From a bacterium (GTDB lineage Bacteria > JAUVQV01 > DATDCY01): DNA of 64,000 bases. The notes beneath the pieces were generated by a model. It was not told where the DNA came from, ran no database searches, and was given only the letters and a program-made list of their open reading frames with translations. The first letter of the stretch is position 1, and each line of letters begins with the position of its first letter. The position numbers were made by a program, and so were the translations under genes. The stretch is taken from the NCBI GenBank assembly GCA_036524115.1, contig DATDCY010000315.1, positions 41,917 to 105,916 of the forward strand, given 5' to 3'. This document shows, piece by piece, positions 1 through 64,000 of this stretch.

Positions 1-1047
1 GAGCATCTCCTCCAGGCGCCTCTTCTCCGTGAGGTCCATGAAGTAGCCGTCGTAGCCGAGCAGGCGCCCGCCCGCGTCACGTTCCGGGTAGACCGACATC
101 ACCACCTGGAATTCGCGGCCCCCCGTTCCCCGGACGCCAAGCTCCACGTTCTTCAAGTCTCCCGCAAGGGCTTGGCGCAGCCGCTCCTCGCCGCCGGGAG
201 CAACGAAGAGCTCCTCAAGCCGGACGGCATGACCGCAGAGCGCTTCGAACTTGCGATTGCGCTCGACGATGGCTCCCGCGGCGTCGAGCCGGAAGATGGC
301 GTGCTCGACCCGTTCGAAGAGATCCTTGATGCGCTGCTCCGAGGCGATGATTCGCGCCTCGCGCTCCTGGATGGCCCGGCTCATCCCGTTGAACTCGCCT
401 GCGAGCTGGCCGAACTCGTCGCCGGTGACGACCGCGATCTCGGGATATTCCCCGCACGAGATCTTCCGCGCCCCCTTCGCGAGGGCCCGGAGCGGACGCG
501 TGGAAATCGTCACCATCAGGGCGACGACGAGACAACTCCCCGTGGTGAAGAGCAGGGCGAGCAGAAGGCCGCGTCGCACGATCCGGCTCTCGCCGGCGAT
601 GAGCGAGGCCCGCGAGAAGCCCAGCCGCACCCAGCCGATCTGCTCGCCTGCGGCCTCCGGTGCCGGGTCCTGGCCGAAGACGCTCAGCTCGTCGCTCGTC
701 CGCACCGTGAAGATCGGCGCGTAGCACTCGAGACTGTCCGGGTGCTCGAGGATGATGCTCGCCCGTCCGGAGACTGCCGTGGAGAAGGGCGGGGGCGTCC
801 GTCCCGCCGAGGAGAGCGGTCTGCCTTCGGCGTCGTCGAACGCGGCGAAGACCACGTCCGGCGTGCCGAGGAACGAGCGGAGCGCGCGCTGCATGACCGT
901 GCGGTTGCCCGAGAGCAGTGGCAGTTCGCCGGCGCGGCCGGCCAGGGTCGTGACGACCTCGGCGCGCTTGACGAGCTCCCCACGGACCAACCGCTTGCCG
1001 CTGCGGATGGCCTCCACGGTGTATCCGAGGGAAATCGCGATCAGCAG
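1..1047 (-). CDS. Sensor protein, N-terminal part (TM - periplasmic domain - TM - HAMP - PAS); gene continues beyond window start
   Basis: I translated the minus strand of 1-1080 by hand. It gives a continuous frame (...IPLLIAISLGY...MVTISTRPLRALAKGARKISCGEYPEIAVVTGDEFGQLAGEFNGMSRAIQERE...AIFRLDAAGAIVERNRKFEALCGHAVRLEELF...GREFQVVMSVYPERDAGGRLLGYDGYFMDLTEKRRLEEML). It has two hydrophobic helices, a HAMP-like segment and a PAS-like fold. A stop lies at 1063-1065. No ATG or GTG follows it, so the start is uncertain (CTG or ATT candidates at 1033-1053). It is absent from the ORF track because it runs off the window edge. Confidence 0.55.
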   Translation of the reverse strand, partial: MLIAISLGYTVEAIRSGKRLVRGELVKRAEVVTTLAGRAGELPLLSGNRTVMQRALRSFLGTPDVVFAAFDDAEGRPLSSAGRTPPPFSTAVSGRASIILEHPDSLECYAPIFTVRTSDELSVFGQDPAPEAAGEQIGWVRLGFSRASLIAGESRIVRRGLLLALLFTTGSCLVVALMVTISTRPLRALAKGARKISCGEYPEIAVVTGDEFGQLAGEFNGMSRAIQEREARIIASEQRIKDLFERVEHAIFRLDAAGAIVERNRKFEALCGHAVRLEELFVAPGGEERLRQALAGDLKNVELGVRGTGGREFQVVMSVYPERDAGGRLLGYDGYFMDLTEKRRLEEML

Positions 1048-1216
1048 AGGAATGGAGTGCTCCTATAGCACGGCGAGGGAAGCACGGCAACTGCAACCGA
1101 TCAACGAGAAAACAAGCTCCTCGATGGAGGACCTGCGCCGGGGCGGAGGCGCATCGATAGCCCTCCGTGGTGATCTCAAGTCTCATGGGCATGCGCGCCG
1201 AACAGGGGCCGGAACC

Positions 1217-1918
1217 GTGATCAGCCCCATTCTCGTCGTCGAGGACGATCGCAAGATCGCCAACGTCGTGCGCATCTACCTCGAGAACGCGGGCTACCGG
1301 GTCGTCCAGGCCTCCACCGGCCACGCGGCGCTTGAGGCCGCCGGGAAAGAGACGCCGCTGCTGGTCGTTCTCGATCTCATGCTTCCCGACATGGATGGCG
1401 AGGCCGTCTGCCAGGAATTGAAGGAGCGGGGGGACACGCCCGTGATCATGCTCACCGCCAAGGCTTCCGAGGAGCAAAGGCTCGCCGGCTTCGCGCTCGG
1501 GGCCGATGACTACGTGATCAAGCCGTTCTCGCCCCGGGAGCTGGTGTCCCGGGTCAAGGCCGTGCTCAAGCGCGCGAGCAGGGAGGGGGCGGGTGGCGGC
1601 GAAGCGTCGAGCTTCAACAAGGGGGCGCTGGTCGTCGATGCCCGCAGCTATCTCCTCCTGCGGGACGGGAAGCCGGTCGCGCTCACCCCCACGGAGTTCA
1701 AGGTGATCGCCGCCCTCGCCGGGGCGCCCGAGAAGGTGTTCACGCGCGAGGAGCTTGTCGCGAAGGCGCTTGGCTACGACTTCGAGGGCTACGAGCGGAG
1801 CATCGACGCTCATGTGAAGAACGTGCGCCGCAAGATCGGGGACGACCCGCGGCAGCCGCTCTTCATCCAGACCATCTACGGCGTCGGGTACCGCTTCATC
1901 GGCACGAGAGACGTCTGA
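1217..1918 (+). CDS. OmpR-family two-component response regulator (receiver + winged-helix)
   Basis: The product starts ILVVEDDRKIANVVRIYLENAGY...LVVLDLMLPDMDGEAVCQELK...DDYVIKPFSPRELVSRVKAVLKR...LTPTEFKVIAALA...GYRFI. The likely start is GTG at about 1217, inside the longer listed ORF 752..1918. The TGA stop at 1916-1918 overlaps the downstream ATG at 1918. Confidence 0.85.
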   Translation: MISPILVVEDDRKIANVVRIYLENAGYRVVQASTGHAALEAAGKETPLLVVLDLMLPDMDGEAVCQELKERGDTPVIMLTAKASEEQRLAGFALGADDYVIKPFSPRELVSRVKAVLKRASREGAGGGEASSFNKGALVVDARSYLLLRDGKPVALTPTEFKVIAALAGAPEKVFTREELVAKALGYDFEGYERSIDAHVKNVRRKIGDDPRQPLFIQTIYGVGYRFIGTRDV

Positions 1919-3279
1919 TGCCCGGGCGGCTCTGGGCAAGGCTCGCGGTGCTCCTCCTGCTGGTCGGGGGCCTTTCCCTCGTTGCGATCGTCGTCATGCG
2001 GGCCGTCATCTTCCGGGAGTTCAGCGACTATCACGAAGGGGAGATGGCGGACCGCGTCCATTGGGTCACGGCGGACCTGGAGTCGACCTACGAGCGGGGC
2101 CGAGGCTGGAGCCGCCAACGGCTCGCCGAGGACGCGATCTGGGCGCTCATGCTCGGCATCGAAACGCGCGTCCTGGATGCCGGGGGCACGGAGTTGATGT
2201 CCACCAGGCGGGCGCTCCTGACCATGCCGGCGTTGAGCGCGGACCGCATCGCATCCATCTCCCGCATGAGCGAACCCTCCTCCGCCGGCGCCTTCCTGCC
2301 CTACCCGCTCCTTCTCGGCGGGCGGGAGCTGGGACGGGTCGAGGTGCGCTTTCTCCCATTCACGCGGCGCGATCTCTTCCTGAGGCGCTCGAACCGCCTC
2401 ATCCTCCTGATCTCGCTCGTCCTCGGCGGCGTAGCGCTTGGTCTGAGCATCCCCCTCGCGCGCAGCTTCACCCGGCCGATCCTGCGTCTTGCGGAGGCGG
2501 CCGCCGCCATCGGCGAGGGCAATCGCGGCGCTCGCGTGCCGGTGCGGGGCAAGGATGAGCTGGCGATGCTGGCGCGGGACTTCAACCGCATGGCGGAATT
2601 CCTCGAGAAGCAGTCCGAGCTGCACCGGAAGCTCTGCGCCAACATGACGCACGAGCTGCGCACGCCCCTCACCGCCATGCGCGGCGAGATCGAGGGGATC
2701 GCGGACGGTCTCATCCCGGCCTCGCGCGAGCAGCTCCAGTCGCTCCTCGAGGAGATCGACCGGCTCTCGCGCTTCGTGGCGGCCATGGGCGAGCTCGTGG
2801 AGGCCGAGGCCGCGAGCCTCGGACTGCGCAAGACGCGTTTCCCCCTCGAACCCTTCCTCGAAGGGCTTCGCTCCCGGCATGAAGTGCTCTTCAAGGAAAA
2901 GGGCGTCCAGTTGTCAATATCGCCAGTCGGGGACCTCGAGGTCTACGCCGATCCCGATCGCCTCGTGCAGATCCTGCGAAACCTCGTGGCGAACGCCCTG
3001 GCCGCAACCGAGAGCGGCGGGCGGGTGACGGTCGGCGCCCGGGCATCCGGCGACGGCTTGAAGATCGAGGTCACCGACACGGGGCGCGGCATCGCGGCGG
3101 AAGACCTCCCGTTCATCTTCGAGCGGTTCTTTCGCGGGCGGCAGGGCGGCCTCGGTCTCGGGCTCACCATTGTCCGGGAGTTGGTCCAGGCGCACGGCGG
3201 GCGGATCGAGGTGGCGAGCGCACCGGGCCGGGGCACGACTTTCACCGTCATCCTTCCGGATTCGGGAATCGACGCCTGA
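1918..3279 (+). CDS. Sensor histidine kinase (TM, HAMP, HisKA, HATPase_c)
   Basis: H-box MTHELRTPLTAMRGEIE is present. N, G1 and G2 boxes are LRNLVANALAAT...DTGRGI...GGLGLGLTIV. The N-terminal helix is LAVLLLLVGGLSLVAIVVM. The start is coupled to the regulator (TGATG). Confidence 0.9.
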   Translation: MPGRLWARLAVLLLLVGGLSLVAIVVMRAVIFREFSDYHEGEMADRVHWVTADLESTYERGRGWSRQRLAEDAIWALMLGIETRVLDAGGTELMSTRRALLTMPALSADRIASISRMSEPSSAGAFLPYPLLLGGRELGRVEVRFLPFTRRDLFLRRSNRLILLISLVLGGVALGLSIPLARSFTRPILRLAEAAAAIGEGNRGARVPVRGKDELAMLARDFNRMAEFLEKQSELHRKLCANMTHELRTPLTAMRGEIEGIADGLIPASREQLQSLLEEIDRLSRFVAAMGELVEAEAASLGLRKTRFPLEPFLEGLRSRHEVLFKEKGVQLSISPVGDLEVYADPDRLVQILRNLVANALAATESGGRVTVGARASGDGLKIEVTDTGRGIAAEDLPFIFERFFRGRQGGLGLGLTIVRELVQAHGGRIEVASAPGRGTTFTVILPDSGIDA

Positions 3280-3282
3280 TCT

Positions 3283-3299
3283 TCACAAAGCTTCACAAT
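3283..3299. promoter_or_regulatory. Direct repeat TTCACAA-N3-TTCACAA, candidate OmpR-family response-regulator binding site
   Basis: The motif is seen directly in sequence as tcTTCACAAagcTTCACAAtct. It lies just downstream of the kinase stop and 170 bp upstream of the Met-rich protein gene. The 10-bp spacing fits winged-helix regulator half-sites. Confidence 0.3.
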
Positions 3300-3469
3300 C
3301 TGAACGCGCCCCCTTCACGAGTCCTCGCTAGTTTCTCCTCATCCGCAAGAGCCGGGGAGGCGAGGCGGGAGGCAAGGCGAGGCAGGCGAGGCCCTGAGGC
3401 GGTTCCTCGGGGACTTCGAAGAGAGAGTTGGCAACAGATCACGAAAGACGGAAAGGAAGCGTGAGGAGA

Positions 3470-4183
3470 ATGAGAAACGCTGGAAGCAAGATGGTGTTCG
3501 CAGTTCTCGTGGCGGCGGGCCTGATGCTCGGGTCCGCAGGCCGGTCGCATGCCATGATGATGGGGTGGGGCGGCTGGACCGGCGGCTGCGGGTGGACCAG
3601 CGGCCGTGGCGGCATGATGACGGGCGCCGGCGGCTTCGGGATGATGAGCGGGGCGGCGGGAAAGCCCGTCGTGGGGCCTGACGGCACGGCGTACCTGGTG
3701 AGCGCAGTTCCGTCCGCGACTCCGGGCAGCACTCCCCGGTGGTCGTCCTTTCAGTCGCACCTTCTCGCCGTATCGCCAGCGGGCGGGATCCTCAAGCTGA
3801 CGCTGGACGGGCTCGTCTCCAGCCCGGTGCTGAGCGACACCGACCTCATCGCCACGGCCTCACTGCCGAACACTGCCAATTACGTCATCAAAGCCAACGA
3901 CGGAAACACGGCCGCGCAGTCGGTGATCTTCTGGCTTCCCGTGCCGCTTTCCTCGTCCTCGGTGCCGCAGGCGGTCCTGATGGACGGCCGCTACGCATCC
4001 CAACCGGTGATCGCGAACAACCAGGTGTACGTCACGACCAGCAACTTCGGATTCGGGATGATGCAAGGGAACGACGTCTTCAACAACACCTTCCCCAACT
4101 TCACCGTCGCGAACACGGCCAAGGCCTACCTCTACGTCTTCGCCATTGACGGCACGCTGGTTTCGCGCACCGTCCTGCAATAG
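3470..4183 (+). CDS. Secreted protein with Met/Gly/Trp-rich N-terminal region (possible Cu-binding), otherwise uncharacterised
   Basis: ATG at 3470 is preceded by GAGGAG. The signal peptide is MVFAVLVAAGLMLGSAGRSHA, followed by MMMGWGGWTGGCGWTSGRGGMMTGAGGFGMMSG. It is located between the two-component system and the multicopper oxidase. Confidence 0.6.
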   Translation: MRNAGSKMVFAVLVAAGLMLGSAGRSHAMMMGWGGWTGGCGWTSGRGGMMTGAGGFGMMSGAAGKPVVGPDGTAYLVSAVPSATPGSTPRWSSFQSHLLAVSPAGGILKLTLDGLVSSPVLSDTDLIATASLPNTANYVIKANDGNTAAQSVIFWLPVPLSSSSVPQAVLMDGRYASQPVIANNQVYVTTSNFGFGMMQGNDVFNNTFPNFTVANTAKAYLYVFAIDGTLVSRTVLQ

Positions 4184-4353
4184 GCGGGCAGCGACCGGTC
4201 CATCGTCGGCCGAGTGCCCGGTCGCAGCCGACGGCGGAGCCGGTTCGCCTGCACCGACAGCGGCCGTCTCTTCCCCGCAGCTGAGGGAAGGGGCGGCCGC
4301 ATCAGGCGATGCGAAAGGTCGGCAAGGATGGCGCCCCTGCTTCGATCTGCCCC

Positions 4354-5226
4354 TTAGGAGAGAATACTCTCCTGATCGCGCAGCTTCAGGTGGGCGGCGA
4401 TCGAGCGGGCGACGATGGGACTTGCCAGCTCCGGGGGGAGCGAGAGCTCCTTGAGGACGCATCTGGTCGTCTCCAGCGGGTCCGGCTTCGGGGATGTCCC
4501 CGCGCAGAGTCTGACCGCATCATGGATCCTCTGAAGATATCGAAGTCCCTCCTCCATGCTCGAGAAGATGGCGCTGCCCTTCCGCGGCTCGTCCCAGGAG
4601 GGAAGCAGGTAGCGCACGTCCTTGACCGCCATCAGCTTCCGGATCGAGCGGACCGAGGCCAGGACGTCATCGTAGACGGGCGGCTCACCGGGGACCGGGA
4701 TGGCGTCTCCCGAGAAGAGCGCCTGGTAGCCCAGCAGCAGGATGGAGATCGAACCCGGCGAGTGGCCCGGGGTGTGGAAGACCTGCAGCTTCAGGCCGCA
4801 GCCGAGATCGAAGACCTCGCCATCCTCCAGCAGCCGGTCCACGGCAAGGGAGCCGGCCACGAGGGCGTCGAAACCGGGCACCGGTCTCTCCCGGGCCTGG
4901 AGCTGCACGTTCTCGATCCACGCCCTCTCCAGGGGATGCACGGCGACCGCGCATCCCGTCTCCCCCTTTATCGTCCGGGTCGCCCCGATGTGGTCCGGGT
5001 GGGAATGGGTCTGGACGATCAGCGAGATGTCGTCGACTCTCCGTCCCGTGACCCGCAGATAATCGAAGATCGCCTCCTCGGCGGAGGCCACGCCGCTGTC
5101 GATCAGGCAGACGCCGTTCGTGCCATAGATCAGATAGACGTACACGAACCTGTCGATCAGCGCCCCCGCGGGGGTGACGATCGTGAAAGGGACTTTGAGC
5201 GCATGAAGATGCTTGTTGATCTGCAT
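4354..5226 (-). CDS. Metallo-beta-lactamase fold hydrolase
   Basis: The HxHxDH motif is present (QTHSHPDHIG). Downstream His and Asp ligands are present (HTPGHSPGS, GD). Confidence 0.8.
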   Translation of the reverse strand: MQINKHLHALKVPFTIVTPAGALIDRFVYVYLIYGTNGVCLIDSGVASAEEAIFDYLRVTGRRVDDISLIVQTHSHPDHIGATRTIKGETGCAVAVHPLERAWIENVQLQARERPVPGFDALVAGSLAVDRLLEDGEVFDLGCGLKLQVFHTPGHSPGSISILLLGYQALFSGDAIPVPGEPPVYDDVLASVRSIRKLMAVKDVRYLLPSWDEPRKGSAIFSSMEEGLRYLQRIHDAVRLCAGTSPKPDPLETTRCVLKELSLPPELASPIVARSIAAHLKLRDQESILS

Positions 5227-5452
5227 GACTCATTGTAGCAAGAGTCCGATGCAGGAAGCAGGGGCGGAAGAGGCGGCCAACGAAGAGGGGACGGACGGTC
5301 CTTCCAGCGCAATTTGCTGTGTTTGCCCCATGGTCCCCGCGATTCCCCGGCCATATGTTTTGACGCACCGCGGGAGAACCTCGGTGCCCGCATGGTGGCC
5401 GACCGGGTTGTGGTGACGCGGCGGCCAGGGAAACGGGGATGAGGAGAGGCTT

Positions 5453-7768
5453 ATGAGAAAGGGAACGATCCGGACGTTGGGAGCGTGGCTGGCGCTCATG
5501 GGGGGCGTGGCCATGGCCCCGGGGGGCGCCGCCGCGAGCGCGTTGACGCCCCAGACCTGGCTGCCGGGGGAGTGCGTGCCGCAGTTCAAGACTTCGCTGC
5601 CCGTCTTCGGCCCCGGCTACAACGCGGCGCTCCGGCGGGTCAACGCGGTCACGAACAGCAAGATCCTGGTGAAGATGGTGCAGTCCTCGCGGGCCGTGCT
5701 GCCCGACCCGCTGGCGGCTCCCTACAACGCCACGGACAACGCGGGGAAGGCCTGCCCGGCGCCGACCTACAGCCCGACGACGATCTGGGCCTACGAGACC
5801 TGGACCGGCGACGGGACCAGGAAGCTCGCTCCGGCGTTCTGGCCGGCGGTGACGCTGGAGGCCAGACGGGGCAGGCCCCTCACCGTCACGTACGAGAACG
5901 ACCTGCCGAGCTGGAGCGTCGACCCGACCTCGCTGCAGGGGTTGATCACGGTCGACAAGACCATCCACTGGGCCGATCCCCAGCGGATGATGATGATCTG
6001 CATGAACAACCCCACGGGCGTCGACCCGGTGACGGGGATCCGGTGCGACACGCCGTACACGGGACCGGTCCCGGCGGTGCCGCACCTCCACGGCGGCGAG
6101 GTCCCGTCGGCCTTCGACGGCGGCCCGGAGGCGTGGTTCACGCCGACGGGCCTCAAGGGGAAGGCGTACCGCACGCTCGACTCGCCCGCGTCCAACCAGG
6201 CGATCTACCGCTACCCGAACGCCCAGGAGCCGGGGACCCTTTGGTTCCACGACCACGCGCTGGGGAGCACGCGCACGAACGTCTACAGCGGGCTGGAGGC
6301 CTTCTACTTCCTCCGCGATCCGGCGACCGAGCCGGCGAACCTCCCAAGGGGCGCCTACGAGATCGAGATGGCCGTCCAGGACCGCCAGTTCGACACGAAC
6401 AGCCAGCTCTTCTTCCCGGACGGCAGCGGGCCGCTGGACTGCCTCGACGCCTTCCTCAACCCCGTGCCGTGCAGCAACCTCAACGGCCCGCCGACCAACC
6501 CGGGGACCCACACCTTCTGGAACCCCGAGTTCGCGGGTGACGTGGCCCTCGTCAACGGCTCGGCCTGGCCGGTTCTCAAGGTCGAGCCGCGGCGCTACCG
6601 CTTCCGCCTGCTCAACGGCAACAACGCGCGCGTCTGGAACCTGACTTTCGGCGCGGCCCCCGTCTACGCGATCGGCGCCGACGACGCGTACCTCGACGCG
6701 CCGGCCCCGATCACCAGCGTCTTCATGGCCCCCGGCGAGCGCATGGACGTCATCGTGGACTTCACCGGTCTCTCCGGCCTGATCACCGTGACCAACGACG
6801 CGCCGGTGCCGTTCCCGGCGGGGCTCTCGCCGGTCCCCTACACCGACCCGGTGCTCTGCCCCGACCCGGCCAATCCTTGCCCCGCTGACCAGCCCCAGAT
6901 GGCGAGCGTCATGCAGTTCGACGTCTCGCTGCCGCTCGTCGGCACGGACACCAGCTGCAACCCGGCCGCGGCCCAGTGCGGGCGCGTCGTCCCGACCGTG
7001 CGGCTGACCAACGGCACCGGCGGCGCGATCGCCGCGGGCGTCAAGGTCGACAAGGTCCGGCGGCTGGTTCTCAAGGAGCACCAGGGGGCGGGCGGGCCGC
7101 TCGAAGTGCTCGTGAACAACACGCACTGGAACGGCCTGTTCTCGCCGCGCATCGCGGCGGACTTCCCGACCAACGGCATCAGCGAGCTGCCGCGGCAGGG
7201 CTCCGTCGAGCTCTGGGAGATCGTCAACCTGACCATGGACACCCATCCGATCCACACCCACCTGGTGCAGTTCCAGGTCCTGAACCGCGAGAGCTTCGGC
7301 ATGGCCGCTCCCATGGACTACCCCGCGGCCTGGGCGGCGGCGTTCGGCAACCCGCTGCCGGCGAGCCCGATCTGCGACAACCTCGACCCGCTCAACCCCT
7401 GCCCGGGCTACGGCCCCCCGCTGCCCTATGGCAACAACGGCGAGACGACCAGCCTGCCGAACGGACAGACCGGTGTGCGGGTCTTCGGCGGAAACCCCTC
7501 GCTGGCCGGCTACCTGATGGGTGACACCACCCCGCCCGCGCCGTGGGAGTCGGGCTGGAAGGAGACGGTGAAGGCCGAGCCGGGGAAGGTGACGCGCTTC
7601 CTGGCCCGTTGGACCCCGACGAGCGTCCCGGTCGTGCCCAACGTCTCCCTCGCGGGCCAGAACTTCTACCCCTTCAACCCCACCAAGGGCCCGGGCTACG
7701 TCTGGCACTGCCATATCCTCGACCACGAGGACAACGAGATGATGCGGCCGTACCTGGTCGCCAAGTAG
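5453..7768 (+). CDS. Multicopper oxidase (three-domain laccase/CotA/bilirubin-oxidase-like), secreted
   Basis: All four copper-binding motifs are present (HLHGG, WFHDHA, HPIHTHL, HCHILDHED). The signal peptide is LGAWLALMGGVAMAPGGAAASA. The RBS GAGGAGAGG precedes the ATG. Confidence 0.9.
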   Translation: MRKGTIRTLGAWLALMGGVAMAPGGAAASALTPQTWLPGECVPQFKTSLPVFGPGYNAALRRVNAVTNSKILVKMVQSSRAVLPDPLAAPYNATDNAGKACPAPTYSPTTIWAYETWTGDGTRKLAPAFWPAVTLEARRGRPLTVTYENDLPSWSVDPTSLQGLITVDKTIHWADPQRMMMICMNNPTGVDPVTGIRCDTPYTGPVPAVPHLHGGEVPSAFDGGPEAWFTPTGLKGKAYRTLDSPASNQAIYRYPNAQEPGTLWFHDHALGSTRTNVYSGLEAFYFLRDPATEPANLPRGAYEIEMAVQDRQFDTNSQLFFPDGSGPLDCLDAFLNPVPCSNLNGPPTNPGTHTFWNPEFAGDVALVNGSAWPVLKVEPRRYRFRLLNGNNARVWNLTFGAAPVYAIGADDAYLDAPAPITSVFMAPGERMDVIVDFTGLSGLITVTNDAPVPFPAGLSPVPYTDPVLCPDPANPCPADQPQMASVMQFDVSLPLVGTDTSCNPAAAQCGRVVPTVRLTNGTGGAIAAGVKVDKVRRLVLKEHQGAGGPLEVLVNNTHWNGLFSPRIAADFPTNGISELPRQGSVELWEIVNLTMDTHPIHTHLVQFQVLNRESFGMAAPMDYPAAWAAAFGNPLPASPICDNLDPLNPCPGYGPPLPYGNNGETTSLPNGQTGVRVFGGNPSLAGYLMGDTTPPAPWESGWKETVKAEPGKVTRFLARWTPTSVPVVPNVSLAGQNFYPFNPTKGPGYVWHCHILDHEDNEMMRPYLVAK

Positions 7769-7786
7769 AAGAGACCACGCCGAGGC

Positions 7787-7823
7787 GGCGGGGGAGGGCC
7801 GGCAGGCGCGGCCCTCCCCCGCC
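7787..7823. terminator. GC-rich hairpin downstream of the multicopper oxidase gene (candidate intrinsic terminator without U-tract)
   Basis: GGCGGGGGAGGGCC - 9-nt loop - GGCCCTCCCCCGCC forms a 14-bp perfect stem. It begins 19 nt after the stop at 7768. Confidence 0.4.
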
Positions 7824-7858
7824 GCGCGTTCAGCGGCGAGACCACGAAGGGAGGTTCA

Positions 7859-8263
7859 ATGACGACGAGGTTGGCGAAGGTCCTCCTGACCGTGTTCGCC
7901 GTGTGCTGGGCCGCGGCGGTGTGCGCCGACGCGCGGGCCGCGGACCAGAAGACCGAAGAGAGTTACGCTCTCGGTTACCAGTTCGGCGAGAACATGAGGA
8001 AGCTGGGCCTGTCCGTCGACCAGGAGGCGCTGGTCGGCGCGGTCCGGGACGGGCTGGGCGGCAAGGCCCCGACGATCGGCAAGGACCGCTACCTGGAGGT
8101 CTACGAGATACTGCAGCGGCGGATCGTCACGATCCAGCAGAGGAGGGCCGCGGAGGCGAAGAGCGAGAAGGCCCCGCAGGGCCAGGGCGCGAACGCGCCG
8201 GCGGCGACCCCGGGAGGGACTCCGCCGGCGCCGCCCGCCGCCCCGGCCGGCACGGGCCGCTAG
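7859..8263 (+). CDS. Periplasmic protein with FKBP-type N-terminal (FKBP_N / Mip-like dimerisation) domain but no PPIase domain; Pro/Ala-rich tail
   Basis: The signal peptide is LLTVFAVCWAAAVCADARA. SYALGYQFGENMRKLGLSVDQEALVGAVRDGL resembles the FKBP_N helix. The RBS is GGGAGG. Confidence 0.55.
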   Translation: MTTRLAKVLLTVFAVCWAAAVCADARAADQKTEESYALGYQFGENMRKLGLSVDQEALVGAVRDGLGGKAPTIGKDRYLEVYEILQRRIVTIQQRRAAEAKSEKAPQGQGANAPAATPGGTPPAPPAAPAGTGR

Positions 8264-8373
8264 TGTCGTGTCTCAGAAGTGATGATGATTTCGCTCGTTC
8301 ACCAAGCCCGTCAAATCCCCCTTTCCCCCTTCGGCAAAGGGGGAAGGGGGGATTTCGAGGACACGACATGACT
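8264..8373. terminator. Nested palindromes between convergent genes (candidate bidirectional terminator / REP-like element)
   Basis: Outer arms GTGTCGTGTC (8264-8273) pair with GACACGAC (8360-8367). An inner hairpin of about 18 bp forms from AAATCCCCCTTTCCCCCTT (8313-8331) and AAGGGGGAAGGGGGGATTT (8337-8355). The left flank is locally lower in GC. Confidence 0.4.
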
Positions 8374-8516
8374 TTCGGAAGGAGACACTGGCGCCGCGAG
8401 TGGCGGCGAGGTCGCCGGCTAGATCGGGGCACGCCAGTCGATCAGCTCCTTGGGGATGGTGCCGCGTCCCGTCGGCGCAGAAGATCCGTGCCTCCAGGCC
8501 GCAGCCGTCCCGGCTC

Positions 8517-8831
8517 CTACTCCCTGTCGTGCCCGCGCTGCCTGCCCTGGCCGCGGTCGTCGCCCTGCCCGCCGCCATGGCCCTTGAACCTGACCTCTTT
8601 CGGGTAGCGGTCCCGCGGCAGCTCGGTCCACGGCCCGTTCCTTGTGCGCGAGTAGGACCAACTGTTGTTCTGGTAGTAGTAATAGTAGCCGCCGTGCTGG
8701 TAGTAGGGGTCGGCGTCCAGCACCACGATCGACGGCAGCGCCGGCACCACGGCGACGCCATAGCCCCCGCCCACGATGCACCCCGCGAGCAGCAGGGCCG
8801 CGATCACCTCGACGAGCAATAGCCTCTTCAT
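8517..8831 (-). CDS. Small lipoprotein with poly-Tyr and Gly/Arg-rich tail
   Basis: MKRLLLVEVIAALLLAGC contains a lipobox. It is followed by GGYYYYYQNNSWSY. The ATG at 8831 overlaps the upstream TGA (ATGA). Confidence 0.55.
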   Translation of the reverse strand: MKRLLLVEVIAALLLAGCIVGGGYGVAVVPALPSIVVLDADPYYQHGGYYYYYQNNSWSYSRTRNGPWTELPRDRYPKEVRFKGHGGGQGDDRGQGRQRGHDRE

Positions 8832-9157
8832 CGGCTTCCCTTTCCCGGATGAACGTCGTCCCGCCCCTGTTCCTTGAACTTCGCCGCCGCGGCGCCCACG
8901 CCGGCCTTGAGGGCTTCCCAGGAGGTGTCGACCTTCTTCCTGGCGGCGTCCCACGTCTCTTCGCCCGCCGCGGCGAGCTCCGAGAGCCTGGCGCCGGCCT
9001 CGTGCATCCTTCGGTCGAGTTCCTCGAGCTGCCTGGTGACCTCGATCTGCGCGCCCGCCTTGGCCCCCGCCGCCTTCGCCTTGAGCTTGGCGACGTCGGC
9101 CTTCCACTCGTCCAGCTGCGCTTGATATTTCTGCCGGTACAGTTCCTTCTCGTTCAT
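8828..9157 (-). CDS. Coiled-coil protein, unknown function
   Basis: The internal ATG (MNEKELYRQKYQAQLDEWKADVAKLKAKAAGAKAGAQIEVTRQLEELDRRMHEAG) is preceded by GGGAGGA. The sequence is heptad-like, rich in Ala, Lys and Glu. The long listed ORF 8828..9334 has an Arg-rich, implausible N-terminus. Confidence 0.55.
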   Translation of the reverse strand: MNEKELYRQKYQAQLDEWKADVAKLKAKAAGAKAGAQIEVTRQLEELDRRMHEAGARLSELAAAGEETWDAARKKVDTSWEALKAGVGAAAAKFKEQGRDDVHPGKGSR

Positions 9158-9200
9158 CGCCAGTCCTCCCGTCGTGTTCCCTTCCGCCGTGTGGCCCGCG

Positions 9201-11174
9201 TCACTCCGCCGACCCCGGGCCGCGCCCGCCACCTCTCTGACGCTCGTCTCCCGGGAGCTGCTGTCTTTCCTGCTCGCCCTTGCGTCGCGGCCCCGGCGGG
9301 ACCGTCGGCAGCTCCGGCGGCGCGATCGCACCACCCTGCGGTTCCGGCACTCTCTTGAACTGGTGCCGGCCGGCCGGCGGCTGCGGCTCGCGAACTGCCG
9401 CGGCCGGCGGCTCTGGTCTCGTGAAACCCGGTTCAGGCCTTGCGGCCGGCGGCTCTGGTCTCGTGAAACCCGGCTCCGGTCTCGCGGGAGGCGACGCCGG
9501 TCTCGTGAAACCCGGTTCAGGTCTTGCGGCCGGCGGCGCTGGTCTCGTGAAGCCCGGCTCAGGTCTTGCGGGCGGCGGCGCCGGATACTGCGCGGGACGT
9601 TGCGCAGGAGGCCGCGCCGGTTTCGTGAAGGCCGGCTCCGGCCTCGCGGCAGGCGGCGCCTTCGGGGGCGGCGCCCACTGTTCCAGTTCCTTCTCCTTCA
9701 CGACGTTCCTGTGCGCCGGCGGCTTCCTCCCCGGCTGGAAGGCGGACTTGTCCCTGGTCGGGGCCACGACTCGCATCTTGATGTCCCTGGCCTGCTTGTC
9801 GAGCCGCGCCGGGGGCAACGACGTCCGGGTGATCTGTATGTCCGGCCTGGGCTGCCGGGTCTCCCGTATCGGCTTGATCTCCGGAATCGGCGCCCTGCCG
9901 ATGACCCTCAGATCGCCGCCGCCGCCCCGCTGGAACGGGTTGCGCGCCGGGGCGATCCGCCCCTGCCTGATCTTGCCCCGCAGGAAGTTGTCCCGCTGGA
10001 CCACCACGACGCCGTTGTTCACCGTGCTGTTGACGTAGACGTTGGTGATGTTGATATTCGTCGTCTTGTAGACGTTGACGCTGCCGGGGCCGTAGTTCCC
10101 GTACCCGTAGTAGACCTCGTTGTACCCGAGCGGCACCCAGCAGACATCGTCCCCGAGGATCGACCAGCCGACGTAGCCTGGCGACCAGTAGGCCCTCCCC
10201 CGCGGCGCGACCCAGAACCAGCCGAAGGAGACGCTCCAGTTCCACCTGCCGAAGTGGAAAGGGGCGTACCAGGGATCATACGAGAGCCAGACGTAGTCGT
10301 TCGCCTGCCAGACCCAGCGGCCGTTGGAGTACGGCGACCAGCCCGGGTCGACCGCGGGAACCCAGACATAGCCGTAGGTCTGGTCACTGACCCAGCGCCC
10401 GGAGGAGTCGAACTCGTGGGCGTACGGCGAAAGGTCCGCCGGCAGATAGCGGCCGCTCGCGGCCGGCTGGTCGTACCGGTCCGCCCGCGACGCGATCCAG
10501 GTGTCCCAGTCGTCGGGGCTCGGCAGGAAGTCCAGCAGGACCCTCCCGTCGGGCCGGAGTTCGGCCATCCGGCCGGCGCTCACGTCGGTGATGCCGTCCG
10601 TGGTCTCGAGCGCGAGCGTGCCGCTGACGACGCCGATCTGGGCCGTGCCGTCGGGCAGGGTGTTGACCCTGAAGCGGGCCGCGCGGAAGGCGCGGATCGA
10701 GGCGCTGGGCAGATCCACCTGGACGACGGAGCCGGGCCGGTCGAAGCCCGTCACGTCGAAGGCCGCCTCGCCCGAGACCAGCGCCAGCTGGATGGTGTCG
10801 GCCCGGCTGCCTCGAAGCATCCGGGTGATGTCGAGCTCGGACTGGTAGTTCACCCAGGCCGTCGCCCCCAGGGGAAAGCGGACCTCGGTCCTGGCGCCGT
10901 CCTGCACCCAGATCCGATCGCCGACCCGGAGCGAGAGGTTCGGCGCCACGGCGGCCCAGTCCTCGTCGTCCGTGCTCCGGAGCAGCGCGTTGCCGTCCAG
11001 GTACGTCACGAAGGCCAGCCCGAGGCCGTCGGAACTCTCCTCGGCGACCTGTCTGGCGGCGTCCGCCATCGCGCCTGGACTCGTCGCCCGTGGAAGGTAC
11101 TGGCTGGTCGCGAACGACGCGTCGAGCATCAGCGTCATGCTCACCAACAATGGGAGAACGATCTTCCTCTTCAT
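9201..11174 (-). CDS. Secreted FecR-like/Trp-rich domain protein with C-terminal Pro-rich tandem repeats
   Basis: The true start MKRKIVLPLLVSMTLMLDASFA (signal peptide) is preceded by GAGGAGGAAG. A FecR-like beta segment is present (LRVGDRIWVQDGARTEVRFPLGATAWVNYQSELDI). An aromatic-rich block is present (WVWQANDYVWLSYDPWYAPFHFGRWNWSVSFGWFWV). The C-terminus has five (PEPGFTRPxPPAAR) repeats. Confidence 0.6.
   Translation of the reverse strand: MKRKIVLPLLVSMTLMLDASFATSQYLPRATSPGAMADAARQVAEESSDGLGLAFVTYLDGNALLRSTDDEDWAAVAPNLSLRVGDRIWVQDGARTEVRFPLGATAWVNYQSELDITRMLRGSRADTIQLALVSGEAAFDVTGFDRPGSVVQVDLPSASIRAFRAARFRVNTLPDGTAQIGVVSGTLALETTDGITDVSAGRMAELRPDGRVLLDFLPSPDDWDTWIASRADRYDQPAASGRYLPADLSPYAHEFDSSGRWVSDQTYGYVWVPAVDPGWSPYSNGRWVWQANDYVWLSYDPWYAPFHFGRWNWSVSFGWFWVAPRGRAYWSPGYVGWSILGDDVCWVPLGYNEVYYGYGNYGPGSVNVYKTTNINITNVYVNSTVNNGVVVVQRDNFLRGKIRQGRIAPARNPFQRGGGGDLRVIGRAPIPEIKPIRETRQPRPDIQITRTSLPPARLDKQARDIKMRVVAPTRDKSAFQPGRKPPAHRNVVKEKELEQWAPPPKAPPAARPEPAFTKPARPPAQRPAQYPAPPPARPEPGFTRPAPPAARPEPGFTRPASPPARPEPGFTRPEPPAARPEPGFTRPEPPAAAVREPQPPAGRHQFKRVPEPQGGAIAPPELPTVPPGPRRKGEQERQQLPGDERQRGGGRGPGSAE
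9411..9661. repeat. 42-bp tandem repeat (about 6 copies) inside the FecR-like gene
   Basis: The unit is ggtctcgtgaaacccggttcaggccttgcggccggcggctct, with degenerate copies. It is read on the plus strand. It encodes the ARPEPGFTRPAPPA repeats on the minus strand. Confidence 0.7.
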
Positions 11175-11357
11175 GGTCTTCCTCCTCGGCGCAAGGCCGC
11201 CCTTCCTCGGAAGGTACGCTGGCTTCGCCGCAAGGAACATGGGGTGTTCCCTCCATGCCCGCGCCGTTCTCGCGCGCTCCCATTTGTGGCAGTATCTCGT
11301 CCTGGTGCCGGCATCGGCGCCTCGCTCGGGGGCTGAATGTACCTGGAGGAAGACTGC

Positions 11358-11843
11358 ATGGTGGCAAGGCCGCTTCAACCGGGGGATCGATCGAGGATCA
11401 GGGAGATGGTCGTCTCCACCGGGAACTTCAACGACGAGGAGATCGCGACCGCCCTGGAACTCGTCGACGAGGCCCTCGCCGACGGCGAGGAGAGCGGGTA
11501 CATCTTCGTCGTGATCGAGGATGGCACGGAAACCCCGGCCAGGGTGCAGGGCTACGCGTGCTACGGTCCGACCCCGCTCACCGACGGCGTCTATGACCTC
11601 TACTGGATCGTGGTGCATCGCGCGGCGCACGGGAAAGGATACGGCCGGCGGCTGCTCAGCCTGGTGGAGGAGGACGTGCGCAGGCGCCGGGGCCGGAAGC
11701 TCCTGATCGAAACGTCATCCCAGGAGTCGTACGCCGGCACGATCCGCTTCTACGAGCGCAGCGGCTATGCGCTGGCGGCCCGCATCAGGGACTTCTACAA
11801 GGTCGGCGACGACAAGCTCGTCTTCTCGAAGGACTTCGCCTAG
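11358..11843 (+). CDS. GNAT family N-acetyltransferase
   Basis: The acetyl-CoA motif is VVHRAAHGKGYGRRLL, with ...RFYERSGY. The ATG at 11358 has GGAGGAAG upstream. Confidence 0.8.
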   Translation: MVARPLQPGDRSRIREMVVSTGNFNDEEIATALELVDEALADGEESGYIFVVIEDGTETPARVQGYACYGPTPLTDGVYDLYWIVVHRAAHGKGYGRRLLSLVEEDVRRRRGRKLLIETSSQESYAGTIRFYERSGYALAARIRDFYKVGDDKLVFSKDFA

Positions 11844-11845
11844 CG

Positions 11846-14767
11846 GTGGACGCCGGATCACCGAGCGGCTGGGCGCGCCTCGTCGGCGCCGGCGCCTTCG
11901 CGGGCGAGGGAAGCTATCCGATCCCGGCGTACTCCGAGTTCATGCCGGCGGTCCGGCTCGGGGTGAAGCCGTATCGCAACGCCGTCGACCCGCTGTTCTT
12001 CTCACGGGACGACCCCCACGGCTGGCCGATCTCCGAGCGTGAGGAGCACCTCGAACTGCGCCCGGGCATGGCGAGCATTGCCGCCCAGGTGCTCAGGGCC
12101 CTGCGGCAGCTTGTCCGCGGCGAACGCACACACGGCCTGGCCGGCAGGATGCTGGCGGGCAATCCGTACTGGCCGTCCGATCTGGCGGCCGGGCTGCAGG
12201 CGACGCGGCCGGCGACGCACGTTGTCATCCTGCCACTGGCGCTCTCCCGCACCCAGGACGAGATGGGCAGGGTGCGGTGGACGCTGTTTGGCGGCAGCGA
12301 ACACGGTCCGGCTCTGCCGTTCTGGAAGAGCTTCTTCGTCGCTCCGGGCCGGGAAGCTCCCGCGGAGGACGCGCTGGGTTTCTTTCGCGAACTGCTCCTG
12401 ACGGCGTATGGCGAGTCCGTCGATTCCTGGGATGAGTTGCGGCGGGCGGGTTTCCGGCTGCTGTCGCCCGAGGGAAGCGGGACATCCCTTCCCGGCTGGG
12501 CGGCGCCTCTCGTGTGGCAGCCTGGCATGAGCCTGGCCGGCGTTCGGTTCCTGCTGGCGTTCCAGCCGTTCAGCGAGCTGCCCGGGCCGGTGCGCGAGTC
12601 CTACCTCCGCGGGGTTCTCCAGCTGCTGCCGTTTCCCGGGAGCCTTCTCTTCTGGGGAGACCCGGGGTCCCGCGCACTCCGGAAGGAACTGCCCTCGGCC
12701 GGACAGATTCCCCTTCTCCACAGCGTGCGCCGGCACGAGGCCTGGCACGGCATCCGGGTGCCGCAGTCCGGGTGGTTCCACGAGCCGCGGCCCGGCCGGC
12801 AGGTTCCCCGGGGCGACCTCGGCCCCCTGCGGGAGACCTTCCGGCGGACGCATCGCCACGCCCGGGTGCACCGCCACGAGGATGCACTGGAGATCGGCGC
12901 CCGCGAGGAACGCGTGGTTCACGGGCTGTTCAGCACGCGTCCCGAGGACCTCGGGCTCTACGGCAAGCCGATGGCACGGAACAGCCAGATCTGGTGCGAG
13001 GAGCACCGGCTCGTCCTCGACGGCCCGAGCGCCGGGCGCCCCGAAATCGAGGCTGCCGTTCGGCGCATCAAGGAGGGAGGCCACTTCGGCTACCGGTTCT
13101 TCTACCCGCCGATGACGGTGGGATCCCATCAGGTCGTGTGGCATCGGCCGCTTGTCGCGTGCCTTTCGCCGGACGGCGGCGCTTCGGTTCTCGACGGCGC
13201 CCCGGCGGGCTGGCTGACCGCGACTGGTGGCGGCGACGGCCGCGACCTCGAGTTGTGGCCGCGCCTTCTTGACCGCCCGGGCTATCGGGACGCCGTGAGC
13301 CTCTTCAAGGACGGTGTCCACGAGCACAAGACGTTGTGCCGGAGCCTCAGCCTCCTCGAGGCCCGGGAGCTGCTTGGGGGCCGCAGGCTCTCCCGCCCCT
13401 TCGCCCGCCGGCTCGTCAACCTCCCGCGCGGGCGCGACCTGGAGAACTGGATCCGGGACGTCTCCCAGGCGCGAGCGGCCGCCGACACGGGCGGGAGGCT
13501 GGCCGAACTGCTCGCCGGATGCGTCGATCCCGAGACCACCGGGCAGGCGCGCACCCGGAGGACGGAGCCCGCGGGACTGACGTACCGGCGCACCGCCCGG
13601 CGTTCATTCGAGGAATCCTACTGGCGGCGGATTGCCTTCCTTGCCGGCGGGCGCTACGTGAACAAGGCCAATGCCGACTGCGTGCGCGACGCGACGACCC
13701 TCGCCCGCCTGCGCCATCATCACCGGGACCTCGAGGCCCTCGGCGACCACCTGCTCGCGTATTACCGCGCGGTGGCGGCGCGCCAGGGGCTGCGGCGGCG
13801 CGTCATCGTCGGGGAGATGCCGTTCCGCTGGCACACGGACTTCGCGTTCGACTGGTGGGGCGGGTGGCTGGCCAACCAGCACGGTCTCACGGAGGAGCGC
13901 AACCTCGTCGTGGTCATTCCCGGGCGCGACCGCAGCCGCGCCGTGATCATGAGCGATCACTACGACACGGCGTACATGGAGGACGTCTACGCCGAGGGCG
14001 CCGGGGGCGGGGCCCGGCTCGCCGCCGCCGGGGCCGATGACAACCATTCGGCGACCGCGGCGCTGATGGGCGCGGCGCCGGTGCTGATGGAGCTGAGCCG
14101 CGAAGGGCGCCTCGGCTGCGACGTCTGGCTGATCCACCTCACCGGAGAAGAGTTCCCTTCGGACTGCATGGGAGCCCGGCACCTGTGCCAGCGCCTCGTG
14201 GACGGTACGCTGCAGGTCCGCAGTGCCGACGGTCGCTGGCACGATCTCTCCGGCGTCGCCATCGACGGCGTGTTCGTGCTCGACATGGTGGCTCACAACA
14301 ACCCCGCGGAGCCGGACGTCTTCCAGATCTCCCCCGGCACCGGCGGGCGGGCCGTCCAACTGGCCTGCCAGACGCACGAGGCGGCCGAGGCCTGGAACGC
14401 AGCGGCTGCGTCCTGGAACCGGCGGCCGGGGAGGCGCGGGCGACCGCGGGGCAGGCGCGGCGCGACCGAGACGGCGGTGCCGCCGCTCGCGCCCCACCCG
14501 ATTCTCGACGGCCAGGTCCGGCTGCCCCACGACCCGCACAGCACGCTCTACAACACGGACGGGCAGATCTTCTCCGACGCGGGGATCCCGGTCGTCCTGA
14601 TCATGGAGAACTACGACATCAGCCGGCAGGGCTATCACGACACCCACGACACGATGGCGAACATCGACCTCGACTATGGCGCCGCGGTGGCCGCGGTGGC
14701 GATCGAAGCGGTGGCCCGGGTCGCGGGCACGTCCCCGAACCGTCGCGTGGAGCTGGTCAGGGGCTGA
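11846..14767 (+). CDS. Large protein with C-terminal M28-family zinc peptidase domain; N-terminal about 650 aa unassigned
   Basis: M28 metal-ligand motifs are present (SDHYDTAY, GADDNHSATAALMG, HLTGEEFP, YHDTHDT). The GTG start lies 3 nt after the GNAT stop. Alternative downstream starts are possible. Confidence 0.6.
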   Translation: MDAGSPSGWARLVGAGAFAGEGSYPIPAYSEFMPAVRLGVKPYRNAVDPLFFSRDDPHGWPISEREEHLELRPGMASIAAQVLRALRQLVRGERTHGLAGRMLAGNPYWPSDLAAGLQATRPATHVVILPLALSRTQDEMGRVRWTLFGGSEHGPALPFWKSFFVAPGREAPAEDALGFFRELLLTAYGESVDSWDELRRAGFRLLSPEGSGTSLPGWAAPLVWQPGMSLAGVRFLLAFQPFSELPGPVRESYLRGVLQLLPFPGSLLFWGDPGSRALRKELPSAGQIPLLHSVRRHEAWHGIRVPQSGWFHEPRPGRQVPRGDLGPLRETFRRTHRHARVHRHEDALEIGAREERVVHGLFSTRPEDLGLYGKPMARNSQIWCEEHRLVLDGPSAGRPEIEAAVRRIKEGGHFGYRFFYPPMTVGSHQVVWHRPLVACLSPDGGASVLDGAPAGWLTATGGGDGRDLELWPRLLDRPGYRDAVSLFKDGVHEHKTLCRSLSLLEARELLGGRRLSRPFARRLVNLPRGRDLENWIRDVSQARAAADTGGRLAELLAGCVDPETTGQARTRRTEPAGLTYRRTARRSFEESYWRRIAFLAGGRYVNKANADCVRDATTLARLRHHHRDLEALGDHLLAYYRAVAARQGLRRRVIVGEMPFRWHTDFAFDWWGGWLANQHGLTEERNLVVVIPGRDRSRAVIMSDHYDTAYMEDVYAEGAGGGARLAAAGADDNHSATAALMGAAPVLMELSREGRLGCDVWLIHLTGEEFPSDCMGARHLCQRLVDGTLQVRSADGRWHDLSGVAIDGVFVLDMVAHNNPAEPDVFQISPGTGGRAVQLACQTHEAAEAWNAAAASWNRRPGRRGRPRGRRGATETAVPPLAPHPILDGQVRLPHDPHSTLYNTDGQIFSDAGIPVVLIMENYDISRQGYHDTHDTMANIDLDYGAAVAAVAIEAVARVAGTSPNRRVELVRG

Positions 14768-14841
14768 CGACAGGGCCGCGGGGCCAGGCCGCCGCCGGGT
14801 GTGCGGCGGCGGCCTGGCCACGAGCGATCAGCAGGGTGTTC

Positions 14842-16239
14842 TCAATGCCCGATGCAGGACTGCGGAGTCGTCCCGTTGGTGGCGCTGTTGGTGCCGTCCG
14901 GGCAGGTGGTCATTTGCCAGAGAACCCCGGTGAGCGTGGCGCCCGTGAGATCGGCGCCCGTGAGGTCGGCGTTGGCGAGGTTGGTGCCCGTGAGGTTGGC
15001 GCCGGCGAGATTGGCGCCGATAAGCTTCACACCCAGGAGATTCATCCCGCTGAGGTCGGAGCCGCTCAGGTTGATTCCCGACAGCGTGCAGAATGCGAGG
15101 CCGTTGGTCGCGGTGCTCCGGAGCTGCGCGGCCGTGAGGCCGATCGCCCCCGTCAGGTTCGCCATGGAGATCGTGGCGCCGGTGAGGTTGGCGCCCGTGA
15201 GGTTGGCGCCCGTGAAGTTCACGTCGTTCAGGTCGAGACCGCTCAAGTCGAATCCGCTCAGGTCCAGGCCGGAGAGATTGCACCCTCCCGGGGAGACCGC
15301 GCTGCGGAGCTGAGCGGCGGACAGCCCCGTCACCCCGGTCAGGTTCGCGCTTCCGATCCTGGCACCGGAGAGGTTCGCGCCGGTGAGGGTGGCCCCGGTC
15401 AGGTTCGTGCTGACGAGCCTGGCGCCGGCGAAGGTGGCGCCGGTGACGTTGGCGCCGGAGAGGTTCGCGTAGTCGAGATTGAGCGCGCTGAAGTCGAAGC
15501 CGCTCAGGTCGAGTCCCGCGAGGTTGCAGCTCATCAGGCCAAGCTCGCCGATCCCCTGGAACTGGCCGGTCGAGAGCCCGGTGGCGCCGCTCAGATTGGC
15601 GCCCTTGAGGCTGGCGTTGGCGAAGGAGACGCCGGCGAGGTTGGCGCCCGAGAGGTTGGCGCGCTCGAGGTTGTAGCTGGAGAAGTCGGATCCGTGGAGG
15701 TCGGCCCCGTGAAGGTCCACGTTCGGGCTGTAGGTGGCCAGGACGCAGATCGGGCTGCCGGCGTCGTCGAACCCATTGAGCACGAAGCGCGCCGGGCAGC
15801 GAATCCCGGCCACCGTCGCGATGCCGGGGTCGCCCTTGTCTCCCTTCGGGCCGGGAAGACCGGGCACGTCGCTCGTGGCGCTCCACAGGGCGTAGGGGAC
15901 CACCGGCAGCGCCATGCGCTTCAGGAAGGCCCCGGCCTTCACCTCCACCCAGAGCTGCTGGTTGGCGAATGCCGCCTCGGGGAGGTCATTGAGCGGGTCC
16001 ACGCTGCCGAGGCGGTGGGCCACGGTCTGGTCGGCGGGAACCTTGTAGGGCTTCGACTCTGCCCACAGGGCGGTCCCGCCCTGCGCCACGTCGAAGAGAC
16101 GGAACGTGAACGTGTAGGTCCTGCCCGCCGTGAGCGTGGTCTTGACGCTGATGGGCAGCACCGGCTTGACGGGGGCGGCGTGGGCGATCTGGGGAAGGAG
16201 CAGGGAACAGACAGTCAGAAACACCGGGAACTTCCGCAT
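14842..16239 (-). CDS. Secreted pentapeptide-repeat protein with short collagen-like G-X-Y segment
   Basis: The signal peptide is MRKFPVFLTVCSLLLPQIAHA. GLPGPKGDKGDPG is present. More than 40 A(N/D)LxG pentapeptide units follow (ANLSGANLAGVSFANASLKGANLSGA...). The RBS is GGGAGG. Confidence 0.8.
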   Translation of the reverse strand: MRKFPVFLTVCSLLLPQIAHAAPVKPVLPISVKTTLTAGRTYTFTFRLFDVAQGGTALWAESKPYKVPADQTVAHRLGSVDPLNDLPEAAFANQQLWVEVKAGAFLKRMALPVVPYALWSATSDVPGLPGPKGDKGDPGIATVAGIRCPARFVLNGFDDAGSPICVLATYSPNVDLHGADLHGSDFSSYNLERANLSGANLAGVSFANASLKGANLSGATGLSTGQFQGIGELGLMSCNLAGLDLSGFDFSALNLDYANLSGANVTGATFAGARLVSTNLTGATLTGANLSGARIGSANLTGVTGLSAAQLRSAVSPGGCNLSGLDLSGFDLSGLDLNDVNFTGANLTGANLTGATISMANLTGAIGLTAAQLRSTATNGLAFCTLSGINLSGSDLSGMNLLGVKLIGANLAGANLTGTNLANADLTGADLTGATLTGVLWQMTTCPDGTNSATNGTTPQSCIGH

Positions 16240-16390
16240 GGATCCTCCCTTCCTGCACGCAACGGAACGCCAAGGTACCTGGGAACGACCGATGCTAGGC
16301 CGCGAGATACCGCAGTGTCAACGCGAAAAGGTAAGGATTGGCGGTCGACGGCACCGTGCGCCGCGTTCGTCGCTCGCTGCGCGAACTGTG

Positions 16391-16420
16391 TTGACCTGCC
16401 GGGGAGGGGGAGGGTAGATT
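16391..16420 (+). promoter_or_regulatory. Candidate sigma70-type promoter for the beta-barrel protein gene
   Basis: TTGACC - 18 nt - TAGATT lies about 50 nt upstream of the ATG at 16474. It is in the divergent intergenic region. Confidence 0.3.
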
Positions 16421-16473
16421 CACCGCGGGTGCAGTGCCATCCGGCGCGAACTGCCGGGGATAAGGAGCGAGCC

Positions 16474-17058
16474 ATGAAGAAGATGCTGCGTCTCGTTGTC
16501 GTTGCGGTGGCGCTGGTCGCGGCTGCCGCCGGACCCTCGGCCGCCCAGGAACTGCGCTTCGGCGCGCAGGCCAGCTATGGGAGCTTCTCGGAGTTCGGCG
16601 TCGGCGCGCGCGCGGAGATGGACCTGGGCCACCTGGTCGAGAACCTCAGCGTCTCGACCTCGCTCGATTACTTCTTCGAGAGCGACGGGACCGATCACCA
16701 CACCGACGCCTTCAGCCGCGTCTACGCCTACGACTACGAGACGAAGCTCTGGGCCCTCAACGTCAACGCGATCTACGACCTGAGGATGCTGGATATCCCG
16801 GAGACGTTCCAGGTCTACGTCGGGGGCGGGCTGAACTACACGAACGAGAAATACGACTACCCGTACTCCGGCCTCTACTACGTCGGGTCGTACGAGCGCC
16901 GCACCGACAACGACGGCTTCGGGCTCAACGTGCTCGCCGGCTGCCGCTTCAACCTCAACCTGATGGTCGTGCCGTTCGTCGAGGTGCGTTACACGCTGGG
17001 CGGTGTCGAGGACCAGTTCATCACGTCGGTGGGCGTGAGCTACTCGCTGCCCCGCTAG
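16474..17058 (+). CDS. Outer-membrane beta-barrel protein (OmpW/OmpA-like small porin family)
   Basis: AAGGAG precedes the ATG. The signal peptide is MKKMLRLVVVAVALVAAAAGPSAAQ. Aromatic residues alternate, and the terminal residues are ...VGVSYSLPR. It is embedded in the spurious long ORF 14185..17058. Confidence 0.7.
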   Translation: MKKMLRLVVVAVALVAAAAGPSAAQELRFGAQASYGSFSEFGVGARAEMDLGHLVENLSVSTSLDYFFESDGTDHHTDAFSRVYAYDYETKLWALNVNAIYDLRMLDIPETFQVYVGGGLNYTNEKYDYPYSGLYYVGSYERRTDNDGFGLNVLAGCRFNLNLMVVPFVEVRYTLGGVEDQFITSVGVSYSLPR

Positions 17059-17080
17059 CGCGGCGGCGCCCGGTCTGCGG

Positions 17081-18712
17081 ATGAGCCGGCCCTGGCAGGA
17101 CAAGTACGACCACCCGGTCCCCGAGCCGTTCACGTTCCCGGAGACCACGCTCGACCGGGTCCTCGCCGCCACCGCCGCGGCGCACCCTGACTGGGTCGCG
17201 CTCAGCGCGGGCGACGACAATACGACGTACGCCCAGCTCGACGAGCGCGCCACCCGCGTCGCGCACGGGCTGCGGGCGCTCGGGATCGCGAAGGGGGACC
17301 GCGTCGCGCTGATGCTCCCCAACGCCGCGGCCTACCCGCTGGCGGCGGCCGCGGCGCACAAGATCGGCGCCGTGATCGTGAATGTCGGCGCGATGACCAA
17401 GGGGCCGGAGTTCGCCGCCATCGCCCGCGCGACCGGCGCCCGCGTCCTCGTGACCCTGGACGTGTTCCTGCCGAACGTCCACGGGGCGCTGGCCGCCTCG
17501 GGCATCGAGCACCTGGTCCTGCACTCGGTGTCGGGGCTCGAGCGGCAGCTGCCGCCTCCCGGCGTGCCGACGGTGCCCCTCGGCGACCTGCTGCGTTCGC
17601 ACCCGGCGACGGCGCTGCCCCCGGTGGCGGCGCCGGAGGACCTCGCGCTGCTGCAGATGACGAGCGGCACCAGCGGCAGGCCGAAGGCCGTGAAGCTGAC
17701 GCACCGGAACATCGTCGCGAACCTGTACCAGATCGAGGCCTTTCGGCCGGTCGCCGGCGCGGCCAACGGCGCGGTGATCTGCCTGCCGCCGTTCTTCCAC
17801 GTCTTCGGCTTCACGATCGGGCTCCAGCTCTCCGTGCTGCGCGGCTACCGCATGGTGCTCGTGCCGCGCTTCGACCCGCTGGCCATCGTGCCGCTGCTCG
17901 CGCTGGTCGAGAAGCACCGGCCGGTGGTCTCGCTGCCCGGCGTCCCGGCGCTCTGGAAGGTGCTGGTGAAGCACCTCGAGGCCAGCCCGGCGGCGCGCGA
18001 GATGTTCGCCGCCATCGAGATGCCCTCGTGCGGCGGCGCGCCGCTGCCGCCGGAGCTCAAGGAGCGCTTCCATCAGCTCACCGGCCGCCGGCTCCACGAG
18101 GCGTACGGCCTGTCCGAGGCCGCCTCGACGACGCACATGACGCCCGTGTCGCGCCCGTGCCCGGCAGGGTCGATGGGCATCCCGATCCCGGGGATCGACG
18201 CGCGGATCGCGGACCTCGACGCCCCCGCGCGGACGGTCCCCACCGGCGAAGTCGGCGAGCTGGCGGTGCGCGGGCCGCAGGTGATGGCGGGGTACTGGCT
18301 GGCGCCCGACGCCACGGAGTCGACCTCGCGGCTGAGGGACGGCTGGCTCTTCACCGGGGACCTGGCCCGCATGGACGCGGACGGGTTCTTCTTCATCGTC
18401 GACCGCAGGGACGACCTGATCATCACGAGCGGCTTCAACGTCTACCCGAGCGAGGTGGAGGCGGTGCTCAAGGCGCACCCCGGGGTCGCGGATGCCGCGG
18501 TGGTCGGCGTCCCGGACCCCTCGCACGGCAAGGTGGTCATCGCGCGGGTCGTGCCGCGGGAGAAGGTCGAGCTGAGCGCCGCCGAGGTGCTCGAGCACTG
18601 CCGGCAGCGCCTGCCCGACCACAAGGTGCCGCGCCGCGTGCTCGTCGTCGACGAGATCCCCAAGTCGCCGGTGGGCAAGCCGCTGCGGCGGCAGTTGCGG
18701 GCGGAGGGCTAG
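17081..18712 (+). CDS. Long-chain-fatty-acid--CoA ligase (AMP-dependent synthetase)
   Basis: The AMP-binding motif is LQMTSGTSGRPKAVKLTHRN, and ...GELAVRGPQVMAGYW...ITSGFNVYPSEVE...PKSPVGKPLRR is also present. Confidence 0.85.
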   Translation: MSRPWQDKYDHPVPEPFTFPETTLDRVLAATAAAHPDWVALSAGDDNTTYAQLDERATRVAHGLRALGIAKGDRVALMLPNAAAYPLAAAAAHKIGAVIVNVGAMTKGPEFAAIARATGARVLVTLDVFLPNVHGALAASGIEHLVLHSVSGLERQLPPPGVPTVPLGDLLRSHPATALPPVAAPEDLALLQMTSGTSGRPKAVKLTHRNIVANLYQIEAFRPVAGAANGAVICLPPFFHVFGFTIGLQLSVLRGYRMVLVPRFDPLAIVPLLALVEKHRPVVSLPGVPALWKVLVKHLEASPAAREMFAAIEMPSCGGAPLPPELKERFHQLTGRRLHEAYGLSEAASTTHMTPVSRPCPAGSMGIPIPGIDARIADLDAPARTVPTGEVGELAVRGPQVMAGYWLAPDATESTSRLRDGWLFTGDLARMDADGFFFIVDRRDDLIITSGFNVYPSEVEAVLKAHPGVADAAVVGVPDPSHGKVVIARVVPREKVELSAAEVLEHCRQRLPDHKVPRRVLVVDEIPKSPVGKPLRRQLRAEG

Positions 18713-20097
18713 CTCTTCGCCCGCTGGAAGAGGGCCGCGATGGCCTTGCGGTCGATCTTGCCCGCGGCGGTCACGGGGATCCTGGCGAGCACCTTGACGG
18801 CGCGCGGCCGCGCGTGGGGCGGCAGGGAGGCCAGCGCGGCCGGCCCGAGGTCCAGGCTCGCGGGATCGCCTTCGACGACCGCGACGATCTGGTGCTCGCG
18901 GCCGTTGCCCACGGGGAGGGCGAGGGCGACCGCGTCGCGGACTCCCGGCAGACCCGAGAGACCCTGGCGCACCGCCTCCAGGTCGACGCGCCTGCCGCCG
19001 ACCTTGACGACGCCGTCGGCCCGGCCGCGCAGCTCGAAGCGCGCGCCCGGCGTGGCCTGCGCCAGATCGCTCGTGAGATGGAAGCCGTCGTCATCCCGTG
19101 GCAGTTCGGGCGAGAGGTACTCGGAGCGCACGGCCAGTCGCCCCTCGTTGAGCCGCACGGCGATCTCGGGGAAGGCCTTGAAGTCCCGCTCGCCGGCGTG
19201 ACGGACCCGCGCCGCGATGCCGCCGGTCTCGGTCGAGCCGTAGATCTCCGCGACGGGCGCGCCGGTCCGAGCGCTGAAGGCGAGCGCGTCCTCTTCCGCG
19301 AGGCTGCCGGCGGAGGAGAACGCCAGGCGCAGCGCCGGCAGGTCGCAGGGCTGGCCGTTGAGCGCCCGGTAGTGGGCAGGCACGCTGACCAGGATCGTCG
19401 CCCCGCCCCGGCGGCCGGCGGCCTGGATCTCGGCGGGGAACGTGGGGGTCTCGGCCGCGACCGACGCGGATGCCGCCAGCGGCGTGAGAACGGCGTAGAG
19501 CAGCCCGTAGATGTGGTTCGAGTTCACCGTCGCGAGGACGCGGTCCCGGTCGGTGACCCGGTAGCGCCCGACGATGGCGGACGTCTCCGCCAGGAGGTTG
19601 CGCACCGTCTTGGTCCACATCTTGGGCGCGCCCGTCGAACCGCCGGTGAACAGCCGCAGCCAGCGATCGCCGGGGGACTTGCGCCCCGGAGCGTCGGCCA
19701 ACGGCCGCGGGGGCGTGCGGCGCGCGCCCGGGATGCAGATGCGCACGCCGGCCGGGACCGGCCGGGGCACGTCGCTGATCACGGTGCCGCAGCCTGTCGC
19801 CTGCCGCACCTCCTCCAGCACCGCCTCGTCGAAGGCGTGGGGCAGCACCAGCGTCGCGGGGCCGGCCAGGGTCGCCAGCAGGGCGGCGGCGACCACGGAG
19901 CGGTCCTGCGCGCAGAGGCAGAGTGGCGCCGCCTCGGCCCCGCACTCCGCCGCGATCCCCGCGGCGAGGGCGTGGACCTCCGCGTACGTCGCCCCCCCGA
20001 TCACGAAGTGCCGCCGGGGGTCGTCGGGGCCGGCGAGCAGGCGGCCGATCAACCCCCGCAGCCGGCTGTCCGAAGCTGAATCGTCCATGGCAGGCAT
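18709..20097 (-). CDS. AMP-dependent synthetase/ligase (aryl- or acyl-CoA/ACP ligase-like)
   Basis: LFTGGSTGAPKMWTKTVRN...EIYGSTETGG...VKVGGRRVDLEAV...TAAGKIDRK is present. The start is placed at MPAMDD (20097 or 20088). The N-terminus of the longer ORF is implausible. Confidence 0.75.
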   Translation of the reverse strand: MPAMDDSASDSRLRGLIGRLLAGPDDPRRHFVIGGATYAEVHALAAGIAAECGAEAAPLCLCAQDRSVVAAALLATLAGPATLVLPHAFDEAVLEEVRQATGCGTVISDVPRPVPAGVRICIPGARRTPPRPLADAPGRKSPGDRWLRLFTGGSTGAPKMWTKTVRNLLAETSAIVGRYRVTDRDRVLATVNSNHIYGLLYAVLTPLAASASVAAETPTFPAEIQAAGRRGGATILVSVPAHYRALNGQPCDLPALRLAFSSAGSLAEEDALAFSARTGAPVAEIYGSTETGGIAARVRHAGERDFKAFPEIAVRLNEGRLAVRSEYLSPELPRDDDGFHLTSDLAQATPGARFELRGRADGVVKVGGRRVDLEAVRQGLSGLPGVRDAVALALPVGNGREHQIVAVVEGDPASLDLGPAALASLPPHARPRAVKVLARIPVTAAGKIDRKAIAALFQRAKS

Positions 20098-20178
20098 GAT
20101 CCCGGCGCAAGACTCTATGACCTGGACGCCGCGCCTGTCAACGTGCCGCGTCCGCGGTTGCGCGGCCTGCGCACAGAT

Positions 20179-20207
20179 GCTATACACATCCCCCGAATGG
20201 TGACAGG
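20179..20207 (+). promoter_or_regulatory. Candidate promoter of the darA-darB operon
   Basis: TTGCGC - 17 nt - TATACA lies about 55 nt upstream of the darA ATG. Confidence 0.25.
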
Positions 20208-20261
20208 AAAGGGCCGATCCGTCCGCGTCCGACCCGGGATCCACTTCTTGCCCACGCCGAG

Positions 20262-21218
20262 ATGAGGAAGCGGGTCCTCGTCCTCCACTACTCGCAGACC
20301 GGCCAGCTCACGTCGGCCATCCGGTCCATGATCGGCCCCCTCGAGCGCGATCCGGAGATCGAGGTCACGTGGGAGGAACTCAAGCCGGTCCGGCCGTACC
20401 CCTTTCCCTGGCCGCTGCTGCAGTTCTTCGACGTCTTCCCCGAGTCGGTGTTCCTGGACCCGCCCGCGATGCAGCCGGTCGCCTTCGATCCCGACAGCAG
20501 GTTCGACCTCGTCGTCATCGCCTACCAGGTGTGGTTCCTCTCGCCGTCGCTGCCGGTCACCGGCTTCCTCAAGTCGGAGGCCGCGCGCGTCCTCGACGGC
20601 GCGCCCGTCGTCACGGTGATCGTCTGCCGGAACATGTGGCTCACGGCCCAGGAAAAGATGAGGGCGCTGATCGAAGCCCGGGGCGGGCGGCTCGTGGACA
20701 ACGTGGCCCTCGTCGACCGGGGCTCGCCGTGGACCACCTTCGTCACGACGCCGCGCTGGCTGCTCACCGGGCGCAAGGGGCCCTTCTGGGGCATCTTTCC
20801 CGGCGCGGGCGTGAGCCGCCAGGACATCGAAGGGGCGGCGCGGTTCGGCAGGGCGCTCGCGGACGGGTTGCGAAAGACGGGAGACGGCCCGGTCCGCGAA
20901 TCGATGCTCGCGGGCCTCGGCGCCGTGCGGGTGAATCCGGCGTACATCATGAGCGAGCGGATGGGCCAGAGGAGCTTCCGCGCGTGGGGCCGGCTCCTCA
21001 GGGCCCTCGGCCCGCCGGCCGCGCCGCTGCGGCGGGTGGCGCTCGTCGTCTACGTCGTGTTCCTCGTGTGCCTGATCCTGACCGTCGTCCCCCTGGGGAT
21101 CGTGGTGCGGGCGGTTCTCCGGCCGTTTCTCCGACGGAGGCTGGATGCCGAGGTCGCGCGCCTGGAGGGACCCTCCGGCTCCTCCACCGAGCGCGTGCAA
21201 TCCTTTGGCAGCGCGTGA
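20262..21218 (+). CDS. darA: Dialkylresorcinol-condensing-enzyme-associated protein DarA-like (flavodoxin-like N-terminus, C-terminal TM helix)
   Basis: The N-terminus MRKRVLVLHYSQTGQLT is flavodoxin-like, and the length is about 318 aa. It is immediately followed by a KAS III-like gene. This is recognised from memory of flexirubin and dar cluster annotations, not from a search. Confidence 0.6.
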   Translation: MRKRVLVLHYSQTGQLTSAIRSMIGPLERDPEIEVTWEELKPVRPYPFPWPLLQFFDVFPESVFLDPPAMQPVAFDPDSRFDLVVIAYQVWFLSPSLPVTGFLKSEAARVLDGAPVVTVIVCRNMWLTAQEKMRALIEARGGRLVDNVALVDRGSPWTTFVTTPRWLLTGRKGPFWGIFPGAGVSRQDIEGAARFGRALADGLRKTGDGPVRESMLAGLGAVRVNPAYIMSERMGQRSFRAWGRLLRALGPPAAPLRRVALVVYVVFLVCLILTVVPLGIVVRAVLRPFLRRRLDAEVARLEGPSGSSTERVQSFGSA

Positions 21219-21226
21219 GCGAGGAC

Positions 21227-22378
21227 ATGGCGAACCCGGTCTTCATCACCGACTTCGGCTCCTTCCTGCCGAACGCGCCCGTCGCGAACGACAGGATCGA
21301 GGATGTCCTCGGGATGGTCGGCGGCCGCAAGTCGCGCGCCCGCGCGATCGTGCTGCGCAACAACGGCATCAGGACCCGCCACTACGCCGTCGACCCGGCG
21401 TCCGGGGCCTTCACCCACACCAACGCCCGGATGACGGCCGAGGCGGTGCGGGCGCTGGTCGCCAGGAGCGGCATCGGGCTCGACGACATCGACTGCCTCT
21501 GCTGCGGCACGTCGAGCCCCGACCAGATCCAGCCCTCCCACGGCTGCATGGTCCAGGGGGAGCTTGCCCTGCCGCCGCGGGAGGTGGTGACCACGTCCGG
21601 CGTCTGTCTCTGCGGCCTGGCGGCGATGAAGTACGCCTGGATGACCGTCGCCGCCGGGCTCGTCGGGAGGGCCGTCTCGACCGGGTCGGAGTTCGCATCG
21701 AGCGTGATGAAGGCGTCCACGTTCTGGTGCGACGAGGGCGCCGGTGTCGACGAGCTGGAAAAGCGGCCTTCCCTGGCGTTCGAGAAGGACTTTCTGCGGT
21801 GGATGCTCTCCGACGGGGCCGGGGCCGCGCTGCTGACAAACAGGCGCGCCCCCGACCGGCTGGCCCTCGCCGTGGACTGGATCGAGACCCGATCGTACGC
21901 GGGCCGCCTGCCCGTGTGCATGTACGCCGGCGCCGTGAAACGCGAGGACGGCTCGCTGGAGGGGATGCGCTCGGTCGACCAGCCCGCGCGGATCGTGAAG
22001 GAGCACTTCCTCGCGCTCAAGCAGGATGCGCGGCTTTTGGATGAGCACATGGTCGCCGTGGCGACGGAGGTCCTGCTGGAGGTGGCCGGGAAGCGGGGGC
22101 TCGCGGCGGGCGACGTCACCTGGTTTCTCCCGCACTACTCGTCGGAGTACTTCAGGCCCCGGCTGCACGCCGCGTTCGCGGCGGCCGGCTTCCCGATCGA
22201 CTTCGCGCGGTGGTTCAGCAACCTTCCCGCCAAGGGCAACGTCGGCTCGGCCGCCATCTACCTGATCCTCGAGGAGCTCTTCTACTCGGGCCGGCTCAAG
22301 CGTGGGGACCGCCTGCTCTGCCTCGTCCCGGAGAGCGCCCGGTTCTCGGTCGGCTACATGCTGCTGACCGTGGTGTGA
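21227..22378 (+). CDS. darB: KAS III (FabH)-like ketosynthase DarB-like
   Basis: The FabH-like architecture is present. The active-site Cys context is TTSGVCLCGLAAM, and the C-terminus is ...GNVGSAAIYLILEELF. An ATG at 21227 or an in-frame GTG at 21215 follows the darA stop. Confidence 0.75.
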   Translation: MANPVFITDFGSFLPNAPVANDRIEDVLGMVGGRKSRARAIVLRNNGIRTRHYAVDPASGAFTHTNARMTAEAVRALVARSGIGLDDIDCLCCGTSSPDQIQPSHGCMVQGELALPPREVVTTSGVCLCGLAAMKYAWMTVAAGLVGRAVSTGSEFASSVMKASTFWCDEGAGVDELEKRPSLAFEKDFLRWMLSDGAGAALLTNRRAPDRLALAVDWIETRSYAGRLPVCMYAGAVKREDGSLEGMRSVDQPARIVKEHFLALKQDARLLDEHMVAVATEVLLEVAGKRGLAAGDVTWFLPHYSSEYFRPRLHAAFAAAGFPIDFARWFSNLPAKGNVGSAAIYLILEELFYSGRLKRGDRLLCLVPESARFSVGYMLLTVV

Positions 22379-22388
22379 GGGGCCGCCG

Positions 22389-22802
22389 GTGAAGGCCGAG
22401 GACGTCCCGCAGGAGGAATGGATCTCCGGCCACGGCCGGCGCGCCTGCTATGCCGAGGACGAGAGCGGCAGGTATGTGGTCGTCGCGAGCAGCGGCTGGG
22501 AGGTCGAGCGGATCGTCAACTCCCAGGCCCACGACCAGATCCGGCGCAGGCTCCGCGAGGTGCGGCGCGAGGTGCGCGAGGGCGCGGCGAGCCCGCTCAA
22601 GTACCACATGGAGAGCGCGATGATGGACGCCGGCCTGCTCGCCTCGACGACCGGCCTCTGGAAGTTCCAGGTCAGGCGGCACCTGAAGCCGCGGCACTTC
22701 GCCGCCCTGGACCGCGCCACCCTGGAACGGTACGCGGCGGCCCTGCGCATCTCCGTCGAAGAGCTGCGAAGCCTGCCCGACGAGGAAGGGTGCGGCCCCT
22801 GA
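22389..22802 (+). CDS. Hypothetical protein
   Basis: The ORF is 137 aa and has a GTG start. It shows no recognisable motif. The call rests on position and coding-like composition only. Confidence 0.35.
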   Translation: MKAEDVPQEEWISGHGRRACYAEDESGRYVVVASSGWEVERIVNSQAHDQIRRRLREVRREVREGAASPLKYHMESAMMDAGLLASTTGLWKFQVRRHLKPRHFAALDRATLERYAAALRISVEELRSLPDEEGCGP

Positions 22803-22803
22803 G

Positions 22804-23802
22804 GTGGCCCGGGCCTTCGATCACCGCCATTCGGGGCACTGCGAGACCGGGGCGCTGTCCGCGCTGTTGAGGGACCGCGGACTCGACCTGAGCGAGCCCA
22901 TGGTCTTCGGCCTCGGCGGGGGCGTCTTCTTCGTCCACGCGCCATTCGTGCGCGTGGGGGGCGTGCCGCTCACGGCGTACCGCGACGCGCCAGGGGCGAT
23001 CGTGCGCAGGGTGTGCGCGCGGCTGGGGATCCGCATGCGGACGCACCGCTTCCGGAGCGAGTCGCAGGGCGAAGAGAAGCTCGATGCCCTCCTGGCGGCC
23101 GGGAACTCCGTCGGACTGAGGGCGAGCGTCTACTGTCTCCCGTACTTCCCGAGGGAGATGCGCTTTCGCTTCAACGCGCACCACCTGGTGGTCTTCGACA
23201 GGGAAGGCGGCGAGTACCTGGTCAGCGACCCCGTGTTCGACCACGTCGAGCGCTGCCCGGCGGCGGACCTCGCGCGGGCGCGCTTTGCGAAGGGACTGTT
23301 CGCGCCCAGGGGGCTTCTCTTCTACCCGGAGCGCATTCCGCGGGACTTCGACCTGGACCGCGCCGTCAGGAAGAGCATCCGCTTCACCTGCAGGCGCATG
23401 ACCGCGACGCTGCCGTTCATCGGCGTGCGCGGCATCAGGTACCTGGCGCGCCGGATGCGGCGGTGGCCGGCGAAGCAGGACTACGCGGATGCGGTCCTGA
23501 ACGTGGGGACCGTCGTCCGGATGCAGGAGGAGATCGGCACGGGCGGGGCGGGCTTCCGTTTCATGTACGCAGCGTTCCTGCAGGAGGCGGCCGAGGTGAC
23601 CGGGCTCCCGGCACTCAGGGACGAGGGCAGGGCCATGGCCGAGACGGGGGACCGCTGGCGGGACTTCGCGGTGCAGGGGGCCCGGCTCTGCAAGGGCCAC
23701 GTGCGGGGGGACGCGGCGTTCGACGAGCTCGCCGCGATGCTCGTGGAGTGCGCGGACCGGGAAGAGGGCCTCTATCGGCGGCTGCTCACGATCGTCAGGT
23801 GA
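22804..23802 (+). CDS. BtrH_N-like (papain-fold, C39-related) putative acyltransferase
   Basis: The N-terminal segment HSGHCETGALSALL resembles the BtrH N-terminal domain. This call is tentative. Confidence 0.35.
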   Translation: MARAFDHRHSGHCETGALSALLRDRGLDLSEPMVFGLGGGVFFVHAPFVRVGGVPLTAYRDAPGAIVRRVCARLGIRMRTHRFRSESQGEEKLDALLAAGNSVGLRASVYCLPYFPREMRFRFNAHHLVVFDREGGEYLVSDPVFDHVERCPAADLARARFAKGLFAPRGLLFYPERIPRDFDLDRAVRKSIRFTCRRMTATLPFIGVRGIRYLARRMRRWPAKQDYADAVLNVGTVVRMQEEIGTGGAGFRFMYAAFLQEAAEVTGLPALRDEGRAMAETGDRWRDFAVQGARLCKGHVRGDAAFDELAAMLVECADREEGLYRRLLTIVR

Positions 23803-24076
23803 CGGGGGCGCCGGGCTGGATGACGTCGGCCAGCGCGTTCAGGGATTTCATCACCCGCATGGCCTCCTTCCGGTCGTTGATCTGCACCCCGTAGTCCTTC
23901 TTGAGGGCCACCACCAGCTGCAGCGTGTCCAGCGAATCGAGCTCCAGCGTCGATCCCGGCCCGATCAGGGCCAGGTCCTCGGGGATGGATTCCGGCGCAA
24001 TGTCGAGCCTGCACTCCCTGATGATCAGCGCCTTCAGCCTCGACTTCAGCTCTTCGTCCTCGGAGCCCTTCTTCAC
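23795..24076 (-). CDS. Acyl carrier protein
   Basis: LDSLDTLQLVVAL carries the phosphopantetheine Ser context. The ORF is 93 aa with a GTG start. It is the last gene of the ABC-transporter operon. Confidence 0.75.
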   Translation of the reverse strand: MKKGSEDEELKSRLKALIIRECRLDIAPESIPEDLALIGPGSTLELDSLDTLQLVVALKKDYGVQINDRKEAMRVMKSLNALADVIQPGAPVT

Positions 24077-24133
24077 ACGGCACCTCCGCCCGACACGTCC
24101 TTCACGCCCATTCGTCGACGATCCGCCCCGCGC

Positions 24134-25330
24134 TCAGGAGCGGCTCGCAATCCACCTGAACCGGACCACCGCCACCGACGCGCACACCAGGGAGAACACG
24201 GCCAGGGCCGCGACCCTGGGCAGTATCTCCCGGACGCCCCCGTCGCGCACGAAGATGTCGAGGAACGCCTCCAGCCCCCAGGACATCGGCGAGAGCACCG
24301 TCGCCTTCTGCAGGTAGCGCGGCATCTCGAACGTCGGCACCATGACACCGCCGAGGGCGCCGAAGATGATCGCCGACGTCCCGCCGAGGGTGGCGGCCTG
24401 CTCGACGGACCGGCAGAAGGTCGAGATCATGATGCCGTAGCTGACCGCCGCGAGGCTCGCGCCCGTGGCGACGACCGCCAGGGCCGCCGGCGAGTTGCCC
24501 AGGCGCAGCGCATCGCCGCCGAGGAGCGGGACGATGTAGATGCCGGTCAGGAGCATGAGGGCGAGCTGGACCTGGTTGATGACGAAGAAGGGGATTGCCT
24601 TGCCCAGCAACATGGTCGAGGCGGACACGGGCATCGACAGGATCCGCACGAGGGTTCCCTCCTGGCGCTCCTTGACGAACGCCACGGAGAGAGGGACGAC
24701 GACGAAGAACATCGCGAAGAGGGAATAGGCGGGGACGCTCTGCTGGACCGCGGTCGGCAGGGCGACGGACTTCCCCGAGGCGTTCTCCGGCGCCAGCGCC
24801 GCGAACAGGCGCGGAGGCGCGGCGCCGATCGCCTCGCCGGCCAGCTTCAGCTCCACGCCGAGGAGCGCCTGGTTCAGGACCGAGGCCACCAGGGCGCGGT
24901 GATCCCCCCGCAGCGAGGGGTCGACCAGCAGCCGCAGGGACACGGCGGGCGTCGCGGCTCCGGCCCCGGTCCGGCCCCCCGCGCTCATCGCGGCGCCCGT
25001 CGCACCGGGAGGGACGACGATGCCGAAGGAGTAGCGGCCGTCCGCCACTGCCTTCCTGAGGTCCGCCTCGGTGCCGTCCACGGAGCGCGCCTCGATGCCC
25101 GGCAGGCCGGAGAACCCCCGCAGGACGGCGGTCCCCACCGCGCCCCCGTCCAGGTCCAGCACCGCGCCCGCGAAGACGGCGCCGCCGCCCTTCTCCTTGA
25201 AGACGTCCTCGAGCGCCAGGGACATGATGAGCACGAAGGCCAGCGGCATCAGGAAGAGCACCGCGAGGGCGTCGCGGTCCCGCGCGACGACCCGGGCTTC
25301 CTTGACGACGGACGCGATCAGCCGTGCCAC
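24134..25330 (-). CDS. ABC-2 type transporter permease
   Basis: The N-terminus ARLIASVVKEARVVARDRDALAVLFLMPLAFVLIMSLAL is followed by six hydrophobic spans. The GTG at 25330 overlaps the ATPase gene end by about 13 nt. Confidence 0.7.
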   Translation of the reverse strand: MARLIASVVKEARVVARDRDALAVLFLMPLAFVLIMSLALEDVFKEKGGGAVFAGAVLDLDGGAVGTAVLRGFSGLPGIEARSVDGTEADLRKAVADGRYSFGIVVPPGATGAAMSAGGRTGAGAATPAVSLRLLVDPSLRGDHRALVASVLNQALLGVELKLAGEAIGAAPPRLFAALAPENASGKSVALPTAVQQSVPAYSLFAMFFVVVPLSVAFVKERQEGTLVRILSMPVSASTMLLGKAIPFFVINQVQLALMLLTGIYIVPLLGGDALRLGNSPAALAVVATGASLAAVSYGIMISTFCRSVEQAATLGGTSAIIFGALGGVMVPTFEMPRYLQKATVLSPMSWGLEAFLDIFVRDGGVREILPRVAALAVFSLVCASVAVVRFRWIASRS

Positions 25331-26325
25331 GGCGGATGTCCCCCGGTGCCGCTGCGGCCCTGCGTGAGCGAGAGAAAGAGCTCCTCGAGGCTGGCAGTGC
25401 CCTGGCGCAGCGACAGCACGCCGATGCCGCGCTCCTCGAGGAGGGCGAGCGCGTTGCGGGTCGTCCTGGCCGGCGAGGCGCTGATCAGCGTCAGCGCGCC
25501 GTCCCGCCAGCGCGCCTCCCGGACGGACGGCAGGCCGCCGGCCTCGCGCACGACGGCGTCGGGGACCGGCGCAGCCGTCCTGATCGCGATGACGTCGTGC
25601 CCGAAGCGCGCGAGCAGCTCCCTCACCGGTCCGGTGGCGATCAGCCGCCCCCGGTCCAGGATCGCGATCTCCTGGCACAGGTACTCCACCTCTTCCAGGT
25701 AGTGGCTCGCGTAGAGGACCGTCATCCCCTCGGCGTTCATGCGCTTGAGGCTGTCGTAGAGAAAGTGCCGGGACGGCGGGTCGATGCCGACGGTGGGCTC
25801 GTCCAGAAGGAGCAGCCGCGGGTTGTGGATCAGCCCGACGGCGAGGCTCAGCCTGCGCTTCTGTCCGCCCGAGAGCGTCCGGACCCGCCTGTCCGCGAGG
25901 TCGTGGAGGTCCGCTATATCCAGGCAGCGCTCGATCTCCTTCGCCAGCGCCGGCGCCCGCAGTCCCTGCATGGCGCCGAAGAACGCCAGGTTCTCGCGCG
26001 CGGACAGGGTGGGGTAGAGCGCGATGTCCTGGGGCACGTATCCCAGCGTGGCCTTGATCGCCGAAGGGCGCTCCGAAAGCGGATGCCCGTCGATCGAGAC
26101 CGTGCCCGAATCAGGCCGGATCAACGTGCAGAGGATGGAGAGGAGCGTGGTCTTGCCGGCGCCGTTCGGGCCGAGGAGGCCGAAGAAGCTCCCCCGTCCG
26201 ATGGAAAGGCTCATCCCGTCGAGGGCGGGCCCGTCCGCGCGCCGGTAGGTCTTCGACACGGATGACAGCTCGACGATGGGTCGGGAACCGGGTGTCATGG
26301 GGCTGGCGTCGACGGTCGGAGCCAC
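25318..26325 (-). CDS. ABC transporter ATP-binding protein
   Basis: Walker A is GPNGAGKTT. The signature motif is LSGGQKRRL. Walker B is LLLLDEPT. Confidence 0.85.
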   Translation of the reverse strand: MAPTVDASPMTPGSRPIVELSSVSKTYRRADGPALDGMSLSIGRGSFFGLLGPNGAGKTTLLSILCTLIRPDSGTVSIDGHPLSERPSAIKATLGYVPQDIALYPTLSARENLAFFGAMQGLRAPALAKEIERCLDIADLHDLADRRVRTLSGGQKRRLSLAVGLIHNPRLLLLDEPTVGIDPPSRHFLYDSLKRMNAEGMTVLYASHYLEEVEYLCQEIAILDRGRLIATGPVRELLARFGHDVIAIRTAAPVPDAVVREAGGLPSVREARWRDGALTLISASPARTTRNALALLEERGIGVLSLRQGTASLEELFLSLTQGRSGTGGHPPWHG

Positions 26326-26444
26326 CGGTCGGGCTGGCTCAGAAGGGGGTCACCATTTCGGGCCCGAGTATCGGGAGAGCGCCGGCCGAAGTCAAGTCGG
26401 GCCGGCCGTCGGGGACTCGCGAGCGGCACATGCCGCGACGCGCT

Positions 26445-26497
26445 TGACAGGCGCGGGTGATTCCCCTACTTTCTGGCATTCGTGGCGCCATGTTGAC
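26445..26497. promoter_or_regulatory. Divergent promoter region with two TTGACAGG repeats
   Basis: cgcTTGACAGGcgcg occurs at about 26445 and tgTTGACAGGacg at about 26490. They lie in the 190-bp gap between the ABC ATPase gene (minus strand) and the rSAM-SPASM gene (plus strand). Confidence 0.25.
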
Positions 26498-26515
26498 AGG
26501 ACGAGAAGCACCGCA

Positions 26516-27592
26516 GTGAGCCGACACCCCCTGCCCACCGGCTCTTCCGAGTTCCCGCCCGACGTCATCGCCGCGGCCGCCCGCGCGGGCCGCCTGCTGA
26601 CGATGGAGATCGAGTTCAGCCTGCGCTGCAACTTCCGCTGCCCGTACTGCTACGTGCCCGGGAAGGAGCAGGCGCCCGACGAGCTCTCCGTGGAGGAGAT
26701 CCGCTCGGCCATCCTCCAGGCCAAGGCGCTCGGCGCGAGCAGGATCATCGTGCTCGGCGGCGAGCCGACGATCTACCCCGCCACGCCGGAGCTGATCGCG
26801 TTCATGCGGGAGAACGGCCTGGAGGTCGAGCTGTTCACCAACGGCACGGGGATCACCGGGGAGTTCGCCCGCATGCTGCACCGCCACCAGGTGCGGGTGG
26901 CCCTGAAGATGAACGCCTTCGACCCGGCGCTGCAGGACCGGCTCTCGGGGCGCGACGGCGCGCACCGCATCATCGGCGCGGCGCTGGAGCGGCTCAAGGC
27001 CCTCGGCTATCCCGATGCGGGGCACCAGCTCGCGATCAGCTCCGTGATCTGCCGGCAGAACATCGCCGACCTGCCGCGCCTCTGGCAGTGGGCGCGGGAG
27101 CAGGGGATCCTGCCGTACTTCGAGATCATCACGCCCCAGGCCAACGCCCTGGACAACCCGTGGCTGGACGTGCACCCCCCCGAGCTGGAGGCGTTCTTCC
27201 GCACGATTGCCGACCTGGACGAGCGCCTCTTCGGCCACCGCTGGGAGATCCAGCCGCCCCTCGTCGGCGGCCAGTGCATGCGCCACCAGTACTCGTGCGT
27301 CGTGACCGCCCGGGGCGACGTCATGCCCTGCGTCGGCGTCGCCATCGCGCTCGGGAACATCCGCGAGCAGCCGCTGGCCGAGATCCTCGCCGGCAGCCAG
27401 GTGCTCAGGGACCTGAAGAACTACCGCGAGACGATCAAGGGCGGCTGCAGCACCTGCGACCGCGCGGATGTCTGCTACGGCTGCCGGGGCGCTGCCTTCC
27501 AGATCACCAGCGACTACCTGGCGTCCGATCCGCTCTGCTGGCGCAACTGGCGGGAGGAGCGTCGAGCCGCCGGCTCACGGGACGCCCGCTAG
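26516..27592 (+). CDS. Radical SAM enzyme with C-terminal SPASM domain
   Basis: The CxxxCxxC cluster is CNFRCPYC. GGEPT is present. The C-terminal Cys cluster is CSTCDRADVCYGCRGAAF. The start is GTG 26516 or ATG 26603. Confidence 0.75.
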   Translation: MSRHPLPTGSSEFPPDVIAAAARAGRLLTMEIEFSLRCNFRCPYCYVPGKEQAPDELSVEEIRSAILQAKALGASRIIVLGGEPTIYPATPELIAFMRENGLEVELFTNGTGITGEFARMLHRHQVRVALKMNAFDPALQDRLSGRDGAHRIIGAALERLKALGYPDAGHQLAISSVICRQNIADLPRLWQWAREQGILPYFEIITPQANALDNPWLDVHPPELEAFFRTIADLDERLFGHRWEIQPPLVGGQCMRHQYSCVVTARGDVMPCVGVAIALGNIREQPLAEILAGSQVLRDLKNYRETIKGGCSTCDRADVCYGCRGAAFQITSDYLASDPLCWRNWREERRAAGSRDAR

Positions 27593-28560
27593 GCCCGGCG
27601 GCGGGCGTACAGCCACAGCATCTCGCCCTTCGTCCCCGAGGGGACGGTGCCCTCCGTCTCGAACCCGTTGGCGGCCAGGATCGCGCGAAGCTGCTCCTCC
27701 GGCCGAAACCACGTCCGCAGGCCGCGGAGGTTGTTGATCAGCCGGTCGGCCCACCAGGACCAGGGACAGCTGCGGGTCGGGAGCATCACCGCGCGGATGA
27801 CCAGCGGCGCGCCCGCGGCCAGGCGCTCGCGGAGCCGCGAGAGCGTGAGCCCGAGCTGCGCGTCGTCCAGGTAGTGCAGCATGTCCAGCATGAAGGCGCC
27901 GTCCGCGCCCATCGGAGACGGCGGGAGATCCGGAGCGGCCCCGCGGACGATCGTCCCGCTCTCGCCGAGGGCGCGGGCCGCCACGCGCACTCCTTCGGCC
28001 AGGGGGTCGATGCCGTAGAGGTGCACGCCGGGGAAGGTCTCTGCCAGCCAGCAGGCCGGCACGCCGTTGCCGGTGCCGATGTCCAGCAGCACGCGGGGCG
28101 GCGCGGCGAAAATCGGCCGGCCCGCCAGTTCGCGGAACAGCGGGTCGAGCTTCAGCTTGAAGCGCACGAACAGCCGGGCGTTCGGTTCCAGGCGCGCATA
28201 GCGGGCGCGGATGCGCTCCTCCAGGCTGGCCGCGGGCGGCGGCGTCCGCGGCCGTCCCTCGAGGCTGCGGAGAACGCGCGCGAGCGCCGGGTGCCGGGCC
28301 GCGCCGTGGCGCTGGTACGATCGCGCCGCGAGCAGCGACCAGATCGCGCTGGCGCCCAGGACGACCAGCGTCAGGATCTGCCCAGGGAAGTCCATCGCCC
28401 GCCCGAGCAGGGCCAGGGCCCCGAGCGTCCCGGCCGTGGCGAGCACGACCGGCACGAGCGCGAGGAGGGTCAGGCGCACATCGAGCAGGAGGACGGACAG
28501 CAGAGCGACGCCGATCGAGCCGACGGCCGCCAGCAGCCCGGCGAAGGTCCTGGGCTCCAC
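27589..28560 (-). CDS. Membrane-anchored class I SAM-dependent methyltransferase
   Basis: Three N-terminal TM helices are followed by LLDIGTGNGV and hxhxD motifs. The start is GTG. Confidence 0.7.
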   Translation of the reverse strand: MEPRTFAGLLAAVGSIGVALLSVLLLDVRLTLLALVPVVLATAGTLGALALLGRAMDFPGQILTLVVLGASAIWSLLAARSYQRHGAARHPALARVLRSLEGRPRTPPPAASLEERIRARYARLEPNARLFVRFKLKLDPLFRELAGRPIFAAPPRVLLDIGTGNGVPACWLAETFPGVHLYGIDPLAEGVRVAARALGESGTIVRGAAPDLPPSPMGADGAFMLDMLHYLDDAQLGLTLSRLRERLAAGAPLVIRAVMLPTRSCPWSWWADRLINNLRGLRTWFRPEEQLRAILAANGFETEGTVPSGTKGEMLWLYARRRA

Positions 28561-28597
28561 CTTGATTGTTGGCCGCGGCTCGGCTAGGTTCTAGCCG

Positions 28598-29014
28598 ATG
28601 GCCTCCGGGAACTTGAACGTCTCGCGCCCCCTCGGCGGCCGGCTCGTGGCCCGGCTGGCCCGGACGCGCTTCGTGCGCACCGCCATGGAAGGCGAGGCGG
28701 CGGATCTCGGCGCCCTGCGGGGCAAGCCCTCTCCCGCGGTGATCCTGGGCGTCGCGCTCATCGGCTTCAGTTATATCATCGGCTGGCCGGCCGTGGCACT
28801 GCTCGGGCTGCTCGCCGCCCATTTCCAGCGCATGGCCATCGTCGTGGTGGGCGGCCCGCTCGTGTACGGCCTCTCGCACCTGGTGTTCATGCTGGGGATG
28901 TACTTCGCCGGGAATCACTACGCGCCCATCTTCCTGCGCTGCGCCGCCCGGGCCGTGATGCGCAAGCTGCTCGCGCGCTATCCCAGCGCGGCGCCGGGCT
29001 TCTCGGAGACGTAG
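28598..29014 (+). CDS. Small integral membrane protein, unknown function
   Basis: Three hydrophobic spans are present (VILGVALIGFSYIIGWPAVALLGLLAA..., IVVVGGPLVYGLSHLVFMLGMYFAG). Confidence 0.4.
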   Translation: MASGNLNVSRPLGGRLVARLARTRFVRTAMEGEAADLGALRGKPSPAVILGVALIGFSYIIGWPAVALLGLLAAHFQRMAIVVVGGPLVYGLSHLVFMLGMYFAGNHYAPIFLRCAARAVMRKLLARYPSAAPGFSET

Positions 29015-29109
29015 CGGCGCAGACTATCGCAGGCTTCTGCCTGGAGAAGGAAATCCACAAGAATCCTAAGTAGTTGTCTTTGTGTACTGCCCGCTCACCA
29101 CAAACTCAC

Positions 29110-29142
29110 TTGTGTAAAGCACAGCCAATATCTCTTTACACA
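29110..29142. promoter_or_regulatory. Perfect 10-bp inverted repeat (candidate operator) upstream of fic
   Basis: TTGTGTAAAG - N13 - CTTTACACAA sits in a locally AT-rich segment. A third TTTGTGTAC copy lies at 29079-29087. Confidence 0.4.
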
Positions 29143-29183
29143 AACCATCTTTCGGCTACAATGATTTCCGCAAGGAGGATGGT

Positions 29184-30299
29184 TTGAAACCGGCGATCCC
29201 AAAGAAGCTTCCCCTGGCAAGCCTGGGCTGGGGCGATCTGATCCCCCCAATTGCCGCGGCCAATCGCGCCCTTGCCCTCTACGAAGGCATTCTCCACGGC
29301 GTCCCGGAGCCGCAGGTCCTGCTCTCGCCGCTGACGACCAACGAGGCCGTCCTCTCTTCCCGCATCGAGGGGACGCGGGCCACGCTCAACGAAGTGCTCG
29401 AGTTCGAGGCCGGGGCCGAAATCGTCGAAGAGTCGAAGCGCCAGGACATTCAGGAGATCATCAATTATCGGCGCGCCCTGCGCCGTGCGGAGGAGGAGCT
29501 TGTCGGCCGCCCCTTCAACCTCAATCTGCTCAAGGAGCTGCACGATATTCTCCTCGACAGCGTCAGGGGCCGCAACCGGGAGCCGGGGCGCTTCCGTACG
29601 ACACAGAACTACATTGGCGCGCGCAACGCACCCATTGAGCAGGCCGCGTTCATTCCGCCCGAGCCGGGGCTGCTGCTGGAATGCCTCGACAACTGGGAGA
29701 GGTACTACCACGCCGAGGAACGCGATGCCCTCGTTCAATTGGCGATCGTCCACGCCCAGTTCGAGATAATTCACCCCTTCTCGGACGGCAATGGCAGAAT
29801 CGGACGCATCCTCGTGCCGCTCTTCCTCTACGAGCGCAAGATTCTCTCCCGCCCGATGTTCTATCTCTCGGGCTACCTTGAAGAGCACCGGGACGAGTAC
29901 ATCGCTCATCTGCGTGCTTTGAACGGCCCGGAAAGCTGGAATCGTTGGGTGCGCTTCTTCCTCGGCGCGCTCGTCGAACAAGCCCGCGAGAACGCCGACA
30001 AGGCGCGTGGCATTCTCGCCCTCTATGAGAGGCTCAAGGTCCAGGTGCTCGGCCTCACGCACTCGCAGTACGCGATTCCGCTTCTCGACCGGCTCTTCCG
30101 GCAGCCGGTCTTCTCGAGCAGCAGCGTGACAGGCGCCGCAGCCATGCCGAGCAAGCCGATGGTCATGAACCTCCTGCGGAAGCTCCGTGAGGCAGGCATC
30201 CTCACGGTGGTGCGGGAGGGGAGCGGGCGACGGCCGCAAATCCTGGCGCTCGCGGAACTCGTGAACCTCTGTGAGGGAAAGCCCGTCTTCCGGATGTAG
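29184..30299 (+). CDS. Fic family protein (AMPylase/adenylyltransferase-type)
   Basis: The canonical Fic motif is HPFSDGNGRIGR. The RBS is AAGGAGG. The ORF is 371 aa. Confidence 0.85.
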   Translation: MKPAIPKKLPLASLGWGDLIPPIAAANRALALYEGILHGVPEPQVLLSPLTTNEAVLSSRIEGTRATLNEVLEFEAGAEIVEESKRQDIQEIINYRRALRRAEEELVGRPFNLNLLKELHDILLDSVRGRNREPGRFRTTQNYIGARNAPIEQAAFIPPEPGLLLECLDNWERYYHAEERDALVQLAIVHAQFEIIHPFSDGNGRIGRILVPLFLYERKILSRPMFYLSGYLEEHRDEYIAHLRALNGPESWNRWVRFFLGALVEQARENADKARGILALYERLKVQVLGLTHSQYAIPLLDRLFRQPVFSSSSVTGAAAMPSKPMVMNLLRKLREAGILTVVREGSGRRPQILALAELVNLCEGKPVFRM

Positions 30300-30365
30300 C
30301 CAACGAGAAGAACTCATGGCCAGACGGCTCATCTGGTGGAGCCGACGCAGAACGTGTAGGAGCCG

Positions 30366-30647
30366 CTAACCGGCAGGGGGTTTGCGAACCTTCCTCCAGG
30401 TTTCCTCGTAGATCGTCCGGCGTGGGCCGACGGCGACGATCTCGATCACCGTCCCGGCGACCCGGTAGATGATCCGGAACCGGGCGACGCGACAACTCCG
30501 CAGACCCCCAAGCTCATCGCGAAGCGCCTTGCCGATGGTCGGGTCGTCGAGCAGGTCGTCGAGGGCTGACCGGATCTTGCGCTTCAGGTCGGGGTGAAGC
30601 CCCCGGATCAGTGCGGCGACGTCATCGGGGATCCTGAGTCGACGCAT
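30366..30647 (-). CDS. Type II toxin RelE/ParE family
   Basis: The ORF is 93 aa. ...RVARFRIIYRVAGTVIEIVAVGPRRTIY is typical of the RelE/ParE fold. It is coupled downstream of the antitoxin. Confidence 0.75.
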   Translation of the reverse strand: MRRLRIPDDVAALIRGLHPDLKRKIRSALDDLLDDPTIGKALRDELGGLRSCRVARFRIIYRVAGTVIEIVAVGPRRTIYEETWRKVRKPPAG

Positions 30648-30659
30648 GAGGATGAAGGG

Positions 30660-30923
30660 TCAGTCGGCGAATAGTTCGTCCAGTGTGTACAACGTCGCTT
30701 TGCCGCGCTTGAGGGCAGAGAGTCCCCGGCGGATTTCGGCGACGAGATCCGCATCTGCCCGGACCGCAGCCGTTTCCTTCCAGCTCTCGAAATCATCCGG
30801 GCTCACGAGAACCGCGGCCGCCCGCCCGTTGCGGGTGATGACGATCTCCTCGTCGTGCCCCTCGACCGCGTCGAGCAGGGCGCTGAGCCGAGCCTTGGCC
30901 TCGGAGAGCGGGACCGTTTTCAT
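30660..30923 (-). CDS. Type II antitoxin Phd/YefM family
   Basis: MKTVPLSEAKARLSALLDAVEGHDEEIVITRNGRAAAVLVSPDDFESW is present. The ORF is 87 aa. Confidence 0.8.
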   Translation of the reverse strand: MKTVPLSEAKARLSALLDAVEGHDEEIVITRNGRAAAVLVSPDDFESWKETAAVRADADLVAEIRRGLSALKRGKATLYTLDELFAD

Positions 30924-31035
30924 CGCACACGCTCCTGTATGGTCAGAATTATGACCAATGTAGGCTGGGGGGGATGGCTTGTCAACGGGCGGGTCCAGTC
31001 TGCCATCACCAAGAAACGTACCTCTCGGTCTCCCG

Positions 31036-32643
31036 CTAGCCGGCTTCCTCGCCGGGGACGTCCCCCCGGCGCAGCAGCGTGATCACGTGCCCGTCGAGTT
31101 CCGCGTGGCGGGCTGCGACCGACGGTCCCGCGCCAAGGGCGACGCGGCTCTCCTCCGGCCCGATCTCCAGCACGCGCACCTGTCCCCAGGCAACGGCGAG
31201 GTCGATGCCCAGTACCTTGGCGGCGGCCTCCTTGACGGTCCAGACGCGCGCGGCCGCCGCGATCGCGCCGAGCTGCGACGACGCGACCAGCGTCTGCTCC
31301 GCATCGTCGGCGTAGAGCGGGAGGTTCTCGAGAAGACGGTCCTGGAGCGCTTCCACGTCCACGCCGACGGCCGTCTCCGCGGCCACGGCGATGGTGAAGC
31401 GCCGGTCGTGCGACACGCTGCAGCGCAGGCCCGTCCCGCCGGCCAGCGGCCTGACGCCGTCCCCGTCCAGCGTGTGGATGGCGGTCGCGGGGGTGCGCTC
31501 ATCGCCGGTCAGCCGGCGGAAGAGGCGTTTGCACGCGAGGCGTGAAGAACAATACGAGGTCCGGCGCCGCTCGCCCATCCCGGCCGTGCGCAGGCGCTCG
31601 GTCTCGGTGAGACACTGCTCCGCAAAGGGCATCAGCGTGGCCTGTTCGATGAGGACCACGGCGGCGCATCCCCGGGCGATCGGTCCGAGGGGATCCTCCT
31701 CCGCCCCGGCGCGGACCCACGCCGGCGGCTGCAGCGTCCCGCCGCTCACGTCGCGCATGGTCACCCCGTGGAGCACCTCGCACGGCTGGCCCGCCATGTC
31801 CAGGATCCAGATGTCGAAGGTCAGCACGCCCGCGGCGGCCCCCACGGGGAAGATCCGGCTCACGTAGGTGCCGCCCTCCGTGGGCCGCACGATCTCCCGC
31901 CGGCGGAAGCCCACGGGAAAGGCCACGATCCCCGCGTGCCGCTGGCTCCAGACGCAGGCGGCGTGCAGCGCGGCGTCGAGCACGAAGGGCGAGCCGAGGG
32001 GCGGCTCGGGCGCGTCCTGGCTGCGCGCGGGGGCGTCGATCACCGCGAGCGCCCCCTCGGGCGAGACGAACAGGGGGCGGGCGATCGTCCGGAACGCGGG
32101 GCCGAACGGGACGAGGTCCCGGTAGATCGCCTCCGGCTCCACCGTGAGGCAGCGGCCCGCGAGCGCGGCGGCGAGGTCCAGGGCCGCCGGGATCTCCGGC
32201 CGCTCTTCGGCGACGAACTCGACCTGCGCATGAACCCGCGTGCGCGTCATGCCGGAGGACCCGGCCGCCGTCCGCGTGAGCAGCGCGGCGCGCAGGGAGC
32301 CGTCGTCCAGCGGGCGCAGCTCGCACCAGGCCGCGATCGGGCCTCCGCCGCTTGGCAGCTCGAGGAACTTGTCGAAGGTCGCGTTGCGCAGGCGGCGCAC
32401 CGGCCGGCCCGGTTCGCGCTCGCGGACCCAGCCCGCCAGCAGCTGCATGGCCTCCACGGCCGGGAGCACGGCCCGCCCCTGGAAGCGGTGGTCGGCCCAG
32501 GCGGGCTCGACCGGGATCGTCACGGCCAGGCGGCCGTCGGGACCTAGCGGGGGAAGCGCGCCCACAACTCCAGGGTCTTCTCGTCGATGCCCACCGGGAT
32601 GCCCCTGGCGTTCACCGCGCAGTGCCGCGTGAAGCCGGTGCAC
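31036..32643 (-). CDS. Fusion of PKS-type dehydratase (double hotdog, HxxxGxxxxP) with C-terminal Sfp-type 4'-phosphopantetheinyl transferase
   Basis: The DH motif is PAWADHRFQGRAVLPAVEAMQLLAGW. PPTase motifs GVDVEALQ and WTVKEAAAKVLG lie in the C-terminal 120 aa. The ATG at 32643 would overlap the upstream thioesterase by 100 nt. A GTG at 32565 is an alternative. Confidence 0.6.
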   Translation of the reverse strand: MHRLHAALRGERQGHPGGHRREDPGVVGALPPLGPDGRLAVTIPVEPAWADHRFQGRAVLPAVEAMQLLAGWVREREPGRPVRRLRNATFDKFLELPSGGGPIAAWCELRPLDDGSLRAALLTRTAAGSSGMTRTRVHAQVEFVAEERPEIPAALDLAAALAGRCLTVEPEAIYRDLVPFGPAFRTIARPLFVSPEGALAVIDAPARSQDAPEPPLGSPFVLDAALHAACVWSQRHAGIVAFPVGFRRREIVRPTEGGTYVSRIFPVGAAAGVLTFDIWILDMAGQPCEVLHGVTMRDVSGGTLQPPAWVRAGAEEDPLGPIARGCAAVVLIEQATLMPFAEQCLTETERLRTAGMGERRRTSYCSSRLACKRLFRRLTGDERTPATAIHTLDGDGVRPLAGGTGLRCSVSHDRRFTIAVAAETAVGVDVEALQDRLLENLPLYADDAEQTLVASSQLGAIAAAARVWTVKEAAAKVLGIDLAVAWGQVRVLEIGPEESRVALGAGPSVAARHAELDGHVITLLRRGDVPGEEAG

Positions 32644-33029
32644 GCCAGGGCGCCGCCCTCGGCGTGGGTGATGACGTAATCGAACTGTGCCTTGACCCGC
32701 TCGAGCGTGGACGGACGCGTGTGGATGTACATCGCGTCGTCGTAGGTCAGCGGGCTGAAGTACTCCAGCCCCGTGGCGATGATCGGGTAGACGAAGCCGC
32801 TCGCCTCGACGTCCTTGTAGGTGTAGCCGGAGTCGCGCATCAGCGAGGCCCGCCCGAACTCGAAGTAGCGCAGGTAGTTCGAGTGGTAGACCACCTGGGA
32901 GCGGTCAGTGTCGGCATACAAGGTGCGCAGCTGGCAGCGGTGCCACACCAGGCCGCTGGTGCGGTCGCGCACGTAGTTCGCGGCGGCATCGCCGTCGAGG
33001 GGCTCGGGGCGAAACGGCTTCGGTCGCAC
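32544..33029 (-). CDS. 4HBT/YbgC-like acyl-CoA or acyl-ACP thioesterase
   Basis: Hotdog thioesterase signatures are present (VVYHSNYLRYFEFGRASLM, ...GFVYPIIATGLEY). Confidence 0.75.
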   Translation of the reverse strand: MRPKPFRPEPLDGDAAANYVRDRTSGLVWHRCQLRTLYADTDRSQVVYHSNYLRYFEFGRASLMRDSGYTYKDVEASGFVYPIIATGLEYFSPLTYDDAMYIHTRPSTLERVKAQFDYVITHAEGGALACTGFTRHCAVNARGIPVGIDEKTLELWARFPR

Positions 33030-33030
33030 G

Positions 33031-34296
33031 CTACACGCCTCTGAAGACGACGCAGCAGTTGGTGCCGCCGAAGCCGAACGCGTTGGAGAGCAGGAACTCC
33101 TGGGCGTGGCGGCGCGCCTGCCTGGGGACGACGTCGATGTCGTCGAAGGCCGGGTCCGGGATGTGGTTGACCGTCGGGAGCACCAGCCCCCGGCGCATGC
33201 CCTCTATGCCGAGCGCCGCCTCGACGGCGGCCGCCGCCCCGAGGGTGTGGCCGATCTGGGACTTGTTGGCGGAGATCGGGATCTTCCCCAGGGCTTGCCC
33301 GAACACGGCGCGCAGGCAGGCCACCTCCACCGCGTCCCCCTTGGGCGTGGAGGTGCCGTGGGCGTTGACCGCGTCGATGTCGGCCGGCTCGAGCCCGGCG
33401 TCGTCGATCGCCTCGCGGATGGCCCGCACGATGGTCTCCTGGTTGGGCATCGTGAAGTGGTGGGCGTCGGAGGTCCAGCCGATCCCGGCCACCTCGGCCA
33501 GCGGCTTCAGCCCATGCTCGGCCAGCGCGGTGTCCGCCGCGAGCACCAGGACGCCTCCGCCCTCGGCCATGACGAAGCCCTTGCGGTCGACGCTGAACGG
33601 GCGGGAGGCCTGCGTGGGGTCCGCGAACGCCCGGTCGCCCTCCGTGACCTTGATGGTGGCCCACATGTTGGAGAACCCCTGGATGATCTCGGGGATCAGA
33701 CAGGTCTCCACGCCGCCGGCGAGCACGAAGTCGCAGTCGCCGTCCCGGATCATGCGCGCGCCGATGGCGATCGCGTGGTTGCCCGAGGCGCAGGCGCCCT
33801 GCGGCGAGAAGATCGGCCCGGTGAAGCCGAGCAGCATGCCGGCCTTGCCGGCGGGCACGTTCGCGCAGAGGTTCGGGAGCAGGTACGGGCTGACCTTCGT
33901 CGGGCCCTCCCGCGCCAGGTTCTCCACGGCGATGCGCATCGCGTCGCTGCCGTTGAGGGCGGAGCCCACGAGGCACGCCGTCCGCGGGCCGGTGCGCCCG
34001 TCCATGGCGAGCCCGGCGTGCGCCAGGGCCCGCTTGCAGAGGGCCATCGTCAGGAAGACGAAGTCGGCGTTCCAGCTGCCGGCATCCTTGGCCTTGACGA
34101 AGTCCAGGGACTCCGGACGCCAGTCGGGGATCTCCCCCACGACGTTGCTGCGCGAGTCGGTGGCGCAGCGCGTCACCCGCCGGAAGCCGGCCTCGCCGCG
34201 CACGGCGCGCTCCCAGGTGCTCTCGAGCGTGGAGCCAAGCGCCGTGGCCACGTCGTAGCCGACGACGTAGACCTTCCGGTTCAGCGGCGGCCTCAT
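33031..34296 (-). CDS. Beta-ketoacyl-ACP synthase (FabF/FabB-type KS, active Cys-His-His)
   Basis: The start is MRPPLNRKVYVVGYDV. Catalytic contexts are GACASGNHAIAIG, NAHGTSTPKGD and IGHTLGAAAAVEA. Confidence 0.85.
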   Translation of the reverse strand: MRPPLNRKVYVVGYDVATALGSTLESTWERAVRGEAGFRRVTRCATDSRSNVVGEIPDWRPESLDFVKAKDAGSWNADFVFLTMALCKRALAHAGLAMDGRTGPRTACLVGSALNGSDAMRIAVENLAREGPTKVSPYLLPNLCANVPAGKAGMLLGFTGPIFSPQGACASGNHAIAIGARMIRDGDCDFVLAGGVETCLIPEIIQGFSNMWATIKVTEGDRAFADPTQASRPFSVDRKGFVMAEGGGVLVLAADTALAEHGLKPLAEVAGIGWTSDAHHFTMPNQETIVRAIREAIDDAGLEPADIDAVNAHGTSTPKGDAVEVACLRAVFGQALGKIPISANKSQIGHTLGAAAAVEAALGIEGMRRGLVLPTVNHIPDPAFDDIDVVPRQARRHAQEFLLSNAFGFGGTNCCVVFRGV

Positions 34297-34330
34297 CTCG
34301 CTCGCTCGCGCTGGCGGGGGTGGCGGGTCG

Positions 34331-35581
34331 TCATGCGACCCGCTCGAAGACGACGCACGTGTTGCAGCCCCCGAACCCGAAGGCGTTCTTGAGCACGAAC
34401 GTCTGGTCGACCCGCCGGGCGCCCTCGGCCACGCAGTCGAGCGGCAGCTCCGGGTCGGGCCGATGGTTGATCGTCGGCGGCAGCATGCCCGCGAGCATGC
34501 CCTCGAAGGCGAGGACGGACTCGATCGCGCTGGAGGCGCCCATCGCATGGCCCGTGAGCGACTTGTTCGCGGTCACCGGCGGCAGAGCGTCGCCGAAGAC
34601 CTCCCGCAGCGCGTCGTACTCCACCTTGTCGCCCACGCGCGTCGCCGCGGCGTGCGCGTTGACCGCGTCCACGTCGCCGGGCGCCACCCCGGCCTGGTCC
34701 AGGCTCTCGCGGATGCAGCGGCGCACCGTGTCGAGGTGCGGCGCCACGAAGTGGTGGGCGTCCGACGTCATGCCCCAGCCGGCGACCGCGATCCGGTAGT
34801 CCAGGCCGTGGGCGCGGGCGAACTCCTCGGCGGCGAGGACGACGCACCCGGCCCCCTCCGACACCACGAACCCGCGCCGGTGCGCGCTGAAGGGCCGGCT
34901 GGCGGCCTGCGGCGGCTCCTCGGGCTGCCCCTCCTTCGGGACGTAGGCGCCGTTCATCGTGGCGAAGCCGGCGACGATCGGCTCGACGAGCGCGAAGTCG
35001 GCCGCGCCGCAGAGCACCACGTCCGCCCGGTCCTGCGCCAGCAGCAGCGCGCCCACGGTCATGGAGGTCACGCCCGTGGCGCACGCCGTCACGGTGCTCA
35101 CGATCGGGCCCGTGGCGCCGGTGTGCATCGAGACCTTGCCGCCGACCATGTTGATGCAGGAGTTCGGGTTGACGCAGGGCAGCGGCAGCGTGCCGTCGGC
35201 GACGAGCTTGCGGTCGGCGGCGAGCACGGCGTCCAAGCCGCCCACCGCCGAGCTGTAGGTGATCGCCACGCGCGGCGCCAGTTCCGGCGTGATCCGGAGG
35301 CCGGAGCGGGCGAGGGCGCGCTCGACGGTGACGAGCGCGTACTTGAAGATCGGCGAGGGCCAGCGGGCCTGCTCGCGCGGCTTGAGGAAGTCGTAGGGCA
35401 GGTGGTCGATGTCCGGGGCCTGGCCGGCGATCTTGACGGGGAAGTCGTCGCCGGCCGCAAAGCGGGTCAGCCGCCCGACGCCGCTCTCGCCCCGCAGGGC
35501 GCGCTGCCACTGCCCGTCCAGGTCGAGCCCGAGCGGGGAGATCGCGTCGTAGCCGACGACGACGGGACGCCTGCCGAGCAA
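34331..35581 (-). CDS. Beta-ketoacyl-ACP synthase paralog
   Basis: RPVVVGYDAISPLG, TACATGVTSM, NAHAAATRVGD and TGHAMGASSAIE are present. The probable TTG start lies 9 nt after the upstream rSAM stop. Confidence 0.75.
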   Translation of the reverse strand: MLGRRPVVVGYDAISPLGLDLDGQWQRALRGESGVGRLTRFAAGDDFPVKIAGQAPDIDHLPYDFLKPREQARWPSPIFKYALVTVERALARSGLRITPELAPRVAITYSSAVGGLDAVLAADRKLVADGTLPLPCVNPNSCINMVGGKVSMHTGATGPIVSTVTACATGVTSMTVGALLLAQDRADVVLCGAADFALVEPIVAGFATMNGAYVPKEGQPEEPPQAASRPFSAHRRGFVVSEGAGCVVLAAEEFARAHGLDYRIAVAGWGMTSDAHHFVAPHLDTVRRCIRESLDQAGVAPGDVDAVNAHAAATRVGDKVEYDALREVFGDALPPVTANKSLTGHAMGASSAIESVLAFEGMLAGMLPPTINHRPDPELPLDCVAEGARRVDQTFVLKNAFGFGGCNTCVVFERVA

Positions 35582-35589
35582 CGCGCCCC

Positions 35590-36588
35590 CTACCAGGGCA
35601 GGAACTTGTAGAGCTTGGCGAACATCTCGTAGACCTCGATCCAGTTCTGGAGGTCCCTGGTCGAGGCCATGTGGGCGCGCTTGTTGACCATCACCCAGCT
35701 CATGTGGGCCGCGCCGTCCTTGCACGTGGAGCAGTCGCGCGTCTCCGAGGTGCAGCAGCGGTGCATGGTCTTGAGGTCCGAGGCCCAGCGGATGAAGTTC
35801 GTGAGGTGCTTCGGGGCCGGGTCGCGCTTGTCGAGCGGCTGGGTCACCGACGGGCACTCCATCCAGCCGAACGGCCGGCCGAGCATCATCCCGGTGGTGA
35901 TGACCTCGTGGTAGTACTTGGAGCTGATGACCGTCTCCGGGTAGGCATCGAGCATGGCGTCCATCTCGGCGCGGATGGCGGTCAGCTCCCCGGGCTTCCA
36001 GCTGAAACCCGAGACCCCCTCGTCGTTGGAGAGCAGCTGCATGTGCACCTTGAGGCCTGCGTCGCGGATCTTGCGGATGATGCGCTCGGTCCGGCCGATC
36101 TGCTTGGGCGTGATGGTGAAGAGGTAGTAGGTGTAGGGGTCGCCCTCGTAGTTCTTGCTGGAGATGGCGAAGGTGTCCCTGCCACGCAGCACGCGCTCGT
36201 CCTGCTCGTCGCCCCAGAGGGAGATGCCGACCATCAGGTCCGGGAAGCGGTCGCGGGGCACCTTGATCAGTCCGTTGGACGCGCAGAAGGTGGGGAGCCG
36301 CTTGTAGAACGCCTCCACGCGGTCGAGGCAGAGCGTCGGCTCGCCGCCGATGAGGATGGCGAGGTTCACGCCCCGTTCCATCTCCCGGTCGACGAACGCC
36401 TCCCACTCGGCGACGTCGGTCTCCTCCGGGGCGGCCTTGTGCTCGTTGGACGAGAAGAAGAAGCACCCCTTGCACCGCAGGTTGCAGCGGTTGGTGACGT
36501 CGTAGATGGAGCTGCGGATGTTGAGCCGGGAGATCTTCCGGTAGCGCTCGTGCCAGTGCTCGTCCAGGAGGGAGCTGATTGTCTTCAT
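35590..36588 (-). CDS. Radical SAM enzyme (non-B12), C-terminal Cys cluster
   Basis: CNLRCKGC and ILIGGEPTL are present. The C-terminal cluster is CCTSETRDCSTCKDG. The ORF is 332 aa. Confidence 0.8.
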   Translation of the reverse strand: MKTISSLLDEHWHERYRKISRLNIRSSIYDVTNRCNLRCKGCFFFSSNEHKAAPEETDVAEWEAFVDREMERGVNLAILIGGEPTLCLDRVEAFYKRLPTFCASNGLIKVPRDRFPDLMVGISLWGDEQDERVLRGRDTFAISSKNYEGDPYTYYLFTITPKQIGRTERIIRKIRDAGLKVHMQLLSNDEGVSGFSWKPGELTAIRAEMDAMLDAYPETVISSKYYHEVITTGMMLGRPFGWMECPSVTQPLDKRDPAPKHLTNFIRWASDLKTMHRCCTSETRDCSTCKDGAAHMSWVMVNKRAHMASTRDLQNWIEVYEMFAKLYKFLPW

Positions 36589-36602
36589 CGGGAGTGTTGG
36601 TG

Positions 36603-37652
36603 CTAGTCGAGCCCGAAGCCCGGTGGCGCCGTCATCCTTTCGCAGAGATTCCGGCCCTTAGTATAGTCCACGACCCAGACGGCGAGGTAGGTGTCGACGT
36701 AATCCAGCCAGGAGCGGAAGGTGTCGGGGTCCGTCGCGTGCCGGAAGAGGCGCGCCGTGACCACCGCGCTGCCGGCCGCGTAGTGGCGGCAGTCGGGGCA
36801 GTCGGTGTCGGGGACGCAGCAGGCGGCGTCCCGGTCCCACTCCAGGTCCGTGCGGTACTGGCGAAATGAGCGTCCCAGGCCTAAGTCCGTGGACGGGTTC
36901 CGGCGGGGGTACGAGCAGCCGAACAGGTCGTGCAGCCCCAGCCGGTGGGTGTGGGCCACGGCGTTGTAGGGCGAGAAGAGCACGTGGTCGGGGTGGCGCG
37001 CCAGCAGCTCGGTCATCGTCCGCCGGGTGCGGGCCAGCGACTCGGGCGTGTGACGCAGGCGGCCGCTGTAGCCGACGGGCGCGGAGAACATGTTGAACGT
37101 CACCTTGCAGTCCTCGCGCGCCAGGGTCGCGACCACGTCGCCGGCCTCGTCGATGTTGTGCGGGGTGAAGGTGTAGACGAAGACGGCGCGGGAGTCGCCC
37201 TTGTAGTTCTCGATCTGGCGGGCGAGCATGTGCCTGGCGCCGCGGATGCGCGCGCTGGTCTCGTCGTTGCCCCAGACCGAGACGTGGATCCGGTAGCCCA
37301 CGGCGCGGGGGATGTGCATGATGCCGTTCGAGGCGATGGCGCCCAGCGGCATCTCCTCGTGGCACACCCGGAGCAGTTCGGGCACGAGGGAGGGCTCGGC
37401 GCCGGCGAGCACCACGTAGGTGATGCCGCGGTCGCGCTCGGCGCGCATGAGGGCGCGCCACGCGTCGGGGTCGCCGTGCTCCGCCGCGTGCTGCTTGTCC
37501 CCCTCGAAGTAGTAGCAGCCCTCGCAGCGGATGTTGCAGCGGCGGGTCATGTCGTAGGTGGACTCGCGGAGGAAGAAATAGCGCCGCACGCGCTCCCACC
37601 GGGCCCTGACCTCCGGTTCCGCGGTCAGGGCCGCGAACGTCCACTCCGCCAT
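36603..37652 (-). CDS. Radical SAM enzyme, paralog of 35590..36588
   Basis: CNIRCEGC and VLAGAEPSL are present. The C-terminal cluster is CCVPDTDCPDCRHY. The start MAEWTF lies 8 nt after the upstream ACP stop. Confidence 0.8.
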   Translation of the reverse strand: MAEWTFAALTAEPEVRARWERVRRYFFLRESTYDMTRRCNIRCEGCYYFEGDKQHAAEHGDPDAWRALMRAERDRGITYVVLAGAEPSLVPELLRVCHEEMPLGAIASNGIMHIPRAVGYRIHVSVWGNDETSARIRGARHMLARQIENYKGDSRAVFVYTFTPHNIDEAGDVVATLAREDCKVTFNMFSAPVGYSGRLRHTPESLARTRRTMTELLARHPDHVLFSPYNAVAHTHRLGLHDLFGCSYPRRNPSTDLGLGRSFRQYRTDLEWDRDAACCVPDTDCPDCRHYAAGSAVVTARLFRHATDPDTFRSWLDYVDTYLAVWVVDYTKGRNLCERMTAPPGFGLD

Positions 37653-37660
37653 CGTGCGGG

Positions 37661-37933
37661 CTAGGCCCCGGCCGCCAGCTTGCCGTGGATGTACTGGGAG
37701 ATCAGGCGCAGGGTCTTGAGCTTCGGGTAGTCGTCCTCGTCGATGCGTACGCGGTACTGGTCGCGCAGCACCAGCGCCACGGTCGCCAGGTCCATGCTGT
37801 CGACGCCCACCTCGTCCACGAGGTCCAGGTCGGGGTCGAAGGTCTCGGGAGTTACGTCCTCGAGCTTCAGCTCCCTGATCATGATCCCGGCGATGTTGAG
37901 GATCAACTGGTCCAGTTCCATTGCTACAGCCAT
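37661..37933 (-). CDS. Acyl carrier protein-like
   Basis: VDEVGVDSMDLATVAL carries the Ser context. The ATG at 37933 is preceded by a GGGGGGG Shine-Dalgarno-like run. Confidence 0.6.
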   Translation of the reverse strand: MAVAMELDQLILNIAGIMIRELKLEDVTPETFDPDLDLVDEVGVDSMDLATVALVLRDQYRVRIDEDDYPKLKTLRLISQYIHGKLAAGA

Positions 37934-38023
37934 ATCCCCCCCGTCTTCCTGTCTGCTTCCGTCGGCACCCTGCGCCGGAACGCCCCCCCCGGGCCGTTCG
38001 TCCGCCACGCAGCCGTCGTCGCG

Positions 38024-38404
38024 CTAACGCTCCACGCTCTTGACCACCATCGTCCCGCTGCACACCGGCGTCTCCCCCCTGGTGATCCGGAAGGCGTACG
38101 CCCCGTCGCGGCCGGGGCGCGGCTCGGCCGACACCTGCAGCTGCTCGCCCGGCAGGATCATCTGCTTGAAGCGGACGCGGCTGACTTCCGCCACCCGCGC
38201 GGGCAGGCCCAGGGCGGACTGGATTAGATCGGCGACCATCGCCAGCTGCGCGATTCCCGGCAGCACCGGCTGACCGGGAAAATGGCCGTCAAACCAGGGA
38301 GAATCAGCGGGGACCCACACGTCAACCATTAGAGCGCAATCGCCTCGTCGTATGTCGGCTGCCTTGTACCACAGAGGATTTGTTCCTGCAAATTGTTCGC
38401 TCAT
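38024..38404 (-). CDS. Hotdog-fold 3-hydroxyacyl-ACP dehydratase (FabZ/APE-type)
   Basis: PWFDGHFPGQPVLPGIAQLAMVADL is present. The ORF is 126 aa. Confidence 0.75.
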   Translation of the reverse strand: MSEQFAGTNPLWYKAADIRRGDCALMVDVWVPADSPWFDGHFPGQPVLPGIAQLAMVADLIQSALGLPARVAEVSRVRFKQMILPGEQLQVSAEPRPGRDGAYAFRITRGETPVCSGTMVVKSVER

Positions 38405-38503
38405 CGCCGATATCCGCGTGCGCGGATCGAAGGCGCCGGCCTGTCACCGCGCGTCAAACCTGTCATCGCGTCCCCATTGTACCGCCGTACGCGCAGATCG
38501 TGG

Positions 38504-39868
38504 TCATCGCACGAGGTGCTCCCACAGGGGGCCGGACCGGCCGCGCTGGTGCATACGCTGGAGGATGGCCGTCGCGGCGTCCCCGCCGGAGGCCTCGACC
38601 CAGTTGTCCCGCCCCCGGGCCCGCTTGGCCAGGGCCTGCGCGATCGCGGGAAGGGTGATCCCCGCCGGCTGGTAGAACACCGGTTCCACGATGTTCGCTC
38701 CGGCGGCGATCTGCCCCTCCCGCACGGCCAGTTCGTGCAGGGGCGTGTTCGGGTAGATGCGCATGCCGCCGAAGAGGAAGAGAACGGTCCTCTCGAGCGT
38801 CTCGATCTGCGCCAGGGTGTCGGCGAACGTCTCCTCCGTCTCACCGGGGCCGCCGAAGAGGAGGTAGTGGGCCACGTGCAGGCCGGCGGCCCGCGCGGCG
38901 CGGTGGGCGGCCAGCACCTCGCTGCGGCGGAAGGGCTTGCCGTAGGCCTTCAGGACGCCGTCCGTCAGGGACTCCGTGCCGAATTCCACGTGCCTGAGCC
39001 CGCAGGCGGCCATGGTCTCGAAGTAGCCCTCCGGCAGGGCGACGGGCGCGAAGAAGCCGCCCCAGGGGATCGTGAGGCCGTGCTCCCGGAAGGCGCGGGC
39101 GACCTCCAGGCTGTGTCCCACGTCGGCGTTGAACGCCGAGTCGGTGATGAAGAGGTACCGGGCCCCCGCCTCCTGGAGCCGCAGGGCGGTGGCCGCCACC
39201 TCGTCGACCGGCGCGTGGCGCAGGCGCCGGCCCTCGATGCGCGGGTAGGTGCAGTAGACGCAGCGGAACGGGCAGCCGCGCTTGGTCTGGAGATTGAGCA
39301 TGCCGCCGTTGCGCAGGTAGAAGTCCACGTGCCCGGCCCGCGCGTCGAAGCGGCGCCTGACGGACTGCGGCCAGGGCTCCGGCGCGGGCAGCGGCGGCCC
39401 CGCGTCCGCCCCGCTCCGGGTCACGACGCCCGGCAGGCCGGCCGGGTCCAGCCCCGCGGCCAGCGCCTCGAGCAGCGCTTCGAGCCGCTCGCCCTCGCCG
39501 ACTATTCCGTAGTCGGCCTCCAGCAGTTCCATGGCTTCGCCCGGGAAGATCGTGAAGCCGCTGCCCCCCAGCACGATCGGCGCCCCGCTGCAGCGGCGGA
39601 CGCGAAGGGCGAGCTGGCGATAGTCCCCCATGTAGCTGCGGGGGGCGCGGCTGTCGGTGTTGTCTGCGTTGCGGAGCGAGAGCCCGATGACTTCGGGGCT
39701 CCATTCGGCGACGGCGCGCTCCAGCGCCTGGTCCTCGCCCAGACAGTTGAGGTCCAGGCAGCGCACCTCGTGCCGCGCGGAGATGGACCCCGCCACGTAG
39801 TCGAGGCCCAGCGGGTAGACCGGGAACGGCTCGCGCACGGTGTTGACGGAGAGCAGGAGCACTCTCAT
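38504..39868 (-). CDS. B12-binding (class B) radical SAM enzyme
   Basis: An N-terminal B12-binding-like Rossmann segment is present (MRVLLLSVN...VIGLS). The rSAM cluster is RGCPFRCVYCTYP. The ORF is 454 aa. Confidence 0.85.
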   Translation of the reverse strand: MRVLLLSVNTVREPFPVYPLGLDYVAGSISARHEVRCLDLNCLGEDQALERAVAEWSPEVIGLSLRNADNTDSRAPRSYMGDYRQLALRVRRCSGAPIVLGGSGFTIFPGEAMELLEADYGIVGEGERLEALLEALAAGLDPAGLPGVVTRSGADAGPPLPAPEPWPQSVRRRFDARAGHVDFYLRNGGMLNLQTKRGCPFRCVYCTYPRIEGRRLRHAPVDEVAATALRLQEAGARYLFITDSAFNADVGHSLEVARAFREHGLTIPWGGFFAPVALPEGYFETMAACGLRHVEFGTESLTDGVLKAYGKPFRRSEVLAAHRAARAAGLHVAHYLLFGGPGETEETFADTLAQIETLERTVLFLFGGMRIYPNTPLHELAVREGQIAAGANIVEPVFYQPAGITLPAIAQALAKRARGRDNWVEASGGDAATAILQRMHQRGRSGPLWEHLVR

Positions 39869-42027
39869 CGCGGCCCGACCATCACGGCGGAGGAGGAGAG
39901 GCCGAGGCCCAGCAGCAGGACGCCCCGGCCGCCGAGGGGGACATCGACCCCGCCGGCGAGGGCGGCCGGGACGAGCTGGTCCCGGACCATCCGGTGCGCG
40001 AGGACCGCCGCAACCGCCGAGGCCGCGCCGAACTGACCGATGGCGCGGCGATAGTCGATCACGGGCCTATCGAAGCCGCTGGCCGCCACGAAGGCCGCCA
40101 GGTCGCGGGAGGCCGCCTCGGCGTGCCCGGCGGGGATGCCGGCGAGGATGGCGCCGACGGTGTTGCGGACGTTCCCGGCCCCACCCGCGGCCTCGAGCAG
40201 CGCCTGCATCGCGTCCGCCCCCGAATCGCCGCGATACGCCAGGAGGGCGACCGTGGGCTCGTCGCCGCGCGCCCGCCGCAGCAGCAGCGCCCCGCCCCCG
40301 TCGGCCGGCGGGGTGCCGCGCACCGAGTCGTCGAACAGCGGCGCCAGCGACGGATGGCCCTCGTCGACGCCGAGCACGAGGACCGCCTGGCCGGGGTCGC
40401 CCGCCAGCAGATCGGCCGCCAGCAGCGCCTGCTCGAAGGAGGCGTCGCCGCCCGTGGTCGTGACGTTGGCCCCCCGGGCGCCGAGGTGCATCGCGATCTG
40501 GCCGGCTGGCGCGTTGTGCACCGAGCCGACGAAGTCCGTGGGGGAGGGGAACCGCTGCCGCGTCTCGAAGAGCCGGCGCAGGAAGTCGTGCGTCTCCGAG
40601 AGCGCGCCCCAGGCCGTGCCGAGGCAGACGGCCATGGGCCCGGCGCCGGCGGGCGCGCCGTGACAGGCCTCGGTCGCCAGGGCCAGGGCCAGCCGCGACA
40701 GACGCTTGAGTCGACGGACGACGCGCGACGGCAGCTCCCCGCAGATCGCCTGCTCGTCGAGGCAGCCGGCGCAACTGCCGCCCGCCGCGAAGCGCTCCCA
40801 GGTGGCGCGCGTGCCGCCGGCCCCGGTCAGGCAGGCGGCGGCAGCGATTGCCAGTGCGGGCGGACGCGGTGGCATCGCGCGAGCGGTCCCGGGCCGGGCC
40901 CTGCCGATCACCAGCGCCGCGTTGTTCCCGCCGAACCCGAAGGAGTTGGAGAGCACGGTGCCGATGCTCCGCCGGACAGGCGCCGTCACCGGGTCCAGCT
41001 TCAGCTGCGGATCGACGTTCTCCAGTCCCGCGTTGGCCGGTGCGAAGCCCTCGTTCACGGCCAGGGCCGAGACCACGGCTTCTATCGCGCCCGCCGCGGC
41101 CAGACTGTGTCCGGTCGCCCCCTTGATCGAGGAGAGAGCGGGCGGGTGATCCCCGAAAAGCGAGACGACGGCCCGCGCCTCGGCCAGGTCGTTGTCCTCG
41201 GTGCCGGTGCCGTGGAGATTGATGTAGTCGATTTCCTCGGGCGCCACGCCGGCGTCGGCGAGGGCGGCCCGCATCGCGGCGATCGCCCCCAGGCCCTCGG
41301 GGTGGGGCGCCGCCGGGTGGTGGGCGTCGCACGACAGGCCGGCCCCCAGTAGCTGCGCGCCCCCGCCGGCGGGCGGATCGCTCGTGAGCAGGAGCAGGGC
41401 CGCGCCCTCCGCCACCGACATGCCGTGCCGGTCGCGGTCGAGCGGGCGGCTGCCCCGCGGGTCGATGAGCTGGAGGGAGTGGAATCCGAAGTAGGTCAGG
41501 CGGCAGAGGCTGTCGGCGCCGCCGGCCAGCACCCGCCGCGCCAGCCCGCGGCGCAGCATGGCCATCGCGAGGGCGATCGCCACGGCGCCCGACGAGCAGG
41601 CGGTGGAGACGGTGATGAGCGGGCCGCGGCAGCCGCAGCGCCGGGCAAGCAGCTCGGCCACGGTGCCGGCGCCGTGATGGCGGTAGGCGGCCGGGTCCTC
41701 GCAGCCGCCTTCCAGCAGCGTCTCGGTGCGCAGGATGCCGCCGGTCGTCGTGCCCAGGACGATGGCGTCGACCGGGCCCGGGGCGCCGGCCAGGGCCTGG
41801 TCCGCGGCAAGGCAGGCCAGACGGTGTGTGCGGGGGAGGCGTTCGCCTTCGTCCTCCGCGAGGTCCACCGCCCCGACGGGCAGGTCGTTCCCGGATTCGA
41901 TGGGGAAGATTCGCAGCGGCCCCAGCCCGCGTCGTGCTTCGAGCAGGGCCGACAGCGTCTGGTCCGTGCCGCTCCCGAGGGCGCCGATCACCCCCATCCC
42001 GGCGATGGAGACCGGGCCACCGCTCAA
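39865..42027 (-). CDS. Ketosynthase fused to a Cys-less KS-like (chain-length-factor-like) domain
   Basis: The N-terminal half has VSIAGMGVIGALG, TACSSGAVAIA, NLHGTGTEDND and GATGHSLAAAGAIE. The C-terminal half has KS-like LAIAAAACLTGAG...RRLKRLSRLALALATEA but no active-site Cys (VHNAPAGQIAM). No stop lies between the halves in this frame. The TTG start overlaps the ACP stop (TTGA). Confidence 0.65.
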   Translation of the reverse strand: MSGGPVSIAGMGVIGALGSGTDQTLSALLEARRGLGPLRIFPIESGNDLPVGAVDLAEDEGERLPRTHRLACLAADQALAGAPGPVDAIVLGTTTGGILRTETLLEGGCEDPAAYRHHGAGTVAELLARRCGCRGPLITVSTACSSGAVAIALAMAMLRRGLARRVLAGGADSLCRLTYFGFHSLQLIDPRGSRPLDRDRHGMSVAEGAALLLLTSDPPAGGGAQLLGAGLSCDAHHPAAPHPEGLGAIAAMRAALADAGVAPEEIDYINLHGTGTEDNDLAEARAVVSLFGDHPPALSSIKGATGHSLAAAGAIEAVVSALAVNEGFAPANAGLENVDPQLKLDPVTAPVRRSIGTVLSNSFGFGGNNAALVIGRARPGTARAMPPRPPALAIAAAACLTGAGGTRATWERFAAGGSCAGCLDEQAICGELPSRVVRRLKRLSRLALALATEACHGAPAGAGPMAVCLGTAWGALSETHDFLRRLFETRQRFPSPTDFVGSVHNAPAGQIAMHLGARGANVTTTGGDASFEQALLAADLLAGDPGQAVLVLGVDEGHPSLAPLFDDSVRGTPPADGGGALLLRRARGDEPTVALLAYRGDSGADAMQALLEAAGGAGNVRNTVGAILAGIPAGHAEAASRDLAAFVAASGFDRPVIDYRRAIGQFGAASAVAAVLAHRMVRDQLVPAALAGGVDVPLGGRGVLLLGLGLSSSAVMVGPR

Positions 42028-42299
42028 CTGGTGAGCCTCGGGGACTTCTCCTGGATGTAGCTGGCGAGCGTCCGCAGGGAGGCGAAGACCCTGGCGCCCA
42101 GCTCCTTGTTGTCGATGACGACCCCGTAGTCCCGCTCGATCATGACGACCATTTCCAGGGTGTCGATGGAGTCGATCCCCAGGTCGCCGCCGACGAGCCG
42201 GCCGTCCAGGGGGATGTCGGCGGGGGTGACGTCCGGGAGGTTGAGGATCTGAACGATCTTGACCCGCAGCGCTTCGATCAGCGTGTCCATGTCCTCCAC
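42024..42299 (-). CDS. Acyl carrier protein
   Basis: GGDLGIDSIDTLEMVVMIERDYG is present. The ORF is 91 aa. Confidence 0.8.
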   Translation of the reverse strand: MEDMDTLIEALRVKIVQILNLPDVTPADIPLDGRLVGGDLGIDSIDTLEMVVMIERDYGVVIDNKELGARVFASLRTLASYIQEKSPRLTS

Positions 42300-42316
42300 A
42301 TGATATCATCTTTCCC

Positions 42317-42766
42317 ATGGGCGCCGAGGGGACGCAGGGCGGTCCGAACGTGGACCTCGAGACGCTCGTACCCCATCGCGGCCGCATGCTGCTGCTCTCG
42401 GAGATCGTCTCGTTCGATACGGACGAGGCCACCTGCCGCGCCGTCGTGCGCGAGGGCTGGCCGCTGACCGGGGAAGGCGGCGCCGACCCGCTGGTGCTCA
42501 TCGAGCTGGTTGCCCAGACGGCGGCGGTCAACAACGGCTGGAACATCATCCAGACGCAGGAGCCGGGGCGGCACCACCGCGGCTGGATCGCGGGCATCAA
42601 GAGCGCCCGGCTGGGGGTCGACCGCATCGCCCTCGGCACGGCGCTGACGACCCGGGCGCGGAACCAGTTCGCCTACGAGGAGTTCCGCGAGATCGAGGGC
42701 ACGGTCAGCATCGGCGCGGAGGTCGTGGCCGAGGTGACGCTGCAACTCGTGCAGGCGGCGCCGTGA
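42317..42766 (+). CDS. Hotdog-fold dehydratase (FabA/FabZ-like, APE-type)
   Basis: LVPHRGRMLLLSEIVSFD...LIELVAQTAAV is present. The ORF is 149 aa. Confidence 0.7.
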   Translation: MGAEGTQGGPNVDLETLVPHRGRMLLLSEIVSFDTDEATCRAVVREGWPLTGEGGADPLVLIELVAQTAAVNNGWNIIQTQEPGRHHRGWIAGIKSARLGVDRIALGTALTTRARNQFAYEEFREIEGTVSIGAEVVAEVTLQLVQAAP

Positions 42767-43500
42767 CGGACGCTCCCGCATCGCCGGCCGCGCTCGTCAC
42801 GGGCGGCAGCAAGGGCATCGGGCGCGCCATCTGCGTGGAGCTGGCCCGCGTCGGCTACGAGGTGATCGTCAACTACCACTCCGACGCCGACGGCGCCCGC
42901 GAGACCGTCGCCCAGATCGAGGCCGTGGGCGGCAAGGGCAGCTGCGCCGGCTTCGACGTCGCCGACGCCGAGGCGACCGGCCGGGCCATGGAGGAGATCT
43001 TCGCGGCCCACCCCGCGGTGGACGTGCTCGTCAACAACGCCGGCCGCGTCGCGGACGAACTGTTCGTCATGATGAAGCCGGAGGCCTGGCGCAGCGTGAT
43101 TGACGTCACCCTCCAGGGCTTCTACAACGTGACGAAACCGGTGCTGGAGAAGATGGTTGTGCACCGCAGGGGCGCGATCGTCTCGATCGCCTCGGTCTCG
43201 GGCCTCATGGGCAACCGCGGGCAGGCCAACTACGCCGCCGCCAAGGCCGGCCTCATCGGCGCCAGCCGCTCCGTGGCCGCCGAGGTCGCGCGCCTGGGCA
43301 TCCGCGTCAACGTCGTGGCACCCGGCCTGATCCAGACCGCGATGATCCAGGAGGCGCCGGTGCAGAAGATCAAGGGCCTCATCCCGATGGCCCGCGTGGG
43401 GACGCCCGAGGAGGTGGCGCGGGTGGTGCGGTTCCTCTGCTCCGAGGACGCCAGCTACGTCACCGGCCAGGTTCTGTCGGTGAACGGGGGGATGTTCTGA
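42763..43500 (+). CDS. fabG: 3-oxoacyl-ACP reductase (SDR, FabG-like)
   Basis: TGGSKGIGRAI...NNAG...YAAAKAG...PGLIQTAM is present. The GTG start overlaps the upstream stop (GTGA). Confidence 0.9.
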   Translation: MTDAPASPAALVTGGSKGIGRAICVELARVGYEVIVNYHSDADGARETVAQIEAVGGKGSCAGFDVADAEATGRAMEEIFAAHPAVDVLVNNAGRVADELFVMMKPEAWRSVIDVTLQGFYNVTKPVLEKMVVHRRGAIVSIASVSGLMGNRGQANYAAAKAGLIGASRSVAAEVARLGIRVNVVAPGLIQTAMIQEAPVQKIKGLIPMARVGTPEEVARVVRFLCSEDASYVTGQVLSVNGGMF

Positions 43501-44765
43501 ACCTCAAGCTCATCTATCCGCGCTGGCCGAAGCTCATGAGCCAGACGGAGTTCCACCTGCCGCCGCACGGCCCGGTCGTCATGGCCGCCGCCCTGCCGCC
43601 GGATGTCGCCGTCACCTTCGTCGACGAGAACGTGGAGGAGCTGGACCTCGACGATCGCCCCGACGCGGTCGCCATCTCCATGATGCTCACCAGCCAGGTC
43701 CGGCGCGGCTGGGAGATCGCCGACGCCTACCGCCGCGCGGGCGTGCCGGTCGTCTGCGGCGGGATCGCCACCATGCTGCACGCCGAGGAGACGCAGACGC
43801 ACGCCGACGCCGTCTTCCTCGGCGAGGCCGAGGGGCGCATGGAGACGCTCGTCGACGACCTGCGCCGCCGCCGGCTCAAGCCGGTCTATGACTACCTGCG
43901 CCAGCCGCCGCCCATCGAGATCGTGGGCACCGCCCGGCGCGACATCCTGCGGCGGGAGCTCTACAACTACCGGGGCGTGCAGATGGTGGATCTCGTGCAC
44001 GCCTCGCGTGGCTGCCGCTACAACTGCTACCCCTGCTGCGTCTCCTACCTCGGCGGCCGCGTGTTCCGGCCCCGGCCGATCGACCGGACCATCGCCGAGA
44101 TGGCCGCCATCGACAACAACCGCCTCTTCATCGTGGACAACTCGCTGGCCCAGGACCGGAAGTGGGAGCTGGACCTCTTCCGCGAGATGATCCCCCTGAA
44201 GAAGAAGTGGTGCTGCCACCCCATCGAGGACGACCCCGAGGTGCTCGACCTGGCCGCGCAGGCCGGCGCCTGGTACGTCTACCAGGCGGTCTTCGACACC
44301 TCCGACTACATCCGCGAGCGCATCCGGCGCTACCACGACCACGGCATCGGCGTGGAGGGCACCATCCTGCTCGGCCTGGACGAGCACACCGAGGACGACA
44401 TCAAGCGCCTCGTCGACTTCCTGCTGGAGATCGAGCTGGACCTCGCCGAGTTCACGGTCCTCACGCCGTTCCCCCACACCCGCGCCTACGAAGACCTGCA
44501 GCGCGACGGGCGCATCCTCTCGCACGACTGGAACGACTACACCGCCGACAAGGTCGTCTTCCAGCCCAAGCAGATGAGCGCGGAGCGGCTCCAGGAGCTG
44601 CTGGCGTACGCCTGGGACACCTTCTACCGCGACGAGCCCCAGCCGATGAAGATGTCGAAGCTCTTCACGAGGGTGATCCGCAAGGAGATGGCCGACGGCA
44701 CCGCCCGCCCCCGCCAGCGGGAGCTGCGCGGCCGGGCGTTCGGGAAGACGGTTGGGGGGATGTGA
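43476..44765 (+). CDS. B12-binding (class B) radical SAM enzyme
   Basis: SRGCRYNCYPCCVSY is present. The conserved N-terminal LKLIYPRWP lies upstream of the first ATG (43536). I therefore propose a GTG start at 43476 overlapping the fabG 3' end. The ATG-only model is 43536..44765. Confidence 0.75.
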   Translation, partial: VGERGDVLNLKLIYPRWPKLMSQTEFHLPPHGPVVMAAALPPDVAVTFVDENVEELDLDDRPDAVAISMMLTSQVRRGWEIADAYRRAGVPVVCGGIATMLHAEETQTHADAVFLGEAEGRMETLVDDLRRRRLKPVYDYLRQPPPIEIVGTARRDILRRELYNYRGVQMVDLVHASRGCRYNCYPCCVSYLGGRVFRPRPIDRTIAEMAAIDNNRLFIVDNSLAQDRKWELDLFREMIPLKKKWCCHPIEDDPEVLDLAAQAGAWYVYQAVFDTSDYIRERIRRYHDHGIGVEGTILLGLDEHTEDDIKRLVDFLLEIELDLAEFTVLTPFPHTRAYEDLQRDGRILSHDWNDYTADKVVFQPKQMSAERLQELLAYAWDTFYRDEPQPMKMSKLFTRVIRKEMADGTARPRQRELRGRAFGKTVGGM

Positions 44766-44786
44766 GGCGGCCGGGAGCCTTCTCCG

Positions 44787-46280
44787 TCAGCCGTCCAGCT
44801 CCTCGAACCGGTTCGCCGCCCTGAGCCGCGCCATCTCGCGCTCGTAGCTCGCGCGCCAGCCGATCTTCCGGCGGCGGCGGCCGAGCACCACCTTGAGCAC
44901 GGGGCGCACGAGGTAGAGCCAGATGCCGATCCAGAGCGGCCCCTGCATGCGCGCATGGCGGGAAGGCTCCCACCAGCCCAGGACCTGCTGGCGCTGGTAC
45001 CAGACCAGGTACTGCAGGGCGTCGGCGTCCAGGTGCCGGGTCCGCACGTTCGCCCAGATGCCGTTGTAGGTCGAGAAGTCGTCCGCGTTGGTGACCAGCC
45101 CCTCGTCCAGCAGCTGCTGGCGGATGCCGGTCTTGGGGTACGGCGTGAGTATCTGGCAGTAGGGGGAGTCGACGTCGACCTCCTTGAGGAAGCGGTAGTT
45201 GTCGATGAAGTCCTGCTCCTCGTCGTCGGGGAAGCCGAAGATCATGCCCCCCACCACCATGATGCCGTACTTGTGGCACAGTTCCACGGCCCTGCGGGAG
45301 GCGTCGAGGATGTCCCCCTTCTGGGCGGCCTTGAGGTTCTTGCGGGAGGCGCTCTCGATCCCCAGGAAGATGCTCTTGAAGCCCGCGCGGGCCATCAGGG
45401 CAACCATCTCCTCGTTGCGCGACATGGTGACGCAGTCGGCCTGGACGACGAAGTGCATGCCGCGGTAGGCGCGCTCGATGATCGCCTTGCAGATCTCGAT
45501 GACCCGCGGGGGCGAGAGCACCATGTTGTCGTCGGAGACGAAGACCCAGCGGCAGCGGCGCTTGTGGTAGATATCGTCGATGTCGGCCAGGATGCGCTCG
45601 ATCGGGAACGGCCGGAAGGACTGGCCGTACATGTGCCGGATGCTGCAGAAGTTGCACGAGCGGTTGCAGCCGCGGGAGGTCTCCATGACCTCCACGCTGC
45701 GGTTCATGATGTGGTAGCCCCACGTCAGGCGCCGCTTGTCGCGGATGGGCAGCTTCAGGCGCGCGAGGTCCAGCAGCTCGCCCTTCGGGTTGTGCACGAG
45801 CGCGCCGTCCGCCCCGCGGTGCGAGAGAGAAGGGATCGCGGCGACATCGTCCCTGCCGGCCAGCGCGTTGACCAGGCGCCGGAAGCACTCCTCGCCCTCG
45901 CCCCGCACGAGGAAGTCGATGTCCCGGGCCCCGGGGTCGCGGCCGATCTCCTCGTACATCAAGGTGGCGTGGTAGCCCCCGACCACGATCCTGGCCTGCG
46001 GCAGCCACTGCCTGACCAGGCGCGCGATCTTGAGGCAGGTGCCGAACTGCCAGGTCATCGACGAGAGGCCGACGACGTCGGGGCGCAGCTTGAGCAGGGT
46101 CCGCTGGAGGTACCCGCGCACGGTGCCACGCTTGCGGACGAGATCGACGAGGAAGACCTCGTGGTCCTCGTCCAGGTTGGCGCCCAGGCTGGCGATGCCG
46201 AGATTCGGCATGTGAAAGGCGGCCTCGTGCATGATGACCGCGGCGACGTCCGGCATGGAAGCGAGCACCACCCTCATTGC
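44787..46280 (-). CDS. B12-binding (class B) radical SAM enzyme
   Basis: The start is MRVVLASMPD...VVGLS. The rSAM cluster is SRGCNRSCNFCSI. The ORF is about 497 aa. Confidence 0.85.
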   Translation of the reverse strand, partial: AMRVVLASMPDVAAVIMHEAAFHMPNLGIASLGANLDEDHEVFLVDLVRKRGTVRGYLQRTLLKLRPDVVGLSSMTWQFGTCLKIARLVRQWLPQARIVVGGYHATLMYEEIGRDPGARDIDFLVRGEGEECFRRLVNALAGRDDVAAIPSLSHRGADGALVHNPKGELLDLARLKLPIRDKRRLTWGYHIMNRSVEVMETSRGCNRSCNFCSIRHMYGQSFRPFPIERILADIDDIYHKRRCRWVFVSDDNMVLSPPRVIEICKAIIERAYRGMHFVVQADCVTMSRNEEMVALMARAGFKSIFLGIESASRKNLKAAQKGDILDASRRAVELCHKYGIMVVGGMIFGFPDDEEQDFIDNYRFLKEVDVDSPYCQILTPYPKTGIRQQLLDEGLVTNADDFSTYNGIWANVRTRHLDADALQYLVWYQRQQVLGWWEPSRHARMQGPLWIGIWLYLVRPVLKVVLGRRRRKIGWRASYEREMARLRAANRFEELDG

Positions 46281-46302
46281 GTCCTCCGATCCTCGCGCGG
46301 CC

Positions 46303-47103
46303 TCACCCTTGCGCCGTCGCCCCGCCGGCCGCGGGCTCCAGCAGCGCCCGCACCTGGGCAATCAGCGCCCGGGTCGAGAAGTTCGGCCGGTCGTACGCCG
46401 GGGTGAGGCGCGCCAGCAGCCGCACCGTGATCGTGTTGGGCCGGCAGGCGGCGAAGCGGAAGCGTCCCGGCGTGAAGAGCCGCTGGGTGTTCCCGATGGC
46501 CGCCACGGCCACGGGCGCCCTGCAGAGCCGGGCGATCTTGAACGCACCGGCCTGGAGCGGGCCGACGGAGCCGTCGCGGCTGCGCGTGCCTTCAGGGAAG
46601 ACGAAGAGGTTGCCGCCCCCGGCAAGGAAGGTCCGCATCCCCTCGAGGTGCTCCAGCGTGCGCTCCGAATCGGGGCCGCCGGACGCCAGGTAGCCCGACG
46701 CGCGCAGCACCCAGCCGAGGAAGGGGTAGCGGAAGAGACGTTCCTTGACGACGGTCGTGTGCCGGGGGAAGAGGGAGATGAAGAGCAGCGGGTCGAGATA
46801 CGAGAGGTGGTTGCACACGACGACCGAGCCGCTCACGGCGGTCAGCGCCGGGTCGATCTCCCAGCGCTGCCGGGGCATGAGCAGCCGGCAGAGTCGGAAG
46901 AAGCCCCGGTAGAAAAGATTGTTGAGGCGCTGCGCCGCCCGGGCGCGGTTGTGCCCCAGCGCCATCGCCAGGAGGCAGAGGGGCGCGAAAAAGAACACGA
47001 AGCCGAGTATGAAGTATCCCCAGAGGACGAGCGTGACCGCGACCTCGACCGCCCACGTCAGGAGGCGCGGCAGGCCCGTTCGTGCGTCCGCGCCGCCGCT
47101 CAC
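46303..47103 (-). CDS. PlsC-family lysophospholipid acyltransferase
   Basis: VVCNHLSYLDPL (HX4D) and FPEGTRS are present. Two N-terminal TM helices are present. The GTG start overlaps the upstream KS stop (GTGA). Confidence 0.8.
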   Translation of the reverse strand: MSGGADARTGLPRLLTWAVEVAVTLVLWGYFILGFVFFFAPLCLLAMALGHNRARAAQRLNNLFYRGFFRLCRLLMPRQRWEIDPALTAVSGSVVVCNHLSYLDPLLFISLFPRHTTVVKERLFRYPFLGWVLRASGYLASGGPDSERTLEHLEGMRTFLAGGGNLFVFPEGTRSRDGSVGPLQAGAFKIARLCRAPVAVAAIGNTQRLFTPGRFRFAACRPNTITVRLLARLTPAYDRPNFSTRALIAQVRALLEPAAGGATAQG

Positions 47104-48338
47104 GGCGTCGCCTTCCGGAGGACGAGGCAGGTGTTGACGCCCCCGAAGGCGAAGTTCTGGATGGCCGCGGTCCGCACGGGCTCCTCGACCAACTGTCGGA
47201 CGTGGCGGACCATGGCGCAGCGCTCGTCGACCTCGTCCAGGTTGAGCGTCGGGGCCACGAAGCCCCCGTGCATCATGTAGAGCGTGAGGATGGTCTCGAT
47301 GGCGCCGCACGAGCCCATGGTGTGGCCCATGTAGCTCTTGAGGCCCGCCACCCAGGGTCGCCGGCCGTAGATGCCGCCCATGGCCTGGGCCTCCATGACG
47401 TCGCCCATCTTGGTGGCCGTGGCGTGCGCGCTCACGAAGTCGATCTCGTCGGCGCTCACCCGCGCCTCCTCCAGCCCGAGGCGGATCGTGCGCTCGATGC
47501 CGCGGACGTCGGGCAGGATCAGGTCGCCGCCGTTGTTGGTGCAGGCGAAGCCGAGAAGCTCCGCGAGGATGGGCGCCCCGCGGCGTCTGGCCCGCTCGTA
47601 CTCCTCGAGCACCACCGCGCCGGCCCCCTCGCCCACGACGAGGCCGTCGCGCCGATTGTCGAAGGGCCGCGGGGTCAGGTGCGGCGTGGCGTTGAACTCC
47701 GTGGAGCAGGCCATCAGGTTGTCGAAGACCGCCACGGTCGTGGTGTCGTACTCGTCGGCGCCGCCGCAGAGCATGGCGTCCTGCATGCCGAACTTCACCG
47801 CCTCGTAGCCGAAGCCGATGGACTGGCTGCTGGTGGTGCAGGCCGTCGAGGAGGAGATCACCCGGCCGGTGATGCCGAACATCCGCGTGATGTTCACCGC
47901 CGTGGTGTGCACCATGGACTTGAGATAGTCCACCGCGCCGATGTTCGACAGCCCGCGGTCGTCCTTGCCGAAGAAGGTCCGGTAGATGTCGCGCTGCACG
48001 GTGGGGCTGCCGTGGGTGGAGCCGAAGGCGACGCCCAGGCGCCCGGAGGTGACGAACTCCTCGTCCAGGCCGGAGGCGGCCAGCGCCTCCTTGGCCACCT
48101 GGCAGGCGTAGTAGGCCACCGGCCCCATGGTCTTGCGGTGGTGGCGCGAGAAGCCGTACTCGATGGGGTAGTCCACGGTGCCGAAGACGCCGGCGTGGAT
48201 CTGGGCGGAGAGCAGGTCGTCCCTGCGGATGGCCTTGACCCCCGATATCCCCTCGGTCAGGTGCCGGACGATCCCCTCGCGCGTGTTGCCGATGGGGGTG
48301 ATGGCGGCGCAGCCGGTGACGACGACCCTGCGGCTCAT
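47100..48338 (-). CDS. Beta-ketoacyl-ACP synthase (KS)
   Basis: The start is MSRRVVVTGCAAITPIG. Catalytic contexts are SSTACTTSSQ, SAHATATKMGD and MGHTMGSCGAIE. Confidence 0.85.
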   Translation of the reverse strand: MSRRVVVTGCAAITPIGNTREGIVRHLTEGISGVKAIRRDDLLSAQIHAGVFGTVDYPIEYGFSRHHRKTMGPVAYYACQVAKEALAASGLDEEFVTSGRLGVAFGSTHGSPTVQRDIYRTFFGKDDRGLSNIGAVDYLKSMVHTTAVNITRMFGITGRVISSSTACTTSSQSIGFGYEAVKFGMQDAMLCGGADEYDTTTVAVFDNLMACSTEFNATPHLTPRPFDNRRDGLVVGEGAGAVVLEEYERARRRGAPILAELLGFACTNNGGDLILPDVRGIERTIRLGLEEARVSADEIDFVSAHATATKMGDVMEAQAMGGIYGRRPWVAGLKSYMGHTMGSCGAIETILTLYMMHGGFVAPTLNLDEVDERCAMVRHVRQLVEEPVRTAAIQNFAFGGVNTCLVLRKATP

Positions 48339-48364
48339 CGAAGGAGGAGCCTCGTGCGGCGCCC

Positions 48365-48624
48365 TCAGGCGGCCGTGCGGGCGGCGGCCAGGCGCAGGAC
48401 GTAGTCCACGATCTGGCCGACGGTCCTGATCTCCATGGCGCTCTTCTTCTCCTCGTAGGTCAGGGGGCTGCCGAGGAGCAGCTCGATCTCGCGCAGCAGC
48501 TCGACCGCGTCGATGCTGTCGAACTCGTAGGCCTCGCGCAGGTCCTCGTCCTGGCCCGGGTCCTTGATCTCGAAGCGCTCCGCGAAGACCTTGAGGATGG
48601 CGGCACGGGCTTCGTCGCGGGTCA
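48365..48624 (-). CDS. Acyl carrier protein
   Basis: EFDSIDAVELL is present. The start is placed at MTRDEARAAILK. An upstream ATG at 48644 is an alternative. Confidence 0.7.
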
Positions 48625-48723
48625 TCGGCACCCCGGACGGCATGACACTGGCGATCGCAGCATGGTCACGACTTTCTACTACAAGAGCCGCCGCCTGAAA
48701 AGTCAAATCTTCGTCGGCCTCGC

Positions 48724-49431
48724 TTGTGCTTCATGCCGCGCTCTGGCACCGTTTTCACGATGACAGCGCTTGGACAGAGCAGGGTCCCCGAGACGAACGG
48801 CACCACGGCCGGCCGCGCCTACGTCGACGCCTATGACCAGATGCAGGCGGAACACTGGCGGCAGGGCTGGCTTGGGACCGAGGATCTCCTGCTCGAGGGC
48901 GTCACGAGCGGATCGGCGCTGGAAGTCGGGTCGGGGCCTGGCTTTCTCGGCCTGGATTGGCTGCTGCGGACGAAGGGCACCGTCCTCGTCGGTCTTGACA
49001 TCAACCCCGACATGGTCGGGCTCGCCGTGAGACACGCGCGGGAACTGGGACTCGGCGACCGCGTCGGGCACGTCCTCGGCTCCGCGGCGGCGCTGCCGTT
49101 CGAAGACAACTCCTATGACGCCGTCTTCACGAACCGCTCGCTGCACGAGTGGCTCGACCCAGGTCTGGTCTTCGCCGAGATGTGGCGGGTCCTGAAACCC
49201 GGCGGCAGGATGTTCGTGTCCGATCTCCGCAGGAACCTCTCTCCCAAGGCCCGCTACTTCCTCGAGAGCTGCGTGACCTCCGAGCTGGTCAGGGAAAGTC
49301 TCCGTGCCTCGATCGGCGCCGCCTACAACGTCGCGGAGGTGTCGGCCATTCTGGCGGCGGCGGAACTCGGCGACGTGGCGGTCGCCGAGACGATGCTCGG
49401 GTTGCGGGTGACGGGGGTCAAGCCGGCCTGA
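48724..49431 (+). CDS. Class I SAM-dependent methyltransferase
   Basis: ALEVGSGPGFLG and ...VFTNRSLHEW...LKPGGRM are present. An internal ATG at about 48760 is an alternative start. Confidence 0.75.
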   Translation: MCFMPRSGTVFTMTALGQSRVPETNGTTAGRAYVDAYDQMQAEHWRQGWLGTEDLLLEGVTSGSALEVGSGPGFLGLDWLLRTKGTVLVGLDINPDMVGLAVRHARELGLGDRVGHVLGSAAALPFEDNSYDAVFTNRSLHEWLDPGLVFAEMWRVLKPGGRMFVSDLRRNLSPKARYFLESCVTSELVRESLRASIGAAYNVAEVSAILAAAELGDVAVAETMLGLRVTGVKPA

Positions 49432-51034
49432 TGCGCGCGCCCGGAGGGGGGTCTGCCGGCGGCGCGGCCAGCGGCGGGCCCAGGAAGCGCGAGAAGTGGA
49501 ACCACTCGAGGGGCCGCGATCGCACCTCGGCTTCCAGCAGGTCGGCGTAGGCCTGCGCGGCCTCCCGCACGACCTCGCGGCGGCGCTCGCGGCTCGCGGC
49601 CGGCAGCGGCAGGGGGCCGCGCAGGGCGAAGTGGTACTGTCGCGGTGCGCGCCGCGCCGCGAAGAAGACATACAGCGGCGCCCGCGCGACCAGGGCCAGC
49701 ATGAACGGCGCCTCCGGCAGGCGCACCTCGTGACCCGCGAAGCGCACGGGCAGCCCCTCCCGGTCCTCGCGCCAGTCCAGGTCGCCGGCCATGGAGACGA
49801 AGCCGCCGGAGCGCAGGAAGGCCGCCCCCTCGACGAGATCGAAGGGCGAGCCGCCGTCCTCGCCCACGACCTGCAGGCGGACGCCGCTGGCCGCGAGGTC
49901 CTCCTTCTGCAGGCGCTCGATGTCCTCCTTGGCGCGCCGGCCGACGTAGAGCATCAGGCGCAGCTCGGGGAGGGAGCGCCGCAGCAGGCGCGCGCCCATC
50001 TCCCAGGCGCCGAGGTGCGACATGAGGAGGATGCCGCCGCGTCCCTCGGCCAGCGACGCGTACAGGTGCTCGCGGCCTTCGAAGGTGAAGCGGATGGCGT
50101 CGCCGCTCTCGAGCAGCAGGCGGTCGAGGTAGACCGTGGTGAACGTCTGGAACTGCCGCCAGGCGCACCACCAGGCGTGCCAGCGGCCGCGGCCGGGGAA
50201 CAGGGCGCGGTAGAACGCGGCGCTCACCGCTGCGCGGCGGGGGAAGAGCACGAAGTAGCCGGCGGCGACCACGCGGGCGGCGACGCCGAAGAGCCAGGCG
50301 CCGAAGACCCGCGACGCGGCTGCGAGGAGACGATAGAAGAGACGCGGCACGCCCCGGAAGACGCGGCGCACGATCAGGCGGGCGAAGGTGTCCGAGTTGC
50401 GGCAGAAGTCCACGAAGGGCCGGAAGTGCGAGATGCGCTCGGCGCCGAAGTAGCGCACGCTCACCGGCGTCTCGATCGCCGGCAGCCCGGCCCAGGCGGC
50501 CTTGACCAGGACCTCGACCTCGAACTGGTAGCGCCGGGCGCGCAGCTCGAGGGCGAGGACCTCGGGGAGGGGGTAGATGCGCAGGCCGCTCTGGCTGTCG
50601 AGCACCCGGGGGCCGCCCGCCGCGCGGACCCAGAAATTGGAGAAGCCGCGCCCGAAGCGGCTGGTCCACGGGGCGCCCTCGCTCGCCATCTGCCGGCGCT
50701 GGCCGACGACGATCGGCCGTTGCCCGGCCGGGATGGCCGCGATCAGGCGCGGGATGTCCGCCGGGTCGTGCTGGCCGTCGGCGTCGAGCGTGACGGCCCA
50801 GTCCGCGTGCTCGGCCGCGGCCCGGAAGCCGGTGAGCAGCGCCGCGCCCTTGCCGCGGTTCACCGGGTGCCGCAGCAGGCGCACCTGCGGCAGGGCCTCG
50901 ATGCCGTCGACGCCGCCGTCCGTGGAGCCGTCGTCCACCACCCAGACCGGCCAGCCCAGCGCCGCGGCCGCGCGCACGACCTCGCGCGCCGTGCGGCCGT
51001 GGTTGTACACCGGCACGACGACCGCGAGTCTCAT
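49418..51034 (-). CDS. Fusion of family-2 glycosyltransferase with LpxL/HtrB-type lipid acyltransferase
   Basis: The N-terminal half has VVVPVYNHG...DDGSTDG...LDADGQHD. The C-terminal half has LLMSHLGAWEMG. The ATG overlaps the upstream stop (ATGA). Confidence 0.75.
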   Translation of the reverse strand: MRLAVVVPVYNHGRTAREVVRAAAALGWPVWVVDDGSTDGGVDGIEALPQVRLLRHPVNRGKGAALLTGFRAAAEHADWAVTLDADGQHDPADIPRLIAAIPAGQRPIVVGQRRQMASEGAPWTSRFGRGFSNFWVRAAGGPRVLDSQSGLRIYPLPEVLALELRARRYQFEVEVLVKAAWAGLPAIETPVSVRYFGAERISHFRPFVDFCRNSDTFARLIVRRVFRGVPRLFYRLLAAASRVFGAWLFGVAARVVAAGYFVLFPRRAAVSAAFYRALFPGRGRWHAWWCAWRQFQTFTTVYLDRLLLESGDAIRFTFEGREHLYASLAEGRGGILLMSHLGAWEMGARLLRRSLPELRLMLYVGRRAKEDIERLQKEDLAASGVRLQVVGEDGGSPFDLVEGAAFLRSGGFVSMAGDLDWREDREGLPVRFAGHEVRLPEAPFMLALVARAPLYVFFAARRAPRQYHFALRGPLPLPAASRERRREVVREAAQAYADLLEAEVRSRPLEWFHFSRFLGPPLAAPPADPPPGARIRPA

Positions 51035-52746
51035 GTGAAGGCTTCGGGGAGGAAGGCGATCGCCCAGGTGCCCGGTCCCATGTGGGCGCCGGAGGTCAGG
51101 GAGAGGGGGCGCACCAGGATCGAGGCGCGCGGCAGCAGCGCGCGCACCTCCCGGGCGGCGACCTCCTCGACCCAGGGCCGGTTGTCGGAGTACTGCAACA
51201 GGATCAGCGGCGCGGACCCGGGGGGAAGCGCCGCCTCGAGCCTGCCGCGGGCGAACGCCACCTGGTCCTCGCGCCGGTGGACCACCCCCACCTTGACCGC
51301 GCCCTCGGCCAGCGGCGAGACGACCGGCTTCATGCGCAGGAGATCGCCAAAGAAGCCCTGGGTCTTCGAGATCCGCCCGCCGGCGGCCAGGAACTTGAGC
51401 TGGTCGAGGAAGATGAACTCCTGGGCGTGCGCGAGCGCCGCGCGGGCGAACTCCCGCACCGCCTCGACGCCGTGGCCCGCGCAGGCGTGGCGGGCGGCGG
51501 CCAGCGCGACGATGCCCAGGCGGCCGGCGGCGGTTCCGGTGTCGACGATGCTCAGCCGCCCCTCCGGGTCGTTCGCCGCCTGCCAGGACGTCGCCGCCGC
51601 GACGTTGCCCGTGTAGTACGACCCGACGCAGAGGTAGAGCACGTGCCGGTGGCGGCTGACGGCGCTCAGGTAGCTCTGGTGCCTCTGGAACACCGACGCC
51701 TGCGCCGTGGAGACCCTCGTCCCGCCGGCCATGGCCTCGTAGAGGGTCTCCGGGGCCACCAGCGTCTCGGGCCAGGACTGGTCGCCCAGCACCAGGTAGC
51801 TGTCCAGGACGGTGATGCCGAGGGAGGCGGCGTCCTCCGCGCCGATCGAGCCGGCCGCATCCGTCATGACGTGCACGGCCTGCGATGCGCGCGCGGCTGG
51901 GACGGCCGCAGCGGCGATCCGCTCCTCGCGCCAGGAGATCACGGGACCGATCTGGGCCAGCCCGCGCCGCAGCGCGTCCCGGTCGCCGGTGTGCAGGTGG
52001 ATCTTCACGCCGCCGGTCCCCTCGCTGACCACCACGCTCTCGCCCAACGTGCCCAGCAGCTCCCGCGCTTCGTCCGCGTCCCTGTCGGACCCCACCAGGG
52101 TGCTGACGCAGTAGCCGGCCTGCGCCTCCTCCGGGCGCCAACGCTCGGCCACCGCGAGCCCTGTGCTGAAGCGCTCGGTCACCGGACGCGCCTCGCCGCG
52201 CCCCGCAAGCTCGTGGAGGAGGGTCTCGACGAAGATGAACATGCCGAGGGCGCCGGCGTCCACCACGCCCGCGCGGGACATCTCGGGGAGGATCGTGGCG
52301 GTCGCGGCCACGCTCTTCTCCAGGACCTCGACGATGTCTTCCGCGTCCCAATCCGACGGCGGCACCGACCCGGGCGGCAGGGCGCCGGCGAGGTCGTCGA
52401 GCAGCGTGAGCATGGTGCCCGGCTTGGGGTCTGCCACGGCGCGGCGCGCCTCGCCCGCCCCTCGGCGCACGGCCGCGGCCAGGTCTTCGGGGGCCTGTGC
52501 CTCGAGAAGGGGCCGGAGGAAGGCGGCCGCGATGTTGCCGGCGTTGCCCGTCGCCGCCCCGAGGATCCGCCGGGCCGCCTCCCCGGGACGGTCCGGCAGC
52601 AGGCGCAGCGGCGCGAGGCTGACCCTGAGGTTGCGGCCGGTGTCGGCGTCGGCCACGGGAAAGACGTTGATCGCGTCGAGCAGGTCCGACCAGGCCGCGA
52701 GGCGCTCGTACCCCTTGACAAGGGCGCTGCCGAGGCGCCGGTCCAT
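51031..52746 (-). CDS. DAK2 (DhaL-like) domain fused to DegV-family fatty-acid-binding domain (fatty acid kinase-like)
   Basis: The N-terminal half has NVFPVADADTGRNL. The C-terminal half has VHVMTDAAGSIGAEDAASLGITVLDSYLVLGDQSW. The ORF is 571 aa. Confidence 0.65.
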   Translation of the reverse strand: MDRRLGSALVKGYERLAAWSDLLDAINVFPVADADTGRNLRVSLAPLRLLPDRPGEAARRILGAATGNAGNIAAAFLRPLLEAQAPEDLAAAVRRGAGEARRAVADPKPGTMLTLLDDLAGALPPGSVPPSDWDAEDIVEVLEKSVAATATILPEMSRAGVVDAGALGMFIFVETLLHELAGRGEARPVTERFSTGLAVAERWRPEEAQAGYCVSTLVGSDRDADEARELLGTLGESVVVSEGTGGVKIHLHTGDRDALRRGLAQIGPVISWREERIAAAAVPAARASQAVHVMTDAAGSIGAEDAASLGITVLDSYLVLGDQSWPETLVAPETLYEAMAGGTRVSTAQASVFQRHQSYLSAVSRHRHVLYLCVGSYYTGNVAAATSWQAANDPEGRLSIVDTGTAAGRLGIVALAAARHACAGHGVEAVREFARAALAHAQEFIFLDQLKFLAAGGRISKTQGFFGDLLRMKPVVSPLAEGAVKVGVVHRREDQVAFARGRLEAALPPGSAPLILLQYSDNRPWVEEVAAREVRALLPRASILVRPLSLTSGAHMGPGTWAIAFLPEAFT

Positions 52747-53153
52747 CAGAATCCCAGCGCCTGCCGGATGTCTTCGGGGATCGTGAACTCCATCTCCATC
52801 GTCGCGTAGCGCACCGCGAGCTGCTCGCTGGTGCCGCGGGCGCAGAGGATGCCGCCGTCGACCTTGCGGATCTCGAAGGACATGCCGATCTTGTACTGCG
52901 CCTCAGTCACGGCGGCCCGGCAGACGAACTCGTCGAAGGCCCGCAGCGGGGCGATGTGCTTGAGGGCCGTGCGCGTCACCGGGAAGGCGTACCCCTTCTC
53001 GATCATGTAGGCGTAGAGATCGACGCCGCGCTCCGCGAAGAGGCCGAAGCGCGCCACGTCGAAGTACTTCAGGTAGTTGCCGTGCCACACGATGCGCAGG
53101 GGGTCCACATCGTGGAACGGGACCCTCATCCGCAGTTCGTAGACCGCTCCCAT
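52746..53153 (-). CDS. 4HBT-family thioesterase
   Basis: The start is placed at MGAVYELRMRVPFHDVDPLRIVWHGNYLKYFD. The longer ORF has an implausible N-terminus. Confidence 0.7.
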   Translation of the reverse strand: MGAVYELRMRVPFHDVDPLRIVWHGNYLKYFDVARFGLFAERGVDLYAYMIEKGYAFPVTRTALKHIAPLRAFDEFVCRAAVTEAQYKIGMSFEIRKVDGGILCARGTSEQLAVRYATMEMEFTIPEDIRQALGF

Positions 53154-53510
53154 GGCCCCAACTCTATCGCATGTCCTCACCGGGGAATGCAATCCTTTGG
53201 TGCCGAACTCACTGGAACATCCCCCATCTTCGAGGGACAGGGGATGAGCTCCAGGGTCAGGCACAGGCACACTTGCCTCACGACCGGTGCAATGCCATAA
53301 TTCAACAGTTCACAAGGCGATAGTTTGCCTCTCCTCGGGTGGACTCGGCAACGGGCCGAGAGTTGCGCGTCGTCCGGCACTGACAGCGCGATCACTGGAA
53401 GGAGGGTTCTCGTCGCTGTCCAGGACAGATCAGAGTTGATCCGCCGATCCTGAAGAAGGTCTTTGGAGAGCTCGAATTCTGGTATTCCGCAAGCATCAAA
53501 GGAGGCAGTC

Positions 53511-54098
53511 ATGAGAAGTGGCGTGAATTCCGCCTCTCGCTTGTCAGGTCTAGTCATCCTCGGGGCCGTGCTGGTCGGGTGTGCGGGGGGGCAACAGTCA
53601 GCACGCCAGGAAACCTCTCCACAGTCGACTGCAGCGAGCACCGTCCAGAAGCTGAGCAGAAAGTACTCTCAGGTTGTCTTCAGCGGTGTTGAGGTCCCTC
53701 CCCAGATCGCCAAGGACTATCCGGAAGCTGCCGATCATTGCAGGGACGGCGCAATTGCCGAACTGAGGAAGAAGGGCTTGTTTGACAAGGTTGAAGCGGC
53801 TTCCGGGGAGCAGACCTACGGCAGCGATACACTCGTGGTGCGGACGAAGATCGAGGATATGCGATTGGTCAGCCGTTCCGCCCGCTTCTGGGGCGGTGCC
53901 TTCGCCGGGAAATCCAGCATGACGTTGAATGTGGAACTGGTGGAGGCGGGAACCGGGAATGCCCTGGGCACGCAAAAACTGTCAAGTTCGAACAATGCCT
54001 GGGGTGCATCCTGGACGTTTGGCAGCAGCGACGCCTCCCTGCCCTCCGACATGGGCGCTGTCGTCGCGGAGTATGTTGCCTCCGTCATGCCCAATTGA
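53511..54098 (+). CDS. Lipoprotein, unknown function
   Basis: AAAGGAGG precedes the ATG. The signal peptide MRSGVNSASRLSGLVILGAVLVGC contains a lipobox. It lies in a locally lower-GC segment. Confidence 0.55.
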   Translation: MRSGVNSASRLSGLVILGAVLVGCAGGQQSARQETSPQSTAASTVQKLSRKYSQVVFSGVEVPPQIAKDYPEAADHCRDGAIAELRKKGLFDKVEAASGEQTYGSDTLVVRTKIEDMRLVSRSARFWGGAFAGKSSMTLNVELVEAGTGNALGTQKLSSSNNAWGASWTFGSSDASLPSDMGAVVAEYVASVMPN

Positions 54099-54108
54099 TC
54101 TTTCCGCT

Positions 54109-55596
54109 CTACACGCGGACCTCGCGGCGGAAGCGCTCCGGGCCGACGATGAACTGCACCGTGGCCAGCGACCCCAGGATCGTGCCCAGGATGCCGGGAG
54201 CCAGGACGCTCTGGCCGGCCAGGAAGAGGCCGCGCAGGGAGGTGCGGTTGAGCAGGGCGGCCGAGAGCATCTGCCCGGTGGAGCGCATCACGCCGTAGGC
54301 CGAGCCGCCGGGGCTCGCGACCCAGTCCCGGATGGTCAGGGGCGTGGAGACATCCAGGAGGCGCGCGTCGCCCAGGGGGCCGATGATCTTCTCCGCCTCG
54401 GCGATGACGCGACCGCCGAAGTCCGTCTTGGCCTGCAGGTAATCGTCGCCCCGGCGGCCGCTGAGCGTGTGCTGCCAAGGCTGCCACAACTCCTCGTGGC
54501 CGGAGGTGAGCACGGAAAGCAGATTCTGGTCCGGCCGTTCGCTCGGGCGCAATTGCAGGTACATCAGGTCCCGGGCGTCGCCGACGGCGTCGGTCTGGAC
54601 CGCGTAGAGATTGTGCGCCATGGCCGGCCGCCGCTCGGCCGGCACGAGGGCGTGCACTGCCGCCACGCTCCGCGTGTCCGTGAGGCCCAGGATGCGTTCC
54701 CGGTAGGAGCACTGGGTGCTCTCGGGGGCCAGCAGCTCCACCATGGCCTTGGGGTGCAGCGTGCTGACGACGAGGGGCGCGTCGACGCGCTCCCCCGACG
54801 CCAGGGTGACGCCCTGCACGCCGCCGCCGCCCGTCCGAATGCGCGCCACCCCATCCCCCGTGCGAACCGTGCCGCCCAGGGCGGCCAGGCGCCGGGCGCA
54901 GACGTCGGCCATGTGCGCGCCGTTGCTGCCCAGGCGCCACGACGAGGAGAGATAACTCGCCAGCGTCATCGTGTGATAGAAGTGGGGGCAGTCCGCGGGC
55001 GGGACCCCGATCAGGACCGACGGCAGGCCGAACACCGCCCGCAGCCCCGGCCGGCAGCCGAGGCCCTCGAGTATGCCTCCGAGAGGTGCGGTCTGCTCGA
55101 GCCAGTGCTGCGTCGGCTCGGAAGAGTAGAGAAAATCCAGGCGGTCGAACTGGACGGCGCTGCGGCGCAGCAGCTCCATCAGGGCGTCGATCTGGCGTCC
55201 CTGGTCCGGAAATGCGGCCCCCAGGGCGGCCTCGTAGGCCTCGAAACCGGCCGGCATGTCGAACGTGGCGATGCCGAGGCCCGGGTTGGTGAACAGATAG
55301 CGGTCGACGGGCCCCTCCGTGCCCATGCGCACCAGCGGCAGCTCGCCCGTGATGCCCAGGTAGTCGAAGCAGCGCCGCAGGATCTGCCCCTCGTCCAGGG
55401 CGCCCAGGTAGTGCACGCCGACGTTGCAGTGCACGCCCTGGCGCACGTAGCTGCGCATCATCCCGCCGGGCTGCCGGTTCTTCTCCAGCACCGTGACGTC
55501 GAAGCCCAGCCGCGCCAGGATGATGCCGGCGCTCAGGCCGCCGATGCCGGAGCCGATGACGAGCGCCTTTCCCCCTTCGTGTCGCAGTCTTCTCAT
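54109..55596 (-). CDS. FAD-dependent oxidoreductase, phytoene desaturase (CrtI)/amine-oxidase family
   Basis: The dinucleotide-binding motif is KALVIGSGIGGLSAGIILARLGFDVTVLEKN. The C-terminus is LFLAGQSVLAPGILGTILGS. The ATG overlaps the upstream stop (ATGA). The listed 718-aa ORF is over-extended at its N-terminus. Confidence 0.8.
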   Translation of the reverse strand: MRRLRHEGGKALVIGSGIGGLSAGIILARLGFDVTVLEKNRQPGGMMRSYVRQGVHCNVGVHYLGALDEGQILRRCFDYLGITGELPLVRMGTEGPVDRYLFTNPGLGIATFDMPAGFEAYEAALGAAFPDQGRQIDALMELLRRSAVQFDRLDFLYSSEPTQHWLEQTAPLGGILEGLGCRPGLRAVFGLPSVLIGVPPADCPHFYHTMTLASYLSSSWRLGSNGAHMADVCARRLAALGGTVRTGDGVARIRTGGGGVQGVTLASGERVDAPLVVSTLHPKAMVELLAPESTQCSYRERILGLTDTRSVAAVHALVPAERRPAMAHNLYAVQTDAVGDARDLMYLQLRPSERPDQNLLSVLTSGHEELWQPWQHTLSGRRGDDYLQAKTDFGGRVIAEAEKIIGPLGDARLLDVSTPLTIRDWVASPGGSAYGVMRSTGQMLSAALLNRTSLRGLFLAGQSVLAPGILGTILGSLATVQFIVGPERFRREVRV

Positions 55597-56417
55597 GGGG
55601 TCGCCATGACGGGGCGCTGTATGAGTTCTCCCAGCGGCAGGACCGCCAGGCCCTGCGCCCGGATGCCCGCGAGGATGCGGTCCACCTCCGAGAGCCAGAC
55701 GTCGGCGCCGGCAGGGTCCCTGGGCGCGACGTCGTGCAGCATGATGATGTCCTCCGACCGCAGGCGCTCGAGGATGCGCCGGGAGAGGCGGGTGACGCTG
55801 CGGTTGCCGCGGTCGGCGGCGCGCCTGCTGAAGTTGACGACGTAGAGGCCCGTGCGCGCCAGGGCGGCGGCCAGCCGCGGGTTGGTGACGCCCACCGGGG
55901 GCCGGAAGGCCAGCGGCCGGAAGCCGAGCTGCCGGAAGACCTCCTGCGCGCCTTCGATCTCCCGGACCAGGGCGCCGGTGCTCTTGAACATGATCAGGTT
56001 GTCGTGGCTGTACGAGTGGTTGCCGACGGTGTGCCCCGCATCGAGGATGGCGCGGACCAGCCCGGGATGACTCTGCGCCTTCTGCCCGGTGATGAAGAAC
56101 GTGGCCGGCGCGCCGTGACGGGCCAGGAGATCCAGCAGCCGGGAGGTGGTCTGCGGGTCCGGCCCGTCGTCGAAGGTGAGGGCCACCGCCGGCCGGCCGG
56201 AGCACCCGCGGCTGACGATGGGCAGGAAGAAGCTGAACGCCGGGAAGAGCGGCGCCGCCAGGCACAGCACCAGGAACAGCGCGGGCGGGACGAGGGCCAC
56301 GCGCGCGCTCAAAGGCAGCAGCACGACCGCCAGCGCCAGCGCGGCCAGGCCGGAGCGTTCGGCCAGGGTGAGGCTGCGTCGAGCGCCGCTGGAGGCTTGC
56401 ATGTCAGGTGGGGCCAT
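55593..56417 (-). CDS. Polysaccharide deacetylase (NodB homology) with N-terminal TM segments
   Basis: LTFDDGPD and GNHSYSHD are present. Confidence 0.8.
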   Translation of the reverse strand: MAPPDMQASSGARRSLTLAERSGLAALALAVVLLPLSARVALVPPALFLVLCLAAPLFPAFSFFLPIVSRGCSGRPAVALTFDDGPDPQTTSRLLDLLARHGAPATFFITGQKAQSHPGLVRAILDAGHTVGNHSYSHDNLIMFKSTGALVREIEGAQEVFRQLGFRPLAFRPPVGVTNPRLAAALARTGLYVVNFSRRAADRGNRSVTRLSRRILERLRSEDIIMLHDVAPRDPAGADVWLSEVDRILAGIRAQGLAVLPLGELIQRPVMATP

Positions 56418-56440
56418 TGCACCCGTGGGCGGGCGGGGCG

Positions 56441-57160
56441 TCAGATCGCCAGGATGAGCACCAGCAGCGCCATGAGGTGCGCGCCGATGATGGCCCAGCG
56501 GTTGCGGTGGTAGAAGGCGTCCAGCTTCTGCAGGTTCCGCAGCCCGCCCAGCAGCCGGCGCACGCGGTCCAGGGGAAGGTAGCGCTCGTTGTCGGAGGGC
56601 GAATTGCTCTGGAAGGCGAAGGAGGGATAGAGGGCGAACGCGCGTTCGTCCCTCAGGTCCCTCAGGAAGTCATCGTAGGGCACGCCGCGCCAGGGGCGCG
56701 CCATGAGGCGCTCGGCGAACCGCCCGCTGATCGCGTAGGCGTGCGTCAGGCTGCGATAGCGTACCCGGATCACGCCCGGGAATGGCGTGCGCCCGCTGGA
56801 CTTGACCATGCAGCCGAGGAAGAACAGGTGCCAGTCCGGTTCGGCGGCGAGAAACGCGGTGCAGCGCTCCAGGGCCGCGGCGCTGAAGCCATCGAAGAAG
56901 ATGTCGTCCTCGAAGATCAGCATCCGCCTGGCGCCGGCGGCCAGTCCCCTGGCCATGCACTGCAGGTGCGACTCGTAGCAGCCCTGCTCGCGGTCGGTGG
57001 GGTGCCTCGGCACGACGACGAACTCGACCCGGTCGGCCAGGCCGACCCCGGCGAACTGAGCCGCGGCCTCGGCGCGGCGGTCGGGCCGCTCGGCCAGCGA
57101 GATGCAGTAGATCTTGTCAAAGAATTCCCAGCCTGCCACCATGCTCACCGATGTCGACAC
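56441..57160 (-). CDS. Glycosyltransferase family 25-like protein with C-terminal TM helix
   Basis: FDKIYCISLAERPDRR resembles the GT25 N-terminus. This call is tentative. Confidence 0.45.
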   Translation of the reverse strand: MSTSVSMVAGWEFFDKIYCISLAERPDRRAEAAAQFAGVGLADRVEFVVVPRHPTDREQGCYESHLQCMARGLAAGARRMLIFEDDIFFDGFSAAALERCTAFLAAEPDWHLFFLGCMVKSSGRTPFPGVIRVRYRSLTHAYAISGRFAERLMARPWRGVPYDDFLRDLRDERAFALYPSFAFQSNSPSDNERYLPLDRVRRLLGGLRNLQKLDAFYHRNRWAIIGAHLMALLVLILAI

Positions 57161-57252
57161 ATTCTTCCCTCAGCGCCGCCGCGATTGTATATGAGGTGTT
57201 CATGCGGGGATACCACCGCCCAGTCCCTCTCGCACCGTTCGCCGGACCGTAG

Positions 57253-58671
57253 ATGAAGATCGTCCTGGTCCATCCCGCCGGCTCCAACTGGGTCCCCGGC
57301 AAGAAGGACGTGGCCGCCGTGGCCAACCGCATGGCGCCGCTGGGCCTGCTCTCCATCGCCGCCTACCTGGAGCGCGAGGGGCACGCCGTCACCGTGATCG
57401 ATTGCCTGGGGCCGCACCCCGCCGGCGCGCAGGAGACCGCACGGCGCATCCTGGCGTGCGGCCCCGACCTCGTCGGCTTCTCCGCCACCACGTCCGGCTT
57501 CCTGGACGGCCACGACCTGGCCGGCCGGCTCAAGGAGGCCCGGCCGGATCTGCCGATCGTCTTCGGCGGGGTGCACATCTCGGCTCTCGGCGCTCCGTTG
57601 CTGGACGACTACGCCCACATCGACTATCTCTGCATGGGCGAGGGTGAGCGCACCCTGGCCGAGCTGGCAGGCGGGCGGCCCCCCGCCGAGATCGACGGGC
57701 TGGCCTGGCGCGACGGCGGCCGCGCGGTGGCCAACGCGCCCCGGGCGCCGATCGCGGACCTGGACAGCCTGCCGTTCCCGGCCTACGAGAAGCTGGCCGG
57801 CTTCCCCGAGGGCTACAACCTGCCCCTGTTCAGCTTCGTCCAGGCCCCCGGGGCCACCATGGTCACCAGCCGCGGCTGCCCCTACCAGTGCTCGTACTGC
57901 GACCGCTCGGTCTTCAAGCAGGGTTTCCGCTACAACTCCGCCGACTACGTCTACGCCCACATGCAGCACCTGCGCACGCGCTTCGGCGTGCGCCACGTCA
58001 ACATCTACGACGACCTCTTCACGCTGAACCGCAAGCGCATTGCGGCGCTCTGCGAACTGCTGAGCGCGCGGCCCCTGGGGATGCAGTTCAACTGCGCCGT
58101 GCGCGTGGGCCACGCCGACGACGAGCTGCTGGCGATGCTCAGGCGGGCCGGCTGCCTGATGGTCTCGCTGGGCATCGAGACCGCCGACCCGGACCTGCTG
58201 GCGCAGCACAAGCCCGGCGTCTACCTCGAGGAAGTCCGGGAGACGGTCCGGCGCATCCAGGCCGCTGGTCTGCGCGCCAAGGGCCTCTTCATGATGGGAC
58301 TGCCCGGCGAGACCGTGGCCTCGATACGCACGACCAGCGATTTCGTCATCTCCCTGGGCCTGGACGACATGAACATGGCCAAGTTCACCCCGTTTCACGG
58401 CGCGCCGCTGTGGAAGACGATCCGGGAGGAGGGCCGCCTCGACGAGGACTGGCGCCGGATGAACTGCCTCAATTTCGTGTTCGTGCCCAGGAGCATCGAC
58501 TCGCGCGAGACGCTGGACCAGCTCTACAACACGCACGTGAAGCGCTTCTACTCGGACCGGGCGTGGCGTCGCAGGTTCCGCCGGCGGCTGTGGCAACACC
58601 GCCGCAGCCTGTGGCACCTGCTGCGGCACCTGCCGGACTTCCTTTCCGCGATGCGGACCTTCGAACCGTGA
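57253..58671 (+). CDS. B12-binding (class B) radical SAM enzyme
   Basis: The start is MKIVLVHPAG...LVGFS. The rSAM cluster is SRGCPYQCSYCD. The ORF is 472 aa. Confidence 0.85.
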   Translation: MKIVLVHPAGSNWVPGKKDVAAVANRMAPLGLLSIAAYLEREGHAVTVIDCLGPHPAGAQETARRILACGPDLVGFSATTSGFLDGHDLAGRLKEARPDLPIVFGGVHISALGAPLLDDYAHIDYLCMGEGERTLAELAGGRPPAEIDGLAWRDGGRAVANAPRAPIADLDSLPFPAYEKLAGFPEGYNLPLFSFVQAPGATMVTSRGCPYQCSYCDRSVFKQGFRYNSADYVYAHMQHLRTRFGVRHVNIYDDLFTLNRKRIAALCELLSARPLGMQFNCAVRVGHADDELLAMLRRAGCLMVSLGIETADPDLLAQHKPGVYLEEVRETVRRIQAAGLRAKGLFMMGLPGETVASIRTTSDFVISLGLDDMNMAKFTPFHGAPLWKTIREEGRLDEDWRRMNCLNFVFVPRSIDSRETLDQLYNTHVKRFYSDRAWRRRFRRRLWQHRRSLWHLLRHLPDFLSAMRTFEP

Positions 58672-58757
58672 CGCGCCTGCAAAGACCCCATCTGCGGCGT
58701 TGGGCTGCGTCCCTCCTCACTGCGGCGTACGACAACGTACGCCTCATTCGTCGGGAC

Positions 58758-59648
58758 TTGCCCGCCTTGCATCTGGGGCCTCTGCAAGCGCGTCAACGTT
58801 TTGCGCGCCCGTGGTGCGCGGGGATCGGGCTCCTGGCGGCCGCCGTCGCTCTCGCCTGGCCGGGCGGCGCCCGCGCCGAGCAGGCCCTGCGCCCGCGCTG
58901 GGAGATCGGCGCCGGCGTCGCCGCGTTTTCCATGCCGGCCTATCGCGGCTCGAGCGAGCAGCGGGGCTACCTCCTCCCGGTCCCCTATGCCGTCTACCGG
59001 GGGGAGGTGCTGAAGGTCGACCGGGAGAAGGTCGCCGGGATGCTCTTCTCGAGCGAGCACGTCAAGCTGGACATCAGCATGAGCGGGTCGGCCCCGGCTT
59101 CGAGCGACGGCCTGGAGGCCCGCCGGGGCATGCCCGACCTCGCGCCGTCGTTCGAGGTGGGACCGCAGCTCGACGTGATCCTGTCGGAGCGCGATCGCTG
59201 GCGCCTCGACCTCTACCTGCCGGTGCGCCGGGTGGTGGCGGTCGACGGCTCGGGACTGCACGCCATCGGCTGGGTGGCCAACCCGTCGCTCGGTCTCGCC
59301 GTCAAGGACGTGGGGCCGGGAGGGGGCTGGGAGCTCGGGATCTCGGGCGGCCCCCTCTGGGCGGACGCGGAGATGCACGGGTACTACTACGGGGTGTCCC
59401 CCGAGTACGCCACCGCTGACCGGCCTGCCTACCGGGCCCGCGGCGGATACAGCGGCACGGCGCTGACCGTCAGCGCGACAAAGCGCTTCGATCGCCTGTG
59501 GGTGGGCGCGTTCGTGCGGGTCAATCTCCTGCAGGGCACGGCCTTCGAGGGAAGCCCGCTGGTCGAGGAGCGCACCGGCTATCTCGCGGGCCTGGCGGTC
59601 TCCTGGGTGCCGCTGCAGTCCCGCGACCTGGTGCTCTCGGATTATTGA
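58758..59648 (+). CDS. MipA/OmpV-family outer-membrane protein
   Basis: The signal peptide is GIGLLAAAVALAWPGGARA. The beta-barrel pattern ends ...LAGLAVSWVPLQSRDLVLSDY. There is no ATG or GTG, so the start is placed at TTG about 58758 and is uncertain. It is embedded in listed ORF 57888..59648. Confidence 0.55.
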   Translation: MPALHLGPLQARQRFARPWCAGIGLLAAAVALAWPGGARAEQALRPRWEIGAGVAAFSMPAYRGSSEQRGYLLPVPYAVYRGEVLKVDREKVAGMLFSSEHVKLDISMSGSAPASSDGLEARRGMPDLAPSFEVGPQLDVILSERDRWRLDLYLPVRRVVAVDGSGLHAIGWVANPSLGLAVKDVGPGGGWELGISGGPLWADAEMHGYYYGVSPEYATADRPAYRARGGYSGTALTVSATKRFDRLWVGAFVRVNLLQGTAFEGSPLVEERTGYLAGLAVSWVPLQSRDLVLSDY

Positions 59649-59732
59649 CCGGGCCGCGGATCCCCCGGGGAGACGGCGCCGGGCCGCGGGCCGGCCTCGG
59701 CGCCGGAGGCCAGCCCGCGATCCTGAAGGCTC

Positions 59733-60338
59733 CTAGAAATTGTCGTCGAGTCGGAAGAGCAGCACCGCCGCGCCCCGGAACCCGTTCCTGGTGCCGTCGC
59801 CGTCGTCGTAGTCCGTCTCCCACGAGTAGCCGCTGAACTCGTACCCCGCCTCGAGTCCCAGCGTCACCACCGGCCCGAGGTTGAAGTTCACGCCGAGCGC
59901 CGGCCCGATCCCGATCCCGAAGTCCTGGAAGTCTCCGTTGAAGTCGCTGTCGTACCCGTAGGCGAGACTGATCTGCGGGCCGATCCAGAGCCGGAAGGGC
60001 GCGGTCCGCACCACTCCGAAGCCGAAGGTATTGGTCATGACCATCCGGTCGATCTTGAGGTCCCGGTTGCCCTGCCCATCTTCGACGGTCTCCCGCTCGT
60101 ACCCGAGGGCGAGACGGTAGTTGAAGATCCGATCGGCGGCGACGTTCGTGTCGAGGACGAAGTTCAGGCCCGTGGCCTTGAAGTCGTAATCCTCGTCGGG
60201 CTCGTCGAGACTGAGCGTGCCGCCTTTGACATCGACGCCCACCCCGATCCCGACTGCGCGAGCCGCGGTGGGAAGACACAGCGACACCGTCACGAGGGCG
60301 AGCAGTGCCAGTACCAAACCCGTCCGACGCACGTTCAT
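59733..60338 (-). CDS. Outer-membrane beta-barrel protein
   Basis: GAGGAGGG precedes the ATG. The signal peptide is MNVRRTGLVLALLALVTVSLCLPTAARA. The C-terminus is ...LLFRLDDNF. Confidence 0.6.
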   Translation of the reverse strand: MNVRRTGLVLALLALVTVSLCLPTAARAVGIGVGVDVKGGTLSLDEPDEDYDFKATGLNFVLDTNVAADRIFNYRLALGYERETVEDGQGNRDLKIDRMVMTNTFGFGVVRTAPFRLWIGPQISLAYGYDSDFNGDFQDFGIGIGPALGVNFNLGPVVTLGLEAGYEFSGYSWETDYDDGDGTRNGFRGAAVLLFRLDDNF

Positions 60339-60652
60339 GCATCCCTCCTCTGTTGTGTCCCGAGGCCGCGTCACGGGACCACCCCGTCACGCCAGGCCGC
60401 GGCACGGCAAGACCGACGATCGTCTTTCTTCAGCGACGCGAAGTCGTCGCGAGCGGGGTTCCTCCGGAGGTCCCCCGAGTCAGGATGGGAGGCATTTTCG
60501 GGTCGGGGTCCGGGTCTGTCAAGCAACTCCTGCCCGGAGGCGGTCGAGGGTCGTTCTTGACTTTGGCCCGGGACGTCATAGGTTTGTTCCTGAGGGTGCC
60601 TGATGTGCCGCGCACCCTGGCCGCAGCAGACAGCAAGAGAGGAGGACTCAGC

Positions 60653-61204
60653 ATGAAGATCGCCATCCGGTTCGCTCTCGGTGCCGTTGTCGTCGCAGCA
60701 CTCGCGGGCCCCCTGTCCGCCCAGCAGCCCGCGCAGGAGCCTGCGCCGCCGGCCGCGAAAGAGGCCGCGCAGGCCGCGCAACCGGCCGCCCAACAGCCCG
60801 CCGCCCAGCCCGCCCCGGAGGCGAAGCCGGAGGTCAGCCCGGAGGTCAGGAAGCTGATCAAGGGCGAGATCAAGCAGGCGGTCGCCGTGCTCGGCGCCGA
60901 CGGCATCCAGCGGGTCGAGATCCTCGGGGGCGGCTACTTCTACAACCCGAACTACGTCATCGTGAAGGTCAACGTCCCCGTCGAGATCACCTACAAGCGG
61001 GAGCCCGGCTTCGTCCCGCACGACTTCGCGATCAAGGCACCGGATGCCGGCATCAACTTCTCGGAGTCGATGGACACCAAGCCGAAGGTCGTGAAGTTCA
61101 CCCCGACGAAGACCGGCGTCTATCCCTTCTACTGCACCAAGAAGCTGCTCTTCTTCGCCAGCCACCGCGACAAGGGCATGGAGGGCGCCCTCGAGGTCCG
61201 GTAG
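60653..61204 (+). CDS. Secreted cupredoxin-like domain protein
   Basis: GAGGAGGA precedes the ATG. The signal peptide is MKIAIRFALGAVVVAALAGPLSAQ, followed by an Ala/Gln/Pro-rich linker. Candidate type-1 Cu ligands are H(VPHDF), C(FYCT), H(ASHRD) and M(KGM). Confidence 0.5.
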   Translation: MKIAIRFALGAVVVAALAGPLSAQQPAQEPAPPAAKEAAQAAQPAAQQPAAQPAPEAKPEVSPEVRKLIKGEIKQAVAVLGADGIQRVEILGGGYFYNPNYVIVKVNVPVEITYKREPGFVPHDFAIKAPDAGINFSESMDTKPKVVKFTPTKTGVYPFYCTKKLLFFASHRDKGMEGALEVR

Positions 61205-61242
61205 GGCGTTCCGGGCGGCGCCGCGGAGGGGGGCAGAGACGG

Positions 61243-61668
61243 ATGAAGGAACTCGTTCCCGTTATTCAGGTCCTTCACGCCGTCTTCAACGCGGCGCTCT
61301 TCGCGGCGTTCATCGTGCAGGGGACGCTCGGGTGGCGCATCCGGCGCAGGCGCCTCTCCGGGGCGTCCCCGGATTTCGCGGCGGTCAAGAAGCACCGCAG
61401 CCGCGGCCCGCTCCTCGCGAAGCTTGCGGTCGCGGGCTATCTCGCCGGCCTCGTCACCGCGTACCTGCATCGCGGCACGCTGGTCACCGCCCCCGCGCAC
61501 CTCGCCGGAGGGACCATCCTCCTCGCCTGCTGCTGGGTGGCGGTCGTCCTGGGAGGGCGCATCCGCGGCCCGCAGTCGCCGGCGCGCACGCAGCACCTGG
61601 CGGCAGGGGGCGCGACGCTCGTCGCGTTCGTCGTCCAGGTCTTCCTCGGCCTCAACGTCCTGCTCTAG
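61243..61668 (+). CDS. Small 4-TM membrane protein, unknown function
   Basis: Four hydrophobic helices are present. The ORF is 141 aa. Confidence 0.45.
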   Translation: MKELVPVIQVLHAVFNAALFAAFIVQGTLGWRIRRRRLSGASPDFAAVKKHRSRGPLLAKLAVAGYLAGLVTAYLHRGTLVTAPAHLAGGTILLACCWVAVVLGGRIRGPQSPARTQHLAAGGATLVAFVVQVFLGLNVLL

Positions 61669-61744
61669 CGTGGCCGCTGAAGGAGCCTGATCGGACGAGC
61701 GCTCCTTGACTTTGTCCCGGGGCGCCGGGAGAATCCTCGGCGCG

Positions 61745-62377
61745 ATGCGCGCGCACCAACTCCGATCGGCCCGCGGCGCGGGCGCCATGCTCGCCCTGTC
61801 CCTGGTGGCCGCGGCGGCGGGGGCGGGCGCCGCGACGACCGACGAGGTGCTGGCGCGGCTGGCCCGCGAGGCCGCGCGCGTCGAGACGCTGCAGGCGGGC
61901 ATCGTCCAGGAGAAGCGCCTCGAGATGTTCCAGGACACCGTGACCTCGCGGGGGCGCTTCGCCTACCGCCGCCCCGACCGGCTGCGCTGGGAGCTGACCG
62001 ATCCGGTCGCGACCGGCTTCGTCATCGCCGGCTCGTCCGGGCGGCGCTGGCACGGGCTCACGGGCAGGACGGAGCCGTTCACGCTCGAGAGCGACCCGAT
62101 GATGAAGGTCGTGGCCGGGCAGCTGCTGGCGTGGGCGCACGCCGACTTCGGCGCGATGCGCCGCGACTTCCGGATCGCCGTCGCCTCCGAGGCGCCGGTC
62201 ACGCTGCAGCTCGAGCCGCTGGCGGCCAACGCGTTCGTCGCGCGGGTGACGATGGTCTTCGCGGCAAGCGGCGACCACGTCGAGTCGGTCACCGTCGAGG
62301 AGAAGGGGGGGGACCGGACGGTCATGCGGTTCACCGACGTCGAGGTCAACCGGCCGCTGCCCGATGGACTCTTCTGA
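61745..62377 (+). CDS. LolA-like outer-membrane lipoprotein carrier protein (APE-cluster type)
   Basis: The start is placed at MRAHQLRSARGAGAMLALSLVAAAAGAGA. LolA-like segments are present (...RLRWELTDPVATGFVIAGSSGRRW...). Confidence 0.6.
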   Translation: MRAHQLRSARGAGAMLALSLVAAAAGAGAATTDEVLARLAREAARVETLQAGIVQEKRLEMFQDTVTSRGRFAYRRPDRLRWELTDPVATGFVIAGSSGRRWHGLTGRTEPFTLESDPMMKVVAGQLLAWAHADFGAMRRDFRIAVASEAPVTLQLEPLAANAFVARVTMVFAASGDHVESVTVEEKGGDRTVMRFTDVEVNRPLPDGLF

Positions 62378-64000
62378 GCCCGCGGTCCCACCCGCGGACT
62401 CGCCGCTCGCGAGGCTTTTCGAGCGGCTTCACCGCCGGCTCGCCGGCCGGCGCGCAGTCCTCGCCGCCGCCATGCTGGCCCTGGTTGCGGCGGCCGCCCT
62501 GGTCGCGGCGCGCGCGACCATCCGCGAGGACATCGGCGCGATGCTCCCCGACGAGCGCTCCGCCGTCGGGCGGGACTTCGAGCTCTTCTCCGGCACGCCG
62601 CTCGCCCGCACCGTGCTCGTGGCGCTCGTCGCGCAACCGGGGACCGCGGCCGGCGCCCTCGACGAGGCGGCGCAGCGCGTCGAGGCCGCGCTCGGGCCGC
62701 CGCTGTTCTCGCCCCGTCCGTCCCCGCCCGACCCGGCGCACGTCGCCGCCCTGCTGCCGCGCGCCCTCCAGGTCATGGCCGAGCCCGGCGACCTGGAGCG
62801 CCTCGCCGCGCTCGGCCCCCGGGACGTGGCGGGAAAGCTCGCCGCCGCCTACGAAACGCTGCTCTCGCCGCAGGGCATCGGGGCGAAGGCCTTCCTGCGG
62901 AACGATCCGCTCGGCGTCGCCGGGCCGATCCTGGCGCGCTTCACGCCGTCCGGGATGTCCCTCGAGGGCGGCGGCCAGCGCCAGCGCGGCCGGGACGGGC
63001 GCAGCCTGCTGCTGACCTTCGACTCGCCGGTGCCGATGACCGACTTCGGCAGGGCCCGGGAGGTCGACGCGCTGCTGCGCACGACCGCCGCGGCGCTGCC
63101 GCCGGGCGTCGCGATGCACGCGGTCAGCGGCCACCGCTACACGGTCGCGAACGCGGAGGCGATCCGCCGCGACCTGGCCGTGATCATCTCGGTCTCGTCA
63201 CTTGCGATCCTCGGCATCTACCTCTGGTTCCTGCGCAGCCGCCTGGCGGTCTTCGTCTTCCTCGTGCCGATGACGGTCCTCGTGCTCGCCACGGGCGGCA
63301 TCTCGCTGCTGCCCGGCGGGGTGTTCGCGATCACGCTCGGCTTCGGCGGCGTCCTGCTCGGCATGACCGACGAGTACGCGAGCTACGTGTTCTTCGCGAC
63401 CCGGCTCGGAGGCGCGGATCAGGCGCGCGCCGTGGGCGCGGCCGCGCGTCCCGTGGTGATGGGGGGCCTCGCCACGGCCACCTCCTTCGGGGTGATGGCC
63501 TTCTCCACCCTCCCGGGACAGCGGCAGCTCGGCATCTTCGGCCTGCTGGGCATCGTGACCTCGGTGCTGATCTCGCTCATCGTGCTTCCGCACTTCGTCG
63601 CGCCCGGCACGGCCCCCCTGCCGCCGCTGCCGCGCCCGCTGCCGCTTTCCGCGCGGCTCGTGCTGCCGGTGTGGATCGCGCTGCTCGTCCTGAGCCTCGC
63701 CGGCGCGACCCGCGTGCGGTTCGACGGCTCGATGGCCTCGCTCGGCTTCGTCACGCCCGAGCTGCGGGCGGCCGAGCGGGAGATCGGGACGGTCTCGGGC
63801 GACCTTGGGGGCAAGGCCGTGGTCTTCGCGCGCGGCGCCACGCTCGCAGAGGCGCTCGAGCGCAACGAGGCGGTGTACCGCCGCCTCGGCGGCACGCTGG
63901 CGCCGGCGGAGATCGTCAGCCTCGCCCCCGTGGTTCCCGGCGCCGGGACGCGCGAGCGACGGCAAGCCGATTGGCTGGCCTTCTGGCGCGGGCCGCAGGG
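62364..64000 (+). CDS. MMPL/RND-type exporter, N-terminal part (continues beyond window end)
   Basis: I translated 62364 onward by hand. It gives MDSSEPAVPP...AVLAAAMLALVAAAALVAARA, then a large periplasmic loop, then a TM block (IISVSSLAILGIYLWFLRSRLAVFVFLVPMTVLVLATGGISLL...GFGGVLLGMTDEYASYVFF). The frame is open to the window end. It is absent from the track because there is no stop. Confidence 0.7.
   Translation, partial: MDSSEPAVPPADSPLARLFERLHRRLAGRRAVLAAAMLALVAAAALVAARATIREDIGAMLPDERSAVGRDFELFSGTPLARTVLVALVAQPGTAAGALDEAAQRVEAALGPPLFSPRPSPPDPAHVAALLPRALQVMAEPGDLERLAALGPRDVAGKLAAAYETLLSPQGIGAKAFLRNDPLGVAGPILARFTPSGMSLEGGGQRQRGRDGRSLLLTFDSPVPMTDFGRAREVDALLRTTAAALPPGVAMHAVSGHRYTVANAEAIRRDLAVIISVSSLAILGIYLWFLRSRLAVFVFLVPMTVLVLATGGISLLPGGVFAITLGFGGVLLGMTDEYASYVFFATRLGGADQARAVGAAARPVVMGGLATATSFGVMAFSTLPGQRQLGIFGLLGIVTSVLISLIVLPHFVAPGTAPLPPLPRPLPLSARLVLPVWIALLVLSLAGATRVRFDGSMASLGFVTPELRAAEREIGTVSGDLGGKAVVFARGATLAEALERNEAVYRRLGGTLAPAEIVSLAPVVPGAGTRERRQADWLAFWRGPQ

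Follow-up and report, generated by a model that had tools for sequence, protein, structure and literature searches.

The minus-strand gene at 31036..32565 of the window (the whole 64,000-nucleotide stretch of bacterial DNA that was analysed) encodes a 509-residue protein in which a PKS-type double-hotdog dehydratase (DH) domain is joined to an Sfp-type 4'-phosphopantetheinyl transferase (PPTase) domain. Translation most probably begins at GTG 32565, and the stop codon occupies 31036-31038. The DH-PPTase is the last protein of a conserved eight-gene block and is probably an accessory subunit with two functions, serving a fatty-acid- or polyketide-like pathway of the dissociated (type II) kind, for which it would provide both priming and dehydration. 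The presence of the two domains in one gene had been proposed by a sequence-only reading of this DNA, and Pfam searches, comparison of the family profile with PDB entries, motif conservation and fold comparison agree on it.

Domain structure of the DH-PPTase

The DH domain comprises residues ~12-271 of the 509-aa protein (31753..32532, minus strand). Its motifs are His26 in HRFQGRAVLP, YRDLVPFGPAF at 148-158, and Asp197 and His201 in DAALH. The Pfam PS-DH model (PF14765) matches residues 173-304 of the 535-aa open reading frame (ORF) with 42.5 bits against a gathering score of 23.7 (E 6.4e-11), and PKS_DH_N gives a sub-threshold match to residues 46-119 of the same ORF. The HxxxGxxxxP motif and the double-hotdog length, on which the DH had originally been recognized, are both confirmed, the motif being conserved in 117 family members and the modelled fold spanning ~270 residues. 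H26 and D197 are invariant in these 117 homologues; H201, G30, P35 and the residues of YxxLVPFGPxF are invariant or nearly so. A Foldseek comparison of the AF2 model with the PDB returned DH domains of PKSs as every one of its top 50 matches (E 1e-14 to 1e-12; 270-290 aligned columns); the N-terminal half of the model superposes on them, with a target TM of 0.63-0.78 for stand-alone DH-domain entries. The family profile matches the DH domains of CurF (9.2e-10) and CurK.

The PPTase domain (residues ~301-500; 31066..31665, minus strand) is of the Sfp-type W/KEA class, a signature of the subgroup of Sfp-type enzymes favoured by PKSs (PMC5605751). It carries CSVSH at 382-386, GVDVE at 401-405 and WTVKEAAAK at 442-450, within which G401, D403, E405, K445, E446 and K450 are invariant in the 117 homologues and S383 and H386 nearly so. 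The Pfam ACPS model (PF01648) matches residues 425-521 of the 535-aa ORF with 35.1 bits, above the gathering score of 25 (E 1.5e-8), and 4PPT_N gives a weak, sub-threshold match to residues 354-422. The sequence-only reading had staked its call on hits to PF01648 and PS-DH; since both models match, the call stands. The PPTase motifs that it had seen at the C-terminus are present, but the domain is not the 120 residues long that it had assumed. The AF2 model contains two alpha/beta lobes (302-396 and 399-500), ~200 residues in all, and the family profile aligns to residues 9-161 of B. subtilis Sfp, covering both Sfp lobes (2e-8). The same profile also matches AcpS and human AASDHPPT. The ORFs scanned in the window yielded no second PPTase.

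The two domains are connected by a linker (residues ~272-300; 31666..31752, minus strand) with a conserved MRDVSGG..PP.W segment. It is conserved among the homologues and is predicted to have secondary structure, with a pLDDT above 90 in the AF2 model. The model as a whole has a pLDDT of 95.1 and a pTM of 0.93 and is confident across the DH/PPTase junction. The ORF is continuous and its unbroken two-domain layout recurs in more than 100 homologues, as expected for one gene and not for two separate genes in need of frameshift correction.

Translation start and overlap with the thioesterase gene

The minus-strand ORF 31036..32643 is uninterrupted and gives 535 residues from its first possible start. 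That codon (32643-32641), formerly taken for the first ATG, reads GTG. Homologues start with 'MG-LP-I..GR-AVTI', which aligns to GTG 32565, and an ATG stands at the aligned position in 45 related loci. A separate gene call of the same protein (P0389) is likewise 509 residues long. Of the starts that had been offered, the downstream GTG at 32565 is thus the one backed by comparative evidence and, judged from the alignment, is most probably the true one.

The gene overlapped by the DH-PPTase is indeed a thioesterase, as had been claimed: the ORF at 32544..33029 (minus strand, 161 aa, YADTD motif) is of the YbgC/4HBT hot-dog type (Pfam 4HBT_2, 1.2e-11; TIGR00051, 81.9 bits against a cutoff of 68.7). 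With the start at GTG 32565 the overlap is 22 nt (32544..32565, minus strand; the 3' end of the thioesterase gene on the 5' end of the DH-PPTase gene), so that the overlap described earlier is real but most probably not 100 nt long. The overlap length was measured in 83 loci and the start region was aligned in 45, and in these 45 aligned loci the 22-nt overlap is kept. The DH-PPTase start codon sits within conserved Leu-Trp codons of the thioesterase, where TTG-TGG yields GTG in the window and CTA/TTA-TGG yields ATG in the relatives. No good Shine-Dalgarno motif is present at the usual spacing from GTG 32565; a GGAG lies only 2 nt upstream.

Two other starts were rejected. The start at 32643 would add 26 residues that have no counterpart in the homologues, and in ~40 related loci the frame offers no start codon ahead of the aligned ATG. 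The NCBI start at 32523 (495 aa) drops the conserved MG-LP-I..GR-A segment and would truncate strand beta-1, which in the AF2 model comprises residues 12-17 (509-aa numbering). From the alignment, the NCBI call is probably 14 codons short. The NCBI label of the protein is only 'polyketide synthase dehydratase domain-containing protein'.

These observations also bear on the suspicion that the gene is an annotation artefact, either separate genes joined by a frameshift or a protein that starts at 32643 with a 100-nt overlap. The ORF is open up to 32643, and in a few relatives a start codon does occur in frame 78 nt further upstream. The probability of an artefact is nevertheless negligible, given that hundreds of independent assemblies share the unbroken architecture, that the junction is confidently modelled, that ~40 relatives lack the upstream start and that the residues upstream of 32565 are without counterpart in the homologues.

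The gene block and its surroundings

The block consists, in order, of genes for an ApeI-like dehydratase, an acyl carrier protein (ACP), two radical SAM proteins (rSAM), two ketosynthases (KS), the thioesterase and the DH-PPTase, and is kept in essentially every related locus with sufficient flanking DNA. All of its genes are on the minus strand. The ApeI/FabA-like single-hotdog dehydratase (38024..38404; Pfam ApeI-like 5e-9, FabA 3e-7) is followed by ACP2 (37661..37933, ~90 aa, GVDSMD; Pfam PP-binding 9e-8), rSAMa (36603..37652, 349 aa) and rSAMb (35590..36588, 332 aa; Pfam Radical_SAM). The ketosynthases are KSa (34331..35581, 416 aa, TTG 35581; motifs ACATG, HAAAT and GHAMG) and KSb (33031..34296, 421 aa, ATG 34296; Cys/His/His motifs ACASG, HGTST and GHTLG present). 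The thioesterase, 59-81% identical among related loci, lies directly upstream of the DH-PPTase in these loci, those of the Syntrophales type excepted. The best conserved protein of the block is rSAMb, with 75-90% identity across loci; the DH-PPTase, with 40-67%, is the least conserved.

Further genes of the same kind surround the block. A B12-binding radical SAM protein (38504..39868, minus strand; Pfam B12-binding and Radical_SAM) scores 380.8 bits against a cutoff of 360 with TIGR04072, the 'lipid biosynthesis / ladderane' equivalog, and its neighbours are FabF-like ketosynthases and a dedicated ACP. Also encoded are a KS-CLF-like fusion (39865..41997, minus strand, ~710 aa, start approximate; Pfam ketoacyl-synt, Ketoacyl-synt_C and Ketoacyl-synt_2) and ACP1 (42024..42299, minus strand, GIDSID; Pfam PP-binding 4e-7). 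A divergently transcribed ORF (42317..42766, plus strand) is a weak match to ApeP-like dehydratases (Pfam 1e-4, below the gathering score) and has the same position and strand in a related locus (L002). A third carrier protein, ACP3 (48365..48643, minus strand, EFDSID; Pfam PP-binding 1.7e-6), is encoded upstream of a further KS at 47100-48338, its domains assigned by Pfam. A fourth carrier-protein ORF (23795..24076, minus strand; Pfam PP-binding 8e-5), a weak match, adjoins a BtrH_N/DUF4872 protein. With these four PP-binding ORFs in the window, three clear and one weak, the earlier mention of many ACPs in the cluster is acceptable. Acyl-AMP ligases (AMP-binding enzymes) and thioesterases are also encoded nearby, and the ORFs scanned in the window yielded no homologue of phytoene desaturase.

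Distribution of the family

In a search of 185,579 species genomes the fusion turned up in 264, and the family has at least 667 members in a protein collection clustered at 90%. Judged from the best 80 of the 264 genome matches, the carriers are mostly Desulfobacterales, Syntrophobacteraceae and Syntrophales; a cultured one is Desulfosarcina widdelii PP31 (locus L055). The statement that a DH-PPTase fusion is uncommon therefore holds per genome, but the arrangement is not exceptional in view of its at least 667 members and of a second, ArsD-type family. Since the family is widespread and catalogued, the assignment is a solid annotation and not a surprise. Literature searches on ladderane-type, Desulfosarcina and aryl-polyene contexts found no description of a discrete DH-PPTase.

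Proposed function

Domain identity, fold, intact catalytic motifs, the position of the start and the conserved synteny come from the comparisons above; the two enzymatic activities, the ACP and acyl substrates and the translational coupling are inferred from them. In the proposed pathway the ribosome would enter the DH-PPTase gene at GTG 32565, before the thioesterase gene has ended, and the overlap probably couples translation of the two. The DH and PPTase domains would form one rigid unit. From its genomic context, the PPTase is expected to activate the ACPs of the cluster, using CoA and Mg2+ to place the 4'-phosphopantetheine arm on their conserved serine. If the DH-PPTase primes the cluster ACPs, the pathway would prime itself and have no need of the housekeeping AcpS. 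The DH, through its His26/Asp197 dyad, would convert an ACP-bound 3-hydroxyacyl group to enoyl-ACP and water, the 3-hydroxyacyl intermediates being made by the neighbouring ketosynthases. Several observations weigh against this reading: no ketoreductase that would furnish 3-hydroxyacyl-ACP was found in the scanned parts of the window, the DH-PPTase is the least conserved protein of its block, and GTG 32565 lacks a well-placed Shine-Dalgarno motif.

The cluster already encodes the ApeI-like and ApeP-like dehydratases, so an extra DH is not obviously needed. The double-hotdog domain might then not dehydrate at all but serve as an ACP-docking scaffold, a double-bond isomerase or a product-shaping domain beside an active PPTase, with the ApeI-like/ApeP-like pair carrying out dehydration. 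The pTM of 0.93 suggests a rigid didomain able to present an ACP to the PPTase, and DH folds of the isomerase and cyclase type are among the structural neighbours found by Foldseek (the enoyl-isomerase 4u3v, the dehydratase-cyclase 5o16 and GphF DH1, 6mbh). There is little reason, however, for a pure scaffold to retain its catalytic residues, and the catalytic His and Asp, with the motifs around them, do not vary in any of the 117 sequences, the most distant of which are 42% identical; in trans-AT PKSs the Asp is typically missing from enoyl-isomerase domains. A role other than dehydration is therefore unlikely.

Still less likely is a PPTase that is something other than a general primer. It could carry out starter loading, taking phosphopantetheine with an acyl or other modification from acyl-CoA and attaching it to a single apo-ACP of the set, or be a remnant that binds CoA or ACP. 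Sfp-type enzymes accept acyl-CoAs in vitro, and genes nearby encode AMP-binding enzymes and thioesterases, which produce or consume acyl-CoA or acyl-ACP. The PPTase clade also stands apart: a search of 1.84 billion cluster representatives gave only 168 matches at E <= 1e-10, nearly all of them the same fusion. Against this idea, every residue of the Mg2+- and CoA-binding motifs is invariant, and the relative ArsD of A. vinelandii, described as a PPTase that modifies ArsA, is taken to be an ordinary enzyme of its kind (PMC4824345). A bifunctional subunit that primes and dehydrates probably describes the DH-PPTase best.

A more far-reaching proposal is rather doubtful. The eight-gene block may be a self-contained, self-priming module, present in hundreds of anaerobes and kin to the anammox 'ladderane' clusters, that builds an undescribed acyl chain modified by radical SAM enzymes, with the DH-PPTase activating the ACP and setting the pattern of unsaturation for the rSAM proteins. 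If this were true, the family member in the cultured Desulfosarcina widdelii PP31 would offer a tractable route to chemistry that has been resistant in anammox bacteria. To our knowledge, earlier attempts to express anammox genes yielded no products.

The present analysis corrects the annotation of the protein to 509 residues, from 495 as deposited or 535 at most, and assigns it two credible predicted activities. The Desulfobacterota version of the ladderane-type cluster is thereby seen to have its own predicted priming enzyme, fused to a dehydratase and probably translation-coupled to a thioesterase. Heterologous expression of such clusters should include the DH-PPTase, which is likely to be required for holo-ACPs in a foreign host.

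Comparison with known systems

Judged by the TIGR04072 context, the cluster in the window is of the 'ladderane type'. Such FAS-like clusters comprise kuste3603-3608, kuste2802-2805 and kuste3335-3352 of anammox bacteria, their relatives in Desulfotalea and Geobacter, and the 'ladderane' class of antiSMASH. Shared with them are the TIGR04072 B12-binding radical SAM protein, extra pairs of FabF-like ketosynthases, dedicated ACPs and hot-dog dehydratases, and also a polysaccharide-deacetylase-like protein, a glycosyltransferase and acyl-AMP ligases (PMC2649909, PMC4790861). Desulfobacterota and further phyla without anammox metabolism are also reported to carry ladderane-type clusters, to which no function has been assigned (PMC9902471), and outside anammox bacteria no ladderane product has been demonstrated from them (PMC2649909, PMC9902471). 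In anammox bacteria an 'ACP synthase' gene stands beside the B12-binding radical SAM gene of kuste2802-2805 (PMC4790861); a DH-PPTase fusion is not mentioned in the anammox ladderane literature examined.

PPTases that are encoded with, or fused to, the pathway they prime include Gra-ORF32 of the granaticin type II PKS, RerB (PPTase-Y-TE) of Rhodococcus, PfaE and the PPT domain of fungal FAS (PMC9813960, PMC11563203, PMC5605751). A DH-PPTase didomain that serves a type II system is not among them. In RerB the PPTase is fused to a thioesterase, whereas in the window the thioesterase is the product of a separate, overlapping gene.

The enediyne PKSEs (CalE8, SgcE and DynE8) have the same order of domains, a DH followed by a self-priming PPTase, and a separate hot-dog thioesterase gene (CalE7 and others) adjacent to them, as in the window (PMC3107222). 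In the PKSEs, however, the DH-PPTase is the tail of a KS-AT-ACP-KR-DH-PPTase megasynthase, and the protein in the window is discrete and 509 residues long; its thioesterase, unlike the PKSE partner, is of the ordinary YbgC type with a YADTD motif. There was no protein of megasynthase length among the 150 best matches to the PPTase domain in the 1.84 billion representatives, all of them being 553 aa or shorter. This PPTase-domain search thus gives no support to a special sequence kinship with the PKSEs.

The nearest described relatives of the family are the ArsD-type proteins of the ars alkylresorcinol/alkylpyrone operons of Azotobacter spp. Each of these, too, is a discrete protein that carries PS-DH and then ACPS, and its gene closes a lipid-synthase operon. 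The two families are collinear over both domains (hhalign 98.6%, E 1.2e-15, 475 columns), although only 24% identical, and the ArsD type carries HxxxG...P, DxxxQ/H-type, GVD(V/I)E and W..KEA motifs. ArsD-type proteins are ~620 aa long, with an extra N-terminal extension of ~90 aa, and no thioesterase overlap is found at their loci. Their partners are a type I FAS-like megasynthase without a DH and two type III PKSs, whereas the DH-PPTase is accompanied by separate KS, ACP and radical SAM proteins. The ArsD type occurs in aerobes of the Azotobacter, Methylocystis and Methylococcus type, and the DH-PPTase family in Desulfobacterota.

The domain make-up of ArsD given here is that of the Beijerinckia and Azotobacter homologues analysed. 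The homologue on plasmid pBIND02 of Beijerinckia indica (WP_012382813.1) has the same two domains and adjoins a type I FAS-like synthase with an ER-like (NMO) domain, KS, AT, two ACPs and KR but no DH, so that the didomain there must supply both DH and PPTase. Because this ArsA-like protein lacks a DH, the DH domain of ArsD is presumably required for function, and the work of Miyanaga et al. (2008) is said to point the same way. The link between the DH-PPTase family and the ArsD-type proteins suggests that the didomain is an old cassette for dehydration and priming that can be reused.

Domain composition and fold of the DH-PPTase

The minus strand from 31036 to 32643 is a single open frame. 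The DH-PPTase gene within it (31036..32565) combines a PKS-type dehydratase (DH) with a phosphopantetheinyl transferase (PPTase). The Pfam PS-DH model scores 42.5 bits (threshold 23.7, E 6.4e-11) and ACPS, the phosphopantetheinyl-transferase superfamily (PF01648), 35.1 bits (threshold 25, E 1.5e-8). PKS_DH_N precedes PS-DH and 4PPT_N precedes ACPS at the expected positions, both with sub-threshold scores. The open reading frame just upstream (32544-33029, minus strand) is a YbgC/4HBT hot-dog thioesterase (TE). The sequence-only reading had named the PS-DH and PF01648 matches as the tests of the proposed fusion; because both exceed the Pfam thresholds, the proposal withstands them. Pfam, motifs and fold comparison agree on a PKS-type dehydratase fused to an Sfp-type PPTase. 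The PPTase domain, put earlier at 120 aa, spans about 200 residues.

In the numbering of the 509-aa protein, His26, Tyr148, Gly155 and Asp197 of the DH and Gly401, Asp403, Glu405, Lys445, Glu446 and Lys450 of the PPTase are invariant in an alignment of 117 family members with identities as low as 42%. Gly30, Pro35, His201, Ser383, His386 and Trp442 are nearly invariant in the same set. The AlphaFold2 model built on the 117-member alignment (mean pLDDT 95.1) consists of a double hot-dog (12-271) joined by a short linker to a two-lobed alpha/beta domain (302-500), and the placement of the two halves relative to each other is confident because the pTM is 0.93. In a Foldseek search of the PDB, the best 50 hits are without exception PKS dehydratase domains (E 1e-14 to 1e-12, 270-290 columns), among them Brevibacillus trans-AT DHs, RzxB, MlnB, PpsC, CurF/H and MAS-like domains. 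The family profile matches the CurF DH at 9e-10 and B. subtilis Sfp at 2e-8 over Sfp residues 9-161, covering both lobes; AcpS enzymes and human AASDHPPT are also matched. The W..KEA motif assigns the PPTase to the subgroup of Sfp-type enzymes that is linked to the carrier proteins of PKS and FAS (PMC5605751).

The DH-PPTase family is catalogued and widespread. At least 667 relatives were found in a search of 5.8 billion proteins. Among 120 relatives listed, 114 are 484-555 aa long and 115 have both Pfam domains. When one genome per species was scanned, 264 of 185,579 species had a relative. The best 80 of these 264 belong mostly to Syntrophobacteraceae, Syntrophales and Desulfobacterales (Desulfatitalea and Desulfosarcina, the cultured D. 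widdelii PP31 among them), with a few Spirochaetota and one Myxococcales MAG, and their identity to the window protein is at most 67%. The PPTase half alone gave 168 matches at E <= 1e-10 among 1.84 billion cluster representatives, and the best 150 of these matches comprise only this fusion and shorter pieces. By sequence, its clade stands well apart from mainstream Sfp-type enzymes. Several proteins of 200-240 aa (P0126, P0138, P0176, P0202 and P0224 among them) align with the PPTase half from residue 1 onwards; these may be fragments cut off at contig ends or real stand-alone proteins, that is, split forms of the fusion.

Start codon and overlap with the thioesterase gene

In an alignment of 20 sequences, the N-termini of homologues ('MG-LP-I..GR-AVTI') align with the residues after GTG 32565, VGALPPLGPDGRLAVTI, one of the downstream starts offered in the sequence-only reading, and the 26 residues upstream of it have no counterpart. 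The codon at 32643, taken there for an ATG, is a GTG. Of 83 related loci, 45 have their ATG precisely at the aligned start and an overlap of exactly 22 nt with the end of the TE gene; the overlap is 25 nt in a Desulfosarcina group. The aligned ATG is the first start codon past the preceding in-frame stop in about 40 loci, where the start is therefore unambiguous. The length of the overlap is fixed because the ATG is formed by the conserved Leu-Trp codons of the TE (cT-ATG-G), near its C-terminus (...LW..FP.*). The window has TTG as the Leu codon, which creates a GTG in place of the ATG of its relatives.

A separate gene call of the same protein from another (Logan) assembly is 509 aa long (P0389). 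The identical deposited protein, HEY6000625.1 ('MAG TPA: polyketide synthase dehydratase domain-containing protein [bacterium]'), has 495 aa, corresponding to a start at GTG 32523, and would cut the first hot-dog beta-strand, residues 12-17 of the structure model. From the alignment, the 83-locus comparison, the 509-aa gene call and the structure model we therefore place the start at GTG 32565, which gives 509 aa and a real overlap of 22 nt, far below the 100 nt claimed earlier. The deposited version appears to start 14 codons too late. Because GTG 32565 has no convincing Shine-Dalgarno sequence before it, with a GGAG just 2 nt upstream, it is reasonable to suppose that translation of the DH-PPTase is coupled to that of the TE. 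Artefact explanations of the DH-PPTase are excluded; the finding is real and its original interpretation essentially right.

The gene block and its surroundings

The gene order from 42766 down to 31036 is identical in two Desulfatitalea MAG loci: an ApeP-like DH (opposite strand), an ACP, a KS-CLF fusion, a B12-binding radical SAM protein, an ApeI/FabA-like DH, an ACP, two radical SAM proteins, two FabF-like ketosynthases with Cys/His/His motifs, the TE and the DH-PPTase. The B12-binding protein scores 380.8 bits against 360 for the NCBIfam equivalog TIGR04072, 'lipid biosynthesis B12-binding/radical SAM protein'. In the loci of the best 80 genome hits, the block from the ApeI-like DH to the DH-PPTase is present wherever there is enough upstream DNA. 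Its most conserved protein by far is the second of the two adjacent radical SAM proteins, rSAMb (35590-36588, 332 aa), 75-90% identical across loci L001-L083, where the DH-PPTase is just 40-67% identical. RSAMb has only a weak Pfam Radical_SAM match and probably corresponds to the kuste3342/3343-type proteins of anammox clusters.

The TE and DH-PPTase genes are not adjacent, lying 2.9 to 4.6 kb apart, in the loci of a group comprising Syntrophales/Syntrophaceae and several unclassified deltaproteobacterial MAGs (L020, L036, L042, L047, L049, L056, L059, L062, L066, L067 and L083). Its loci with gaps of about 4.4-4.6 kb, and L047, have a weak match to the B12-binding radical SAM protein (24-25% identity), which precedes the start of the DH-PPTase by about 1.5-1.6 kb; the DH-PPTase alignment there begins about 11 residues later.

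The DH-PPTase gene is directly followed by a Phd/YefM-ParE toxin-antitoxin pair on the minus strand (30660-30923 and 30366-30647) and by a Fic/DOC protein gene on the plus strand (29184-30299). The Desulfatitalea relatives have at this position a gene for a PlsY-like G3P acyltransferase and, beyond it, GT25-like, MMPL-methyltransferase, deacetylase and AMP-binding genes. It looks as if the window cluster has been rearranged or interrupted here, with polysaccharide deacetylase and GT25-like genes at 55593-57169 instead.

In other parts of the window, 47100-48643 holds a third ACP and a further KS, 52746-53309 a second 4HBT thioesterase, and 51031-52746 a DAK2/FakA-like protein fused to DegV and resembling a fatty-acid kinase. 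The position of the latter directly after the second 4HBT gene suggests that free fatty acids are handled inside the cluster. Further B12-binding radical SAM proteins are encoded at 43536-44765 (plus), 44787-46361 (minus, BchE/HpnR-like) and 57253-58671 (plus), and a radical SAM/SPASM gene lies at 26276-27592. The radical SAM density is unusually high, with seven in about 32 kb around a single lipid cluster. A fourth, weak carrier-protein ORF (23795-24076) adjoins a BtrH_N/DUF4872 protein (22804-24076 region), of the butirosin BtrH-like, ACP-dependent transferase family, near two AMP-binding enzymes (17081-20244).

Proposed role of the DH-PPTase

The DH-PPTase is most likely a bifunctional accessory subunit. 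The PPTase half would convert the apo-ACPs of the cluster to holo-ACPs, making the pathway independent of the host AcpS; no second PPTase was found among the window ORFs scanned. The DH half would dehydrate ACP-bound 3-hydroxyacyl intermediates, and the TE encoded by the overlapping upstream gene would release or edit acyl-ACP species. The hot-dog half could alternatively be a docking, isomerising or product-shaping module. This alternative is kept because the protein would be a third dehydratase beside the ApeI-like and ApeP-like proteins, and because the scanned window ORFs include no ketoreductase; set against it are the invariant DH residues. A non-canonical role of the PPTase is a minor alternative, the catalytic motifs of that half being intact. 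The DH-PPTase is probably a practical prerequisite for any reconstitution of the conserved radical-SAM lipid cluster, which is a more interesting object than the DH-PPTase alone.

Comparison with known systems

The fusion, called uncommon in the sequence-only reading, is less unusual than that, as its own family is large and there is a second didomain family. Searching plasmids with tblastn revealed a 629-aa protein with PS-DH and ACPS on Beijerinckia indica pBIND02. Its gene comes after one for a type I FAS-like synthase (NMO/ER-like, KS, AT, two ACPs and KR) and two type III PKS-like genes, an operon layout that is the same as in Azotobacter arsABCD, where ArsD is described as a PPTase modifying ArsA (PMC4824345). 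The ars-like operon is complete (L084, 17675-42679) on the 66.7-kb plasmid, and glycosyltransferase and ABC/RND export genes follow. The family of the pBIND02 protein includes proteins of about 636 aa in Azotobacter chroococcum, A. salinestris and Azorhizophilus paspali and one of 552 aa in A. armeniacus; 119 of 120 listed members have both domains. Profile-profile comparison aligns the window and ArsD-type families collinearly over 475 columns and both domains (98.6%, E 1e-15, 24% identity). The discrete DH-PPTase didomain is thus an existing, little-discussed kind of protein, with ArsD-type proteins as its described relative. Because the ars-type synthase has no DH, the didomain would supply a working dehydratase in that operon.

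Enediyne synthases (PKSE) have the same domain order, a C-terminal DH and then a PPTase, and a separate hot-dog thioesterase partner (PMC3107222). The best 150 of the 168 PPTase-half matches include no protein of megasynthase length, and a special kinship with PKSE is thus not supported by this search. In a Rhodococcus system, a PPTase is fused to a thioesterase (PMC11563203).

Anammox bacteria have FAS-like clusters with radical SAM genes, and syntenic clusters occur in Desulfotalea, Geobacter and Pelobacter; ladderanes were looked for in Desulfotalea and not detected (PMC2649909). Anammox gene biochemistry has so far concerned single proteins (PMC10139942; bioRxiv 2026.05.19.726425), and no new lipids resulted when 34 anammox genes were expressed heterologously (PMC4790861). 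The DH-PPTase fusion is not mentioned in these four reports or in PMC9902471. In anammox kuste2802-2805, an 'ACP synthase' gene (kuste2802) lies beside the B12-binding radical SAM gene kuste2803, together with two KS genes (PMC4790861 Table 2). Clusters that antiSMASH calls 'ladderane' have been reported, and are expressed, in Desulfobacterota, Myxococcota and further phyla (PMC9902471). On this literature, the window cluster therefore belongs to the recognised class of FAS-like radical SAM ('ladderane') clusters.

Follow-up and report, generated by a model that had tools for sequence, protein, structure and literature searches.

Tandem radical-SAM paralogs next to an acyl carrier protein in a type II FAS/PKS-like operon of sulfate reducers: candidate modifiers of an ACP-tethered chain

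Which substrate could be served by two adjacent radical-SAM enzymes whose genes are inserted between those of an acyl carrier protein (ACP) and a ketosynthase (KS)? This question is raised by a locus in the window, i.e., the whole stretch of 64,000 nucleotides that was analyzed. An earlier reading, made from the sequence alone, had proposed that the two enzymes act on an ACP-tethered intermediate and that their C-terminal cysteines may form an auxiliary Fe-S site. Fatty-acyl and polyketide chains are very rarely the target of radical-SAM chemistry; a 2026 review names only the ladderanes, where it is a proposal, and the Jaw5 product (PMC13459092). Our analysis points to a self-contained type II FAS/PKS-like operon, in which the radical-SAM pair would modify an ACP-tethered chain with the help of one auxiliary Fe-S cluster; we put the chances of this reading at about even.

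The operon, its surroundings and its conservation

All elements described in the sequence-only reading were located on the minus strand at the coordinates it had given. The gene order on this strand is as follows.

38024..38404, minus strand: HD1, ApeI/FabZ-like hotdog dehydratase encoded immediately upstream of ACP1 (PF22818, 36.8 bits, and PF07977)
37661..37933, minus strand: ACP1, acyl carrier protein, 90 aa (PF00550, E=4.7e-8, 33.6 bits against a cut-off of 20.8)
36603..37652, minus strand: rSAM-B, 349 aa (CX3CX2C, GAEP, C-terminal Cys motif, homology to rSAM-A)
35590..36588, minus strand: rSAM-A, 332 aa (PF04055, 31.3 bits against a cut-off of 29.5)
34331..35581, minus strand: KS1, FabF-like ketosynthase (PF00109 and PF02801; TIGR03150, 332 bits, under the cut-off of 494)
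33031..34296, minus strand: KS2, second FabF-like ketosynthase (profile matches; invariably follows KS1 in related loci)
32544..33029, minus strand: YbgC/4HBT-type hotdog thioesterase (PF13279; TIGR00051, 81.9 bits against a cut-off of 68.7)
31036..32643, minus strand: PKS-type dehydratase (PS-DH) fused to a 4'-phosphopantetheinyl transferase (PPTase) (PF14765, E=6e-11; PF01648, E=1.5e-8)

The spacers are 8 nt between ACP1 and rSAM-B, 14 nt between rSAM-B and rSAM-A, and 8 nt between the stop of rSAM-A and the start of KS1; the KS had been correctly placed downstream of the pair, albeit after 9 nt. TTG at 35581 is the only plausible start of KS1, in which the Cys and His active-site motifs can be read. 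As to the DH/PPTase gene, its real start probably lies downstream of 32643, with GTG at 32565 and at 32523 as the candidates. The top PDB matches are 3esi and 6qsr for HD1, and AcpM and other ACPs for ACP1. No enoyl reductase is encoded in the cluster. The promoter, terminator and Rfam scans added nothing, the cobalamin riboswitch being absent.

The core operon sits inside a "ladderane-like" supercluster. The other genes considered here are listed below.

26276..27592, plus strand: canonical radical-SAM/SPASM enzyme of the wider supercluster, outside the core operon (PF13186, E=2.5e-10)
38504..39868, minus strand: B12_1, B12-binding radical-SAM enzyme of the 'lipid biosynthesis' family (TIGR04072, 380.8 bits against a cut-off of 360)
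39865..42012, minus strand: KS fused to a chain-length-factor-like domain (KS-CLF), aryl-polyene type (PF00109, PF02801, PF13723; NF006618, 338 bits)
42024..42299, minus strand: ACP2, aryl-polyene-type ACP (PF00550; NF006617, 58.5 bits)
42317-42766, plus strand: ApeP-like hotdog dehydratase, in a divergent pair with FabG (profile matches)
42763-43500, plus strand: FabG ketoreductase, in a divergent pair with the ApeP-like dehydratase (NF004200, 301.5 bits against a cut-off of 273)
43536..44765, plus strand: B12_2, B12-binding radical-SAM enzyme (top match of Kuste3608 and Kuste2803)
44787..46277, minus strand: B12_3, B12-binding radical-SAM enzyme (PF02310 and PF04055)
47100-48338, minus strand: KS of the supercluster
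48365-48706, minus strand: ACP of the supercluster
48724-49431, plus strand: SAM methyltransferase of the supercluster
52746-53270, minus strand: 4HBT thioesterase of the supercluster
54109-56265, minus strand: phytoene-desaturase-like amine oxidase of the supercluster
56441-57160, minus strand: GT25 of the supercluster
57253-58671, plus strand: B12_4 radical-SAM enzyme of the supercluster

For the comparison we used related stretches of Desulfobacterota that were long enough for the check, with ACP1, rSAM-B, rSAM-A and KS1 all located; in each of these loci (74/74) the four genes are syntenic in the order ACP1-rSAM_B-rSAM_A-KS1 and separated by short gaps. The longer order HD1-ACP1-B-A-KS1-KS2-TE-DH/PPT is kept in the 47 longest loci with the exception of L052 and L078, and the core operon is retained where B12_1 and KS-CLF are missing (for example, in L011, L023 and L046). 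Among the genes of the operon, rSAM-A is the most conserved, with 81-90% identity across the related loci, while the rSAM-B orthologs show 66-82%. The operon is present in at least 526 species-level genomes, and its hosts are sulfate reducers and sulfur-metabolising anaerobes.

The paralogous pair and its C-terminal cysteine site

The two radical-SAM proteins, described earlier as paralogous but diverged, are indeed so: they share 27% identity over 320 aa (BLASTP, E=4e-37), which, at the level of the protein sequences, is far above chance. The radical-SAM motifs were found as announced, the CX3CX2C motif being CNLRCKGC in rSAM-A (residues 35-42, nt 36463-36486) and CNIRCEGC in rSAM-B (residues 39-46, nt 37515-37538), and the GGEP-like SAM motif being GGEP in the former (residues 81-84, nt 36337-36348) and GAEP in the latter (residues 84-87, nt 37392-37403). 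The C-terminal Cys motifs are likewise present, but their spacing, given before as CCx5-6DCxxC, has to be corrected to CCx5DCxxC in rSAM-A (CCTSETRDCSTC, residues 278-289, nt 35722-35757) and CCx4DCxxC in rSAM-B (CCVPDTDCPDC, residues 278-288, nt 36789-36821); upstream of them, rSAM-A has Cys245 (nt 35854-35856) and rSAM-B has Cys246. The columns C35, C39, C42, G81, E83, P84, C278, C279, C286 and C289 are invariant in both paralog families, and CX3CX2C was found in 20/20 orthologs of A and B and in 63-64 of the 64 family representatives. PF04055 matches 53 of the 64 family members at E<=0.01; rSAM-B, to which a protein on record in an NCBI MAG (P0121) is identical, scores 26.8 bits on this model, just below the gathering score of 29.5, and its own motifs together with the homology to rSAM-A place it in the radical-SAM superfamily beyond doubt.

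The four-Cys C-terminal pattern occurs in 61 of the 64 diverse family members, C278, C286 and C289 being conserved at 97-98% and the upstream Cys being found in 61/64 representatives; the family-specific signature is CC-x4-7-C-x2-C-R. Two kinds of C-terminal extension with auxiliary clusters served for comparison. The SPASM domain (PF13186 / TIGR04085) has the seven-Cys motif CX9-15GX4C...CX2CX5CX3C...C and two auxiliary clusters, while the twitch domain of, for example, BtrN, SkfB and SpeY is a truncated SPASM, in which three or four Cys on a beta-hairpin plus helix bind one auxiliary cluster. The number of conserved C-terminal Cys in the family under study is four or five, as compared to seven in the SPASM motif.

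In the full-length hhalign comparison with the SPASM enzyme of the window (26276-27592; probability 97.5%), three C-terminal Cys fall on the final three of the SPASM motif CX2CX5CX3C. The C-terminal domain alone, on the contrary, aligns with SPASM domains weakly (probability 10.5%, E=0.003), PF13186 matches none of the 64 members at E<=0.01, the NCBIfam SPASM models give no match either, and no Pfam model at all matches the C-terminal domain in any of them. The NCBIfam scan assigned no family at cut-off, its matches covering only the N-terminal ~70 residues, far below the cut-offs. The earlier suggestion to compare the pair with HpnH/DUF3463 and ArsS found no support, as these models (PF11946 for DUF3463) gave no match in rSAM-A, rSAM-B or the 64 family members. 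The cobalamin-binding PF02310 was likewise without a match in rSAM-A and rSAM-B in the Pfam scan.

The structure of rSAM-A was modeled with AF2 from the 64-sequence alignment (pLDDT 91.6, pTM 0.91; 72-81 in residues 241-290), an earlier run with 20 sequences having given pLDDT 65 and a disordered C-terminus. In the model, a hairpin (residues 234-239) is followed by Cys245, then by C278, C279, C286 and C289 and then by a helix (residues 292-300). The top Foldseek matches are anSMEcpe, BlsE, SkfB, CteB, DesII, SuiB and SpeY, with E down to 5e-10 against solved radical-SAM structures, and SkfB is the top PDB sequence match with the family profile, in the core only. In the Foldseek comparison SPASM/twitch enzymes come out as the nearest ones, but over the full length the fit is not tight, with TM 0.5-0.58 and an rmsd of up to 9 A. 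Those enzymes (anSMEcpe 4k37, SkfB 6efn, CteB 5why, SuiB 5v1q, SpeY 7wzv, and the related BlsE 7vob and DesII 8hzy) share with the pair the CX3CX2C core, GGE and a Cys-rich C-terminal extension beyond the beta-hairpin.

Considering these data, one auxiliary [4Fe-4S] cluster is the most likely occupant of the four-Cys site (Cys245/246 plus C(C)x5-6CxxC) in each enzyme. The competing explanation, that these Cys bind zinc or are structural only, that the enzymes have a single cluster each and that one of the paralogs is perhaps mainly a scaffold, seems to us distinctly unlikely. A four-Cys pattern would suit zinc as well as [4Fe-4S], and the lack of matches to SPASM/twitch HMMs, the weak alignment of the C-terminal part and its lower pLDDT all speak for this explanation; against it stand the alignment of the Cys with SPASM cluster ligands over the full length and the fact that the whole-fold neighbors are auxiliary-cluster enzymes. 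Moreover, every catalytic motif is kept by both paralogs in all orthologs, which disfavors a dead scaffold.

The structural neighbors are mostly peptide- or sugar-modifying enzymes. Since the top sequence and structure matches SkfB, anSME, CteB, SuiB, PqqE and EpeE modify peptides or proteins, the pair could in principle be maturases whose target is an amino acid in ACP1 or some other protein and not an acyl chain. We consider this very unlikely: rSAM-A and rSAM-B differ from the SPASM/twitch enzymes by the absence of an RRE/PqqD-like recognition domain (only ~25 residues precede the core) and by their partners, which are an ACP and ketosynthases instead of precursor-peptide or aminoglycoside genes. 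No precursor-peptide gene was seen; besides, the SPASM model has no match in the family, and the canonical DSMD of ACP1 and the operon's own PPTase, two KS, dehydratases and thioesterase also argue against protein maturation. Judging by sequence profiles and the model, rSAM-A and rSAM-B would be anciently duplicated members of a radical-SAM subfamily within the SPASM/twitch branch, without a characterized homolog. This distinct subfamily has neither a curated model nor a solved structure, and no characterized member was found.

The acyl-carrier link

The ACP-like gene of the sequence-only reading encodes a genuine ACP, as follows from its PF00550 score and from the phosphopantetheine-attachment motif DSMD (residues 45-48, nt 37790-37801), which is conserved in 74/74 orthologous loci; a PPTase domain is encoded within the same operon. 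The proposed action on an ACP-tethered intermediate finds a comparative argument in the synteny described above, and distant relatives add to it. A distant lineage (locus L086) has the order KS-KS-rSAM-rSAM-ACP-KS, in which the first radical-SAM protein is 46% identical to B and the second 34% identical to A, so that the B-then-A tandem is again accompanied by an ACP and three KS. P0248 directly adjoins an ACP, P0398 shares an overlap with a FAAL-ACP-KS gene, a PKS is found 4.5 kb away from P0407, and P0288, located after a modular PKS, is a fusion of a TubC_N docking domain, a thioesterase and a radical-SAM domain, which places the latter on the assembly line. However, four more distant family members lack an ACP or PKS neighbor, so the dependence on ACP is not family-wide.

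Alternatively, the substrate of the pair could be a small molecule that is not carrier-bound (for instance, a lipid after release, a CoA thioester, or an intermediate linked to a sugar or nucleotide), with the proximity of the ACP reflecting co-regulation only. Small-molecule enzymes (BlsE, DesII, viperin, AbmM, SpeY) are among the nearest structures, distant family members occur among glycosyltransferase and sulfotransferase genes without an ACP, and a thioesterase gene lies two genes downstream of the pair. Nevertheless, we regard it as rather unlikely, given that the ACP1-B-A-KS1 order is invariant in 74 loci, where the spacers are very short, that the tandem recurs with ACP and KS genes in the distant lineage, and that one relative is a fusion protein with a PKS docking domain and a thioesterase. 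On the whole, the ideas of the ACP link and of the auxiliary cluster are partly supported: the comparative sequence data strengthen both, and they are consistent with every in silico test run.

Look-ups of 20 divergent representatives returned generic names only; Ponticaulis, Sphingomonadaceae, Beijerinckia and an alphaproteobacterium were given as the organisms, with no anammox organism among them. In the literature, including that on TE-rSAM fusions and sulfate-reducer clusters, no characterized ACP- or PKS-linked member of the family was found; SwfC from the swf PKS clusters of sponge symbionts was considered as a characterized relative and rejected, being a B12-type enzyme.

Proposed reactions and comparison with known systems

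If the pair does modify an ACP-tethered chain, the events could be as follows. ACP1 would be converted into the holo form by the PPTase of the cluster, and the neighboring KS, KR and DH would build on it a short acyl chain, either unsaturated or with a 3-hydroxy group. Then rSAM-A and rSAM-B, acting sequentially or as a heterodimer, would reductively cleave SAM, and the 5'-deoxyadenosyl radical would attack the tethered chain, abstracting a hydrogen at an unactivated carbon. The resulting substrate radical might either add to a nearby double bond, giving a C-C bond or cyclization, or donate an electron to the auxiliary cluster, giving anaerobic desaturation. Finally, the modified chain would be extended by KS1/KS2 and released by the thioesterase, the product presumably being a lipid or polyketide of Desulfobacterota. 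Cyclization and desaturation are a guess, for which we relied on what radical-SAM enzymes generally do and on the lack of an enoyl reductase in the cluster.

The radical-SAM enzyme LipA, which has an auxiliary [4Fe-4S] cluster, works on an acyl chain while this is attached to a carrier domain. By this precedent, and considering that the hosts are sulfur-metabolising anaerobes, one could imagine that the pair inserts sulfur into the carrier-bound chain in the manner of LipA or BioB, sacrificing the auxiliary cluster as the source of sulfur. This seems highly improbable to us, as the NCBIfam and Pfam scans revealed no similarity to the LipA, BioB and MiaB families and the auxiliary motif is at a different position; unlike LipA, with which the NCBIfam scan detected no sequence relationship, rSAM-A and rSAM-B probably also follow a different chemistry.

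A precedent is Jaw5/C10P, a HemN-like radical-SAM cyclopropanase that partners an iterative PKS and modifies the growing carrier-bound polyketide chain between elongation rounds (PMC13459092). It differs from the pair in being a HemN-like class C methylase, whereas rSAM-A and rSAM-B have no HemN-family matches in Pfam and NCBIfam. A bolder version of the ACP-tethered reading, to which we assign a small probability, is that the pair serves a type II FAS/PKS for in-line tailoring, forming carbon-carbon bonds by oxygen-free carbocyclization or cross-linking of the ACP-bound unsaturated chain between elongations to give a cyclic or otherwise rearranged lipid widespread among sulfate-reducing Desulfobacterota, and that the family was recruited by modular PKSs; in this case the TE-rSAM fusion would be a new kind of assembly-line domain.

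The window cluster also resembles the aryl-polyene/flexirubin type II PKS-like systems in its ApeI-like and ApeP-like dehydratases, PRK09185 KS, PRK09184 ACP, FlxB-like FabG and 4HBT thioesterase, as well as in having no enoyl reductase. Aryl-polyene clusters are not known to contain radical-SAM enzymes; the window cluster has seven.

As for ladderanes, 'ladderane-type' FAS clusters were described in Kuenenia stuttgartiensis (kuste3335-3352, 3603-3608, 2802-2805) and Desulfotalea psychrophila (PMC2649909; PMC4790861); Rattray et al. (2009) detected no ladderanes in D. psychrophila (PMC2649909). Like these clusters, the window contains a phytoene-desaturase-like oxidase, a glycosyltransferase, SAM methyltransferases, AMP-ligases and multiple FabF and ACP. 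Were ACP-bound chains the substrate of the pair, this would mean a new oxygen-independent functionalization of unactivated lipid carbons, would point to a lipid or polyketide that is probably abundant in sulfate reducers and could serve as a biomarker, and would help to explain the output of the "ladderane" clusters flagged by genome mining in non-anammox bacteria.

We compared the window with four candidate radical-SAM enzymes of Kuenenia (Kuste3342, 3343, 3608 and 2803), whose sequences were taken from the Javidpour supplement (PMC4790861). None of them gave a full-length match with rSAM-A or rSAM-B, the best being 38% over 58 aa (Kuste3343) in the CX3CX2C region only; the ACP1-B-A-KS-KS-TE-PPTase operon thus appears as an addition absent from PMC2649909 and PMC4790861. 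Kuste3342 and Kuste3343, adjacent radical-SAM genes near a Kuenenia ACP, were considered as counterparts of the pair and rejected, since they match B12_1 (top match of Kuste3342, 34% identity over 405 aa, E=1.6e-79) and the SPASM gene 26276-27592 (top match of Kuste3343, 43.5% over 331 aa, E=6.7e-107); B12_2 and Kuste3608 share 29% identity (E=1e-44). This sharpens the anammox question: while the A/B pair is unmatched among the four enzymes compared, the enzymes of the Kuste3342, 3343 and 3608 types are common to the window and Kuenenia.

The radical-SAM pair and its operon

The tandem radical-SAM paralogs rSAM-B and rSAM-A, which share 27% identity across 320 residues (E=4e-37), lie between an acyl carrier protein gene (ACP1) and two FabF-like ketosynthase genes (KS1 and KS2). 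The positions that the sequence-only reading had assigned to ACP1, rSAM-B and rSAM-A match exactly on the minus strand.

Genes around the radical-SAM pair (window positions)
38504-39868, upstream of the pair: B12-binding radical-SAM enzyme B12_1; TIGR04072 ("lipid biosynthesis B12-binding/radical SAM"), 380.8 bits against a cut-off of 360
38024-38404, upstream of the pair: ApeI/FabZ-like hotdog dehydratase (HD1)
37661-37933, minus: ACP1, 90 aa; PF00550, 33.6 bits against a cut-off of 20.8; DSMD at residues 45-48
36603-37652, minus: rSAM-B, 349 aa; motifs CNIRCEGC, GAEP and CCVPDTDCPDC
35590-36588, minus: rSAM-A, 332 aa; motifs CNLRCKGC, GGEP and CCTSETRDCSTC
34331-35581, minus, 3' of the pair: KS1, TTG start
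33031-34296, minus, 3' of the pair: KS2
32544-33029, minus, 3' of the pair: YbgC-type thioesterase (TE)
31036-32643, minus, 3' of the pair: PKS-type dehydratase fused to a phosphopantetheinyl transferase (DH/PPTase)

The spacers are 8 nt (ACP1 to rSAM-B), 14 nt (rSAM-B to rSAM-A) and 8 nt (rSAM-A to the TTG start of KS1), the last having been miscounted earlier as 9 nt; in the same way, the C-terminal motif, formerly given with a spacing of x5-6, reads CCx5DCxxC in rSAM-A and CCx4DCxxC in rSAM-B. Also upstream of the pair are a fusion of a ketosynthase with a chain-length-factor-like domain (KS-CLF) and a second ACP, while an ApeP-like dehydratase, FabG and two further B12 radical-SAM enzymes are transcribed divergently. 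Two more radical-SAM genes lie farther out, one for a fourth B12 enzyme and one for a canonical SPASM enzyme, along with genes for an extra KS, an extra ACP, methyltransferases, a glycosyltransferase, a phytoene-desaturase-like oxidase and two AMP-ligases. Seven radical-SAM genes fall within about 32 kb, namely the SPASM enzyme (26276-27592), the pair (35590-37652) and four B12-binding enzymes (38504-39868, 43536-46277 and 57253-58671), which is an unusually high density around FAS/PKS genes. Despite the four B12-dependent genes, an Rfam scan of positions 1-64000 revealed no cobalamin riboswitch, nor any other family at gathering score.

At E<=1e-3, rSAM-A has 1901 relatives in a collection of 5.8 billion proteins, the best 120 of them at 82-94% identity, and a genome scan found it encoded in at least 526 species-level genomes. 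The 80 genomes retrieved belong nearly all to Desulfobacterota (e.g., Desulfatitalea, Desulfosarcina, Desulfobulbales, Syntrophobacteraceae); an NCBI MAG labelled just "bacterium" encodes a protein with the exact sequence of rSAM-B (100% identity). Cultured organisms that have the operon include Desulfosarcina, Desulfatitalea alkaliphila, Desulfofustis glycolicus and Desulfogranum japonicum. Gene order was read in 47 loci of at least 18 kb, and in all of them except two (L052 and L078) the order HD1-ACP1-rSAM_B-rSAM_A-KS1-KS2-TE-DH/PPTase is kept; it persists even in loci without the B12 enzyme and the KS-CLF.

Sequence identity with the window proteins across the 47 loci
rSAM-A: 81-90%
rSAM-B: 66-82%
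KS1 and KS2: 63-85%
DH/PPTase: 35-67%

By these ranges no other protein of the operon is conserved as well as rSAM-A. The DSMD motif of ACP1 is present in 74 of the 74 loci with sufficient flank, where the median gaps are 17 nt (rSAM-B to rSAM-A) and 23 nt (rSAM-A to KS1). The conserved order, the DSMD motif and the short gaps show that the eight-gene block from HD1 to DH/PPTase is the functional unit.

Between a methyltransferase gene and the DH/PPTase gene, the lipid supercluster is interrupted by an insertion (29184-30923) of a Fic/DOC protein gene (29184-30299, plus) and a ParE toxin / Phd-YefM antitoxin pair (30366-30647 and 30660-30923, minus).

Sequence family, fold and C-terminal cysteines

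Searching 1.84 billion representative proteins with a profile built from both paralogs gathered 133 clusters at E<=1e-30 and as many as 413 at E<=1e-10; at E<=1e-3 the family as a whole comprises 2342 representative clusters. Over 64 full-length representatives, 14 of which are A-type (resembling rSAM-A) and 43 of which form the larger B-like group, CN[LI]xCxGC and GxEP are conserved, as are the C-terminal cysteines C278 (98%), C286 (97%), C289 (98%) and, less strictly, C279 (75%). An extra cysteine occurs 20-45 residues upstream in 61 of the 64, giving the four-Cys pattern C-x21-36-C(C)-x4-7-C-x2-C, with arginine usually next.

All NCBIfam matches stay far below their cut-offs and are confined to the first ~70 residues, and Pfam covers the C-terminal third in none of the 64 members. 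The proposed comparison with HpnH/DUF3463 led nowhere, as 0/64 members match DUF3463. Comparison with SPASM/twitch domains had been suggested at the same time. The AlphaFold2 model of rSAM-A, built from a 64-sequence alignment, is confident (pLDDT 91.6, pTM 0.91; residues 241-290 at 72-81), and its top-ranking Foldseek matches in the PDB are anSMEcpe, BlsE, SkfB, CteB, viperins, DesII, SuiB, EpeE, GDGT-MAS, AbmM and SpeY (E down to 5e-10, TM-scores 0.5-0.58). Among PDB sequences the family profile finds SkfB at 5e-18, in the core region alone. Profile-profile alignment with the window's own SPASM enzyme (97.5% probability, 274 columns) places C278, C286 and C289 on the final three cysteines of the SPASM CX2CX5CX3C; however, none of the 64 members matches the SPASM model, and the C-terminal domain aligned alone gives a weak result (probability 10.5%, E=0.003). 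Judging from sequence and model, the C-terminal domain is probably related to the SPASM domain as a degenerate, twitch-like form with one auxiliary cluster. That these conserved cysteines bind zinc or play a purely structural role, a question independent of that of the substrate, seems to us quite unlikely; that enzymes of this fold serve here in the maturation of a protein or peptide is a distinctly poorer prospect.

Genomic contexts and a possible reaction

We inspected the neighbourhoods of nine relatives. On the metagenomic contig L086 (4187-10853), the order is KS-KS-[B-type, 46% to rSAM-B]-[A-type, 34% to rSAM-A]-ACP-KS, i.e., the tandem order is that of the window, with the ACP placed after the pair instead; a distant lineage thus has the B-then-A tandem as well. 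Among A-type members, P0398 overlaps a FAAL-ACP-KS gene with a Pfa-like PKS beside it, P0288 (L088, 8001-10175) is a single 724-aa protein joining a TubC_N docking domain, a thioesterase and the radical-SAM enzyme, its gene lying directly 3' of a large modular PKS gene, and P0407 has a PKS at a distance of 4.5 kb. The B-type P0248 (L081) is encoded immediately upstream of an ACP inside a glycan-modification cluster. No carrier-protein or PKS neighbour was found for four distant B-like members (Ponticaulis, Beijerinckia and two metagenomic contigs). The carrier-protein association is therefore strong for the A-type group and the close B-type members and fails for the family as a whole. That a free small molecule is the substrate of the window's pair, as the bare neighbourhoods of the distant members might allow, we consider unlikely.

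In L081 and L091, B-like members stand amid sulfotransferases, glycosyltransferases and WcbI, the ACP adjoining in L081 and not in L091, which is a hint that the family has a second functional context.

Every functional claim on the pair rests on comparative genomics. The gene order, the catalytic motifs kept in both paralogs, the presence of an ACP with its own phosphopantetheinyl transferase and the recurring coupling to KS, ACP and PKS genes are observed. The leading proposal, which we rate about as likely as not, is that the pair acts on an ACP1-bound chain with the help of an auxiliary cluster. According to this proposal, acyl-holo-ACP1 would be bound by the pair, SAM would be cleaved reductively, and the tethered chain would lose a hydrogen atom at an unactivated carbon. 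The radical might then add to a double bond, with C-C bond formation or cyclisation, or be oxidized via the auxiliary cluster, resulting in anaerobic desaturation. The former outcome is plausible because dehydratases and a ketoreductase are present and no enoyl reductase was found in the cluster; insertion of sulfur in the manner of LipA is hardly to be expected. The modified chain would be extended by KS1/KS2 and released by the thioesterase. Since two paralogs with active motifs are kept in a fixed order, two successive steps or a heterodimer are suggested. We have much less confidence in any single specific reaction than in the general model. The pair is a well-conserved candidate for a new radical chemistry that would act without oxygen on lipid or polyketide chains bound to a carrier.

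BtrH is an ACP-dependent acyltransferase of butirosin biosynthesis, so the protein at 22804-23802 (plus; BtrH_N E=2e-43, DUF4872 E=3e-53), encoded near the cluster, may use an ACP too.

Relation to the putative ladderane genes of the anammox bacterium Kuenenia

The window resembles the clusters described in Kuenenia and Desulfotalea psychrophila (Rattray et al., PMC2649909). Four candidate radical-SAM proteins of Kuenenia stuttgartiensis, taken from the supplement of Javidpour et al. (PMC4790861), were compared with the window proteins.

Best window matches of the Kuenenia proteins
Kuste3342: B12_1 (38504-39868), 34% over 405 aa, 1.6e-79
Kuste3343: SPASM enzyme (26276-27592, plus), 43.5% over 331 aa, 6.7e-107
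Kuste3608: B12_2, another B12-binding radical-SAM enzyme (43536-44765), 29%, 1e-44
Kuste2803: B12_2 (43536-44765), 26%, 1e-31

With counterparts of Kuste3342, 3343 and 3608, the window thus corresponds, in Desulfobacterota, to the putative ladderane clusters; the product of the Desulfobacterota "ladderane-like" clusters flagged by genome-mining tools is unknown (PMC9902471). Neither rSAM-A nor rSAM-B matches any of the four Kuenenia proteins outside the cluster-binding motif, and, on this comparison of sequences, the A/B pair with its ACP-KS-KS-TE-PPTase operon belongs to the "ladderane-like" clusters as a component that has gone unreported. The radical-SAM superfamily and the general SPASM/twitch architecture are already known, and clusters of the surrounding type have been on record since 2009. 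The A/B subfamily is distinct, having neither a curated model nor a structure; the literature searched contained no characterised member, and the association of the subfamily with carrier proteins and assembly lines appears to be undescribed there.

The phytoene-desaturase-like amine oxidase (54109-56265, minus) has an N-terminal extension of ~230 aa without a Pfam match, and its identity to Kuste3336 and Kuste3607 is merely 23-26%. A 706-aa ORF (49496-51616, plus), also without a Pfam match, has a strong coding-like GC3 and is located in the supercluster with a methyltransferase on one side and a second thioesterase on the other.
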